A stretch of DNA of 64,000 nucleotides from Botryllus schlosseri (taxonomy: Eukaryota). The stretch spans positions 38,504,001-38,568,000 of the forward strand of contig CM119372.1 of the NCBI GenBank assembly GCA_051294905.1, read 5' to 3'. Below, in pieces: positions 1 through 64,000 of this stretch (positions within the stretch are counted from its first letter, which is position 1; each line of letters starts with the position of its first letter). A model generated the notes under the pieces. It worked only from the letters and a program-made list of their open reading frames with translations, searched no databases and was not told the DNA's origin. The position numbers and the translations under genes were made by a program.

Positions 1-428
1 GAGTTTGCAGTCATATCCCGTTCTGTCTGAGATCGCATTGCGCCTGATTCTTCCTTTTCCAACAACATACCTTTGTGAAACAGGCTTTTCAAGCTTGTTG
101 GTTATCAAATCTAAATACAGGAGCAGACTTGATGCAGAAGATGATCTGCGTTGTGCTCTTGCAAAGACTGCTCCAAGGATTTCAGATCTGGCTAAAAAGA
201 AGCAAGCACAGCCTTCTCACTGAACAAATTGTTGTGTTGATAAGTTGATTTGTTATGTTGTTTATTTATTTAGAAGTCAAATTTAATATATAGCCTACTA
301 GTTGCCTACTAGTTAGCTCCAAAAGTGCAGTGAAGAAGGATCAACTCAACTAATTTTATCCTTGGGGTCACCGCAACTTGGCAAATGTTATAAAAGGGTC
401 ACGGCACCAAAAAGGTTGGGAACCGCTG
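1..428 (+). mobile_element. 3' end of a hAT (Charlie/Buster-type) DNA transposon: transposase C-terminal dimerisation region plus right TIR
   Basis: ORF 5..223 reads YPVLSEIALRLILPFPTTYLCETGFSSLLVIKSKYRSRL...QPSH, the typical Buster/ZBED8-like C-terminus. Right end AAAAGGTTGGGAACCGCTG finishes at 428, followed by GGTTAGGG (nnnTAnnn-type target). Left end lies outside the window. Confidence 0.9.
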
Positions 429-1338
429 GGTTAGGGGCTCATACCCACCTTTTCCAACATCGCCAGATTTCAGTTGTTATCGCGCCGGCGACCACTGCCA
501 CTCGCGAATTCGATCTTGACGCCACCGATCTGCTGGAAATATTTGATTGCACGATACCTCAATTGATCAAAGAGAATGGCAGACATGGCGACACTTGTAG
601 GACAATGCATTTTCAAATACACATTGTCATCCTGAAAACGGAGAAATAAACTACTGTGGAAGTGACATTCACAATTACAAATTCAAAATTAAAACGACGT
701 CATCTCATAGTTATCCACGTTCTTGATTGGTAAGTAGCTTTCTAGCCCCCCGTAAAAGTGTAGGTGTGTAGCGCAACGTTAAGTTAGGCCGAATACTTTA
801 GAAGTCGTTCAATATTTAGATTTTCGAAATCAACGCGACTATCACATTGGATTAATATCTAATTCTAAGCTATTTACGATGAGCTGTACTATCACAAGGG
901 AGGCTTTGCCCATCTGTGGTTCATATGTGCTTTACATCTCATTTTGCGCTTCATTTTCGAACAACCAATATGAAAATCCCTTTATTTTAGTAATAAAAGT
1001 GTTCAAAATCTAGTCAGTCATAAACACCGACTAAAAATACCAATAATCATTGAAGGCTTCACGATTTTCCTTCACTCATCCCTGAGGACACGAGAGGAAC
1101 TGCCTCACTTGCCTCCCCTAACCCCACGTCAGTGACGTATCATACCCTGCAGTGGGTATGTACTGCTGTCGTGACCATTGACCATGTTTGGCTCTACATA
1201 CGCATGTGAGGAATGAAATATGGCGCACACTGCGAATTGTGACGTAATATCTGATTGACATGTATGGCTCTTTGGGAGTTATAATTGAAAATATTGGACT
1301 AATATGTCTCTTCGGTCCAAGAAGGTTCCAGAACACTG
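429..1338. mobile_element. Diverged partial copy of the same non-autonomous hAT family as 10669-13699
   Basis: Blocks at ~605-810, ~840-970 and ~1220-1338 align by eye with ~11310-11500, ~13380-13510 and ~13530-13699. Ends in GGTTCCAGAACACTG. Confidence 0.7.
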
Positions 1339-1519
1339 CTGTACACGTAAGGTTGCCAACTCCGGGTTTAAGAGGCTATCGTTTTGTTGTTAGATTGGGT
1401 TAGTGATCAGCTAATGTGATAAGGTAGCGGCAACCACACTTTGATTCCAGATAGAGGCCAATAAATACTAAACCATCCTGTTGACGGGTAAAGGTCAAAG
1501 CTTTTATTGTGATAGTCAC

Positions 1520-2835
1520 TAAGGATGGTGTGAATCCCTGAAAGGTTCTGGTTCGCATGAATGCAAACCTTTTACTTACCAAGGTTTTGTGGGGAAGCGA
1601 GTGGCGCAGTGTGCTAAGAGACACCGTCACGACACCAATGGTTGCTGGTTCGAGTCTCTGCTCTGCCATGTTTCTATGTGTTGGAGGTTTATCTGGTCTC
1701 CGCATCGCCGACCTCGCTGTTGACGCAGTGTCTTGAAAAGCCCAGAAGAAGAGTGAGCCAAGATCGAAAGTCGGCAGCACAGACCTGAAAGTGGACGCAC
1801 GAAACCGAGAGAGAATGAAGTGTGGGAGTGCGTGTGGAAGTGAAAAGTCGTCCTAATTACCAAAGCAAAGACATAAAATGTATTGTTGTGGCGCACAAAG
1901 CCTAAACAGGCGGTACGCGCCACTGTGAAAGTGTATTAATAATAATAATAACAAAGGTTCTGTGCGAACGCGAGCGTGGAACTATGACGTAACGTGACGT
2001 CATATTGCTAATTCAAACCTTACATTTCCGTAAAGTAACATGTCGTACATTGAACAATTGTACATATGAAAACTATAGCGTCGAATCGGCCGCATTATGC
2101 AACAATGGTGAAGTAAATGCCGTCTTTTCAAACGTCACCTAATGAATTCACTGGTACAAGCAAATGCTATGATATTTCCACAAAATCAATATCTTCCGGC
2201 AATTTGTCAAGAATTTTGATGACGACTCGGCTAGACCGCACAAATGTTTTTTCTATGGTGAAACACCGGTCTCCAGTGGCGCCAGGTAATTTCTGAAAAG
2301 CAAGTTATCCAGAAGCGAACATGCTAATCGGACGTATTTGGTAGTCATGATATAAATCAAGATATATCCCGTTCGCCTGATTGATTTTTTACATTAGAGA
2401 TCGATACATTCTTTATATCAATTTCGTTGATGTTAATGATTGATTGGTTTTCTAAGCACAATTCGCTGACTTCCTACATGCAGTGTTGTTTCTTTCTTGA
2501 TATTGTATGATTACGGGCAAGGGTCTCAGCAGAGATTCGCTGATGATTCACAAACGATCAGTTGAATATTCCGAAGCCAATAATTTTCGAGCAAATAATT
2601 TTTTTAATTGGCAACGTGCATGCTCGTTTAGTGCTGAGTTTCTTTTCATGCTGACAGCACCATGCGGAGAGTGCTGGTCCGAAGTTGAATGCAAAGAATT
2701 TCAACAAAAGACGTTATAATGACGTGAAAATTTGTGATATCTCAGGAAGCTTCAAAGTGCAGAACCTAGTAGGTTCGTTTGTGAACGCAGACCTCCAAAC
2801 TTTTCAGGTTCACACACAGAACCCGAACGTTCACT
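1520..2835. mobile_element. Degenerate copy of the TAGGGATGGTGTGAAC hAT MITE family, interrupted by a SINE
   Basis: Starts TAAGGATGGTGTGAATCCCTGAAAGGTTC and is colinear with 39916-40906 apart from the insertion at ~1593-1950. Confidence 0.7.
1593..1950 (+). mobile_element. tRNA-derived SINE
   Basis: Pol III A-box-like TGGCGCAGTGTG and B-box GGTTCGAGTC. Shares GAGGTTTATCT and AAGTCGGCAG with the SINEs at 21001 and 36220. (AAT)n tail. Confidence 0.65.
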
Positions 2836-4039
2836 ACTGATAGTTACCTAGTTACCTGACTGATTTAGTCGCATAAAATGTGGCTGATTCCAACTCGGTC
2901 AATATATTTGCGATACATATGTTGGAGCCATTGTAACCTGTGGGTAGGCAATTGAGATTGGAGTATCGAAATGCAAATCTACCGACCATATGAGAATGGT
3001 TATTTTGCAGTGCCGCAGCAAGAAGATGGGAATTACATCCGGTTGAGTAACTAATTTATTTATTGGCTGCGCGCGACTTTGGCTCTGCTACATCAGGCAC
3101 ATAAGTATTCATCTGCACATGAAAGGGGAAGGTATTACTTTTCAGAACTATACGAATAGTTTACTCGAAGGTTAGCGGAAATCTATACTATTACGCTCAG
3201 TGTATATTGGATTCGAGCCAGATATGAGGAATCAGTTCATATAGTTTGGCTACAAAACTGGTCATTTTGTTTCCTTCAACGTGCCAAACATCCCGCCGTC
3301 GATGGTTGTGTCGGGACTGAAAACAAACTCGCAAAAAATTGAATTGGTTATAACTAGAATTAAATCCGACTGTACCCTCCTGCATGTTTTTCACTAGCTA
3401 TGAAGATTCATATACATTATGCCCGCGTGTCCCGTTCTTTGTCTATTTAGAGCCTTCATGTTGATGGGAACTATGTCTGTCGCAGCGAGTCGAGTATCGA
3501 ACCAAATCGAATATCAGGGCAAATGCTGATTTAGCTGGTCCGCGATACCTTTTAAATTGCAAAATGACTGAAAACGTAATTTGTACGTTTTTTAAACCGT
3601 AGTCGAACCACGAGGCAGTTTCGCTTCCTAACTACTGAAATTTCATGAGTTACATCAGAATGGCGGTCTGGGATAAATTATCCTACTCTGCCAATTCATT
3701 TCAATTGCCTAATTGCCAATAGCTTACTGATACAAACCTAAGGCCTTTTAGAAATGTTTTGTTGGGTTTTGTGAAAAAATAAAGAGTTGAAGTATTAGGT
3801 TCAACCAAGCTGATTTCGAAATCTTTGCAAAACATTTTGGATTTTCAGTCGCAGCGAATTAGTGAAAAGTCATTCGAAATAGAAACTAAGTAAGTCGTTT
3901 CCTTATCTGTACAAATATAGGAATTGAAACCTCGCCGCGAATCCATTTTCTTCCGTGATAAACATAATCATACTACTCCAGAATAACTACAAGATGAGCT
4001 GGTAGATAAAAATGAGTATGGTGGACGTGAAATCTCTAG

Positions 4040-4700
4040 TATTAAATTTGAAGAGACTTTTTGGGGTAGAGAACATTTTGCACAACTTTAAACATTGTAA
4101 TAATATATTCATATCATAAATATATTGAAACCCGAAGCTTTTCGAGTCGACACTCTTCAGGGGTAATCGCCAGCATGAAGAGAATTCCAAAAACTTGCAT
4201 AACTACATTGCATGCATCTAATTGTGACGTCATAGACACGAAAACAACATTGAGTACAGACAAACCGCGAGCGCAGCTAGTGGCCAATTTTTAGCTGAAG
4301 CAAACGCTCCTTCTGCTGGCATAAGCGCGGTTTATGGATCTTAATGAATGTCGATTCCAGTAAGGACAAGTAAAAACGTGTGCGCCCTCTGCCAAAAATC
4401 GCGAATATCTCGTCACTATAGTTTTGGCGCAAGTAGCATGCTCAGCTAAATGCCTGCCAATGGCAGAATTCATTGCCACGGCCTGATTGTGTTCCAACAC
4501 CCTTAGGTCGGTTTCAGTTTCAACGGCCTGTTCCCGAGAATTGAATGTACGTAGTTTAATAACAGGCGGTACATGTTGTTTGATTGGTTCCTGAAAGCGC
4601 TGAGTTATTCTTCCTACGTACCGACAATCACAGTGGCACTTAAAGTCGTAAATTGTGTTGCTTTGTTGACAGGCGGGAAGGACATCTTTACGGGTTGCAT
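4040..4700 (-). mobile_element. Penelope-like retroelement 3' fragment (GIY-YIG endonuclease remnant plus pseudo-LTR)
   Basis: Minus strand translates RKDVLPACQQSNTIYDFKCHCDCRYVGRITQRFQEPIKQHVP...SAIGRHLAEHATCAK, and after a frameshift LESTFIKIHKPRLCQQKE. This matches the Penelope GIY-YIG pattern (IY..F.C.C...YVG.T). Confidence 0.88.
4130..4164 (-). ncRNA. Minimal hammerhead ribozyme motif in the Penelope pseudo-LTR
   Basis: Minus strand ACCC-CTGAAGA-GTGTCGACTC-GAAA-AGCT-TC-GGGT: intact CUGANGA and GAAA core, stem I ACCC/GGGT, palindromic stem III AAGCTT, NUH site UUC. Confidence 0.7.
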
Positions 4701-7700
4701 GACATGAATATATTATTAAACTGTATAGTGATAAATCAGTTTGTCAATTTTAGTGCCATGTATGTTGCGATCATAGCCAAAGGTGTCGGCAGATGCTTTA
4801 CGCAGTAATATTACATTCGCCACCACTTATCTCTGGGAAAATGGAAAATGCGGCTAGTCAGGTGATAACCGGGAAATCGTTTAGTTGAATAAACAACAAC
4901 AATAATGTCAATCTATTTTCAAGACACGACCACGAATTAGCTGCAGAATTCGCTCTGAGAAATAAGTCGCAATTTCTACGTATAGTGTTTTATTTTCAAG
5001 GAAAGTCATTTGTTGCTGATAGATGACGACGGGGGACCACGGGGTTCGTAACAGTCGAATAGGGTTCCGGGAAGACATAAAGGTTGAAAACCACCGCTCT
5101 ACAGGAATTATAATTTCGACCCTGTCTGCCACTGTAGGTTCCCTCAACCCCAACTTGGCGTACCACGGCATCCGAAATACATTTTTTTTTAAAGGAAATA
5201 CATTCTCATAGTCATAGAATCAATATTTTGGTAGTGATCGACCCGTAGCATGTCTCAAAAGCGCCATAAAATGAGTACGCTAAGGAATAACGAATTATTT
5301 TTTCCATCGCATGAAAGATGCATATATGACTATTATACGTCACTTACTACACAAAAATGAGTGCAACAAGACTACTCGAGCGTAACACTCGATTAGGGAT
5401 CGAATCACTCATATATATTTGATTTTGCCAAGCCCTATAGTAGGAACGTGTATTAGTATTACCAGTATACATTGTCGTTCACAATTGTGACAAAACCAGA
5501 TTGTCGTGGCGAAAAGTAATTCATTATATGAAGACATGTGCCTAAATAGGATTACGTTGAATACTGCTGCGTAATGAAAGATGTACCAGTCGACCTCGAA
5601 TGAGTCGTACCATGGGGAATTCGTTACTGGGATTATTCAAATCAGGGTTTCCGAAATGATATCGAATTACGTCAGTTACGACTGGGGTCGAATGGGTATA
5701 CAACATTAGGAAATTCAGTATGCGGTTGTCGATGTGTAATGTTCCAATATTAGCAATTCGTAGCATTTATAAATAAGTGAATGTCAAAATAGATCCACAA
5801 TATCTTGACTGACTCCTGTACTCGACAGCAATTTTCTGATGAGTCACAGCTAACGACTGCATGTGATAGGGTGATTTGAAAGCGTGCATAATGGAATGGC
5901 ATTCGATGAGGCGTGTTTGTAACTGTCAACGGGTATAAGTAAAATAATATAAAATATTTGGTACAACCACCAGTTAATTAAACATTTCATCATTTCAAAA
6001 GGCACAAGATTGATATAACAGAAAAAGATAATAAGTAAGGTATCGTAACGACTTGAAGTATTCGTTCATTCCAACACGCTCTTGATTGTTCTAAAACATG
6101 AAAATAAGAGGAATGAACAGCTGATAGCATAAATAGGATGAGAGATGAAAATGAAGTTGCAAGTGTCGCTTGGTGAAGTATAGATATGTCAGATCGCGGC
6201 CCAGAAATCTCGAGCACTGATTAGTATTACTTCATTGTTGGATTGCATACGGCATAAAGTTCCAGACTCCACAGTCGTATCAATCGAACTTGCTACAACG
6301 ATTGTTCCTCCTCCTCCTGTAAGTTCCGAACTTGCGTGCGTATTTGTAAAAAGTTTCGGTTGCAGCCATTGGGTACATTCGAGTAAGTGTAACGGGTAGG
6401 TAGCTAAATGAGATTGAAGTATTGCAAAGCTGCAGTACCACATGAGTACTGTTATGTTGCAACGCTGCTGAACGTAGATGAGAATTGCGTCCGGTTGTTT
6501 TACGAATACTACTTTAGGCAGCTCACTACTATGGTGGTCTCGCATCGTGACGAACATGCACTCTGAACGCATATGAATGAGTAGACTATATATTACTAGA
6601 GCTGAGTTACACATATGATCAGGGTAGGTCAAATAATTTAACCTTGTGGCTCAACTTCAAGTAGAAGTAATGCCGTGTATTTATACTTAATCGCGAGTAG
6701 AAGTAGCAATTTCAAATATATGTCCAACTACCTTGAGGGAAAAAATAAAGATGCAACCTGTTTTCCAATAAGTCGTTCAATAGTAGATTTGGTCGATACA
6801 TGACCGAAACAGCACTTCGTCAGCCACCCAAATTGTTGGTCTTAGGTCAAAATAGGGTTTTAAACCAAACATCTGGGGGATTTGCCCCCAGACCCCCTAC
6901 CAGGCTCTCCGTTTTTACCGCTGCTTATCAGTAAGATCTGCAGTACTGTTCCGCGATTTAATCGGCCAATATGATCGGGTATTGTATATATATTGCCATC
7001 AATTTTTTTATTCTCTCTCCTCGCGTAATCCGATTTACCGGCAGAGCTGTGTGAGATGTCTTGGCAGGCGCCCGCAAATAGTATTTGAACTTATTCGGGC
7101 AGGACCCGTTGGTATGATGATGTCGTTACATGATGTTATTTCGTCAACTCTTGTCTTCTATGTTAAAAGATATTGAAATTGAAATTTGTGGTAATTCACG
7201 AAATAGGTTTGCGGGGTTTGGGGTGCGGCAGTTACGGTCGTGGGTCGATAAATCCGTGAGCAGATAGTCGGAGGTGGACACTTTCGAAATTGCAGGATGT
7301 ATCTTCCCGATTATCATAGAATGATCACTGGCAATAGCAATACGTACACGTATTACATATATATTCAGTTACCGTGATACAGTTCTTCTTCGGCCCAGCT
7401 GTGAAGAACATTGCAGTCACAAAAGTGATGCAAACATATCACAAAACCTCATTCAAAGTATAGAAAGTAAGTAGGGTAGCCTAGAAAACTGTTGAGTAGA
7501 AATGGATGTAGTCTGAAAACCTAACCATATGAGGAAGTAATACAAGTAGGCATAAGCTACTTGAGTACTTGAGTACTTGAACACTATAAAAATGTAGAAG
7601 CATACTTCGGAACTGACCTCCCAGCTTATAATTTATTCAATTCTTAGAGGGTATGTCCATACTCTATACTTCGGCTAATAGTGTCTCGAATTTAAGTCAG

Positions 7701-8944
7701 TTACTAAATATAATTTCAAATATATTGAGTATGCGTACCGTATATGTCTGGAGTATATGCTCAAAAGTCCATGAAATTCAAGAGTAATATCGTATTAGTT
7801 GACAATAGTGTGTCTCATATGTCTGGTGCTGTTCTTGTTATGGAACGAAATAAAGGTGTAGCGAATTGAAGTAGACATGAAATTTGCATGTTGGGAATCG
7901 GTTGGGTAGGTTTCAAATCACATCACACCACGCCTGATCTATTTTAAAACGAATCCCATCACTACTTCGTCATTTTGCTCAACCTAATTCGTTGAATACT
8001 GATCAGCGTTGACAGTTCAATATTTACTTCAACCTCAAAAATATTTGGTACAACTCTTATGTCATTACTTATCGACGGTTATGGGTAGGTAGAAAATCGA
8101 ACCATTTCTTCTCATTCGGTAGAATGCATGTTTTGTCGGCGATATTCCATTCTACAAGATGGCAACGCTCTAATTACCTTCTAGAAATGTAATACGCCGT
8201 ACAAGATTACCGTCGCGTAGAAGCGAGTCGATTCACGTACGAACACACAGTAGCAAGCACGTTGAAAGTTATGGCATGACAGCATCTCTCACATTACGTA
8301 TGGTCTGAGTGTTCGTAACAGCTTCCGAACTGTATTCGAAATAGGTTACCAGCAATGTATCATTTTTACGCACATCGTTTGTAATGTACAACTCAAGTAC
8401 CAAGTCAACTGCGCATGAGATCGGCCATTTGACGCAATTATAAAAGCAGCATACGTGTTGAAAATGTCATGTATGTCCTCGAAATCTTACCGCGGTCTTC
8501 CAACGCATACCAAGCCACTGCTATCGAACCATTGCTGGCTCATCTGAAGCTTCGTATTAATCAGCTTTCGTGGAATACGCATCTTAGCTGTAGTCGTGGG
8601 AAACTTTGTGCATATCTTCTTGTTGACACCATTGTTCAATGTAACCCATAGTTCGAAAAAAAATGGTTGAATCATATGAAAGTCACGTATTTAGTGTCAA
8701 GGTAGAGAAACCCATAGTGTATTTCTAGCGTTTAAGGTCTATTGCAATGCAAAGCACTATTCTATCAGAATATGTTTGACTTCCCACTCGTTTTTACCCC
8801 CTAGGAATGGCATAAACACGCATACTGTATCTCGATTTACAAAAGGGACGAAGTGGGAGAGCTGCGAAAGTCTTTTTATTCTCCTAGTCGAATCGTCGAT
8901 AAAGCATGGATGTGTTAGAATAGTCATGGCTGCCTGGGAAAATT

Positions 8945-9913
8945 TAGGGATGGTGTGAACGTGAGGTTCACGTACGTTTTCTGTGTGTGAACCTCGGAAA
9001 TTTAGAGGTTCACGTTTTCAAACAAACCTTATTAGGTTCTGCACTGTGAATTTTTTTCATATATTACAATTTTCACGTCAATATAACATCTTTGTTTGAA
9101 ATTTATTGCATTTGAACTGCGGGTCACTCTATGCATGGCGCTGGCAGCATAAAAATTCAACAGTAACCGAGCATGCACCTGGACAATCTGAAAATTTTTA
9201 CCTGCTCTGTTACAAAAGTTTGCTCGAAATATCCAGCTTTCTATTTATGAATATTTAGTGACTCTATGCTGTAAGCTTGACCCGAAATCACACAACATCA
9301 AGAGCGAAATACACAACAAGTAGGTAGTCTGCGAATGATGCTCATTCAACCAATCGATGAAATTGATATCGTTATCTGATGTAAAATTTCTAGCCAGCGT
9401 ACGGGACCCGTCTCGATTTCATATATTTATTGTATCATAAATACCAAATCCGTTCGATTGGGGTGTTGGCTACTGGTGTATAACTTGTAAATGGGGTATT
9501 ATCGTTTTACACTCTGCTCAATATCAGCGTATCAATACTCAGACGCAGAATACATTTTCCGGTCTGGCCTAGACCGTTAGGGCGTAAGCTTATATTCATT
9601 TGCAAGTCCTCATCGAAATTGGTGGCAAAGCGACGGAAGATATTGATTTTATGGGATTATTATATCATATGATTGCTCCAGTTGATACATTTGGCGACGT
9701 TTGAAAATTGAGTATGTTCTTCAGCATCGAGGCTTTATGTGGCCCGAGTCGTCGCTAGGTATCGTGTACATTATTATACCTTACTTCATTGATCTGTATG
9801 GTTTGAATTAGCAATATGACGTCACGAGGTTCACGTTCGTGATCACACAGAACCTTTCAAAACGGTTCGCGTTCACTCGAACCAGAACCTTTCAGAGGTT
9901 CACACCCTCCCTA
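8945..9913. mobile_element. hAT MITE, TAGGGATGGTGTGAAC family
   Basis: TIRs TAGGGATGGTGTGAAC / GTTCACACCCTCCCTA. Inverted homologue of 39916-40906. TSD only approximate (GAAAAT on both sides). Confidence 0.85.
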
Positions 9914-11161
9914 GAAAATATAGGTATAACGAATGACGAAATTCAAGTATTCATTATGATTTCCAAGACAACTTAAAGTGTGTGTCACAGAAATATATAT
10001 TGAAGGATATTGACGTACTTGAGAAGCATTTCTGGGTCGTTTCGGGTTGTGTGTCGCATAAACCGATTAATCAGTAGCTCGCGAAAGAGTTTATGGGGCA
10101 GAAGTCTGTAGGTGGCTACGTTTTTCTGGGAATTCGATAATATGCATGATAAACAAATATAGCAATGCAAGTTTTCACCTATATAAAAATTATGCAGATC
10201 CATTCGAATGATATTTATACTTTATCTAACATAGTGAATAAGATATAGTAAGTAAGCTTTGGTAGTCCAAATAGTAATAATCCGTTTAGTATGGCGAAGA
10301 AAACACAATGTATTATCAGAATCTATATGTCAGACATAGCCAAGAGTTCGTTAAACGATAATGTTAATGGGTTAATTTGAAGCTGCAGTAGCAAAGGAGT
10401 TAACGCGCAATAGAGTCAAAGATGCTGTAACAAAGGGGCGAAAATTTTGAATTCTTAGGCACTATTTGAGAACAGAGGCATATAATACGCGGAGCGATAT
10501 CGTCTAATTTTGAATACTGAGATACGCTGCTGTACTTCTGGCTTTCAGACTTGAAAGCTTCTGCTGCTTGGCTATACGACAGCAGATTCTTATTCGGTAT
10601 CAAATGCAACAAGTGCAAAAGGGTGTTAAATACCATTCATTTCGCCACTGCAATATTTGATTGGGTTACAGTGGTCGGGAACCTATGGCTCGCGAGCCAT
10701 ATATGGCTCTTATGGGTATAAGATATGGCTCTTTGTCAAATATTTATTTTTGTACTGAATTGATCAATATCGCAGCGACTTGTTGCTAAATTTTCATCAC
10801 GGCCAAAAGAACTATTCTCGTGGCAGTATAAACATGTATTTTAGAGGTAAAGACAACGCCGTCTTCAGGTTTAGGGGCTTGGACCCCCTCTCTTCAAAAT
10901 CATCAAATTTAAGTTACTGTCACGCCGGTGGCCAATATCACTCGCAAATTCCATGCGCCAATATTGTTTGTGATATACTGGAGCCGAATCTCGGCACTTG
11001 TTAATTGGCACGCTAATGATTAGTTCTCTGATTGCGCCGTTTATTTAATTGCCTGACATAACGACTCCGTGCTGTTAAAATGTCTCTTCTGTAATAAACG
11101 TTTATCGTGTGGCGACATCGTTTCATGGTGCAACAGGGAGTAAAGGTTCTGTATCCTGGCG

Positions 11162-11204
11162 TGGTGGCAGCGATGGGATTCGAACCCACGCCATTGAAAT
11201 GACT
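11162..11204 (-). pseudogene. Retrocopy of the 3' half of a mature tRNA-Leu including CCA
   Basis: Minus strand AGTCATTTCAATGGCGTGGGTTCGAATCCCATCGCTGCCA-CCA: long variable arm, T arm, acceptor 3' strand and CCA. Flanked by the direct repeat TCCTGGCG (11154-11161, 11222-11229). Confidence 0.8.
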
Positions 11205-12045
11205 ATACTATAACTCAAACCTCCTGGCGATGTATCCGAATCGAAATCATGAATTGTGCGATATGTTGAGTCGAAGAGCACAGCAGATGTGGCGCAGCCC
11301 GTTTCAAAACGCAGTTTTCAAATACGCATTGTCTTCCTGATCTACGGCGCGAAATGAACTGTTGTGGATGTGACATTCACAATTACAAACTCGAATTACA
11401 AACAACGCCATAACTATCCACGTTCCGTTAGCTCCACGTTCTGTGTAGGTTAAAATTTATGCGTGTAGCGCAACGTTATGTTACCGCCGAATGCTTTGAG
11501 AATGGAGAAGTAGATAAGTATTTAGGGCGGAGATAATGAAGTTGGATTAGCAATAAAAGTCGACTATCGCGTTCGTCACGATTTATCAACCCAGGATTAA
11601 GGAAACCGGTTGATCGCAGCGCATAAAGTTAGTGTCAATCTCTTGATTTGTCAAACCGGAACAAACTATAGATAACTTGTTATCGATAAAAACTGCTTAC
11701 CATTCCTAAGCACAAATATTTCCGATAATGATCCTGCCGATGGTCTCCTAGGTAATAGCTTCACTAATTATGTACCCGCCATTGCAGAGCGATACCAATA
11801 TTCTATAATCCAGTTCTTAGCTGTACCGAACGAATTGGACACGACCTTCATTTCGAGATGATGATAATTCGACGTATTACAGTGGCAGTGTCGCTATCAG
11901 CAGGCTGCTGTTTCATTCAACAAATTTACAACTGATGGACTTGAACGAGTTTTCGCGTTATGATGCAACAGATAACGCCACTTGATTGAAAACTCGGGAA
12001 ACCTCGACCAACCATCGGGCGTAACCTTTCCATCTTGATGAGTCG

Positions 12046-12186
12046 CGATTAGCAGTATTTAATCACACGATTAGCAATATTCCGGATCAGCTAACTTTAT
12101 TATCTCCGCCTGAGATGCGTCCCGATTAGCAGTTTTTAATCACATGATCAGCATTCTCCCGGATCAGCTCACTTTATTATCTACGC
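12046..12186 (+). repeat. Local tandem duplication, ~77-bp period, 2 copies
   Basis: CGATTAGCAGT.TTTAATCACA.GAT.AGCA...CCGGATCAGCT.ACTTTATTATCT.CGCC occurs twice. Confidence 0.8.
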
Positions 12187-13343
12187 CAGAGGTGGGCAAA
12201 CTTTTGAGCACGCGGGCTGCATTCAACATCTGAATCCACTCGCGGACCGCACTATATAAAATTGGAATATAAACCAAAACGCAACATTGGTATTTGATTA
12301 TATAGTGAGGACATGGAGATAACATATGTGCTTATTTAAAACAAAACAAACATTGCTTTGATGATACCGTACACGGGTCAGAAAGATAGTGGCTAGATTT
12401 CATAGGCTGGTCGACTTCAATAACCAATTTGTCAAAGCTATAGAGATGAAAGTCGGTTGTTCCGATTCTTAGAACAGGATTAAAATTTAAATCTGTGAGC
12501 AGCGATCTGTTCATAGATTTAGTAATATCACTTATGGTTCAGTTCCAGGACACGCAATGCTCACAGAATCATAACAATGTTAGCTTCAAACACGCTTATA
12601 CTATGTCTAGATAAAATATAAATCCCCAAGTCTACGCATAAAGAGAACGAATCCATTTAAGACACGCGCGAATCGGTTTTTATAAGCACATCACTGAAAT
12701 AATGAAAACTGGAGTGGCTAACCTGAAATCCCACTCGTGATCCGAATTATGTCAATCTCGTTTAGGATTTCTGTGTTGTTTAGCAATTGAAACCTTTCAA
12801 ACTGTGTGGGCCTTGAGATCGGGCTGTCGCGCCCGAAATTAAACGTAAAAAATATTATAGGTAGTATCTACCTTAGAACGGTGGTTCTGAAACTTTTTAA
12901 GACACGACCCCCCCCCCCCCTTATGATGGTGAAAGATTTCGCGTCCCCTTATCGTCATATCACAAAACGCAACCAGGCTGCTAGCAACTTAATAAATAGC
13001 TTGATGGCATGGAAGGTTACGACTATGGATGAGAGATTTCTAAATGTGAAATCCAGACTAAATAAAGAGCAACCACCATGAATTTGTCGGTAAATCGCGC
13101 GGAACGCGAAAATTTTTTCAGTTGAGCTCAGCATCGCGCCCCACTTCTGATGCTTTCACGCACCCCAGTTTGAGAACCACTGTCTTAGAATTATCTTTGT
13201 GAAATATACTAAGAAATAGTTTAATAAAGTCCCTGCTTTATATCGATATTTGGTACGCATTCTATCAATATTTTTTAAAAGTTTCTTTAGACTCTCGCGG
13301 GCCGCACAGAACGGTGCTGCGGGCCGTAGTTTGCCCACCCCTG
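12187..13343. mobile_element. hAT Charlie-type MITE nested in 10669-13699
   Basis: TIRs CAGAGGTGGGCAAAC / GTTTGCCCACCCCTG. TSD ATCTACGC / ATCTACTC (7/8). Confidence 0.85.
12879..13182. mobile_element. Small Charlie-type MITE, third nesting level
   Basis: TIRs CGGTGGTTCTGAAACT / AGTTTGAGAACCACTG. TSD CCTTAGAA / TCTTAGAA. Same family as 30489-32137. Confidence 0.85.
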
Positions 13344-14516
13344 ATCTACTCCCTTGGATTTTCGGAATCAGTGTGACAGTCACATTCGATTAATATCAGT
13401 TATAATAAATTCGAAGCTTCTTATACAAGGAATTGCGTTATCCTTGGTGGAGGCTTGGCCCGTCTGCGTCTTACCTCTCGTTTCGAGCTTTATTTTCGAA
13501 CAATAAATACCAGTTTATACAGAGAAAATGTGGCGCACACGAGGAATCCCATGCAGTGAGATCGAATTAGTGCTACCATGACGTCACGAATTTCCAATTG
13601 TGACGTAACAGTTGATTGGCATGTATTGCTCTTTGAGAGTTGAGATGGAAAAAATAGGGCCAATATGGCTCTTCGGGCAAAAAACCTTCCCGACCACTGG
13701 GTTATTAGATAGAATATAATGGGTTGCGGGTGAGTTTGTGGTATGGGTGATGATTCGTTTTAGGTTCATAAAGTGACATACTGAAGCTTCGGATGGTAAA
13801 TTTGAGCGATTCCTTTAAAATGAGATGTAAACTAGAAAAATATATCATAATTGATTTGTAGATCATCGCAATTTTTGGTGCAATAATTGATTGATGTTTT
13901 GTATTATATCTCCATTAACAGTTTGAATTAGTTTAAGGTGGTATCATGAATCCAAGGGGCATTGTGGCAGCAGTTAAAGAAGTGGCCGGTTCGCATAAAA
14001 CGTCCATCATCATGATGGTTATTTACATCGGCATGATGCTTTTGGAGGAGTTCGTCTATGAAGATATATTTGTTTGCAGCTGTGAGAATGGTGCGAATAT
14101 TTGATTACACAATGCTTTATTCGAGTCGAATTCGAAGTAAAGCGAAAGTCGGATTTTTTGATACGGGCTATCGAAATTTCGTCTCTGAATTATTATTTAC
14201 CATCGTAAGATTTGCCTCGATTATTAACCATGTTATATAATCGCAGCAAAAATAACCTTCCCACACACTGTAATTGAAACAAATGAATAATCCTGATAAT
14301 TTGCCCAAATTGAAGCTACAGAGCCAATTAAAATTGTAAACTACAAATTTAGCTCTGGAATTTGTCTTATGATATTCAGTAACTAGAATGTCAAAAATAA
14401 TTTTTGACAAAATCACTAAATTTTGCTGACCTAAAATATGCATCGTTCTCACAATTTTAGAAGAAAATATTACATAAAATCTCATAACCTCGGCGCTTTA
14501 TGTTACAATAGCTTTC

Positions 14517-17019
14517 GGGCCATTCCATACACAGACAAACGATGTTCACATTACTACCTCTTCAAATCTCCTGAAATTTGGTACACGAAGAGATGAGCTT
14601 ATTCCAAACAGGATGAACTTTATTTTATGAAAATTGGACTTTGGGGTCAAAAGTTACGTCACTTTGAAAATTGACAATTTTCTGCTCATTTTGGATCTGC
14701 ACATCTCAGGCTTTATCAATGAAATATTCAAGAAGGTGTAGCTAGATGTTGGACGACAGTTGAGATACGGCACTTGGATTTATCTGAAGCTTGTCTGATC
14801 GTCTATATTTCCAAGTGAAATTTAATACCTTGTAGGTTAGTGTCATAGGTAAAATTGAGAGGGAAATCTAAAATCAGTCAGGCGTTACACGATTTAGACA
14901 GCGGATTGCTCAAAAACATATTAAAATATTTTGGAAAAAAGGATCTTAAATGAAAGTTTGCTTCAAGGAGAATTCGTTCATTGCTGTTTGATTTTGGTTT
15001 TGAAACTGTGAAATGATGAAATTGCAGTTTTAAGAGCACACTTCATTTGTACATAAAAAGGCAGTACTAGTAGGGCGTGTTCGGACATCGAGTCTGGGGT
15101 GTGTGCGGGCACCATGTCTGGGTGTGTTCGGACTGTTGCCATTCGGACATCGTGTCTGGGGTGTATTAGGACATCATGTCTTGAGTGCGTTCGGAAAGTT
15201 TTGCAACTCGGACATCGTGCCTAAGGTGTGTTCGGAATGTGTTTCCATTTGGACCTCGTGTTTAGGGCGTGTTCGTACATCATGTCTGGGGTGTTAGGAC
15301 TGTGTTTTCACTCGGATATCGGGTCTGGAATATGTTTGTGCTGCGGCAGACATGCCTCAGACCTGATATCTGCGCACTATTTTTATCCGGACATGCTCCG
15401 GTGCTGATACCTGCGCACTAGATACCCCCAGGCATGGTCCGGACTGGATATCTGCACGCTTAATGGACACAGACATGCGTCAGACGTGATATCTGCGTCC
15501 TAAACGACGCATGACCTATATATGACCTACATCTGTAGTTCTTGCTGATATCTGCGATCGCTGGGTAGTGGGTATATCCAAAGCAGTGATAGATGAGTAT
15601 ATGTTCGTGATGCGCAGTATTTTACTCTGGACATGCTTCGGAGCTGATACCTGCCCACCAAATACTCCCAGGCATGGTCCGGACCTGATATCTGCGCGCT
15701 GAATGGACACAGACATGCTTCGGACGTGATACCCGCGTCCCAAATTACGCCTGAACTATATATGACCTCTATGTTTTCGGCTTTTGGTGATATCTGCGAT
15801 AGCTGAGTATATCCACTGTAGCGATAGCTGAGGATATCCACAATTCCACATCCACAGTAGTGGTATCTGTGATAGCTGAGCATATCCACAGTAGTGATAG
15901 CTGTGGATATACTCAGCTATCACTACTGTGGATAGACCCAGCTATCGCAGATATCAGCAAAAACCGCAGACATATGATATAGGTCATGCGTCGTTCAGGA
16001 CGCAGGTATCACGTCTGACGCATGTCCGTCGTCCATAAAGCGCGCAGATATCGTGTCCGGACCATGCCTGGAGGTATTTAGTGCGCAGGTATCAGCACCG
16101 AAGCATGTCCGGATAAAAATAGTGCGCAGACATCAGGTCTGAGGCATGTCTGGCGCAGCACGAACATATCCCAGACACGATGTCCGAGTCACAATACAAT
16201 CGGAACACACCCCAGGCATGATGTCCGAACACCTCCAGACACGATGTCCGAGTTGCAACACATTACGAACACACCCTATGCACGATGTCCGAGTTGCAAA
16301 ACTGTCCAAACGCACCCAAGACATGATGTCCTGAACACACCCCAGACACGATGTGCGAGGAGAAAAACAGTCTGAACTCACCCCAGACATGATGTCCGAA
16401 TGGCACACAGTCTGAACACACCCCAGACATGTTGCCCGCACACACCCCAGACTTCATGTCCGAACACGCCCTACTAGTACTGCATTCCCATGTACAAATG
16501 AAGTGTGCTCTTAAAACTGCAATTTCATCACTTTACAATTTCAAAACCAAAATCAAACAGCTATGAACGAATTTTCCTTGAAGCAAACTTTCATTTAAGA
16601 TCGTTTTTTTCCAAAATATTTTAATATGTTTTTGAGCAATCCGCTGTCTAAATCGTGTAACGCCTGACTGATTTTAGATTTCCCCCTCAATTTAACCTTT
16701 GACCCTAACCTACAGGGTATTAAATTTCACTTGGAAATCAGACAAGCTTCAAGTAAATCCACGTGCCGTTTCTCAACTGTCGTTCAATATCTAGCTACAC
16801 CTTCTTGAATATTTCATTGATAAAACCTGAGATGTGCAGACACGAAATGAGCAGAAAATTGTCAATTTTCAAAGTGACGTAACTTTTGACCCAGAAGTCC
16901 AATTTTCTTAAAATAAAGTTCTTCCTGTTTGGAATAAGCTCATCTCTACGTGTACCAAATTTCAGGACATTTGAAGAGATTGTGATGTGAACATCGTTTG
17001 TCTGTGTATGGAATAGCCC
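14517..17019. mobile_element. 2.5-kb foldback non-autonomous DNA transposon, Sola2-like
   Basis: Arms over 1 kb, beginning GGGCCATTCCATACACAGACAAACGATGTTCACAT and ending ATGTGAACATCGTTTGTCTGTGTATGGAATAGCCC. 4-bp TSD TTTC (14513-14516, 17020-17023). Internal minisatellites (CGGACATCGTGTCTGGGGTGTG-like) and a central hairpin near 15905. Confidence 0.8.
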
Positions 17020-17432
17020 TTTCATATGACACCCTTCGCGAAAATTTTGAAATAAATAAAAAATGAAAGCGAAAATGCTAGTATTTTATTATGCTGGAGC
17101 AATTCCACCAAATTCATAAATCAGAAATGGTATGTTGCATGATAGGATAGGATAAGCTTATACGATAGAGCAAAGATAAAAAAAATTAGGATCAAAATAT
17201 CTTATTTACGCAGCAATTCGAATCTGTCCAAACAGGCACTTCAATTTCACGGTTGAATGAGCAGAAAAACCTGCGATAACTTGAAACTACCTGGATAATT
17301 CATTTAAAAGAAATCAAGATTTACTCATAAAAAGACTAGTTCATGATGTTTTGCCTAATTTCGGCCAAATCTGAAACTTGATGGATACTATATTCATTTT
17401 TGGCTGATTTCACATGAAATTATCCTACATGT

Positions 17433-18504
17433 CAGGGGTTCTCAAGACGCGGCCTGCAGACGCCTATTTGCGGCCCGCAGTATCAATCATCACAACAGCA
17501 ATTACTACTGATATGGTATTGTTAGAAAATTTAGCTTCTTATCTTTTTCATCGCTCAATCTCTGTTTGGTTTATTGGTGATTCATTCTTTGAGTGTTACA
17601 ATCACGACTCACCATCACTATAGCTTGAACAGATGGCGAAAAGGAAAGGGTAATTTACGACGAAACTGGGGTTTCAACTCTTCGTGGAACAATGAAGTTG
17701 CTTTCACAAGGATTTTAAATTTAAAACGACATCACTGACAGTTTAATCTGGAGTTTCGAAAATAAATATCCACCTTGTCCCCTGATCTTGGTAAAAATGT
17801 TGCAAGTGTCAAGCCCAGAAATCAATATTTGGAGGCAATGACGTTACAGAGACATTATTAAAAATTGCTTGAAATATCGCTAAAGCCAATAAGTCAATTA
17901 TGGAAGGTGGCGTTGAAAGACTGTGATTCCGCTGTTTCCGGAATTTAGCAACAAGGATAACATCACCTGGCAAATGTCGAAGCTACAGTTTTCTAATTCA
18001 ACCGTGACCAGAAGAGTAACAGCAATGTCAGTCGATCTTCTATTCTAGTTTCTGAAACACGGTGCCGTGCGTGCTACTCTGGCCTAGCATTGGACGACTC
18101 CACCAACTCGCACAAAGATATTGCATATCTCATAATCTGGCTGAACTTCCTCTGAGTGGACACATTTGTAGAGGAAATTCAGGGTAAACGTGGGAGGGGA
18201 CAGTTGTTCCGCAATGAGGAGCTTTTATCGAGGACCAGTCAAAAACATAAACATGACAAAGCTGACTTGCGCCACTCGAAGATGACTAACTCATCCTAGA
18301 CACAGTAGCTGCAAACAAACGCTGTTCAGTGTTCACTAATGCTTTAGAATACATAAAATGTATTAAACTTCCGAATAAGACTGGTAAATACAGTGAATTT
18401 AATATAGCCTGCAAATAGCCTACATGGTCATAATGTTCTGTGGCCCGCAGCCTGTTTTGCTGTTAAAATGTGGCCTGTTATACATGGGAAGTTGAAAACC
18501 CCTG
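17433..18504 (+). mobile_element. Internally deleted hAT (SPIN/Charlie-like) element with transposase remnants
   Basis: TIRs CAGGGGTTCTCAA / TTGAAAACCCCTG. TSD CTACATGT / CTTTATGT. Remnants MAKRK (~17634) and LALDDSTN..KDIAYL (~18084-18130). Confidence 0.75.
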
Positions 18505-18565
18505 CTTTATGTTATAAATTCAAGGTATACTCTTAGTAACACGTAAACAAAATTATGGTGGCATG

Positions 18566-19790
18566 CAGGGCTTCGGAGCAGCCGTAAATTTGCATTGCTC
18601 CAGCTCCGGCTCCGGAGCTTTCTTCTATCATACATTGGCTCTGGCTCCAGCTCCAGAGCTACATTATTACGACTGCTCCGGCTCCAGCTCCGGATCCGGC
18701 TCTGAAAACTATCGAAGGTGTAGCTGTCTATATCAGGGGTGAGCAACTTGCGGCCTGCGGGTCATATGTGGCCCGCTAGAAGGTTTTGAGTAGCCCGCGA
18801 GCTAATTTCCCATTATATTATCGATATTCTGTTATATTATCGAAATTGAATTGCTCAGATTGTGAAGTCGCTAGGCCAACAAAAAACATGATTAGTATGG
18901 CCGCGACACATGTTGATGACTGTACTAAAATATCAGTTCCGACGCATTGGCAGATCCAGAATCGAGTCACATTTTTAGTAAATCGTCGTACATTAATTTT
19001 TCTTCACGCTTCGCGTGTTTAATTGTAACAAGAGTTTTTTCTCTTTAGTCTACTCCCACCTGAAAATGAAAAAACGCCTGATTTAGCCAATTGAGTCTAA
19101 CTATATTCGCAATTACGAGAGAAAGCATTTTCGCGTTTGCGATCGCAGAAAGATCGTCGACGATGAAATGTAGGGACAAAATGATTGTCGTATATTGGCG
19201 GAAATCTTCGATATCGATATACCCAGATGACGCATAGTCCTTTCCTTGTAGACTGAGCCCAACGGGCGGTATACAGTCGACACGCAATATACCCAAGTAA
19301 TAATAATATTAACTTGGAAAAATTTACGCGCCCGCGCGGCTAGTATGCTGCGCACTCGTTCGTCAATTTCATGAGGCTCTTTAGCCGAAAAGGTTGGCCA
19401 CCCCTTGTCTATATAGATTACTAATTTACCAGTAGGTTAGTTATCTATAGTAATCTAGAATCTGTCAGCTGTCAGTAACATCGGATGCAGCAACGAAGAC
19501 ATAGGTGCCGCCGTGCCGGCTTGTGACGTCATAATGAATACCTGTCAATTCTTAACTTCGCGAAGGCCTGCTGTTGAATTATGTGAACTGAGCAGATATG
19601 GTTGTTGCATATATAATAGCATCTTAAGAAATACGTCGGAGCCGGAGCTACCCCTCAAATAACTGGCTCCAGCTCCGGCTCCGGCTCCAGCTGAATTTTA
19701 TGTAGAGCTCCCGCTCCGGCTCTAGCTCCGGTAAAAACGCACGGCTCCGGGGCTCCGGCTCCGGGCTCCGGCTCCGGCTCCAAAGCCCTG
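18566..19790. mobile_element. hAT MITE with (GGCTCC)n subterminal arrays
   Basis: TIRs CAGGGCTTCGGAGC / GCTCCAAAGCCCTG. Perfect TSD GTGGCATG. Confidence 0.92.
18734..19406. mobile_element. Charlie-type MITE nested in 18566-19790
   Basis: CAGGGGTGAGCAAC ... GTTGGCCACCCCTT. Perfect TSD GTCTATAT. Confidence 0.88.
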
Positions 19791-20230
19791 GTGGCATGTC
19801 TAGGATTTGTCATGTTTTTTCGCCATAAGCAAACACAATATAGCAATTACTTCTCAGAGAGAAAAATGTTTTTTCTTTATAGTCAATTATTCCCTATGCA
19901 ACTGTGCTCTGGATTTATGATGAATATATCGATACAGGCATCCATCCCAATAAAACTTTTCATTTATGATGGCCATAGAAACAATTCGTTTGGTATCGTA
20001 TAAAGAAAATCCACAGGAGTATCATACATGTTGTTGTGCTCAGTCACTGGGTCTGGGTGCTACTGAATACTGAACACTGCGTGTGTATTATGTGGAATAC
20101 AGCAATGCAGCTTGTGAGCTTTTCGAAAGATTTGTCAAAATAAACTGGACTGCTTGATGATGTCGATGTGCGTAACATGCATGTGACTTAATATGTCAGT
20201 GGTTCTATACCTTTTTGTCATAACGGCCCC

Positions 20231-20855
20231 CAGGGTTGTAATGACTCGAGTCATGACTCGACTCAAGTCAGACTCGAGTCACGATTTTTTGATGACTCGA
20301 CTCGAGTCACGATTTTTTGATGACTCGACTCGACTCGAGTCATTTTCTCAAAATTCGGAAATGACTCGACTCGAGTCGAGTCAATCTGTGTATTGACTCG
20401 ACTTGGACTCGAGTCATTGCGCATGACTTGAACCAAGTCATATGACTCGAGATTCAGACGGCCAAGACCGACATTTCATTGTAATTTCGAATAACAGCAT
20501 AGTAGCGACCTTGTTGGGAATACGTCTATTGGTACTGATACATGAGAATGCGACCAGAAACTGTTAAAAGTGAGGAAAATTAGTATATTTATCAATGCGA
20601 ACCATTCGATATCACCAAACAGAGCTATAAGAGTGGGTTTACCAAGACTTTAACTGGAAACTGAGCAGTCAACACAATGACTTGGACTCGGACTCGAGTC
20701 ATAATACCATGACTCGGACTCGAACCTCTGCTCGATGACTTGGACTCGGACTTGACTCGGTGGTGAGTTGAAAATGACTCGACTTGACTCGAGTCAAAAC
20801 CATAAAAGTGAGAATGACTTGTGACTCGGAGCTTTGCGACTTGGTTACAACCCTG
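20231..20855. mobile_element. hAT MITE with GACTCGAGTC arrays, inserted in the 5' end of a Charlie MITE
   Basis: TIRs CAGGGTTGTAA / TTACAACCCTG. TSD ACGGCCCC / GCGGTCCC (6/8). Related fragments at 39365-39647 and ~63960-63994. Confidence 0.85.
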
Positions 20856-21000
20856 GCGGTCCCCTTTTGAACCGTCACGGACCTCCTCCGATCCTCCTAC
20901 ACACACAAGTTTCAGTTCAAATTTAGATCCATTATCGTGCAACTATCATCTGTCTTGATCCGATAGTAACTATAGTCTTGTGATAATCTGCGGCAAAACT

Positions 21001-21257
21001 GAGTGGCGAGATAGCGTAGGGGTATAATCCACGGCTACATCACCAATGGGTTGTGGGTTCGAGGTCGACCGAGGTCGACTCCAGGTCGATTCCTGCAAAG
21101 TGTAGGAGGTTTATCTAGGATCCTCTGGGCCATTTCATCTTAGAACACCGGCCGTGCTACAAGTCGGCAGTTACAAAATAAGCTTCAAGGAATATCGGCC
21201 TAGTGTGAATGACTATTGTAGTCGACAAACACCATGAATACCACAAACAACAAAAAC
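21001..21257 (+). mobile_element. tRNA-derived SINE with (AAC)n tail
   Basis: B-box GGGTTCGAG, core GCCGTGCTACAAGTCGGCAG, 3' end GACAAACACCATGAATACCACAAACAAC. Copies at ~36220-36461 and ~41010-41166. Confidence 0.8.
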
Positions 21258-21276
21258 TTTAACAAAATGACTTTTC

Positions 21277-21961
21277 TTGAAGATAACATCATACTATTTA
21301 TGTGGAAATTATGTGAACTTTGAATATTTCAAAGCTAATTCTGCTGCTGCATCTCTTGAAACACGTAGTCGTGGCTCGAAAATTCGCACCTTCGATTTCA
21401 TAGGAACGAGTGCCGAAAATCCAATTCCACAAAGACATCTGGTCGCGAATGTAATAGTAATGTTGACCACTTCCGACGATACCTTCGGTAGGATCGCAAC
21501 ATATAGGCACCAAAATTGAGAAACAGATTTTTTATTGAACATATATCGTCTAGCTATTCTATCTAGCTCTAGCAGCTCATCTTGAAGTTATTCTGGGATG
21601 GTGGTTATGTATGGCACAGTAGAAATTGGATTTTCGCAAACATTTCGAATTCACCCTGATTGATCTTGGTACTTCAACTTCTTTTCCAAAAAAACCAACA
21701 AAACATTTCTAAACAGATATATGTTTGTATCAGTAGGCAATGTGGCAATTAAAATGAGTTGACACAGTAAGATATTTGATCTCAGACAGCCATTTTGCTG
21801 ATGTCGGTCAGGAAGTTTTAGCAGTAATGAAGCGAAACTGCTTAGTGCTTTCCTTAATTCAGAATATTAAAAATTTAGATTATTAACCAGTTTGCAAATT
21901 CAGCGGTATCGCGGACCCCCTGAAAATGCTTCGGTCTAGGGTTCCCGGTTGAGAACCACTG
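21277..21961 (-). mobile_element. Charlie-type MITE, partial, inverted relative to 27040-27798
   Basis: Ends GGTTGAGAACCACTG; internal blocks align with 27040-27670 in reverse complement. Confidence 0.7.
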
Positions 21962-22126
21962 TACTTGGTAGTCGCATAAATTTCTCCATGACCATCATTT
22001 CGCCATTCCCGCGATAAATCTACGTCTGTAAGCCTACTGTAAATTGTATACAATATATGTAGTATGAAGCCAATAGGTTGGTTTTTATATGTGCAGTGAG
22101 AGAGTAAACACCACTATTTGTTTTAG

Positions 22127-22240
22127 GAAGGGGAATGGCCGTTGGCTCGATTATTGGGTCTATCGCAGTTATGTTCATATTCACTCTCGGATTAGTTCAG
22201 AGAACGGGTATTGCTTGCAGTTGTTCTGCTACGAAAGAAT
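22127..22240 (+). CDS. Exon A of a predicted small membrane protein (hydrophobic signal/TM segment)
   Basis: Acceptor TTTGTTTTAG, donor GTGAGT. ATG at 22135 gives MAVGSIIGSIAVMFIFTLGLVQRTGIACSCSATKE; ends in phase 1. The exon is 114 nt and could also be an internal phase 1-1 exon. Confidence 0.7.
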
Positions 22241-22248
22241 GTGAGTAT

Positions 22249-24074
22249 TAGGGTTATGACTAGAAAAAAAAAATTCAAAATTTTGTGTGTCCTGTAGTCA
22301 CAAACGATGAACTTTTGTGTCCTGATTGCAAAAATACCAAAAGTTAAGACTGCTCAAACAAAAACCTCCCGCACAAAAATTTTCCAGTTTTCACGGTATG
22401 AAGGATAGGCTTTTTTTGTAGATACAGACTAGATAATAAATATACCGACTGATTTGAATTTAACTGACACAATTCCAATTGCGAAGATTTAAAATAGTAT
22501 TTTGGTAAATTTTGATCGCTCGTATTGAATTATTTCTATCGTTTTCTTGCTTACAGTCAAAATTAAATAATTAATAAAGAATTATTAATTTCGATTTTAG
22601 ATGTAGACTGTATGGATCGTATAATTTCAATTCGTTTGACACAAATCGAACTGGTTGCTCGAAAAGACGAACGTAGAACAACTTAACATAATTTCAGCGG
22701 TCTAGAAAACCGATTAGAGGAATATTATTAAGATTTGAAAATGTCATATCATATGTGACTCAGCATCTGTTGATACTAGGCGGCGGAATGACGTTGTTGT
22801 GAAACTTCCAATTGCAATGATGAGCTAGGGTTTTCATAAACCACAATACATTCGTTACCAACATAATATTATCGATTCTCAAAGCATATATCAGAGTTCT
22901 TCAATCCAACATCATCAACAAATTCAACAATCAGCTACAAATTTGGAGATGATATGGTAAAACACTATGAAAACTTGGTACAATCCATCAAGTCCGGATT
23001 CCAAATACAAATATTAGAAAACCGAGGATGGAGGGATGATTTTAAGTTTATCTATGTGCTGTGCAGAGCATGCCGCTCTTTCAGAGAAAATAGTAGATTA
23101 CCAGTAATCAAATGGCATAAACTTCCATCTCTACGCAATGCGAGATGGAGCTCAGGGGCTATAATTCCGTGCTTCCAAGTCCCCAGATGGAGAGTAACTC
23201 TTGAGATATCATGCTTATTCCTCGCCAATGCGTGTCAGGAAGCCTGGTATTCTAACCAGATGTCTATAGATGGAATATACTGGAGCCCGACCGTTTATCG
23301 GTTCGCCGATAATATCGGAACGACTTCACACTTTGAAAGAATTATCGGTATCAGCCATTGAAGCTGAAAAATTATCGGCAATTTTCGTGACGTCACAACA
23401 TGGCAGTAGGAAGTCAGAAAACTATAATGTATGACGGCTGGACTGAGAACATTGATATATGTCACATAGCTTACACTTGACAGGTGTCCAGATGTAGCCT
23501 TTCTAGTTTATTTAATGTTAAAATATAACAATGGCTGTAAAGATGTTCAAATAAATGCTCTGAAGCTTTGAAAATGTGCTTATGTATATCCAACTTCTTT
23601 TGAATATCGGCTGAATGTATTGGGGTTCTTGGTCAAGGTGTGAGATATCGGTTTTATTGGTGTCGACCCAATAATACAACATCGATCGGGCTCTGAGTAT
23701 ACCAAAGATTATTTGCTGCTATTTCTGCGCTCAAATGTCCTGCAGCGATAAAGTGCCTTAAAATCCCATTGGAAGTCGGATATTGTCGTTGTAGATGTCC
23801 CTGGCACTAACATAATAACAGAAAGAGAAGTCAAATTGATGGATGAACTTTACCAGAAGTACAAAAGGACATATATATGAAGATTAAATTTGTAGCAAAG
23901 AATACCTTTGAATTGTAAATTTTTTCTGTATTTGGACCAGTGTCGAAAATTGAAGTTGGTTTGTGTGGGACATTTTTTTCGATTTGAACAAAATGATTAT
24001 AATTTTTTTAATCTTTACCAAAATGCTCATTAATTCCTGCTACAGGCGAAATTTTTTTTCTAGTCATAACCCTA
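22249..24074 (+). mobile_element. Decayed hAT (hATm-like) transposon
   Basis: TIR TAGGGTTATGACTAGAAAAAAAAA at both ends. Perfect TSD GTGAGTAT. Transposase remnants ICDSASVDT..RNDVVVK (~22751), PQYIRYQHNIID (~22841), LPSLRNARWSSGAI (~23125), TNIITEREVKLMDE (~23805). A MITE is nested at ~23281-23695. Confidence 0.9.
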
Positions 24075-24438
24075 GTGAGTATATATAGAATCGCAGAGTG
24101 CGCTGTACTAACAATAGCACGACTGCATAGTAAGCTTGTAGAGCAAGGGTTCTTAAACTTTGGGTTATAAAACTACACTATCCTTATTTTTGACTTATTT
24201 CCTTATATTTCATTGAAAAGTCAGAGCAACCTCAAGGTTTAATATCCAATCAAGGTATGAATGCAAACACTTGCCTGACTTGAACACTTATTATTAGGGA
24301 TGGTACAACTCGCAGAAATACTCGCGGTCGTGAGAATATGGACATCTAAAAAGCTCGCTGGAAGTACGATGGTGAACTAATGACATCATGTGACTTCGCA
24401 TAGCTAGTTCGAAATACCGCATCTCGGAAAGTAGCCTA

Positions 24439-24469
<31 letters not shown>

Positions 24470-24496
24470 AAATTCTAACAAATTCTTTTCTTTCAG

Positions 24497-24511
24497 ATGA
24501 TTCGGGTATCG
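24497..24511 (+). CDS. Micro-exon B, 15 nt (YDSGI)
   Basis: Branch-like CTAAC, TTCTTTTCTTTCAG acceptor, GTAAGC donor; symmetric phase 1. Confidence 0.7.
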
Positions 24512-25113
24512 GTAAGCCAAACTACATTACAATACGCATTTTGGTATAAATAATTCAAATTTGTTGTAGTAGAACGAAAGATACGTACCTGCATTATCGG
24601 GTAGAATGTTCTGTTTTTACTAATCCAAGTAGCTTGCCAGGATTCGAGAAAGAACGTTCAGTGGCAGCAGTTGTTGGCTGGCAACACTGAAGTTGTGCTT
24701 ACATCGCGGGTGACACACAGTGTTGTATTTCCATAACAATTTTTCATCACGCGCTTCTTGATACAAGAACGAATGCCTACGCAGTCTTGCTTCACTTGGG
24801 ATATTGCGATACGTTGAGCATACCACCATGTCAACCCATTTGTTCCATTTGACCGTTTATAATACACAATGAGCAGGCAATGGGCCGTCTACAACAATAG
24901 GCTACAAGATGTAAATGTCAGATGATAACAAACATCTACGACAAACGGAATGCAGGTTGCAAAAAAGTTTAATAAACAATTTCGACACTTTTTTGACCTA
25001 ACGCTACAATTTTGACATGTCAAAAAATCGTTATCATGATCGACATCACACCAAAGTTAGCGTCCATCCGACTCAAAGAAATGGAGGAATATCCGTTCCT
25101 ACAAACTGTATGT

Positions 25114-25728
25114 TAGGGCTGTTCAAAAATATCTTTTTTTCCCGGATTCCAGCCATTCACTGATTAAATTGTCAGGTTACCCTAAAAAACGCTGCACACC
25201 AAATTCGGTTCAATTCTAACAAGTATAGAACTCCGCAGATCCAATTAAAATTTTTAATTTATCATGAAAAATTAAAAAAAAAATTTCAAATTTTTCTGCC
25301 AACCCCATGAAATTGTTGAGCTGTCTTCAAAGACGTTGCAAAATAAATTTGAGTCAATTCCGACCAGTAGAAGCGGAGTTATGTGAGTTTTTCGATGATT
25401 ATCCTCGGATTATCCTTGATTGGTGGATAATCCGCAATTTATCAACGAAAAACTCACATAACTCCGCTTCTACTGGTCGGAATTGACTCAAATTTGTTTT
25501 GCAACGTCTTTGAAGACAGCTCAACAATTTCATGGGGTTGGCAGAAAAATTTGGAATTTTTTTTTTTTAATTTTACATAATAAATTAAAAATTTTAATTG
25601 GATCTGCGGAGTCCTATACTTGTTAGAATTGAACCAAATTTGGTGTGCAGCGTTTTTTAGGGTAACCTGACAATTTAATCAGTGAATGGCTGGAATCCGG
25701 GAAAAAAAGTTATTTTTGAACAGCCCTA
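25114..25728. mobile_element. Fully palindromic hAT MITE, 615 bp
   Basis: TAGGGCTGTTCAAAAAT ... ATTTTTGAACAGCCCTA, with ~300-bp near-perfect arms. Perfect TSD CTGTATGT. Confidence 0.95.
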
Positions 25729-25845
25729 CTGTATGTCCGTTTATCCAAGTTCAAATGTCTATGCCATGTATGATATGTTTGTTAGCGAATCGTTCACCAT
25801 CTGCTTCTTTGTTCGGTAAAACAATAATTTGTGATTCGCATTCAG

Positions 25846-25887
25846 ACGTAGCTACTCAGACAGTTCAAATTGAGATGGAGGAAGCGG
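25846..25887 (+). CDS. Micro-exon C, 42 nt (DVATQTVQIEMEEA)
   Basis: GCATTCAG acceptor, GTGAGT donor; symmetric phase 1. Confidence 0.7.
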
Positions 25888-26673
25888 GTGAGTAATGCCA
25901 TTGATGTATCTCTATATTTCCTTAGCGAATCTACAAAAATCATATTTCTTAATGCCATGCAGTAACACAATCGAACGTTTTCTAAATGTGCTCAACTGGG
26001 CATTTATTAAAAATCAGATCAGTAGTTGAATCCCTATTGTCGCGAAATCTGAATTTTCTCGATTATCATGGAATAAGAATTGGCAGTCGGAATTTTGGTG
26101 AAATTTTGAAGTCCATCAACCCATCGCACATAGTTCACGGGAATGGGAATTACAGCATACTGAGGGCCGTTTCGATTGATTTCTACAATATAGTTGTCAA
26201 TGGACATATTAGCACCAACATGGTATTTATTGAGAAGCGACACGTTAGAATGCGACAGATGAGTATTAAGCGTGGTTATTCTCGGTAATGTCAACACAAT
26301 AAGACCAATTGGATACACGAATAATGATCCCGAGTAAAGTTTGAGTATGCGATATTGAGTAACTGGTTAAGGGTTATAGTTAGCGACAGCATTGGAACAC
26401 GGCGCTGATATAGTAATGACAGTCGATCGTGGTAAATATGAAGTATTTAGGTCAGGAATAAGGATACAGTTAGAGTTAGGGTAGGCGTATAAGGTCACTT
26501 ACACAAGCGCCCCCATGCTACTTGCTCATCTTTCTCCATGCTCACGTGCCCCATACTCATATGTCACCATGGCAATGTGTCCCCCTGCTTATCTGTCGTC
26601 TTGTTAATCTATCTCATGATCAACTGCTGTTTCAATTGTGCCACAAGCCTAAATGCTACACTTTACATTTCAG

Positions 26674-26694
26674 AAAATTCGAACGAGGGAAAAG
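26674..26694 (+). CDS. Micro-exon D, 21 nt (ENSNEGK)
   Basis: CTTTACATTTCAG acceptor, AG|GTGAGT donor; symmetric phase 1. Confidence 0.7.
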
Positions 26695-27039
26695 GTGAGT
26701 CTAATGCCAATATTGTCATGTCATTGTATCTTTTTATACTTTATTTAATATTTATTTTTGTAAATCTTCGTCATATATACATATATGTGTGTGTGTGTTC
26801 ATTGGGAATACACAATATTAACTGCTATATAATATATCAGGGCCCGAATCTCTGTAATGCTCTTCGTTTTTGCGAATTGGCTCTATTTTTTCATATAGCA
26901 ACGAATTTAGCTAATTCTGGTACGTTTCATGTTTGAAGCCAGGTTGCATTTCACCTTGAAAAACAGCGCATACTGAATGTTTTCCTAAGTTCACCAGAAC
27001 TAAAACCACGGGAATGAGCAAAACCTGGACACACTATAA

Positions 27040-27798
27040 CGGTGGTTCACAACCAGGGGTCCGCGAAGCATTTTCAGGGGGTCCGCGAAACCTGCACATT
27101 TGCAAAATGGCTGATAATCTGATATGTGTTTATTTGAAATCAGAAAAATCGCGCGACACTTTCGCTTCATAATTGCTTGCTAAAACTTCACGACCAACAT
27201 AAACAGAATGGCCATATGAGTTGATATATTATACTATGTAAACTCATTTTAACTGCGAATAGTCTAAACATATTGCTGTTTAGAGATGTTTTGTGGGACT
27301 TTGGAAAAATTTGCTCGAAAAACTCCTATGATATACATAACCGCTATTCCAGAATAACTTCAAAATAAAAATGACTAGGATGAAAATTATATAATCATAA
27401 AATAACTGTTTCATAATTTAGGTGTCATATACGTTACGACCATACACACAGGTGTCGTTGGAAGCGTTACGCGTTATTATTACATTCGCGACAATCTTTG
27501 TGGAAATGGATTTTCGGCACTCGTTCATATCGAATCCACGGTGATGACTTTCAAGACAAGACCGCGTATTTCGAGAAATGCAGCTACGCAATTCTCTTTG
27601 AAATCATAAAAATGTTCCCAATTTGTACATAAATAGTATGATGTTGTTTTCAAATGTAATTTTGTTGCTGTTTATCACTACCCTACAGTTAATATTTGAA
27701 TAAGACGGACGACGGTTACACGATAATTGAGTCAAACTGTATCAAAACTTTGGGGTTCCGCGGGGTCTGCGAAGAGAAAAAAGTTTAGAACCACGGCT
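27040..27798. mobile_element. Charlie-type hAT MITE
   Basis: CGGTGGTTCACAACC...GGGGTCCGCG start and AAAAAGTTTAGAACCACGG end. Confidence 0.75.
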
Positions 27799-28033
27799 CT
27801 ATGAGATTGCGTAAGGAAGAAATGCTGAATAAATTTATTCTTTTTCAATAATAAATGTCTCATTTATTCGTAGTTTCATTAGATTACCGTAACACATATT
27901 GCAATTTGCGAGGTTAAGCTTCAATACCCTATTACAGCTTGCTCGTCTGCAATATATTTATATTATATTAGCAAATCGACCGTCGTCGGCTGCAAAGTGT
28001 AATTAAAAAAAACATTTTGTGATTCACATTCAG

Positions 28034-28057
28034 ACGAAAATAACACGGGTGAAGCGG
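28034..28057 (+). CDS. Micro-exon E, 24 nt (DENNTGEA), paralogous to exon C
   Basis: ACATTCAG acceptor, GAAGCGG|GTGAGT donor; phase 1. Flanking intron sequence is homologous to that around exon C. Confidence 0.68.
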
Positions 28058-30488
28058 GTGAGTGAGACGATGAATGTGTTTATATCTGTTTCCTTTCCGA
28101 ATCTACAAAATGCCTCTTTTAAAGAACAGCACATCCACATCATTACACAAATAAACACTTTCTTAAAATGCTCAACTGTCCCTTTAAATTACCATAAGGA
28201 TGATTGTGCCTGCTCGGAATCCTTTGTTTGCTAAAACCGCTGTGACAGTGCCAATTCGCCTACTTGCACTGTCAGCATTTAACGAAGTTTGTTTAAACTT
28301 ATCCGTGGTTTTATTATATTACCTGTCCGAAACAAGTTTTAGACCTCTTATACACAGTTTCGTACAACACTTGCACCAGTTTGACGTACGCTCAAATTAG
28401 ACCATGAACTCTCTATTACGAAAACATGCAGAATTATACTATTCAATGGTCTAAAGAAATTTAAATGTGACCTTTCTTTTCTCCAATTATTGAACAAATC
28501 GTCCAACTCATTGCATTTTAGAGTTGAGATTTACAATCTTCACATTTTTGGCGGACTGACAGGTAGCTTGTCACGGACCGACAGCCCGACACCGGTCCGC
28601 TAACCGGCGCGGTTAAAAACCTCTTGTTCAAGCGAACGGTTGCTGCACCCTGTCATACAGCGTAAAATCGTATCGCATTGCCACTTCCTATGTTTGATAA
28701 TAATTTATGAAATTTCGTACCATATTTTCACATAGTTATTTTGGAAACAGTATTTGTTGTTTTTTCTTTTTGATCTATGGGGAAAAAATCCGTAAGTGGG
28801 TAGTAGGCTATTACTTGACTTTATATGCGAACTACGCGATTTGCCGTTTGAAAACGATGAAGTATGTTTTTATTACATTAGCGGTCTACTCATTAGCTAC
28901 TATCTCATCTGATGTAGTATTCGGTGATGTGACAGGAAAAAATTGATATATAACAATATTTCCATTCATATTGCGTTCTTACAATGGTCGTTTTCGGGAG
29001 GTATTAGTTTATATTACTGATCTAGACGGCTTGCTTTGCAGGCAAATGTATTAGTATAATGTCATAACGTTCAGAATATCATGACTAGGATAAAAACAAT
29101 CGAAGAGAGTAGGCTACCTATCTCATCTCGGCCTATTTGAAAAGTCACAAGTCACATCCACTTCTTAAATAACCGCCGTAAAAGTGTAGAGATACATCAG
29201 GAAATCGAACTCTTCAACTTGCAATGGGTCTATATATGAAGGCGTGACTTGATATTTTAGCCGAAGACAAGAAACATGAGGTATATGTGTACCACGGATT
29301 TGCGGGATGTAACCGTGATTGCCGCAAAGAATTTTCAAAGGATTTACTCTGGGTAAGATGTTGGCCGCCACGTTATCACGTTTTTTCTGATACAATGTGT
29401 CCTGTCCAAGGCAGGATTGCCCTCGCGTTTCGTATTGATTGAAAAATTACATTCGGATTCGCAAATAATGGATATTTTCAATATTTTCAAAGCAAGTGTG
29501 GCGCTTATCGCCAGAAACGACTCTATGCAGCTATGCGCCTATTTTCTGCTCTCCAGTCTCATCTTATACGTTCGTTCGTCTTCATCGTTGCGTTGCTACC
29601 TAATTCAAGCTTGGTTTGTTCTGTTAATTTTGAAGACACTACATGCGCAGCAGAGTTGGATCAATTACAATATTTTAATTCAATTACAATTACAATTACA
29701 ATTACTGTTAAACATGTAATTAATTACAATTACAATTATAATTACAATTATTTTTAAACAGGTAATTGATTCAGTAAAGAGGTGTTCTTTGACAACCGTA
29801 GCGACGTAATTAGCAACAATCTCAAGCTATTCAGTTTCATTCCTAGTATGTAGAATACCCTTTAATTAAAAAAAAGCTCGAACGTATTCGAACTATTCCT
29901 AATCATGAGTACTGAAAACTACAAGCACAGAAAAATGTTTCTAGCGACTGTTAAGAACCAAAGGTTTGAGCGACTAATAGCGAATAGGCTATAGGACAGT
30001 CAATGAAATGTAACCAAACGATTAGGCTACTCAAAGCTAAGTCGGGATAATGAAATGTAGCCTAATTGGTAAAGCGTCAGCGATAAGGATGATACCGATA
30101 AGGTGTGTAAAACAAAAATAAATGCAAAAGGGAAGAATCTCCTGATTACTAAGAATTATAATATTTTTGTTCGCATTTACATTTTCACTTGCTCGGAAAC
30201 TGTTAGATTGAATTTGATGAACATTAGGGTGCGAAAAGTTTCTGGCCCCAGTAAATATGGCCAAGATCGGAGGTAAGATTGGGATAAAATCTCTACAAAT
30301 GCGCAATCAAGTTTGATGAAGCCTTGGTTGGAAACTTGAATTTTTTTGCTATTGTTGCAACAAGCCTTGGTACTGGTCAGAGATTTAAGAAAAACTTTGA
30401 CCGTGGTGTAGGAAATGGTTCAGCACAGGTTTCAGAAGAGTTTATTTGCTGTTCATCCATTTTTGAAATATTAAGATTTAGTTTGGCC

Positions 30489-32137
30489 CACTGGTTCTCC
30501 AACTTTTTTAGACTAGCTCCCCTTTACGACAGTGAATATTTCGTGCCTCCCTTATCGGCATTTGACTGTGTCAATCATTCCAAACTAGTTGCTAAACTTG
30601 AATTCTATGGTATACGTGGACTTGCAAAAATGTATTTCGAATCTAACTTAAATAATAGGAAGCAATTTGTTCATATTGGAACAACGCGTTCACAATTACT
30701 GCCCATTCAGACTGGTGTACCTCAGGGATCAGTTCTCGGGCCCCTGCTGTTCATAATTTACATCAATGATATTGGTCATTTATTTGACGATGACATCACG
30801 CTGTTTGCTGATGACACCAGTCTAGTTATACCCGGTACAAATTTATCTGATGCATTTCACAACATTAACACTAAGCTATCGACAGTTTCAAAATGGATGG
30901 CATCTAACCAACTTCAGCTCAATGCCTCCAAGACCAAAACTATTGTTTCATACAAAAGTGAATCGAAGTGAAATTATAGTAAATAACGCACATCTTGATA
31001 CACATAAAACTGTTAAATATCTTGGCATTATCATTGATGATAAACTCAGATGGTCTAATCATATCAACAATATAAAAACTAAAATCTCGCGTGGTGTCGG
31101 GGCTCTCTATCGCCTTAAAAATTTAATTCCTCATCAGACTCTCAGATCAGTCTACTATGCCTTAATTCACTGCTATCTCACTTATGGGATCCTAGTTTGG
31201 GGATCTGCTGCAAAAAACGTCTGCAGAAATTGCAAGTATTGCAAAACCGAGCCATACGAATTCTCTGTCGGAAATCTAGATATGAAAATTATAATAGCAT
31301 GTATCGAAGCGTTGGAATATTGAAAGTGGAAGACATTTTCAAATTTGAGGTTATGAAATTTATGCATAGCTATCATCGGGTGAACTGCCACTATATTTTG
31401 ATAATCTGTTCAAGATACCTTCAGATACCCACCAACATCATATCAGATTTTATTCTAACTTGTCTCTGTCTGTACAACACCACTCTACCAGTCTAGTACA
31501 AAATTCGATCAGTTTTATTGGTGTCAATGTTTGGAACAAGCTGCCACCTATTCTCCGCAATTTAGACTCTTGTGCATTTAAAAAAACAATGTTTTCATTC
31601 CCTTATCTCTAACTACGGCTAAATTGTATTTGCATTGTATTTCGAATTAGTCCATGATACTGTGTCTTAATTTTCTTTTCGTTCGTTGGTTAATTTTTGT
31701 TTTTGTTTTGTTTATTAGTTATCAACTGTGAAAATTGCTCCTGTCCTGGGTGGCTCAGCTCTTAAGACTTTGTCATATCGAGCCTCCCGTCTACCCTACA
31801 TGTCGCATTTCACTGTTACATTTTGGTAGTGTAATGTTGATATGTAATGTATACGAATAAAGGTTCTCTCTCTCTCTCTCTCTCTCTCTCTTGTCATAGC
31901 GCACAATGAAACCAAAAAGTTAGCTATCCTTACATATAGTTCGATGGTAATGAAGGTTATGACTGTTGATGAGAGAATTCTCCAATACGAAATACAGATT
32001 ATACACCGTGAAATAACCATAAAACGGAGGTGAATCGGGTCAAGCGCGGAAAAGATTTCAGCTCACCGGAGCGTCGCGCCCCGTTCAGATGCTTTCACGC
32101 CACCCAAGCGGGCACGCCCCCAGTTTGAGAACCACTG
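30489..32137. mobile_element. Charlie-type MITE interrupted by a LINE
   Basis: CACTGGTTCTCCAACT ... AGTTTGAGAACCACTG. TSD GTTTGGCC / GTTTAGCC. The two halves match 12879-13182. Confidence 0.85.
30557..31890 (+). mobile_element. 5'-truncated non-LTR retrotransposon (CR1/L2 group) with frameshifted reverse transcriptase
   Basis: AFDCVNH...GVPQGSVLGPLLFIIYIND...LFADDT, then KYLGIIIDDKLRWSNHI...YGILVWG and LQVLQNRAIR in shifted frames. 3' end AATAAA followed by a (CT)n tail. Confidence 0.95.
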
Positions 32138-32589
32138 GTTTAGCCTATATTGTAATTCACAAAGTTTTCTGTTGCTACTGGAGCATGGGAAATAGTTTAG
32201 CGTAACTGAATTATATAGTTATAACCCAGTGCGCATAGAACACCGATATAAATAGGCTAATTATTACATGTGGTGACTGTCTACTAAGGCCTTAAGACCC
32301 TCGTCGTCATCCTGGTTCGTACCGGATTTTCACTGTTGCGACGAATAAGTGATTGAATAATTGATTATTTTATGTTGTAATTGTCAGGTTTCCATGAAAA
32401 AGTAATTGAGATTGTAATTGAGCAAAATTTTGATCAAATTACAATTACAATTACATTTACAATTACATGAAAAAATGTAATAAATTACATTCAGCTAAAT
32501 TACAAATTACAATTGATCCAACTCTGATTCGCAGTGGAGTTCGCGATGAGGAGTCCAGATCAATCTCTGACACGTAGAGTCTGAGAGGA

Positions 32590-33823
32590 TAGTCTGGTCG
32601 CCAACTCAAAACGGGTCGCGGGCCACTTTTCAAAATTCGTCGAGGCCGCGGGCCGCATGACTTCTATATCGAGATTAAAATAGGTAACGCAGTTAAACTG
32701 TCACGTTTTGATAATTCTACGTCAGCACAACGCGAACATGGGCAACAAACAAATCGTGATTAGTCATGTTATGAATAAGCATCATATGGACCCTTTATCC
32801 AGTCGTGCGTAGCGCGAAAAAAAAATTTCATGTTCTTGAGTGAATTTCGTCATTATCATAAGTAAATTTCCACATATTACCATGAAATATTTATCGTTTC
32901 TCAGTTCATGTAATCGAATTCATCGGTAGAGTTGATGCAGGGGGCGTCCACGAAAATTTAGGGAAGTTATTAATGCTGTGCTGCATCTTTGGGTGGGCAA
33001 ATTGTTTTTAGTCCCTTTTGCTGCATGTTGTTATTTCTCGACATCTCATCAGCAGTTCGGTATAGTGGGAAGATATTGGATTCGCCCAAACATAGGCCTA
33101 CCAGAAACAAATTTTCTTCGTGGTGAGGAGAACACGATTACAAATTGGTATTTATTTATGGTGCGCATCATTTTCCTCTGCAGTTCGCATCTGTACTATG
33201 GGGATCAGATTACAAAGGACACTACTAAATAAAGATCGAAAATCTACTCGCACTGAACCGCGCGTAGAGCGAAGAAAATTTCAAGAATAATTCAAGCCTC
33301 TTAATAATTATTCAATTCGTAAATTCAATTTGCATATTGACGGCCACTAACACAATCTATTCAAAATAAGTGTCGACGGCCGCATAATTTTCCTTCTACT
33401 GCCGCAGATTCGCCACCGATGGACCAAAGAATCGATATTGTGGGTAGCTTGACACTGTACTTGCTGGAAAACTATCTCCTCGTAAAGCTTGGTCTTTTGG
33501 GAAGCCCGTCGTCGTTTTCTAAGCGTCCCGTCCCGGTCTTGGCAATGGTGGGCCATTGCAAGTCAAGGCAATATGCCAATTCATATAAGCAAATTTTTCC
33601 TCCATGGAATGATATTACAATCGCAGAAACTGTAAGAGCTAGTGAGAAATATTGACATTGGGCACAGGAGAATAGCTTACTTTGAATAACAACAACAATA
33701 ATATGTCTATACTAAAATCAATTTCAGCATTTCAAAATGCTTTACTAAGCGTTCTTCCGAAATTTCAAATCAGGTCGCGGGCCGCAAAATATGACTTCGC
33801 GGGCCGCGTGTTGGTTACCCCTG
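32590..33823. mobile_element. Degenerate Charlie-type MITE
   Basis: GCGGGCCGC subterminal motifs at both ends; right end GTTGGTTACCCCTG; left TIR decayed. Confidence 0.6.
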
Positions 33824-34106
33824 GTCTAAACCGATGTACGAGCGTAATGGTTAACTGTCATTAGCATATCACCACTACGCACCTCATGTTGCAACAATTA
33901 TCGATTGAATCATATTTAACAGGCACTGGCGGGGTCTGCAATCTGGGTAATCGTTCTGTGCCTCGACGGCGATTACATAGCATGCGCGAGTACCATCACT
34001 CCATACAGGGATTTCAACTGCTCCAATTTCGTGTCCTCAGAGCTTCGTAAGTCAGACTGTATTGACTCAAATGTGTGATTCTCATGACTATCATAATCGC
34101 TTACAC

Positions 34107-35302
34107 CAGTGGTTCCCAACCTTTTTCGACTCATCGCCCCCTTTTGAAGCTCGACACCGATCATCGCCCCCCAAATACTGGGAAACTAAATACAGCACTT
34201 CGTCAGCCCCCCAACGTTGGTCTTTGGCCAACCCCAGACCCCCTTAAGCCAGTGGGCCTGTATCGCTACATATGAGCTATACCCTATTTCATGTCCTGTT
34301 TGGTGAGTCACCATATTTCGCCTCAACGCGCGAAGCGCTACAAATATATATAATTCATGTTTGAATCGGTCAACATGGTCGGGAATTGCATATATATTGC
34401 TATCAATTTTTTTTATCGTCTTTCTGTTCGTGTAATCAGATTTACCAGTAGAGCTGAGTGTGGTGTGCTGGAATAGGTAAGACCCCTGAATATTAATTAA
34501 ACATCTTCGGGCGGAATCGTTATTACTTGACTTCGTTACAAGATGCTATTTCGTGACCTCCTATATCTGCTACCGGTATGTCAGAAGATATGGAAATCGT
34601 CAAAACGTACCAAACTAAAAGACGCACATGATTTCAAATTGGTATCTCTGTAATGGCAATTTTTTCCTTGCGGAATGGCATTTGTCTTGTAGGGTTAAGG
34701 TCGCCAGGACAGGGACATTCGACGCCAACCATTTAGGCGCCTATGGACAATTAAACATATATGTATTTATATCGAAGTTTTCGGTCAGCACAAGGGCATT
34801 CCTTTTCGGCCAAGGCCTTCTCTCTGCTGATCGTTCTGGCACACTTCTCGGAGTCGCATGTTACAAGGCCTCGAACTTCATATTACTTGGTGCGTCGTGG
34901 CGCAGTATTGACCGACGCCAAAGTCTCCCATTTCCATAAATCATGCGTATTTTTGTTGGGTGAAGGATACCCCAAAATCAAAATATATGATAATATTAAA
35001 TCGCGCCCAGCGCGAAAAATTTTTGAAAAAGTTGCATGAATTTCTAAAAGATTACTCGATAATTAAGGTTAATTCACGAAACAATTTTGGCCCCCCCTCG
35101 AGTTCGGGCCCCCACCCCCAATTGGGGAGTTTGGGATGCGGTAGTTATGGCCCCGACTCCAATATAGCCGCTTTAACGCGTCATCGCCCCCTATCGCCCC
35201 CTTCGTCCGTTTTCGCCCCCTATCGCCCCCTTCGTTATTTTCGCCCCCTTAGACCGCCAAATCGCCCCCTGGGGGCGATATCGCCCACGTTGGGAACCAC
35301 TG
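34107..35302. mobile_element. Charlie-type MITE with TCGCCCC repeats
   Basis: TIRs CAGTGGTTCCCAAC / GTTGGGAACCACTG. Perfect TSD GCTTACAC. Confidence 0.92.
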
Positions 35303-36219
35303 GCTTACACTATACATCAGTGGTTGTCAACCTTTTCCGGTTCCGCGTGCCACATTGACGTTCTGTTTGATTTTACTGTGTACCGACAAATGAACGAAAA
35401 ACTCACATCTAAGCCTAATGTATATATGATTATTAACAGGGGCGGATTAGCAACTTTTGGGCCCTGAAATTTCAAAATAAATGCGCATCACGAGCTAACA
35501 CACACTATCACGACGAAATTTATTTTGAAGCGTACAATTGTTTCTTATTCGCAAGCCGATTGTGGCGGGGTGTAACTGAGTCGAATGACGCATAAATTTT
35601 TCAACTGTGCTTTCGAGGAAGACATTTCTGACATTTGAAAAATATGTTGATAATTTGTGAAAAGTATAATTTTACTTACCGTTGCTAAGTTCGTAATAAG
35701 TTGGAATAAGTTCATTTAGTTACCGCTTGATTTGAATTAGCTGAAGACCGTGGCGCATAAGGCCATAAATGGCGATAAGCGTCACTCAGATTAGAATTTT
35801 CAGTAATGATAATAATAATAATTTACTTCAAAATAAATGCATTTACGGCGTGCTAACTACAATGATTTCACGTACCCCCGATTGAGAACCACATCACTAA
35901 ATGGTCGCGCAAAACCTGTGTTGCATTTCGCCAATGGCTCTCCAGCAATATTTTCAGACCACAGGTAATATATACTGCAAATAGACGCTGAAAACGACAA
36001 ACTTATGAGTGCTCACGAAGTATGCAACACTCGTTCGGTCATTATCTGCCTGGCAGAGAGCAACTTGCGTTTGGAACCCCTCCACACCTTCCATTAGCCT
36101 TGGAATCACTCCGTGAATGATTATTCTTATATAAACATATTATCGCGTTATGTATCAATCAACCATCATTGATAACCGAAATTTTCGTAGTTCTTCCAAA
36201 ATATCGAACAAATTGAATA

Positions 36220-36461
36220 CAGCTGCAACACCGATGGGTTACGGGTTCGAGTCCAGCCGCGGTCGACTTCAAAATTCCTACTTAAATGTTAGAGGTTTAT
36301 CTAGGCTCCTCCTCGCCATGTCATCCACGTGAGGGTGTCTTACAAAAAGCCTAGAAGTGAGCCGTGCCACAAGTCGGCAGATACGGAATCGAATATAAGC
36401 AATTTCGGCATGGTGCAAATGACCATAGCAGTCGACATACACCATGAACACAACAAACAAA
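36220..36461 (+). mobile_element. tRNA-derived SINE
   Basis: GGGTTCGAGTCC B-box; aligns with 21001-21257. Confidence 0.8.
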
Positions 36462-36984
36462 CTGGAAAATCAACCTTACCAAATTAGATTAGAAGTTGAA
36501 TAACAGCTACACCGTTGTCTCAAATTATATCAGAATTAGGAGTATAGCTACAAAGTTTTCTTTTCCAAATTAGAATAAAATGAGAATTAAAACTACACAG
36601 TTTTTTTCCAAATGAGCTTAACATTTCACTTGGACAATGAGTCAAGTTCCGTTCATATCAAATTATAGTTCATTCTGATGATCGTGAGAGGAGCAAATGT
36701 TAGTGCAGCAAGCTTGGCCCATTTCGCACTTTGCAGTTCTTCAGTAGCATTTGCCGGAATATCAGCAAATAGATTAGCGGTAATATTATAGCATAGAAAC
36801 CTTTCACAAATTAGATCAGAAGTAAATTACCGACATTTCGCTCGAACTAGTATAATTAGACAACCAAAATCATCATCAGGGGTTCCCCTTTACCCCCTTA
36901 TTACTGTAATAATGCCATCTAATCAAGCAACTCCGTACTGTCACATTTAGGGTTGAATTTAAAACATGCTTGAAACAAGGCCCT

Positions 36985-37275
36985 TCAATCGTCACGTCAT
37001 AGTGAATTGGCATTGGAAATTGAAAATACAGTGTAAATATAGCTCCATTGACGAGATATCTACGTAATATAACTGTTGAACCGACTATTTTGAGGGTTCC
37101 AACAATCCCATATCGTATACGTCTGCTATATCGGGTGGTAACCGTCCGTAAGGTTCATACAACATGTTTTTAGGAAGGTATTTCCACAATTATGGCATAA
37201 TTATATAACCTAAATAAAAAACAATTTTTTTAAAGGCCTTTGTTTGAAACACTGTTCAAAACATGTTTTAAACAA
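36985..37275. repeat. Unclassified dispersed repeat, with an inverted copy at ~63660-63935
   Basis: Shared blocks TTGAACCGACTATTTT, GGGTTCCAAC.ATCCCATATCG and TTTTTTTAAAGGC.TTTGTTTGAAACA. Confidence 0.75.
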
Positions 37276-37465
37276 CCATTTGTCGCATCGAGCGTTGAAT
37301 AGCTTACAGCTGGACGCCGTCAATGCTATTATAATAGAACATCTTAACTAAGCCCACTCTGGCCTTATATGTAGGACTAAGTGCGGGCGTACTTTGTGTT
37401 AGCAGACGTATGCTACTTAATACCAACTCAAAAATCTTGAGGTATGGGACTCAGTGATACATGTG

Positions 37466-38790
37466 CAGAGGTGGTCAGTAACGAAGTACTTCTACTTTTT
37501 CGAAGTACTCAAGTATTTTTCCTCTACTTCTGGTACTTACTCAAGTAGATCTGGTTTTGCTACTTCTACTTCTCCTTCTCTATTTTGTGATTCACTTACT
37601 TACTTTTCGCTATTTTGAGTTTGCCAAGTAGAAGTAGTTCAATCTTCCAATAAGGAAGGTAGCCTGAGGAATTTCGGGGCTGTTTTCACGGAGTACCAAC
37701 ATTTAATTTCCATAAAAGTTGAGTAAAGCACAGAATTTTAGTCGCGCTAAGCGCGCAGTGGTATGGGCGTTGCCAGTATGATTTAACGAAAGTATCGATG
37801 AATATAATTTAGGTTGCGGGTAGACGTGATTCCTTTCACACAGGGATATCTAGAACTAGACATTCCTGAGTTCACACCACATTGTCGCCCTTCGCTTATA
37901 TGAAATAATTCATCGCAGTATATATGGCTCATCATAACGTTTGAAACTGATGTTTCGCAATCTAGCATTTACTTGTCATATCGTAATTTAGCATGTCCAT
38001 GGCGCTTCGTAATCTGGAAAAGTGGACTCTGACATTTTTTTGTTAGTTTTAGAGCTGTTTCAGCATACCACCTTTGAAACTTTCTGGACTAAAGGCATGA
38101 AAAACGTGTTCCACTTTTAGAACAAGTATTTATGTTTCATTTTCAATTCCCAGTATCATATACTTTGAGTTATAATTAATATCACTTCTTTTACATGGAT
38201 AACATACATGTTGGAGTATAAATGCAAGTGTAGTAATGCCTTTAATTACTGGAAATAAAGCTACACAATATGGCATTTTAACGGTCCATCGTATTTTTTA
38301 TTAGCGTTTACTAATTGCGCAAAGTGTTTACACCGTATCCTATACAACTTCTCCGTATTGCTCGTCGATTAAACTACGGACCTTATAATATGGGGGATGG
38401 CGCCATACAATGCTATTTTTCAAAAACGTGCTGTTCAAGAAAACAGGATAAGTATCGCCTTTTCATAGCAATCCTATCAATTTCATCCCGTGATGAGGAC
38501 GAACGGTTATGCTATCGAAAATTGTATACCTGCTGGTATGCATCAATGTGAATCAAGCTCGACACCTTTCACATAGCTCAATTTGCACCTTTATACAATC
38601 CACGTGAACAAATCAGGATCGTTTTAACAACTACTTACTTACTTGAGTACTTTTAAAGTCAGTGAATTCTACTTCTATTTCAAGTAGTTTTAGGCTGCTT
38701 ATGGTAGAAGTAATTCTACTTGTACTTGAGTATATTTTTTCTTCGCTACTTCTACTTGAGTAGCTTTCTGGACTACTTTGACCACCTCTG
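37466..38790. mobile_element. hAT MITE with (CTACTT)n-like arrays
   Basis: TIRs CAGAGGTGGTCA / TGACCACCTCTG. Perfect TSD TACATGTG. Confidence 0.92.
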
Positions 38791-38848
38791 TACATGTGTC
38801 ACTAGTTGCATTTACGGACGGCATGCGTGATCAGTATTTCGTTTTCAG

Positions 38849-38993
38849 CACCATACTCCAGCCAATACAAACACAATAAAGACTGGTCTCGCGGTGCTGC
38901 TGGAATTGCTATCCTTATCGGTTTGTGTGTTCTGATGATGTGGAAAGGTTGTTGTTGCTGCACCTTCAAAGACAGGAGATGCAGATGGGGATG
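38849..38993 (+). CDS. Exon F: transmembrane helix plus Cys-rich juxtamembrane segment
   Basis: TTTCGTTTTCAG acceptor, GTAAGT donor; phase 1 to phase 2. APYSSQYKHNKDWSRGAAGIAILIGLCVLMMWKGCCCCTFKDRRCRWG. Confidence 0.78.
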
Positions 38994-39159
38994 GTAAGTT
39001 TAGCAGGCGTCAATATATGAATTTGAGGAGCTATGCAACCAATCACGTGGCCGGGGTTTGAAATGAATTGAGTTCCATTCGTTCCATACGGCGCAAGTGT
39101 CATAAACGCCCCCGCAAGCTCCTTGTTATAATCCCTTCCTCTCACTGCAACAATTGTCG

Positions 39160-39350
39160 CATTCCGTTTCACGGCATCAAAATGTCTCTACCGCGGCCAC
39201 CCTCTATTCCGTTTATTGGAGATCGGCAGTCCAAGCCTCTTCTAGCTTATATACTCTCTATCCGTTCGTCCATACCAAACCATACCATATTGCGATGTCT
39301 TCTCTACCATGTAGGTGCCTTCAGTCTCTGGAAACAGGAGTCAGCGTCGG
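39160..39350 (-). mobile_element. RTE-like LINE 3' remnant
   Basis: Minus strand VWYGR...KRNRGWPR*RHFDAVK resembles the RTE C-terminal W.GH...KR.RGRPR.RW.D.V motif. Confidence 0.45.
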
Positions 39351-39915
39351 GATCAAGTTACTATACCTTCGAGTCACAAGTCATCTCGAGTCATTGCACA
39401 TTTTTGCACGAGTAAAGTCAAGTTAATCGATTTTTTAACTGGGCTCGAGTCAAGTCAAGTCACCCGAATGCAAGATACAGCGATTGTCGTCGATACGATT
39501 ACATGATGACTTGAAACTGACTCATAAATTTTCCTCCGAGTCACGAGTAAATCCATATTCGTAAGAGGCCGAGTTAAGTCAAGTCATTGTTGCAAAGGGA
39601 CTCGAGTCAAGTCAAGTCTTACGAGACTCGAGTCATACCAACACTGACATGAGAGGGTTCAAAATAACTAGATACACCGTCCATGCCTATTAGTGATTGA
39701 ACAATGACAATAAAACAGGTAGAACCAGCAATAACCTGACCACTTCTGCAGATTTTCGAGATCGAAATACATTTTCGCGATGTTATTCAATATCCCTAAA
39801 CCTGCATATGTAATCCACCTAACAAAACCGGCGGACGTAACCTTACCTCACTTGTACAATAAGGTGTTATTTTTATGTCTGGTAATAGTGCGCTAATAAA
39901 AGAAGACGGTTCAGG

Positions 39916-40906
39916 TAGGGATTGTGTGAACCTCTGAAAGGTTCGGGTTCGTGTGAACGCGAACCTTTTTGAAAGGTTCTGTGTGAACACGAACGTGAAC
40001 CTCGTGACGTCACATTGCTAATTCCAACCCTATCTTTCAATGAAGTGATAGCCTATATTAATGTACATTGCACACGATACCTAGCGAAGACTCGGGCCAC
40101 ATAATGTCACATTGCTGAAGTACATATTGGCGTTTTAAACGTCGCTAAATGTATCAACCGCGGTTATCAAAGGATGTAATAATCTCATAAAATCAATACA
40201 TTCCGTCGCTTTGCCAACAATTTCGACGAGGACTTACCAGGGAATATAAGCTTACGCCTCAACGGTCTTAGCCAGACCGGACAATGTGTTCGGAGTCTGA
40301 GTATTGCTACATATATATATTGAGCAGAGTGTAAAACGGGTTTCTATACTCGCTACCGATACCATAAACAACAAGTTATATAGCAGTAGCCAGCACCTTA
40401 ATCGCACGGATTTGGTTTTAATGATACAGTAAAGATATGAAGTCAAGATTGACCACGTACGACCGCTCGATTTTTTACATCTGAAAACGATATCAATGTC
40501 ATTGATTGATTGAATAAGCATTATTCGTTGACTACGTGTATCGCTCGTGATGTTGTGTGATTGCGGGTCAAGCGCACATCAGAGAGTCACTAAATATTCA
40601 CAAACGGAAAGCTGGATATTTCGAGAAATTTTTTGCAACAAAAAAGCAAGTAAAACTTTCAAGGTTGTCAAGGTGCATGCTCGTTTAGCGTTGATTTTTT
40701 ATGCTGCCAGCGCCATGCATAGAGTGACCCGCAGTAGAAATGCAATAAATTTGAACCAAAGATCTTATAATGAAGTGCAAATTACAATTTATTAAAAAAG
40801 TTCACAGTGCAGAACCTACCAAGGTTCTGTTGTGAACGCGAACCTCAAAATTTCCGAGGTTCACACACAGAACGCGAACGTGAACCTCACGTTCACACCA
40901 TCCCTA
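39916..40906. mobile_element. hAT MITE, TAGGGATGGTGTGAAC family, 991 bp
   Basis: TIRs TAGGGATTGTGTGAAC / GTTCACACCATCCCTA. Perfect TSD GGTTCAGG. Confidence 0.95.
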
Positions 40907-41009
40907 GGTTCAGGGTAACAAATACTTTGACACTTCCTAAATGAGCTATAACATTATGAACAGTTGTTTTCATTCTTCATTACACATGACTGCTCCTCTT
41001 AGGCTACTC

Positions 41010-41166
41010 GTCATCTGATACGAGTAAGCGGTGTCTTACAAATTCCTAGAAGTGCGGGCCGTGCTACAAGTCTGCAGTTATGGAATTGAAAATAAGGAAT
41101 ATGGGCATGGTGTGAATGACCATTGTTGTTGACAAACACCATGAATACCACAAACAACAACAACAC
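41010..41166 (+). mobile_element. 5'-truncated SINE copy
   Basis: Aligns with the 3' halves of the SINEs at 21001 and 36220; (AAC)n tail. Confidence 0.8.
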
Positions 41167-41521
41167 CTGACTGCTGGATGATATTATAATTTCTCCGTCC
41201 CATTGATACATACGAGGCGACGACTACCACACTCCTGCTATATTGCATGTACCTATTGCGAGATTGAAGCGAATGACTTTCATTTAAAATATTAAGCGCA
41301 ATCACGACTGTCAATAAATAGCCCCGTTTTCTGAGGCGTAAGTTACCTACAGTAGGGATTCCTAACATGTGAGCCGTGGCTCCTAGGGGGCCATGAGTCT
41401 TTTTCAGGGGTGCCTTGGAACTTTTATCATAGAGTATACTAAATTATAACAAGAAAGTGAACTTTAAAAACTGAAGGAACAGGCGACAACCCATAATTCG
41501 ACCATATATTGTGGTCAAAAC

Positions 41522-43566
41522 CAGGGCTTTGGAGTCGGTAAATTTTACCACCGACTCCGGCTCCGACTCCGACTCCACACATTTTCAATATACCGACTCC
41601 GACTCCAACTCCTGAGTCTTCAAACGTACCGACTCCGACTCCTGGGTCTTCAGACATACCGACTCCGACTCCCGACTCCGACTCCAGCATTATTACCAAT
41701 TTACTTTGCAAATTATATGCCACATTGTCGGTTGAATGACTATCATACAACCATTAAACATATACAAACATATGATTAACGGTGGCATGCTAAATTGGTT
41801 TTTAGTGGCACAGCTCAAATTATCAACTATGCAATTAACATGAAAGAAAGATTGGCTAAATATAAATATAAGTTTTTATAACATGGACTCTCTAATATCC
41901 TGAAATGTATGGATCATTCAAATATGGAAGATATCCAATCCTGTATAATAAAAATGTAGATAAAAATTCAAGTGTACCTCTTGTGTATAAGTCAGCAACT
42001 AATAAAGATATTGAACCTACTAATTTTGTCATTGCACACTATACTGATTACAAGCACACACACTCTTACTACTAATAGATATTGGTCATAAATGGAATTT
42101 AGCCAAGTAGTCAAAAACCATAGCCTATGTCTAGTCTACATGCACTTAATCAAGTATTCAAGGATTGGGACTTGCAGTCTTTCTTAATCATTTGTTCGAC
42201 CCAAACAGCTCAGCTACAATAAAAATATTTTTAATTTTGTCAAGTGGGAAGCATCGTTTGGTCAAATTTACATCATTTTTACAATTTTACAAAACCAGCC
42301 GATGCATTTGCTCTGTCACAGTATATTGGTATAATTCCAAGAATTGCATCAATTTTGACTGCATCGCGAAAACGCATATTGCGATTTTCCTCCACTGTGC
42401 AACTGAGTTGTAATTTGCTAGTAATGTCTAATTTTATCTGAATCAGGGGTGGGCAACTTTTTCGGCCAAAGGGACACGTGAGATTTACGAACCATTGCGC
42501 GGGAAACTGGAATGTTGATAACCTTTTTTAGTCGTCCGATAGGAGCGAACCGAATTAGGTAACATTGCAAACAAGACTTATATTAATACGCTCTAAAATT
42601 GATAACAATATGTCATGCAACTGTGCAGTGCGTAATTAGGCCCTGGTCGCGCGAAGCGCGAAATTGTTTTGCAAGATAATGACTGAATTATATCAATATG
42701 TTGCTAGCATACATTGGGGGTCGCATATGTATACCACTGGGCTCATTTAGCAAGGACAGGATTATTCGACGTTTAGACATAGCAAAATCGACGGTATCAG
42801 TGAACAGGCCTCTATCATTTTGTGCAAATATTTTGTCGACGATCTCGCTGCGAGTGCACAAGCGAAGCCGCATGTTGGACGACACGTTATCTCCAAATTG
42901 CGAATATAGTTAGACTCAATTCTGTGAATAATATGTATTTATAATTTTCAGAACGGGGCTCAAATTCTGAATGCAAGAAATCTAGTGACAATGAATCATG
43001 CGAAGTACCGAGAAAAATTTCAAGTCAAATAAATTTGTTATGAAATATTCTATATTATGGTCATAAACGAAGATCTGCGATAAATGTGGCTGGCCCCTGG
43101 ATACGTCAATGCGTCAGAACTGATGTTTTAGTCATCATCAAATTTCGCGGTCATGCTAATCAAATTTAGGTTTGCCTCGCAATTGTACCTGATGTCATAA
43201 ATAATTTCGAGAATTACCTCGCAGGCCACACCTAACCTTCTCGTGTGCCAAATTTGGCCTGCGTGCCACGGGCTGGCCGCGCTTGATCTCTATCGTTATT
43301 AATAACAGTGATTGGTGGTACATAAAAATTATATTGAAAATTCTTTGAAAGCAAATGTTTTCATGATGGAGAAGTTGGAGGCGGAGTCGGAGTCGAAGTC
43401 AGGGTCATTCTCACAAACTCCGACTCCGACTCCAGACAGTATTTTCCCCACGACTCCGACTCCGACTCCAGCTATTATAGTTTTCACGACTCCGACTCCA
43501 TCAAGCGAAAATTACCCAGACTCCGACTCCGACTCCACCGACTCCGACTCCGACTCCACAGCCCTG
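41522..43566. mobile_element. hAT MITE with (GACTCC)n arrays; Charlie MITE nested at 42444-43285
   Basis: TIRs CAGGGCTTTGGAGTCGG / CCGACTCCACAGCCCTG. Perfect TSD GTCAAAAC. Confidence 0.92.
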
Positions 43567-43717
43567 GTCAAAACTAAGCAAGTTACACCCTAAGCAGAGT
43601 GAACTCGTTATGACATTGGTGTTGCCTTTACCATCGGCATATATTTCTAAATGCGTGCTTTGAACTATTTTGCTTTTAAGGACAAATAATAAACATAACT
43701 GTGTCTTGGATATTCAG

Positions 43718-43823
43718 TATGGCACGGGACAGGCAATTTCCACCAGCAGAGCAAAACCAAGCTGAACCATCACATTACCCACAGTACCCATTTGCAACTA
43801 CGCAACTGATATCACACAATTGA
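43718..43823 (+). CDS. Candidate terminal exon G (Pro/Gln/Tyr-rich tail)
   Basis: A phase-2 join to exon F gives (C)MARDRQFPPAEQNQAEPSHYPQYPFATTQLISHN*. The acceptor is weak and the region may lie within TE-derived sequence. Confidence 0.35.
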
Positions 43824-46800
43824 GTTTCGACCGAACAGTACGAAGACACTTTTAAAGGGCCAAGCCGCGCATTTCAAACTGGTCTCTGAAAAGGATTTCG
43901 TATAAATATCAAATATTTTGTTTTCTATTTTGTATGAAAATCATATGTTCCGGTGTTTTTTTCATTGAACACTCATTTCATGCACAATTCATTTTTTGCT
44001 CCAATCTGTAATATATTAGATGTGCAGTTAGATAAATTATACGGTATTATTTTGATACCCAGTAAGATTTTGTGGCTCCCTGAAGGCTTGCAGACTAGCG
44101 CAGGGGTTGCCCGGATTAAGAACCACAGGTATAATTGAAATCAACAGTAACCAAAGATATTTTCAATTACAGTCGTTGCTGTAAACAAATCAGTATCAAC
44201 GTTCAATATCATGAGAAGCTCTCGGGAAAACAGAAAAGGTTCGTCTTGAGTCATGTATATAGTCCCACGTAGTAGGGATTGTGCAAACCCCGTACATTTT
44301 TCGGAATCACGCTTGACACGAACGCATGACTTCATGTCAAGTCACAATGCTCATCGGGACACAATATTTCATTCCTATCTACGTCCAAGTTTGTTACCGG
44401 AGTTGTAGTCAGAGTATACGTCTTGGTGTCAACAACTGGACTGAAGAATTTTATTATGACTTTATCTTATGAAAAGTCGTTCGTAAAAGCCATGCCGTTG
44501 GGGCTAGTTTTCTACCCGGAAGACGTTGTATCTCGCCGCCTGTATCGTATTAAATACAATTTGCGCTTGCTTCGGAGTCGAGGCAATTTACTATTTAAAA
44601 CCTGAATAGCGTGGTATTTCAACTAAAATTCTCGGTAATCAAATTAATTTGAGAGGTTGAAGGTTTATCGTAGCTTGCTCCAGAATTTTCTCTGTGCTGC
44701 CACCCCAAAGTATAGTAAGTGACAGAAATTACAAATTCAAGGAATCGTGATAACAATGTTCGGAGCTCTGAAGAACTTCGGGTTTTTCAAAAGAATAACG
44801 TTCACATGGTACAATTCATTAACGTTCTTTTGCGCACTTAACCCTGTAAAACAGTGGTTCTCAAACTTTTTTGTACACGCCCCCCTTTATGATAGTGAAA
44901 AATTTCGCTAGGAATGTTGATGAGATAATTATCAAATATGAAGTTCGGACTATACACAGAGTTAACTATGGATAGGAGGTAAATTGTAAAACATCAACGT
45001 TTGCACACAGATCACAACCGTTAAAAGGAAGTTCGCACCATCCCTACTATTTAGATAAGATATAGAATATATTATTATAGGTAGCATTTATTACTATTAT
45101 TACTATTATATTAGTGTTTTCAAAACGCATTTACTTATGTACCAATTTGGATGTTATTAGCACACGAATATCAACATTGATCCATTGCATATCTCTTTAT
45201 GGATATAAAATTACGAATTGCGAAACGTTGGAAAGATCAGCATTCATCATTCATACATTCGTTTATGCTTTGCCCGCATGCCTTTAGATGCAAAATATTT
45301 TAGATATTTTGTCGAGCGGAGACCAGTATTCATTTAATAGAATCTGCTAGTATTTCGACTCGAATGTGGGCATTGGGCTTGTTCCACGACTATCGAATTA
45401 CCGGTTATATGATGACCTAACTGCTAGTATCCGTAATGATTTAAAAACTATTTTATTTGGCAGATTATTCTCTGATATAGGCCTACACGTCACTAGTCAC
45501 CACGTTGTATTTCAAATGAAGATCTAATTCTGACATAATTTGAAGAAATTTGCACCGGTAATTCATCGCTTTACTCCCCGTAACCATTTGTTTCGAAAGT
45601 TTGACATTACTTCCGATAGTTGCATTATAATGTCTGCCACGTCACGCCTTTGCCGATAGTCCCGAAAGGCTGCGTAGGCCTTTCGTCCAGGATCGAAATT
45701 TGAATTCGATGAAATAGCCTATGTCCCGCTGTTTGATTTCAGCTAGCAGACAGCTTCATATCGCAATAGATCAATCCAAATTGAAATACCAATGATAACA
45801 AATGAATTTGGATATACCTGATTCGATTCGGATGATAGCTTCCATATTTAAAAAGCTGCGATTCGACTTTCATACTTCCGTAAATACAAAAGTGGTTAGT
45901 GAATGAATGGTCGATTTTGTTACCTGGTGGTGAAAACGTCCGGGAACACTGATCTATATTAATTGGTTACCGTGGAAGTCTAATGGTTTTTCTAATGTTT
46001 GTGAAACAGGAGAGTCATCGACCTATTGTGCGACGGTAAGCCAGTCGCGCTTCAAGCAGGTCAAGACATCGCTCCGAGGGTAGCTGATGAGGTTTATCAA
46101 AAGATTAAGAGTTACGTTGCTCCATCTACAGAACAACAAGGATAATAATACAACATTGTCATAACGAATGCTGTAAGGTTGTACATATCAGGTGTTACGT
46201 CACCGTTGATAGATTTGATGCAGCTCTGAGATGTAAGACTTTGAATTTTGATCTTCCTTGTTCTGCACCAAGCAGACAAGGACGAGAGTGTTTAATTACA
46301 CCGACAATGAATTATTATTGAGTTTATGATAAGATGATCAGTAACGAAGTAGGCTACTATTTCTAATTTTATACATGTACGAATTTCTAAAATGGGTTGC
46401 CTTAGGGGATATCTATACTTCTTCTTCGATACTTTGAGATCAAGCAGTTTGTACATTTCATTTAGCATGCAAAGCAATATTTGGATGGACTTGTATTAAT
46501 TTTATTGGTGACATTGGCAAAAGCGGTTGATGCGTCGTCTTCGTCTCGGGAAACAACCTATAATTTGGAAAATTCGAGTCGCTTATGGCTGCAGTAGTGA
46601 TTCTTCGTTAAATGCAGAGATACATCTTGCAATTTTTCAAAGTTTTGACTTGCGATTGACTAACAAAAGTTTCCGGCTCCTTGTCTCAGTTTGAACGTGT
46701 TTTTTAAATCTATTTACTTGGGCAAAATCGAAATGCTTTTGATGTAGTAGTGGTATTGCTTGGTTATACTCTCCTCTTCTTGTAACGTGGTAGCAATTTA

Positions 46801-47103
46801 TGGCTTTATCATCTATAATATAACTAATTTGACAATATTCTAATATGCCTACATATGACATGCCATCAAAGTCATAACGGCGCATTTGCTGGTAGATTTT
46901 CGCTGATATTAATAGATCAAAAACGCTAGCTCACAGATTGAGATGCTCGGAACATATAGCTAAATATACCCTAATACCCATACCGACTACACATTCAGTC
47001 AAGTTGACTGCCACCGAATGCCGTACAAGGTGTTATTCCCGAAATATTGATTGATTTCTTGTCCACGTTTTTATTATCAATGAGTCTTTCTAATGCAGTA
47101 AAG

Positions 47104-47964
47104 CAGTGCTGGTTCTTAACCTGGGGGTAATTACCCCCAAAGGGGTAATTTACCAATTTCTGGGGGGTAATTCAAATCTTTCTACTTATAACGCCGCACT
47201 GAAGTATATTCAAACGTAAATATAAATGTGGGCTAACATATGTTTTTGCGAGCTTGTATATGTTTCGTTTCACTTAACACACCATGCCCGCTGTGATATC
47301 ATAGTAACCATTAATGATAATGAGTAACAGGGCCAAATGTAGTTTAGTATAGTGCTGGGTAAGTCCAAATTATTTTGCAGTAGTGCGGATCAAATATTGT
47401 TGCGCATGCTGACAAATTTAAAGAGAACAAGGGGTGTCTAAGTTTAGCTTTACACCTATAAAGCAGCAACAGCATCGTAGAAATATAGTTGCTAGTATTG
47501 AAAAGTGTAGTGGTGGTCTAGTCTAGTCGGTAAAATTAAGTCTGAAATCATCAAAAAGCCTTCGAAAAAACGAGGAGAAGATTTCGCCGCGTTTTGGGTT
47601 CGCCTTCAAAAATGAATAACCAATCTTTGTCATAATGGCATTGAACCTTCTGATTGCATTTCCTTCAACTTATTGCTGTGTAGTAGGTTTTTCTGCAATG
47701 GTATATCTATCAAAACAAAATGAGTTTGAGATTGATGATTACATGAGAAATGCTGTCTTGATTTTACCACTGGATAACACGAAAACAGGATCAGCCTTAG
47801 CATTGACTTCGCATTGATTTCAGTGTACATTATGACGGCATATTTGTGCTGTTTTACAATTAATTGAGTACAAGCTGTAATTTGTCATTTTTTGGAAAAG
47901 AGGTAATTGCATCCCGTCATTTTCTTCTTGGGGGTAACGATATGAAAAAGGTTAAGAAACACTG
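47104..47964 (+). mobile_element. Internally deleted Charlie/Buster hAT element
   Basis: CAGTGCTGGTTCTTAACCT ... AGGTTAAGAAACACTG. Perfect TSD CAGTAAAG. Remnant ALNLLIAFPSTYCCVVGFSAM at 47635-47817. Confidence 0.9.
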
Positions 47965-49648
47965 CAGTAAAGCATTGCACTGGTGCCGTTTAAGATTTCA
48001 TTTGGATGTAATTTTGTCGTAAAAATAAGCTTTTCATTATTAAAATCGTAGACACGTCTCATTGCACGCGTACGAAGCAATATCTGTTTTAGTTCCCTTT
48101 CAGTCAGGGACCTTTGTAATAAAACATTTCGGTGAATCATCAATTTCAGTATATCCGATGAACACAGAAAACTGAAGCAAGTGGACAGAATGAAAGATAG
48201 ACATCAGTTGAGTGCCTGCTATTCAATACTTTACCTGTTAATTATAGAGCTATTTGTTTAGTAGCTATTTAATCAGAAATAAACTGTCAGCAGATTAAAT
48301 TCATTCCTTGTTGAGCGAGGATTGTAAAGAATGCATGAAATGCTCTATTACACTCTATTATAATTGGCGAATTATTTGCATTTGACGTTTATATAGCCTC
48401 CTGTTAAATACTTCCTTGATTGCGTAACGTGAAACCCACCCCGCTGGAAATAATTTGGTATGGAATTCTGAGGCAATTTAAGCCTGCCCAGGTCGCATTT
48501 ATTATTATTTTCCTGGAGCTAATGTCCTATATCAAATATTGAAAATAAGGATACCCAGCTATCCTCATAATTTTCTTCCATAAAACATACAGCTTGCTGA
48601 ATAAAACTAAAATACAGTTCGAGATCGAGGTAGGCCTATGCAGTAAGGCATGAGTAATTCCTAGATGTCATTCAAAACACGATAACTATGGAATATACTG
48701 AATAATGAACGATGAGCCATATGTCCGAGAGAAAGATTTATTTTCATGCAATAGAAATACAAGACAAACAGACGGCAACAATGATGATACAAAAAAGCAT
48801 GCATGCACAGTATTCGGTATCAGATACAAATCTACACGATCTTGGATGTCACTTCACCTGGTCTGATCATACCCGCATCAAGCAGGTACAGCAGATGTTT
48901 TATCTCCTGTACTAATCAAGCTGGCTGTCCGACGTTTGAGCATGCGAAATAATGTAAAACGACAGTTGAGCATGGGGTTATTTAGCTTAGCGACAAGTGT
49001 CAGCGACCTTTTGCTAGCTTCACATTTTTAATTGTATTTCCATGAACGTCATATGATCTTTTTCGAGACCCAAGACAATTAGGATTTAGATCAGTGGTTC
49101 TCAATCTGGGGAGCGCCCCTTTGGGGGGCGTGAGAAATTGACAAAGTCTGTATAAATTGGGACTAAAGGTGTGTTTCACAACCAATTTGATAAGAAGATT
49201 GTTGAAGATAAACTTATTTCGTATTCAAATAAACTTGCCAAATACAAACTCCAGCAGTCACGCTCAACGGAGTATATAGGCTGATTTCAACTTCATTTGA
49301 GTAAATTCTTGATATTCCCACGTGTAAGTCATTCATTACTTCATAGCTTTGGCAGTAGCCTAAAGCTCGGTGCGCTGGGTATAGCTGTTGTTAATAGCTG
49401 GCGAACTGCAATGCCTAAGACAGACTTAGATGCAATATAGATTACCCGGTTTTGCCCTCAATAGGGCTACCCTAAATCAACAAAATTTAATTCAATTCCA
49501 AAACTGATCAAATTTAGCATGCCAGAATAGTCTTTCTGTACCAGCATTAGGATTATAGTCTCAGTGCAACCTACCTTGAAATATATTGATGTCCTGTTTT
49601 TTATTATTTTCAAACGAATTTTGTCAACAAATGTAAAAGACTGCACAT

Positions 49649-50267
49649 TAGGGCTGTTCAAAAATAACTTTTTTTCCTGAATCTTGCTGGTTACTTGATT
49701 AAATCGTTAGGTTGCCTTAAAAAACGACGCATACCAAATTTGAATTCATTCCGACAAATATTCGCGGGTTACGTAGAGTTTGAAAATTTTGGATTTGCCC
49801 AAAAACGCAAAAAAAAATTTTTCTCAAATTTTTTTGCCAACCCCATGAAATTGTTGGGCTGTCTTCAAAAACAATGCAAAACAAATTTGACTCAATTCCA
49901 AGCCGTAGAAGCGGAGTTATTCCAGTTTTTCGGTGATAGTTCATGGATTATCCACCAATCAAGGATAATCCCCGAATTTTCGAATAAAAACTGAAATAAC
50001 TCCGGTTCTACAGCTAGGAATTGAGTCAAATTTGTTTTGCATAGGTTTTGAAGACAGCCCAACAATTTCATGGGGTTGGCAAAAAAATTTGAGAAAAAAT
50101 TTTTTTTGCGTTTTTGGGCAAATCCAAAATTTTCAAACTCTACGTAACCCGCGAATATTTGTCGGAATGAATTCAGATTTGGTATGCGTCGTTTTTTAAG
50201 GCAACCTAACGATTTAATCAAGTAACCAGCAAGATTCAGGAAAAAAAGTTATTTTTGAACAGCCCTA
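49649..50267. mobile_element. Fully palindromic hAT MITE, 619 bp, same family as 25114-25728
   Basis: TAGGGCTGTTCAAAAATAAC ... GTTATTTTTGAACAGCCCTA. Perfect TSD CTGCACAT. Mirror ORFs 49695(+) and 49892(-). Confidence 0.95.
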
Positions 50268-51272
50268 CTGCACATCTTGAATGAAGTTTTAAACTTGGCG
50301 TAAGATATAGGCCTATCATATGTATAGACACTATTAGATGATGTCCGGCAAGATTTTTTTCAATTTTGGCCGTAGTCGGAATAGTACTTTTTTTATCCGG
50401 CTATAGTCTTTATTGATAAGCATGACTTATGTAACTAAATACCTACCGACCAACCAACCCCACGCAAGTAACCGCCAAGCCAGTGCGAAAATATACCAGA
50501 CATATTTATAAATTCACGGAACCACCGTACCGTGTAGGGCGGAGCATGGACCAGAGCCGGATTGGATATCCGGCCGAACTTTTTCATTTTTAGCCAGAGC
50601 CGGATAAGTAATTTTTCTGATACGGCCGGAGCCGGATCGGAGACGAACCTGACAATTGAACAACAGGATCGGAGTCAAACGAGACCGGAGAACTTGTCGA
50701 TACGATCCGCACTAGTGTAAGCAAGAGACGTAGCTTGAAGTCAGCAATGAACTGGAAGATGAAATGAAGATGAAATGAAATCAGTGAAACAAAGTCCTTT
50801 TAAAATGACATGAAACGTCGTCTTTTTCATCGGAATTAAAATAGCCATCATCAATCTATTGGTGGCAAATCCCACAAAAGATAAAACTCTGAAGACGATA
50901 GGAATAGCCTACTATTGTATTCCAAGGCATCGAAATGTTGTGGAAAAGCAGTGGTGTATTCCGTTCTGTTGTATGTTAATCCAGCTGACATCTTGCTGCA
51001 AAATGTATATCACAGTGTCACTAACCTTGAAGGATTTCAGGCATTGCTGACAGCGTGGAGGAGGTCATTGATCATATTCATCTCGATATAAGTAGTGAGA
51101 CTGATAAACCTGTATCTGTACTACAAATGAACATGTAAAATATAAACTAAGGATTTATAGTTATCCAACCACTGTAGAAATACTAGAAAACGCAGAGTCG
51201 AATAAATCAATTGGAATTTCGTATTATCTCGAATAAATGATATAAATGATCTACGTCTGCTCTCTTTCATTA

Positions 51273-51318
51273 ATGACGCATATGCATTCTGTACTATGAC
51301 GCATATGCATTCTGTACT
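51273..51318 (+). repeat. Perfect 23-bp tandem duplication
   Basis: ATGACGCATATGCATTCTGTACT twice. Confidence 0.9.
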
Positions 51319-52393
51319 TTGATATCAGTTCCTCTTTTATCTTCACTAAAATCGCAATCAAATCATAGACCATCTCTGCCACATCTCTGTCTTGTATACC
51401 TAGCTCCGTTTCAGCATTTTCCTCCTACTAGTTCAGGGGTTCTCAACCTTTGTTTAGCTGTGGCCCATTTTCCGGTTCGAAAATGTTCTGTGGCTCACGT
51501 CTTGTCCTAGAATGATATTCTTGTTCGATGCGTGGTAATCTCCAGCGCTGATATGTGGCATTTTTCTCTTACTGACCATATTTAAATGCAGACCTCTAGG
51601 CACATCAAATCGCGCAACGTGAGACGAAAATTTTCAAATTGAATAAATCTTCTTCAACAAACGATCAGCGACATAATTTTGGGCCCCTTCAAGCTCCCAA
51701 TTGTGGATTTTGGGTGCGGCAATACGGCCTGGTAGATCGTATAACCCGTGTGTGCAATATTTCGCCAGATAAAAATGAAAGAATTTGTATCAATACTAAC
51801 GCGAAGCGCATTTACCATTTTTCGGTGTTGGTTGTGTTCCTGATTTCTTTGAAGGTATGCGTTCCACAATAATTCCAGTATACCGAACTGGGATGCGTTT
51901 AGCATACATTATACAAATTGTTCATGTTTTAGTAATGACTTTCAGTGGGTTCATAAATGACGCTAATTATTTTTCGAGGATTCAAATAAACAATTTTAAT
52001 CAATACTACAAATGAACAACAATACGAAACACATTTAGCAAATTTCAGTGTAGAGCATAATCCAATTTCTTTGTGTATTATCCAAGTCTAGCTGAACAGA
52101 ATACATCTAACAAGCATATCCCAATTTGCTTTCGTGATGATCAAAGTTTTATAGTGTAAATCTACAGATCTCGCGATATTTTAAATTTAACGCATTCCAT
52201 AGAGAGTGTGAACGGATCAAATATTAATTAACCAGCGGTGTGTGAAATCGCCCGCTTCGAATCGGGGTCGAGAACTGATGAACACAGTGTGAAATGTTGA
52301 CACACTGTTATGTGTGCATGTGTTTCCAACAATAAAGCATTAGTAGTTATATAGATCGCTCGCGAATCGCCATTGTGGCTTATGGGCGGGGTG

Positions 52394-52609
52394 GTGACTC
52401 GTATTGAAAACCCGGGGTGGTGACTCGTACTTTCAGACCCCCCTTGTGGTGGTGACTCGTAATGGGTTCTTATGGGTGCGGCCGTGATTCGTACTTTCGG
52501 GTATAGGCTGCGGCGGTGACTCGTATTGAAAACTCGGGGTCGTGACTCGTACTTTCAGGTATAGGCTGCGGCGGTGAATCGTAATGAGAACTCGTGGTCG
52601 TGATTCGCA
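52394..52609. repeat. Subterminal array of 8 GTGACTCGTA-like motifs (mirrored at 61375-61590)
   Basis: Starts at 52394, 52420, 52452, 52484, 52516, 52542, 52574, 52600; spacing 26 or 32 bp. Confidence 0.9.
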
Positions 52610-55600
52610 CTTTCAGGCATCTCTCGCACGGCGTTGAATATGTATCAAGTAAATAGTCATGTGAATGAACCTTTGTTAATGTGTATATCGTAAATTATTA
52701 TATATGATGTAGTTTAGTCGTGACAAATGACCGATCGTGTTCTAAGTCTTTCCTCGCTATTGATCGCTAGCTGAATAGTACTTTCAGATCGGGTTATTCG
52801 CACCTTGTATACCGCTGTTTGCACCTACAGAATAGTCTGCTGTTCACAGTCGTGACTTCACCGCGATAGCGCGATTTTCGAATCAGTCGCATGGTAATGT
52901 TTTGCTATTTAGTTTACCACAGAGCGGTGAAGACGACGATTCGAATACCAACAATAGCCGCGTTCACATACTAACACTCCCAAAAGGTGTGAAATATTTC
53001 CTACGACCACTCACAAGATAGCACATCAGAATAGTCATCTCTCGTGGTTTGATGTTACAAAGATAGGAATCACACACAAGTAATATTTTGGTAATAAGTT
53101 TGTCGCATAACCGGCGTAGACGGTGATACCAACAATAGCCGCGTTCACAAACCAACACTTCAAAAACGTGTGAAATAGGTTACAAATCCCACGATCGCTC
53201 GCAAGATAACACCAAAGACATTACCATTTCTCGCGTCTTGTCATTACATACATCCCAATCGCTACAGTGTAATGTGTCGATGGTTGTTACTATCAAGTAA
53301 TAAGTAATGAATAACAGTACCAGCGCAGACCGTGATTCGAAAACCAACAATTTGACACTTGCCCGCGATCGGTATATGTTTCACACCTCCCGAATAGCGG
53401 CTGACTTTAGTTGCGTGATAAGATCCATGAAAATATTCAATCAATGTGTTAGTTTGTCAACTTGAAATGTAACTCACTACACAAATCAAGTTGAATCGTA
53501 TTTGAATGTATTGACGCGACCCAACTCAAATCCTTTGACAAGTCCTATTAACGCAATCTGTTGAATCGAACGTAACCTGAATATTACTGATGCCAACATT
53601 CACCCACATCGGATCATTCACACATTCCACGCCGCTGTTTTAACAGTTATAGAATCAATACCAACTATCTCTAATCCGATAATATTCAATCATTTTGGTA
53701 ATTTACCAACTTTAAATCCATTCGCGGATGTACTAAAGGTAAATCCAGATAATCCAAAATGAAATATTTGGACTTTGACATAGTCTGAATTGAAATAGAT
53801 TGACAAACATGACTACCAACTTTGATCCAGTCACATTTCAAGATCATACTTTGAAACAATCCTTGAAACTTACAACTCTATTCACGACTGAGTTTTCCGT
53901 TTATCAGTTTCAGTAAATACTATCGCGATATTTTAATGTGTTACTACACACAATAGAATCACTCAATGAAATAACACCTGTTGTAAATATTTCTAACTTG
54001 ACAACCACTTGTGCATACCGCGATCGACTTGTGACGCGATGAGTTAAATCGGGATATTTCAATCTATTTGTCGAAACCTTGAACAAACTATCAGGTTATT
54101 TTTTGTTGTAATCGAGTGAACGGAAATAGTATTACGTCTCAACATTTTAACATCTTCCCATACACAAAAGAGTAAAATACAAAAAAACCTTGTCAAGTCA
54201 ATCCGTTTGTAACTTACCCAACCAAAGCAAAAAGTATCCTTATGAAAAGTAGACAAGACTACGTGAGTAATCACCACAATCCAAAATCCATAGCAAGTTC
54301 GGTTGCATTCATAGTTCACCAACTCGTATTTTTATTCCACTGTAAAAGTCGTTACTATTCCGCAAGACAAAGAAATTACTATGTGGTATATTTTGTAAGA
54401 CAAAAGTAATTACTTCTCAGTGTCGGCGACTTGAGATTAACATAATATGTTTGAGTATACGAGATTTGACAGTCTGACCATCGTAGTTGAGAATTCATTT
54501 CTTACAATCGAACACAGGTGTTATATCAAAAGTTATCATACTGTAAACATAAGGATTGACACATTGATTTGACGTATGTAATAGTTGATCACGACTTGAT
54601 TATTAAATTATTCGCGTTAATTAGACCCGCGTTGTGTTGAAAGTTATGACAGTAACAAACTTTTCGGAAACGTTGTTATTAACATATTGATTTGTAAAAC
54701 TATACTTGTCTGAAATGTTCTTGATTTGGAAGATATTCCGTGTTGGTACAAATCACTCTGCGTATTGCGGATATCAGAAAATATTTTACAAATGTAATTG
54801 TTTCCAGTACCCAAGACTAAAGATGAAACAACAATTTCGTTTGCTGATTAACAACCGGTACAATACTTTATCATCATAATCCGCGGTGAGAATTGAAACA
54901 CTTTCGCGCATTACCCGGTGTCAAGATATCACACTAGGTGAATTGACATACAGCCGCTTGAATAATACCTAATCCGTTCGCACCATTTCACATACTTTGA
55001 TCATTACAAAAGTAAATTGTGATATGTTTGTTAGATGCATCCAATTCAGTTAGAAATGTCTGGTGCACAACAATCGTAATATCAAAAAAGTACTTGCTAC
55101 ACTGTTATTTGCTAAACGTGTTTTGCATTGTTGTTCATTTGTAGTATTGATTGAAATTGTTCTTGAATCCTCAAATAATAATTCCTGACATGAAACCAAG
55201 CCGCTGAAAGTCGTTACCATCACGAAGATACAATGTGTACGATTTTTGTCAAATGTGTCCTACCTGGCCAACAGAAAACAATTTTCACTCACTCGAAATG
55301 AAACCAATGTGATGGTCTCCATTCGATATTTTGTTTGTGTCAAATACTTTGCAATGAACACATTCGCGCGGTTGAGCTTTACATCATCAAGCTGTTATTT
55401 GTAAATCAAGATTTCGGTAAACTTGTAAATGTATCGTTTAACTAACCGACATTTAGTGATTGGGGAACATACCAGACGATACACATCCATCTCCGAAATA
55501 CTGCATTGATCTTAATTTCCATCATCGTGATAATCGAAGTACATTTCTTTCGAATTCGTAACAACCGACTATGACATGATAAATTTTTGACAAGTTATGC

Positions 55601-56499
55601 TTAGAAGATTGGTGCATCTCACGAAAAAATAATATACCACTCATATTGATACTGTTACTCCATTGATCGGTATTTTCAAACGAGTCGATTTTCAAACGAG
55701 TAAACTTTATTACTTGAGTTTCTCCGCTTAATGTAAATGTAAACTCAGCCGTCTTTTAACATCACAAAGACATTGATAAAAAGTATGGTATGACATTGTT
55801 ATCGGGTGTGATGACATTCGATCTGCATCAAAACTACCGGCTATGATAATGTCTGTGGATCGATGTTTGTATACCAACACATTGCATGCAATGTCACACA
55901 CCTCCATTTACGCGTATACTGGTGTGGGCAAACAAGCGCGACGTATGTCTGGATGGTATTTTTTCGTGGAAACACAGGGTGTAACATGTTTACTTTGAAT
56001 ATTGTTCATTGGTTTATCGATTGAGAGTTGATATCCGGATCCGGTTACATACTTTATCAGGGTTTCCGATTTCAAACTGAATGTCGAGACATACATGACC
56101 AATAAAGACACAATATAGTAAACACACGGGGGAAAACTCGACCTGGAATTGTTATCGCGATGGGTGACATAAATCCAACCGTTTTCCGAACACCGTTATC
56201 CACATATCAACCATCGTCAAAGAGGTGTTTTATTCAGACATTTTGACTCTGGAAAATCCAAAGCACGAGCCCGGACATCACAGAACTATCGAAGCCTATT
56301 GTCCAATTTTCCAAAAACATAAACGTCGATGTACAACAGCACATTGCATGTGGGTAACCGATGATTTTGATGGGTTGCATCAGCACAAGTGAATATGCGA
56401 TTACACAAATGTATTGGAGTTGTTGTTGGTGTATATTTTGTCGCTATCCGTTGTAACAATATACAAAATTATCAAATTGTCAGGTGTGTTTGTCAGATT

Positions 56500-57115
56500 T
56501 CAAAATGAAAATGGTTTTGTTACTCTAGGAAAAGCTAGATGACCAAGAGAAAATGTATTGTTACACTGGGTAAACGCCAGATCCCCCAAAGGAAAATGAT
56601 ATTTTTACTCAGGTAAACGACGGACCACCAAGTGAAAAAGGTTTGTAACCCAGGGAAAAATATATTTCCAAGCAAAAAAGGTTTGTTACCCGGGGAAAAA
56701 ATATATTTCCAAGTGAAAAAGGTTTGTTACCCAGGGAAAAAATAGATTTCCAAGTGAAAAAGGTTTCTTACTCTGGGAAAAAATAGATTTCCAAGTGAAA
56801 ATGATATGTTTAACCAGGTAAACGACGGACTGCCAAGTGAAAACGGTATTGGTACTCAGGTAAATGATAGTTTTCCAAACGAAAAGGGTTTGCTACCCAC
56901 GGAGAAAATATATTTTCAAAAGAAAATGATTAGTTACTCTAGGTAAAAGTATTTTTCCAAGTGAAAATAGTTTTTTGCTGTAGGAAAAAAAAAATAGATT
57001 TGTAAACGACAAGGGTTTGTTACTCTAGGAAAGGATAGATCGCCAAGTGAAAATGATAATTTTACACAGGTAAACGTCAGTTGTCCAAACCAGTATGATA
57101 TTTTTGACTTGGGTA
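56500..57115. repeat. 41/42-bp minisatellite in the spacer of the foldback element
   Basis: Unit approximately TTCCAAGTGAAAAAGGTTTGTTACCCAGGGAAAAAATAGAT. CCAAGTG at 56709, 56750, 56791, 56833; roughly 14 units, decaying outward. Confidence 0.9.
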
Positions 57116-60100
57116 GGTATCTTGTGTTCAACGCTGGTAGTGTGATTGGTCTTGTTAAACGTAGTTGCCGAGTTGTACAATATACTTTTCGTGCGTGTAC
57201 AATTACGAAGGGGTGGCAAATGAAATTGCTATTATGATCGTCAGAAGATTGTTGTTGTTTGTTGATTTGATTTGTCGGAGTAGCAAACCTATCATTCGCA
57301 TATGACAAGCAAAATCATTACCGCGAATACATGTAACTGGCTCGCTCGGTCTCGACCAATGCAAAATAGATGATTCGTTTTTTGAAACCGTAGCGAAGAC
57401 CACATGTAAATCGATGCGATAGACTTCTATCCCCTTACATTCAGTCGTGTCGTGTCCGTTTTAATATTTCTTGACTACATCGGAATGTCTATGTTGTAGA
57501 AAGTAAATACTTTTATGGAGTTGTGTGTTTAATGAAAGCGATTGGTTACAAGTATGTGTTGGGGAAAGAAAATTTTTTTTCTGTATGTGACAGTTTGTGA
57601 CGAAATGAAAATAGATTCGTGGTTTTAATTGAATTGTGACTGTGTTGTTTTAATGCGCTTTTCAACAGGTAGACTTGACACTGAACAACAATTCGACTCA
57701 CAAAAAATGTTTGTTGTATGATTTGTCACTGGTGTGCAAAGGGTTAGGAATATTTTTGATTTATTGTTATGGCATTGATAGAACCATCCGGAAGTGAGTA
57801 TGCTTTTCTTTCACGAAAGTTTACGTGGGTCCGTTGTAATAAATTTGTGTTAACTAAACTCGGATGGATACCGCAATTGTGCTGGACTTACACATGGTAT
57901 TCGCATACTGTACACATACAAACTTTTGTGTAAACAACTCTCTGATGTTTCTGTTAGTACTAGTTCTGTGTTGAACTATTTGATTATTAAGATACATGAA
58001 CACCCATTCAGACAATAAAGGTCTTGTGATATCGAAACAGTTTGAAAGCGCCACCAATCATTGTACAGGTTCGTAGCATGGGAATATCGATTATTTTCGT
58101 GTACCATGAATATATTTCATATACCTTTGGTAAGAAATGAGTTGCGTGGGGTAATCATACACAACCTACAAAAGTTAAACTTGTAGCGTTTGATTGCCTA
58201 CTTTTTATCAATGTCTTTGTGATGTTAAAAGACGGCTGAGTTTACATTTACATTAAGCGGAGAAACTCAAGTAATAAAGTTTACTCGTTTGAAAATCGAC
58301 TCGTTTGAAAATACCGATCAATGGAGTAACAGTATCAATATGAGTGGTATATTATTTTTTCGTGAGATGCACCAATCTTCTAAGCATAACTTGTCAAAAA
58401 TTTATCATGTCATAGTCGGTTGTTACGAATTCGAAAGAAATGTACTTCGATTATCACGATGATGGAAATTAAGATCAATGCAGTATTTCGGAGATGGATG
58501 TGTATCGTCTGGTATGTTCCCCAATCACTAAATGTCGGTTAGTTAAACGATACATTTACAAGTTTACCGAAATCTTGATTTACAAATAACAGCTTGATGA
58601 TGTAAAGCTCAACCGCGCGAATGTGTTCATTGCAAAGTATTTGACACAAACAAAATATCGAATGGAGACCATCACATTGGTTTCATTTCGAGTGAGTGAA
58701 AATTGTTTTCTGTTGGCCAGGTAGGACACATTTGACAAAAATCGTACACATTGTATCTTCGTGATGGTAACGACTTTCAGCGGCTTGGTTTCATGTCAGG
58801 AATTATTATTTGAGGATTCAAGAACAATTTCAATCAATACTACAAATGAACAACAATGCAAAACACGTTTAGCAAATAACAGTGTAGCAAGTACTTTTTT
58901 GATATTACGATTGTTGTGCACCAGACATTTCTAACTGAATTGGATGCATCTAACAAACATATCACAATTTACTTTTGTAATGATCAAAGTATGTGAAATG
59001 GTGCGAACGGATTAGGTATTATTCAAGCGGCTGTATGTCAATTCACCTAGTGTGATATCTTGACACCGGGTAATGCGCGAAAGTGTTTCAATTCTCACCG
59101 CGGATTATGATGATAAAGTATTGTACCGGTTGTTAATCAGCAAACGAAATTGTTGTTTCATCTTTAGTCTTGGGTACTGGAAACAATTACATTTGTAAAA
59201 TATTTTCTGATATCCGCAATACGCAGAGTGATTTGTACCAACACGGAATATCTTCCAAATCAAGAACATTTCAGACAAGTATAGTTTTACAAATCAATAT
59301 GTTAATAACAACGTTTCCGAAAAGTTTGTTACTGTCATAACTTTCAACACAACGCGGGTCTAATTAACGCGAATAATTTAATAATCAAGTCGTGATCAAC
59401 TATTACATACGTCAAATCAATGTGTCAATCCTTATGTTTACAGTATGATAACTTTTGATATAACACCTGTGTTCGATTGTAAGAAATGAATTCTCAACTA
59501 CGATGGTCAGACTGTCAAATCTCGTATACTCAAACATATTATGTTAATCTCAAGTCGCCGACACTGAGAAGTAATTACTTTTGTCTTACAAAATATACCA
59601 CATAGTAATTTCTTTGTCTTGCGGAATAGTAACGACTTTTACAGTGGAATAAAAATACGAGTTGGTGAACTATGAATGCAACCGAACTTGCTATGGATTT
59701 TGGATTGTGGTGATTACTCACGTAGTCTTGTCTACTTTTCATAAGGATACTTTTTGCTTTGGTTGGGTAAGTTACAAACGGATTGACTTGACAAGGTTTT
59801 TTTGTATTTTACTCTTTTGTGTATGGGAAGATGTTAAAATGTTGAGACGTAATACTATTTCCGTTCACTCGATTACAACAAAAAATAACCTGATAGTTTG
59901 TTCAAGGTTTCGACAAATAGATTGAAATATCCCGATTTAACTCATCGCGTCACAAGTCGATCGCGGTATGCACAAGTGGTTGTCAAGTTAGAAATATTTA
60001 CAACAGGTGTTATTTCATTGAGTGATTCTATTGTGTGTAGTAACACATTAAAATATCGCGATAGTATTTACTGAAACTGATAAACGGAAAACTCAGTCGT

Positions 60101-62544
60101 GAATAGAGTTGTAAGTTTCAAGGATTGTTTCAAAGTATGATCTTGAAATGTGACTGGATCAAAGTTGGTAGTCATGTTTGTCAATCTATTTCAATTCAGA
60201 CTATGTCAAAGTCCAAATATTTCATTTTGGATTATCTGGATTTACCTTTAGTACATCCGCGAATGGATTTAAAGTTGGTAAATTACCAAAATGATTGAAT
60301 ATTATCGGATTAGAGATAGTTGGTATTGATTCTATAACTGTTAAAACAGCGGCGTGGAATGTGTGAATGATCCGATGTGGGTGAATGTTGGCATCAGTAA
60401 TATTCAGGTTACGTTCGATTCAACAGATTGCGTTAATAGGACTTGTCAAAGGATTTGAGTTGGGTCGCGTCAATACATTCAAATACGATTCAACTTGATT
60501 TGTGTAGTGAGTTACATTTCAAGTTGACAAACTAACACATTGATTGAATATTTTCATGGATCTTATCACGCAACTAAAGTCAGCCGCTATTCGGGAGGTG
60601 TGAAACATATACCGATCGCGGGCAAGTGTCAAATTGTTGGTTTTCGAATCACGGTCTGCGCTGGTACTGTTATTCATTACTTATTACTTGATAGTAACAA
60701 CCATCGACACATTACACTGTAGCGATTGGGATGTATGTAATGACAAGACGCGAGAAATGGTAATGTCTTTGGTGTTATCTTGCGAGCGATCGTGGGATTT
60801 GTAACCTATTTCACACGTTTTTGAAGTGTTGGTTTGTGAACGCGGCTATTGTTGGTATCACCGTCTACGCCGGTTATGCGACAAACTTATTACCAAAATA
60901 TTACTTGTGTGTGATTCCTATCTTTGTAACATCAAACCACGAGAGATGACTATTCTGATGTGCTATCTTGTGAGTGGTCGTAGGAAATATTTCACACCTT
61001 TTGGGAGTGTTAGTATGTGAACGCGGCTATTGTTGGTATTCGAATCGTCGTCTTCACCGCTCTGTGGTAAACTAAATAGCAAAACATTACCATGCGACTG
61101 ATTCGAAAATCGCGCTATCGCGGTGAAGTCACGACTGTGAACAGCAGACTATTCTGTAGGTGCAAACAGCGGTATACAAGGTGCGAATAACCCGATCTGA
61201 AAGTACTATTCAGCTAGCGATCAATAGCGAGGAAAGACTTAGAACACGATCGGTCATTTGTCACGACTAAACTACATCATATATAATAATTTACGATATA
61301 CACATTAACAAAGGTTCATTCACATGACTATTTACTTGATACATATTCAACGCCGTGCGAGAGATGCCTGAAAGTGCGAATCACGACCACGAGTTCTCAT
61401 TACGATTCACCGCCGCAGCCTATACCTGAAAGTACGAGTCACGACCCCGAGTTTTCAATACGAGTCACCGCCGCAGCCTATACCCGAAAGTACGAATCAC
61501 GGCCGCACCCATAAGAACCCATTACGAGTCACCACCACAAGGGGGGTCTGAAAGTACGAGTCACCACCCCGGGTTTTCAATACGAGTCACCACCCCGCCC
61601 ATAAGCCACAATGGCGATTCGCGAGCGATCTATATAACTACTAGCATTATACCGGTAGTTGAATGTATCAGTAACGAAATTGTTATTACATCTTTAGCCT
61701 TGATTATTTCAAACGATTGATTTGTACCATATTAGTTGGTGAGTACATAATACCATTCTGTAATATATTGATGCGATCGTGACTAATGGATTACTTTCCA
61801 ATCAAGAACATTTCGGATATGTTAATTTAGTTTTACAAATCGATGTGCTAATAACGATGTTTCAGAAAAGTTTGTTGGTATCATAATACCGTTTACCACA
61901 ACACAGGTTCCAATTAACACAACTAATTTTCAATCGAGTACTTACCAGACAGTTGATTCTTGAGTTGTGAACCAATGTGTTAATAAGTGTGAACGTAAAG
62001 AATTTACTCACGTCGGGCTGTCTTACTATAACATCCAAGAATTCGCTTAGAAAAAATCTATTCTCGGGCATTCTTCATATACATCCAAATCTCGTATACT
62101 GAATGATAATCTCAAGTCATATTCATCCAGTAAGAATAATTATGTCTTACAGAATACCAACGACTTTTACAGTTAAATAAAAAAGACATATCATCGGAAT
62201 TTGAATACAAAAAGGATTGATCAATCTAGTTTGCAAGTCGGAGTTTGTTTTAATTCAATATAATCCAACATAGTAGTAAGAAACTCTATTCGTATTCGTG
62301 GATCTGGAATAATACTACATTGATGTCAAAGTGATAAATTACCATATCGGGATACGGTTCAGCTTTGGTTATACCGCGAGTCGCGAAAAGGAAGAATCTC
62401 GCAAAAGATTTGGGTTAGAACATATGACACTTTTCTCACAGTCTGTATATTACCAAGTCAAGCCGATGGTTGTTCCGTGATGTCTTAATTACTTATTGTG
62501 TACTACAATCTCCAAGACTGAGTGCGGTTTCTGTGATATCGATA

Positions 62545-62915
62545 TTTCTTTGTTTGAAGAGCTTCTTAGAGGTAAAGAACTTCAATATACAATTGAACAG
62601 TATATTCATATTGAAATGAATCCAAATATGTTCGGCTGACACTCGTCAGGAGTAATCGTCAGCAACTATATAGTAGAGAATTAGAAAGAACATTGTATAT
62701 CAACAATCGCATCACAAAATATGACACCACCAGCATGAAATTTCAAATGAGAGAGCGTTGATTGTGCTATTTTTGGGTGGTACACGAACTCCTTTTGTTG
62801 ACAAAGTTTTGGTTGCTGTATTTCGTAAAAGTCGACTCCAATGCACACAGATGGAAGTGTGAACGGCCCCCTCCCAACGACCAAAATCTGTCGACTCGAA
62901 GATTATTCCCACAAA
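62545..62915 (-). mobile_element. Penelope-like 3' fragment (end of GIY-YIG ORF plus pseudo-LTR)
   Basis: GGGRSHFHLCALESTFTK and QPKLCQQKEFVY match the element at 4040-4700. Degenerate hammerhead CTGACGA...GAAC at ~62621-62652. Confidence 0.8.
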
Positions 62916-63320
62916 TCGGATGCTCATAAATCGAGTGAGAGTTAACAGGAATACGTGATGAGCAGTGCTGTAGGATGGAGTGGTTTCCAGAGGCAACCAG
63001 ACAAAACAAATCGGCCAAGGAAATCCGAAATTACATTTGTTCAGTTGCGCGTAGACGTACATTAGGCTGTTGACTGCGGAAATGAGATCAGAGAAGCATA
63101 ATCCTGTTGTGATGACAGTAAAAAATCCCGACTTCATGCGTAACTAAGTAATAATCATGAGGATATTTGCGACTGACCCGACTATAGTCAAGAAAGCGAA
63201 TGCTGCCCATATTATTGACTCTTCCGTCGCGGTACGATTGGTAACATGTTCGTATTTCGAAAAATTAATCGGTGCCGCTGATAACTGGTCATAACAACCA
63301 TTGAAATTGAAATGATCCAT
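62915..63320 (-). pseudogene. Rhodopsin-like (class A) GPCR pseudogene, N-terminus to TM3
   Basis: ATG at 63320: MDHFNFNG...NFS...NRT (glycosylation sequons); TM1 IIWAAFAFLTIVGSVANILMII; in-frame TAG at 63144-63146; TM2 GLCFSDLISAV; ECL1 FPWPIC; TM3 ending LLTLTRFMSIRF (DRY equivalent); then truncated by the Penelope fragment. Confidence 0.85.
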
Positions 63321-63463
63321 CTCGTTGAACTCTATATCTATATTAATCTATTTACAGACCTAGACAAATTGAAAGAAAAAGAAACAAAATAGTGCATTAA
63401 CTACATTTTCCATATGTTTCATTTACAGCGATGCAGTAAGGGTTGCATTCAAAACAAAGAGTA

Positions 63464-63655
63464 CATTTCGTGCTGGTGACGTCATATTTTGTGTAACGAT
63501 TGTTGATATACGATGTTCTTTTGAATTCTCTTCTAGTTGCTGACGATTATCCCAGACGAGTTTCAGCCGAAAATATTCGGGTTCATTTCAATATGAATGT
63601 ACTATTCAATTATATATTGAAGTTCTGTACCTCCAAGAACCTGTTCAAAACAAAC
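63464..63655 (+). mobile_element. Penelope pseudo-LTR fragment, inverted relative to 62545-62745
   Basis: Reverse-complement alignment over ~190 bp. Degenerate hammerhead CAGACGA-GTTTCAGCC-GAAA-ATAT-TC-GGGT at ~63549-63582. Confidence 0.8.
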
Positions 63656-64000
63656 GGTGTTTTAAAACACCCTGTTCAAAACATGTTTCAAACAAATGCC
63701 TTTAAAAAAATTGTGTTTATTTAAGTTGTAAAATTATCCCATAATTGTGTAAATACTTTCCATTAAACATGCAACCCGATATAGCCGACGTATATCGATA
63801 TGGGATGGTTGGAACCCTGAAAATAAAATAGTCGGTTCAAAAGCAATACTTTCGAGGCATATATTTCGTCGAAGGAGATATATTTACCTTATATTTTCAA
63901 TTCTCAATGTCAAACCACTATGAAGTCGCAATTGAATATTCATGACGTCGTGGCTTTTCTCAACGCGAGTCGGAATCGAGTCGTTACAACCCTGTATTTG

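Follow-up and report, generated by a model that had tools for sequence, protein, structure and literature searches.

The model put forward for Polintons, also called Mavericks, is that of a linear, protein-primed genome that replicates via a racket-like single strand and forms virions; to our knowledge, it rests mainly on gene content. Autonomous Polinton/Maverick elements were reportedly described by Kapitonov and Jurka in 2006. Vertebrate Mavericks, as characterized by Barreat and Katzourakis (2021, PMC8097293), carry (AGT)2//(ACT)2 or (AG)3...(CT)3 ends and a perfect 6-bp target site duplication (TSD), range in size from 12.7 to 24.6 kb, and have inverted repeats of 46 to 1,447 bp. Direct evidence for panhandles in protein-primed replication was still called lacking in 2025 (PMC11886824). 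The element described here lies in the window, the whole 64,000-nt stretch of Botryllus schlosseri DNA that we analyzed, and, like Mavericks, has (AGT)2-type ends, inverted repeats at its termini, and a perfect 6-bp duplication. It departs from the autonomous elements portrayed in PMC8097293 in having no genes and in the length of its inverted repeats, which is 3.4 kb here and ~6 kb in full copies of its family.

The element spans positions 52342 to 61642 (9,301 bp) and is bounded by two 3,444-bp arms, of which the left (52342..55785, forward strand) is the reverse complement of the right (58199..61642, reverse strand), with 0 mismatches when counted inward from the element ends. An alignment of 52341-55785 against 58199-61643 was 100% complementary with 2,413 nt in between; this 3,445-nt match includes one flanking base, and the true arm is 3,444 nt. 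The alignment and our own count of positions thus bear out the original prediction of two mismatch-free arms around a 2,413-bp spacer, and the arms account for 6,888 of 9,301 bp, the 74% that had been proposed. The termini read AGTAGTTATATAG...CTATATAACTACT, of the (AGT)2 type, and an exact 6-bp duplication, AGCATT, directly flanks both (52336..52341 on the left, by end inspection, and 61643..61648 on the right); Polinton-like termini with an exact TSD had been predicted, and both ends were verified. AGTAGT...ACTACT ends were found in all 16 elements that we examined, namely, the window copy, 13 further palindromes, and the two autonomous elements described below. A 17-nt terminal motif, AGTAGTTATATAGATCG (52342..52358, forward strand), starts with (AGT)2 and is common to both autonomous elements; its only two sites within the window are the two element ends, where 0.15 would be expected by chance. 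Farther inward, seven copies of a 10-nt subterminal motif, GTGAHTCGTA, at a spacing of 26/32 nt (52394..52583, forward strand), represent candidate protein-binding iterons, with seven copies likewise at the right end (61401..61590, reverse strand), and a 58-nt period was also detected in the left subterminal iteron region by TRF. The so-called spacer (55786..58198, forward strand) is right-arm sequence, namely, its inner 2,413 bp left without a partner, and it occurs in both arms of full-length relatives. It contains a 41-bp tandem repeat array of about 10 units (56628..57053, TRF), and TRF tandem repeats were confined to 52477-52617, 56628-57053, and a mirror site. Other foldback elements, unrelated to this one, are also present in the window.

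As had been predicted, no ORF for a pPolB, integrase, ATPase, protease, or capsid protein was recovered from within the element. The longest stop-to-stop frame is 126 aa, none of the 13 distinct frames of at least 70 aa reached a Pfam cutoff, and no Rfam families or tRNAs were found in the element. Pfam searches of these frames, together with searches using the ORFs of the autonomous elements and a capsid-family profile, returned no transposase of any kind. Across 15 palindromic or related copies, tblastn with those ORFs and the capsid-family profile found nothing past the terminal 1.1 kb, while a positive control scored 1e-157. No public RNA run was listed as containing the element; in a single RNA run, 21 reads mapped to it, 19 of them only as partial fits, a result that carries no information on expression.

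The predicted autonomous partner exists in the same genome: a search for same-ended elements recovered two of about 16 kb, each with the same 17-nt ends and a 6-bp duplication, one at C3:28379869-28396017 (16,149 bp) and a second, nested, at about C5:728137-744095 (15,959 bp). These helpers are Polinton-like in encoding a pPolB, an integrase, a candidate ATPase, and a predicted double-jelly-roll capsid protein within 16 kb. A 1,300-aa ORF matches DNA_pol_B_2 (PF03175) at 34 bits against a cutoff of 25.8 (E 2e-8) and is assigned as pPolB; since it reaches this score when scanned directly, the lack of any match in a whole-genome PF03175 scan is a false negative. A 359-aa ORF with rve (60 bits) and Chromo (35 bits) domains encodes an rve-chromo integrase. 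A 215-aa P-loop ORF, the candidate ATPase, scored 23.4 bits for AAA_14 and 17.2 bits for Pox_A32, both below cutoff, and 22.0 bits for RNA_helicase, just over a cutoff of 21.5. Because a 432-aa ORF had no match by sequence in PDB or Pfam, its identity was sought by fold: an AlphaFold2 model (pLDDT 88.6) searched with Foldseek against PDB returned the capsid proteins of an iridovirus, PBCV-1, Sputnik, and mavirus (E 4e-16 to 4e-12), predicting a double-jelly-roll capsid protein, and the ORF has 133 "F54H12.2-like" homologues. Among 23 further helper ORFs, Pfam gave no match to an adenovirus-type cysteine protease or a minor capsid protein.

The sole stretch of the window element that can be aligned with an autonomous element is 52342..52879 (forward strand), with 94% identity over the first 302 nt and 81 to 85% over 52687-52879. 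The helper-related part thus amounts to only about 0.5 kb of a 3.4-kb arm (~6 kb in full copies). Iterons occupy identical positions in the window element and in the helper at C3:28379869-28396017, and the C5 helper carries another iteron type. Together with the varied 6-bp duplications described below, these same-ended helpers support the core of the original prediction, a non-autonomous derivative mobilized in trans, and we consider the element very probably a non-autonomous member of the Polinton/Maverick lineage whose autonomous form resides in the same genome. Judging from the ends and duplications, it would be inserted by the helper integrase and replicated by the helper pPolB, with the terminal 0.3 kb as its likely cis-acting part. 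None of the outcomes that had been named as contradicting this assignment (an assembly or read artifact, a lack of other copies with these termini, or the same termini on an element with a non-Polinton transposase) was found.

The window element belongs to a family of at least 114 loci. Uninterrupted copies are palindromes of 12.8 to 14.0 kb with ~6-kb noncoding arms and a homologous loop of 0.9 to 1.0 kb; inverted pairs lie 12.6 to 14 kb apart, and family arms measure 5.3 to 6.4 kb and are 97.6 to 99.95% identical. Other copies with different TSDs had been anticipated, and perfect 6-bp duplications were present in 16 of 16 elements, in 15 different sequences. Two neighboring copies on C9 have different flanks and are therefore independent insertions. 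Uninterrupted palindromes are 79 to 86% of helper length, while the window copy, at 58%, falls outside the family size mode. Palindromic copies far outnumber the helpers seen here, of which there are at least two. The palindrome center holds no internal copy of the ends, so the palindromes are something other than a two-ended monomer simply joined to itself.

We asked how the arms relate to the helper ends. In C7, the arms follow sequence unique to the helper's left end for at least 480 nt, while those of the window copy, C3a, and C1b follow sequence unique to its right end for about 35 nt; in the window copy, these are the last ~35 nt of 52342..52879, beyond the helper TIR boundary. This pattern suggests that both arms of each copy derive from one single helper end, a reading that is weak for the subfamily of the window copy given the ~35 nt involved. 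The element had been likened to a copy-back or panhandle defective genome, and the likeness holds insofar as the arms come from one helper end. However, only about 0.5 kb of each arm has a counterpart in the helper, so helper genes were not simply copied back to make the element. Such palindromes may have formed when a linear element, during its replication, was copied back on itself from one end.

Once formed, the two arms evolve together. Eight copy pairs displayed 28 to 913 symmetric differences, 0 to 26 one-armed differences per copy, and 0 shared asymmetries; since what distinguishes one copy from another appears alike on both arms, the arms are resynchronized. Under the racket/panhandle model, a displaced single strand would snap back and its mismatches would be repaired, restoring the match between arms. 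The mirrored arms fit such panhandle or hairpin replication, which had been proposed to keep the arms identical, and also fit chromosomal gene conversion. Faster mutation of the loop as an exposed single strand was considered and rejected: private changes in the loop were 1.6 times those in the inner arms, yet there was no C>T/G>A excess (27 C>T/G>A versus 26 A>G/T>C).

Taken as a full alternative, gene conversion would leave the identity of the element unchanged and make its palindromy unrelated to protein-primed replication: the family would spread as ordinary integrase substrates, and conversion between chromosomal inverted repeats would keep the arms alike. Two patterns favor it. Arm mismatches are overdispersed in five of nine testable copies (10 measured), with long identical runs exceeding random expectation, and on terminal branches, mirrored private changes (44) already outnumber one-armed ones (23). 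Nevertheless, the arms have drifted in some copies (in C2c, 5.45% substitutions plus many indels), and sizable insertions remain confined to a single arm (8.5 kb in C14a, 2.5 kb in C10, and a 16-kb helper in C5), so in-place conversion is not efficient everywhere. Furthermore, since both arms hold sequence unique to one helper end, a fold-back event is needed in any case. We therefore regard this alternative as possible but somewhat doubtful.

We also considered how the 9.3-kb form arose. Element positions 3445-6649 follow the C10 right arm colinearly from a point 28 bp away from the C10 loop, and the window copy corresponds to a ~13-kb palindrome that lacks its loop together with 2.4 kb at the inner end of one arm. 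The copy-specific junction at 55785|55786, which connects the left arm with the right arm at the innermost point of the latter, is blunt, shows no microhomology, and is placed 28 bp away from where arm and loop meet in full-length relatives; among 41 matches, it occurs in the window only. A second short form, C14c (9,178 bp), likewise lacks the inner part of one arm. By its sequence, then, the window copy is a center-deleted member of the family of about 13-kb palindromes and not a primary design. A center-proximal deletion of the type that stabilizes palindromes could have produced it, as could, equally, a copy-back template switch before insertion. In the latter scenario, which we hold only tentatively, the polymerase would copy one arm to its inner end and then switch to a point 2.4 kb back on the strand it had just made; the element would thus be born with identical arms instead of being trimmed in place from a 12.7-kb copy. 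Its 0 mismatches in 3,444 nt make it the most symmetric of 11 copies measured, and the position of one breakpoint, 28 bp from the arm/loop boundary, and the similar loss in C14c are also in keeping with a template switch. Against this, an asymmetric central deletion would yield the same structure and is a classic palindrome-stabilizing outcome (PMC8701086), and the blunt junction with zero microhomology resembles end joining. In addition, no second copy with the junction exists among the 41 matches, so there is no sign of the short form ever transposing, and a length of 58% of the helper is outside the family size mode. The center-break deletions described in PMC8701086 (citing Cunningham et al. 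2003) are alike in the loss of the center, the involvement of one arm only, and the blunt junction; they are known from mammalian transgene palindromes, whereas in this case a 1-kb loop was already present in the parent form. The family offers a clean natural example of central trimming of long palindromes.

Might the family represent more than a set of trans-mobilized insertions? It is conceivable, if rather speculative, that the palindromes of about 13 kb are satellite genomes of a natural, helper-dependent kind and of fold-back origin, with snap-back renewal of their arms and a length limited by a capsid. The helper, resident in the host genome, would be an endogenous Polinton virus of the animal with a linear protein-primed genome; both arms would be renewed each cycle through a snap-back (racket or panhandle) single strand; packaging into the capsid could hold length at about 80 to 86% of the helper, by analogy with inverted dimers of gutless adenovirus; and the window copy, with its 58%, would mark a dead end. 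Five traits bear on this model: at least 100 gene-less copies, retention of the helper ends, fold-back from one end, arms that change together, and a length near four-fifths that of the helper. Replication, panhandle repair, and packaging would predict each of them. If the satellite interpretation is true, the family preserves fossil traces of replication outside the chromosome and of encapsidation, as proposed for Polintons. The family also indicates that Polintons, which are usually low in copy number, can sustain a large non-autonomous population.

Membership in a different superfamily of foldback transposons (FB/MULE-like, P-like Galileo, etc.), with ends that merely look Polinton-like, would match the foldback architecture and the company of unrelated foldback elements in the window, but it is highly improbable given the 94% identity over 302 nt and the shared iterons that link it to an element encoding pPolB, integrase, and capsid, the 6-bp duplications in 16 of 16 elements, and the lack of any transposase inside. 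An assembly or fold-back read artifact is scarcely credible: chimeric reads are known to yield perfect long inverted repeats and no public contig spans the copy-specific junction (the Logan contigs of public runs cover the repeat in 60- to 350-nt pieces, none of which bridges 55785|55786 or the element/flank joints), but the exact ends and exact 6-bp duplication, the fifteen other elements (13 palindromic and two autonomous) each with its own duplication, the abundance of the family in three DNA runs of three studies, and a flank contig from the source sample whose end coincides exactly with the element's first base all argue against it.

Foldback transposons such as Drosophila FB and its relatives, which PMC6431247 mentions, resemble the family in their long inverted arms, little or no coding sequence, and high copy number. 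FB-type elements have arms of short tandem repeats and a duplication of about 9 bp; in contrast, the window element has a 6-bp duplication, Polinton ends, arms of mostly unique sequence with tandem repeats in a few short stretches only, and a partner encoding polymerase, integrase, and capsid. Snap-back and copy-back defective viral genomes are similarly palindromic, highly symmetric, noncoding, derived from one genome end, and helper dependent, although they are described mainly for RNA viruses (review PMC13506859), whereas the element here is integrated and heritable and its helper sequence makes up only about 0.5 to 1.1 kb of an arm.

Helper-dependent ("gutless") adenovirus genomes (PMC4189039) are likewise gene-less and retain nothing but the ends of a virus with protein priming and a double-jelly-roll capsid. 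Undersized adenovirus genomes rearrange toward packaging size by forming direct or inverted dimers, the minimum being close to 75% of helper size (PMC4189039), compared to the 79 to 86% of the uninterrupted palindromes; the window copy, at 58%, lies below its family mode. Unlike gutless adenovirus genomes, the palindromes are chromosomal insertions in an animal. In the openly accessible papers searched, we found no published description of palindromic non-autonomous Polintons. The nearest are butterfly polintons with gene-bearing inverted repeats of about 2 kb (10.1101/2025.02.07.637071), which show that inverted duplication of one end can lengthen Polinton ends. These keep hexon and adenain in the repeats and are autonomous or nearly so, while the arms here are three times as long and carry no genes.

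Window positions 52342 to 61642 hold a 9,301-bp palindrome whose arms, 52341-55785 and 58199-61643 in an inverted-repeat scan, are 100% complementary and lie 2,413 nt apart. One base per arm in the scan match belongs to the flank; counted from the element ends, 3,444 of 3,444 positions match. The ends read AGTAGTTATATAG...CTATATAACTACT, with AGCATT directly outside each. Stop-to-stop frames extend to 126 aa at most; of the 13 distinct ones with at least 70 aa, none reached a Pfam cut-off, and scans of the element found no Rfam families or tRNAs. These measurements of arms, ends, duplication, and frames confirm everything the original prediction described, namely the arms, the spacer, the ends, a 6-bp AGCATT target-site duplication, and the lack of genes. 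Its interpretation, a nonautonomous Polinton/Maverick derivative, is supported in its core.

Other inverted repeats also occur in the window. Two mutually related small hairpin elements at 49646-50270 and 25114-25728, one with 308-nt arms 9 nt apart (94%) and the other with 170-nt arms 275 nt apart (97%), look like a foldback MITE family. A 2.5-kb foldback at 14517-17019 has three arm blocks (283, 194, and 181 nt; 89 to 93%) around a 562-nt center, and its ends are unrelated to Polinton ends. Just right of the palindrome, an inverted repeat of 116 plus 71 nt (86 to 88%) encloses ~0.8 kb (62553-63649), and the flanking stretches 61828-61886 and 62143-62183 resemble arm parts 54644-54702 and 54329-54369.

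The terminal 559 nt of the element returned at least 62 matches in its own genome (495 Mb, 219 contigs), most of those listed being inverted pairs 12.6 to 14 kb apart. We retrieved 17 loci, which covered both ends of 16 elements. Every one of these begins with AGTAGT, ends with ACTACT, and lies between the two halves of a perfect 6-bp duplication; the duplications comprise 15 different sequences. The elements are thus a transposing family and not an assembly accident. Apart from two autonomous elements, the set consists of 14 gene-less palindromes: nine uninterrupted (12,775 to 13,955 bp), three longer solely through one-armed insertions (8.5 kb, 2.5 kb, and a 16-kb autonomous element), and two short, the window copy and C14c, a 9,178-bp copy. 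Palindrome arms span 5.3 to 6.4 kb and are 97.6 to 99.95% identical by BLAST, with substitutions amounting to 0.05 to 0.86% for nine copies and to 5.45% for a single old one, and a loop of 0.9 to 1.0 kb is homologous in 12 of 13 compared copies (84 to 98%). Five pooled searches gave at least 204 match starts at at least 114 separate loci on at least 20 contigs, a lower bound given that each scored 40 of 2,500 to 3,900 first-look candidates. The palindromes are also very abundant in contigs from three DNA runs of three studies.

The autonomous 15- to 25-kb element with the same ends that the prediction had called for exists in two retrieved copies, both nonpalindromic: C3:28379869-28396017 (16,149 bp) and a 15,959-bp element nested in a palindrome on C5, with 96.7% identity between them over 11.4 kb. 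The inverted ends of the C3 copy are ~600 bp long (98.3%). A 1,300-aa frame matches DNA_pol_B_2 (34 bits; cut-off, 25.8), a 359-aa frame matches rve (60 bits) and Chromo (35 bits), and a P-loop ATPase open reading frame (ORF) has borderline Pfam scores. A 432-aa ORF has no Pfam match and 133 animal homologues named "F54H12.2-like"; its predicted fold (pLDDT, 88.6) resembles the double-jelly-roll major capsid proteins of iridovirus, PBCV-1, Sputnik, and mavirus (Foldseek E values of 4e-16 to 4e-12), which makes it a capsid protein of that type. Pfam identified no protease or minor capsid protein among the further ORFs. Since its ends, duplication, inverted ends, length, and genes fit those of vertebrate Mavericks, for which PMC8097293 reports (AGT)2 or (AG)3 ends, 6-bp duplications, inverted ends of 46 to 1,447 bp, and lengths of 12.7 to 24.6 kb, this partner is a Polinton/Maverick. 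A whole-genome PF03175 profile search (nine candidates scored) gave no match despite at least two polymerase ORFs that exceed the Pfam cut-off on direct scan, and negative family scans of the B. schlosseri genome are thus unreliable.

The C5 case (G000:C5:715646-745645; element at 501-29724 of the joined stretch) is one in which the helper landed in its own satellite: the autonomous copy lies in an arm of a 13.3-kb palindrome and has its own 6-bp duplication, ACCGTA.

Window element and helper have in common a 17-nt end and 302 nt at 94%, and both the window element and the C3 copy carry seven GTGAHTCGTA repeats at 26/32-nt spacing between nt 53 and 233, a motif found in the window only at the two element ends. 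The C5 copy has another repeat motif at this site and nearly the same interior as the C3 copy. Behind the same 17-nt end, the subterminal arrays are of GGCATGCTAACG type versus GTGACTCGTA type (L017:2492-2930, from the C5 locus, versus L029:501-1099, from the C3 copy), with autonomous interiors 96.7% identical, which looks like a swap of a presumed protein-binding module. Only the outer 0.5 to 1.1 kb of the family arms is helper related. Both arms of the copy on C7 contain an open frame of 194/195 aa (L014/L015, joined stretch ~1054-1638 and 12173-12754) that corresponds to a 188-aa frame at the end of the helper, on the downstream side of its capsid gene; with amino acid identity of 77% and nucleotide identity of ~89%, the divergence looks neutral.

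What the short window form corresponds to can be read from its relatives. Its "spacer" sequence occurs at many other loci as inverted pairs ~1 kb apart, and element positions 3445-6649 are colinear with the right arm of the C10 copy, starting 28 bp inside the loop boundary (96.2% over 3,206 columns). The window copy thus equals a ~12.7-kb palindrome minus its loop, 2,413 bp of inner left-arm sequence, and 2 x 28 bp, ~3.4 kb in total. The junction at 55785|55786 is blunt, with no microhomology. A 300-nt probe spanning this junction had 41 listed matches; the one in the window covers both of its halves, and all others cover the right half alone, at 99%. In a contig from a different study, the arm is followed by precisely the sequence expected of a full-length arm, which demonstrates no more than the existence of parent-type copies. 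One arm of C14c (G000:C14:18728172-18738171; duplication, GACACT) is likewise missing its inner part, but some of the loop is retained. Asymmetric central deletion, the known way in which palindromes are stabilized (PMC8701086), would account for the short form; an identical structure would result if the template had been switched by copy-back prior to insertion.

Beyond the point where the helper's ends cease repeating each other, the C7 arms follow the helper's left end for a further 480 nt or more, and the arms in the window copy, C3a, and C1b follow its right end for another ~35 nt. Both arms of each copy thus carry sequence from one helper end, which calls for folding back, and either end seems to have been involved. 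Across eight pairs of copies, 28 to 913 differences are mirrored in both arms, 0 to 26 are one-armed, and no asymmetry is shared. The arms have thus been re-synchronized during family history. Such mirrored change would follow from the racket/panhandle model of protein-primed replication (as cited in PMC4196379); PMC11886824 describes panhandles as "homology-restoring," with direct evidence lacking. It would also follow from chromosomal gene conversion. Clustered mismatches in five of nine testable copies (10 measured) speak for conversion in place; drifted copies and persisting large one-armed insertions speak against its operating generally. Taken pair by pair, copies diverge by 6 to 41% in the outer 1 kb, by 2.9 to 8.7% in the loop, and by 1.0 to 3.7% over the innermost 500 arm nt, and the inner ends of the arms agree at 99% in at least 40 places. 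The elements are mosaics, with the inner arms as their most uniform part.

Gene-less adenovirus genomes offer a comparison: according to PMC4189039, genomes smaller than ~27 kb undergo rearrangement, and packaged 15-kb genomes are dimers, both direct and inverted. The family palindromes are not plain dimers, because the center holds no copy of the ends. Uninterrupted copies reach 79 to 86% of the 16,149-bp helper (n = 9, not a census), a parallel that is suggestive rather than evidence.

What the first reader, a model, noticed from the sequence alone, without database searches (positions are those of the whole stretch)
51930..62185. The foldback element is inserted into a diverged copy of its own arm sequence
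Seen: removing the element and one TSD gives ...AATAAAGCATT^ATACCGGTAGTTGAATGTATCAGTAACGAAATTGTTATTACATCTTTAGCCTTG. This aligns across the junction with the uninterrupted arm sequence GATAAAGTATTGTACCGGTTGTTAATCAGCAAACGAAATTGTTGTTTCATCTTTAGTCTTG (~59112-59172, mirrored at ~54812-54872). Homology runs ~400 bp leftward and ~540 bp rightward of the insertion site, clearly diverged and with indels. Inference: one of (a) chance nesting in an abundant old relative, (b) a targeting preference for self-related 'safe-haven' sequence, or (c) arm growth by past capture of target DNA. If (b) holds, it would be an unusual homology- or family-directed integration behaviour.
Basis: partly seen in the sequence, partly recalled or inferred. 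Interest (0 to 1): 0.8.

Follow-up and report, generated by a model that had tools for sequence, protein, structure and literature searches.

The report
Transposon nested in an older relative
A young 9.3-kb mirror-image jumping element sits inside a decayed 1-kb piece of DNA related to its own arms, likely because such relatives are common in this genome rather than because it aims at them, so this is probably ordinary nesting.

Summary
The element (52342-61642) has 3,444-bp identical inverted arms, AGTAGT..ACTACT ends and a 6-bp duplication (AGCATT). It interrupts about 1 kb of DNA that is colinear with arm positions 58719-59655, at 74-77% ungapped identity. An assembled contig from a public run carries the empty site with one AGCATT, so the insertion is likely recent and not fixed.

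Targeting is not supported. Identity does not peak at the site, the matching arm position lies 2.5 kb inside the end, and 2 of 2 listed paralog contigs reaching the site lack an insertion. Arm sequence is very abundant; a rough estimate expects 0.1-20 chance nestings per genome. The flank belongs to a separate, older, low-copy lineage. The genome was not available, so the enrichment test could not be run and a family-level bias stays open (about 15%).

The scan noted same-family nesting before on other DNA of this genome (e1-7803153, e1-7786339; unchecked). Self-insertion bias is published for MITEs and LTR elements. Verdict: a real, probably ordinary nested insertion.

The parts
52342..61642 (.). 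Young gene-less foldback element, 9,301 bp, with Maverick/Polinton-type ends (5'-AGTAGT ... ACTACT-3')
   Evidence: no Pfam hit in 12 of 12 read-through frames of arm and loop; no Rfam hit
52342..55785 (+). Left arm, 3,444 bp, identical to the right arm; 58-bp subterminal repeats at 52483-52617
55786..58198 (.). Loop between the arms, 2,413 bp, with a 41-bp tandem array at 56628-57053
58199..61642 (-). Right arm, 3,444 bp
52336..52341 (+). Left copy of the 6-bp target-site duplication AGCATT
   Evidence: one copy only in the empty-allele contig
61643..61648 (+). Right copy of the 6-bp target-site duplication AGCATT
51886..52341 (+). Left part of the older arm-related remnant (matches 58719-59122; strong to 52161, weak and gapped after)
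61649..62185 (+). Right part of the older arm-related remnant (matches 59123-59655)
62186..62523 (+). Continuation of the remnant's own low-copy lineage; no detectable match to the element
   Evidence: paralog contigs at about 84% in runs X2 and X6; local score 43 against a shuffle maximum of 53
58719..59655 (+). Arm segment homologous to the flanks, uninterrupted; the site-equivalent hexamer AGTATT (59117-59122) lies 2,520 bp from the terminus
54329..55265 (-). Mirror copy of that segment in the left arm
   Evidence: read depth as high as in the rest of the arm

Best explanation
A gene-less foldback element with Maverick-type ends lies in a 1-kb decayed relative of its own arm, likely inserted recently by a borrowed Maverick integrase at a site likely chosen without regard to the homology. 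Shown: the structure, the 6-bp duplication, the colinear homology and an empty allele. Inferred: the helper integrase acting in trans with a 6-bp staggered cut, the recent date, and that the overlap reflects abundance and perhaps regional clustering of a long-lived family whose older lineages left fragments behind.
For: (1) A clean 6-bp duplication with (AGT)2//(ACT)2 ends is the footprint described for Mavericks (PMC8097293, passages), not that of recombination. (2) Empty allele: a 568-bp X2 contig matches 51984-52342 with letters 1-359 and 61643-61858 with letters 353-568, which leaves one AGCATT; I identify it as the same contig by equal length and depth. (3) Identity centred on the site is 0.85, 0.67 and 0.50 for 20, 30 and 50 columns, reached or exceeded by 14%, 44% and 74% of all windows; the best window and the longest exact match (26 bp) lie about 320-340 bp away. 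(4) Arm depth in X2 averages 338,000 over 16 bins, against 80-98 for five single-locus contigs. Across 8 assumed settings this gives 0.1-20 expected chance nestings, P(at least one) 0.10-1.00. (5) The flank has closer relatives (84-88%, up to 5-7 contigs per run at some positions) than the element. (6) 2 of 2 listed paralog contigs that reach the site run past it without the element's end. (7) No sequence-specific integration was found for the related EMALE virophages (PMC8547959, passage).
Against: No genome was held, so flanks of other copies were not examined and enrichment is untested. The chance estimate rests on summed contig depth, which the tool says is no copy number, on an assumed overlap factor (2-20) and an assumed genome size (300-575 Mb); at the low end the chance of even one case is only 10-19%. 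It counts relatives of 85% identity or more, whereas this target is about 75%, a pool I could not size. The other 53.7 kb of the window hold 0 further arm-like remnants, so the target is not dense locally. Two other scan notes report same-family nesting (unchecked), which is also what a bias would give. No listed contig bridges a filled junction, and no helper Maverick was seen here.
Confidence: 0.67

Rival explanations
1. The integration complex is biased towards DNA of its own family without base pairing, for example through a helper or host protein that binds arm motifs or through the chromatin state of these repeats, so relatives act as preferred landing sites.
For: The site lies in the only arm-related kilobase of the 54.7 kb outside the element. 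Scan notes e1-7786339 and e1-7803153 report further same-family nestings (not checked). Precedents: self-insertion of the rice MITE families Castaway and Gaijin (PMC5172404, passage), LTR 'autoinsertions' (PMC6911290, passages), and Ngaro elements that prefer EMALEs, 91% for type 1 (PMC8547959, passage).
Against: One case, picked because it looked striking. Chance expectation is of order one or more under mid-range assumptions. 2 of 2 listed paralog contigs are empty at this position. EMALEs showed no sequence-specific integration.
Confidence: 0.15
2. The arm segment is a module that the family took up long ago from a different repeat or from host DNA. The flank is another copy of that donor and not an old foldback element, and the new insertion met it by chance.
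For: Homology stops at 58719 and 59655, while the flank's lineage goes on to about 62523 with sequence absent from the element. No further Maverick-type end with this element's terminal letters lies near the remnant in the window. Long inverted repeats can grow by recruiting other sequence, as in Galileo (PMC3573991, passages).
Against: Capture from this site is not possible as worded: the arm carries the position uninterrupted and is about 25% diverged, while the insertion is not fixed. The segment is a standard part of the young arms (mean depth 408,000 in 5 bins against 306,000 in the other 11). Truncation by neighbouring repeats explains the missing ends equally well (high depth at 51288-51878 and from 62553).
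Confidence: 0.14
3. Integration is guided by base pairing between the arm (as DNA or RNA) and the target, or occurs by homologous recombination.
For: The 20 columns centred on the site are 85% identical to the arm, and the 55 aligned positions from the duplication rightwards are 85.5% identical.
Against: 14% of all 20-column windows do as well; wider windows are average or worse; an 18-column gap starts about 11 letters left of the site. The homologous position is 2,520 bp inside the terminus, so a crossover would not give two intact ends and a 6-bp duplication. No Rfam family in 50500-64000.
Confidence: 0.03
4. The arrangement is an assembly artefact caused by the long inverted repeat.
For: Arms are 100% identical. 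No listed contig bridges a filled junction (32 of 110,776 and 32 of 83,582 pieces were shown).
Against: The duplication is exact and sits at the exact element ends. In X1 one contig ends at 52342 and the next begins 30 letters before 61650, the pattern of a branch between two alleles at this site (word length 31 as the tool states). The flank is 25% diverged, so it is not a collapsed arm.
Confidence: 0.01

Closest known systems
Maverick/Polinton elements (vertebrate set of PMC8097293, passages read; lizard Polinton of PMC3014272, passages read)
   Same: Terminal inverted repeats, 5'-(AGT)2//(ACT)2-3' ends, 6-bp target-site duplication.
   Different: No polymerase, integrase, ATPase, protease or capsid gene detected; 9.3 kb against 12.7-24.6 kb; arms of 3,444 bp against 46-1,447 bp; very high copy number, whereas vertebrate Mavericks are mostly low-copy.
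Self-inserting families: rice MITEs Castaway and Gaijin (PMC5172404, passages, citing Jiang and Wessler 2001, not read) and plant LTR 'autoinsertions' (PMC6911290, passages)
   Same: A copy sits in an older member or relative of its own family; shared genomic niches and expansion waves are offered there as explanations.
   Different: Those claims rest on hundreds to thousands of elements; here there is one case and no enrichment test. Different element classes.
EMALE virophages and their Ngaro retrotransposons (PMC8547959, passages)
   Same: Related integrase-using elements with short duplications; 18 of 29 EMALE sites lie near repeats.
   Different: EMALEs showed no sequence-specific integration; the demonstrated preference there is of another element (Ngaro) for EMALEs, not of an element for its own kin.
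Galileo two-TIR foldback copies of Drosophila (PMC3573991, passages)
   Same: Gene-less copies made mostly of long, internally repetitive inverted arms; coexisting subfamilies (77% identity between the ends in one comparison); arms that grow by recruiting sequence.
   Different: P-element superfamily, 7-bp duplication, arms up to about 1.26 kb, different ends.

Membership tests
Maverick/Polinton (autonomous) | Terminal inverted repeats | tested here: met
   3,444-bp perfect arms; longer than the 46-1,447 bp of PMC8097293
Maverick/Polinton (autonomous) | 5'-(AGT)2//(ACT)2-3' or (AG)3//(CT)3 end motif | tested here: met
   AGTAGT at 52342, ACTACT ending at 61642; motif
Maverick/Polinton (autonomous) | 6-bp target-site duplication | tested here: met
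   AGCATT on both sides, single in the empty allele
Maverick/Polinton (autonomous) | Protein-primed polymerase B, integrase, ATPase, protease and capsid genes | tested here: not met
   No stop-to-stop frame over 126 aa in the element; 0 Pfam families in 12 of 12 read-through frames at E 0.05. Heavily frameshifted relics could be missed. Not filed as a member.
Non-autonomous Maverick derivative | An autonomous helper with the same ends in the same genome | not testable with these tools
   No genome held; asserted only in unchecked scan notes
Family-targeting (self-inserting) transposon | Insertions into own family enriched over the genome fraction | not testable with these tools
   Flanks of other copies not retrievable: no genome, no listed loose-end row at the termini, 0 viral and 5 chance metagenome pattern hits
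Family-targeting (self-inserting) transposon | Insertion points clustered at one position of the target family | tested here: inconclusive
   2 of 2 listed paralog contigs reaching the site are uninterrupted; too few, and the tables are cut
Homology-guided integration | High local identity between element and target at the insertion point | tested here: not met
   Site-centred identity matched or beaten by 14-74% of windows; gap next to the site

The most novel reading that the evidence does not exclude
Giant gene-less foldback satellites of Mavericks in this animal preferentially integrate into older members of their own family, because the borrowed integration complex is tethered to arm-derived DNA. 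This would be a kin-directed safe-haven strategy not found for Mavericks in my searches.
Probability: 0.15. Interest if true: 0.7.

Novelty: new member of a known kind. Interest (0 to 1): 0.24.

Why it matters
If ordinary, the case still helps in two small ways. It shows that this foldback family is likely still moving (an empty allele segregates), and that it has older lineages about 25% diverged, so the family is long-lived. If a family-directed bias were real, it would be a target-choice rule for Maverick-type integrases, for which my searches of open papers listed none (listings and passages only). It would be directly testable on the many copies in this genome.

Tried and rejected
Whole-genome flank survey: not possible, no genome is held for this window.

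Terminal 18-mer scans: 0 matches in viral contigs. The 5 of 5 metagenome matches share only 18-24 letters around the pattern with the window and are treated as chance.

Loose ends at the termini: I laid 5 of the 24 listed runs (X1, X2, X5, X6; X1, X2, X6, X12). No loose-end or joint row at 52342 or 61642 was among the 24 loose ends and 15 joints shown per call; 3,592 and 1,525 loose ends were not shown. So nothing can be said about other copies' flanks. No RNA holder was listed.

Coding or RNA remnants: Pfam on 20 selected frames gave only the window's reverse transcriptase above a curated cut-off; 0 of 18 read-through frames hit; Rfam 0.

Extension of homology: 62186-62552, 51434-51885 and 50800-51433 do not beat shuffles against the element.

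AGYATT as a special motif: it occurs 6 times in the arm and 2 times in the remnant; nothing marks it as a target motif.

Scan look-ups by sequence, by relatives and by words returned nothing. The organism was not identified; a protein search with the neighbouring GPCR-like frame found no hit.

Paper searches listed no report of Maverick self-targeting or of giant foldback Maverick derivatives; the library lacks most subscription journals, and I read passages of 8 papers, no supplements.

Full report
The element. Self-comparison of the window shows one perfect inverted repeat of about 3.4 kb. Its limits are 52342-55785 and 58199-61642, 3,444 bp without a mismatch, around a 2,413-bp loop. The element starts AGTAGT and ends ACTACT, and of duplication lengths 3-11 bp only 6 bp matches, AGCATT. 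The (AGT)2//(ACT)2 ends and 6-bp duplication are those given for vertebrate Mavericks, whose intact copies are 12.7-24.6 kb with arms of 46-1,447 bp (PMC8097293, passages). No Maverick gene is detectable: no frame exceeds 126 aa, 12 of 12 read-through frames of arm and loop have no Pfam hit, and Rfam finds nothing. It works like a non-autonomous Maverick derivative, but it fails the gene test for membership, and a helper was not seen here.

The observation. I aligned each flank on its own. The left flank 51891-52161 matches arm 58724-58999 at 78.6% without gaps (score 237, best of 60 shuffles 46). The right flank 61643-62183 matches 59117-59655 at 73.8% (score 272, best of 30 shuffles 52). The last 180 bp of the left flank align weakly and with long gaps, but above chance (0 of 500 global shuffles, 0 of 200 local shuffles). 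Both flanks meet on the arm hexamer 59117-59122. Over the whole 451 + 541 bp, identity is 77% and 74% without gaps, and 58% and 61% with gap columns counted. nhmmer finds no other arm-like stretch in the remaining 53.7 kb.

The empty site is real. Public runs hold the stretch (20 of 24 rows). In run X2 a contig of 568 letters and depth 89.4 matches 51984-52342 with its letters 1-359, and a contig of the same length and depth matches 61643-61858 with letters 353-568. The overlap is the duplication plus one shared letter, so the contig has a single AGCATT. In X1, from the same sample, one contig ends at 52342 and another has 61643 at its letter 24, which is what a branch between two alleles at this site would give. 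No listed contig bridges a filled junction, so the filled allele rests on the window and the X1 branch. Identical arms, an exact duplication and an empty allele together indicate a recent, unfixed insertion.

What the target is. Summed contig depth over the left arm in X2 averages 338,000, against 80-98 for five single-locus contigs; the part homologous to the flank is no lower than the rest (408,000 in 5 bins, 306,000 in 11). The segment is thus a normal part of a very abundant arm. The flank's depth has spikes, several of them where it resembles the arm most, and troughs of 139-377 at 61906-62115. Its nearest relatives are contigs of 84-88% identity: 5-7 per run at 61727-61784 in X2 and X6, and 1-3 further right, continuing to about 62523. 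The stretch 62186-62552 has no match in the element. So the target is one of a few copies of an older lineage that shares about 1 kb with the young arm. It is bounded by other high-depth repeats at 51288-51878 and from 62553. Whether that lineage was itself a foldback with Maverick ends is not shown.

Tests of targeting. Homologous recombination does not fit: the matching arm position is 2,520 bp inside the terminus, and both ends are intact with a 6-bp duplication. Base-pair guidance predicts an identity peak at the site. Centred identity is 0.85, 0.67 and 0.50 in windows of 20, 30 and 50 columns, equalled or beaten by 14%, 44% and 74% of windows, and the longest exact match (26 bp) lies at 51998. 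A positional hotspot predicts that paralogs are hit at the same place. The two listed X2 paralog contigs that reach it (314 and 429 letters, both 88%) run on for 75 and 220 letters that do not lay on the element's end, although that end was in the stretch. This is 2 of 2, from tables that showed 32 of 83,582 pieces, so it is weak.

Chance expectation. Taking depth as a rough guide, with an overlap factor of 2-20 and a genome of 300-575 Mb (both assumed), there are about 95-950 elements, and this arm covers 0.1-2.2% of the genome. The expected number of chance nestings is 0.1-20. The tool warns that depth is no copy number, and the figure leaves out relatives under 85% identity, the class to which this target belongs. 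The estimate shows only that one case is unremarkable under mid-range values; at the lowest values it has a 10-19% chance. A scan note places another such palindrome 27 kb beyond the window (e1-7884688, unchecked), which would suggest regional clustering. Another note judged a triple nesting to match local crowding (e1-7803153, unchecked); I use that idea but did not test it.

Mechanism, step by step. Shown: structure, duplication, colinear homology, empty allele, paralogs. Inferred from what is known of Mavericks (retroviral-type integrase, PMC6431247 and PMC12220804, passages): an integrase supplied in trans recognised the ends and made a 6-bp staggered cut. Inferred from the tests above: the site was taken with little regard to sequence, in a repeat-rich region that held a fragment of an older relative. 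I give this 0.67, a family-level bias 0.15, an anciently shared module met by chance 0.14, base-pair guidance 0.03 and artefact 0.01.

Comparison with what is known. [quoted passage not shown] For the related EMALE virophages no sequence-specific integration was found, whereas Ngaro elements do prefer EMALEs (PMC8547959, passages). Galileo shows gene-less long-armed copies and arm growth by recruitment (PMC3573991, passages). Six searches listed nothing on Maverick self-targeting; Kapitonov and Jurka 2006 and Jiang and Wessler 2001 are cited only through other papers. No supplements were read.

Verdict. The nesting is a new instance of a known phenomenon, and the exciting reading has no positive support here beyond this single selected case. 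The element family is more unusual than the nesting, but it is the subject of other notes. Interest 0.24; the genome-wide flank test would settle it.

Noticed in passing
window 62549-63654: An 85% inverted repeat (62549-62741 / 63465-63654) of a very high-copy element (about 400 contigs per run with unrelated flanks at 62553 in X1, X2 and X6) encloses a minus-strand frame 63347-62712 with one stop that looks like the start of a 7-transmembrane receptor. ESM Atlas look-alikes include GPCR clusters at 0.90-0.92; Pfam and a homolog search gave nothing. Depth stays high to 62800, so the receptor-like piece may be transposon cargo.
   Followed up: partly
window 8945-9913 and 39916-40906: Two 1-kb stretches, 81% identical, in inverted orientation 30 kb apart with matching outer ends; related pieces at 1953-2830.
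   Followed up: no
window 14517-17019: An older foldback of 2.5 kb with 86% arms and internal 41- to 66-bp repeats; its ends are not of the AGT type.
   Followed up: no
window 25114-25728 and 49646-50270: Two palindromic elements of about 620 bp (93-94% self-complementary), 75-76% identical to each other.
   Followed up: no
window 55785: Contigs of X1, X2 and X6 leave the sequence exactly at the arm-loop border with a shared different continuation, so other family members likely carry a different loop or longer arm from this point.
   Followed up: no
window 50894-51287 and 61649-62523: Run X6 has no depth at 50894-51287 and, among listed rows, only 84-91% relatives over the right flank; the locus itself may be absent or much diverged in that sample. 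Contigs show presence, not absence.
   Followed up: no
window 30288-31496: Frameshifted reverse-transcriptase remnant (Pfam RVT_1, E 4.9e-17).
   Followed up: no
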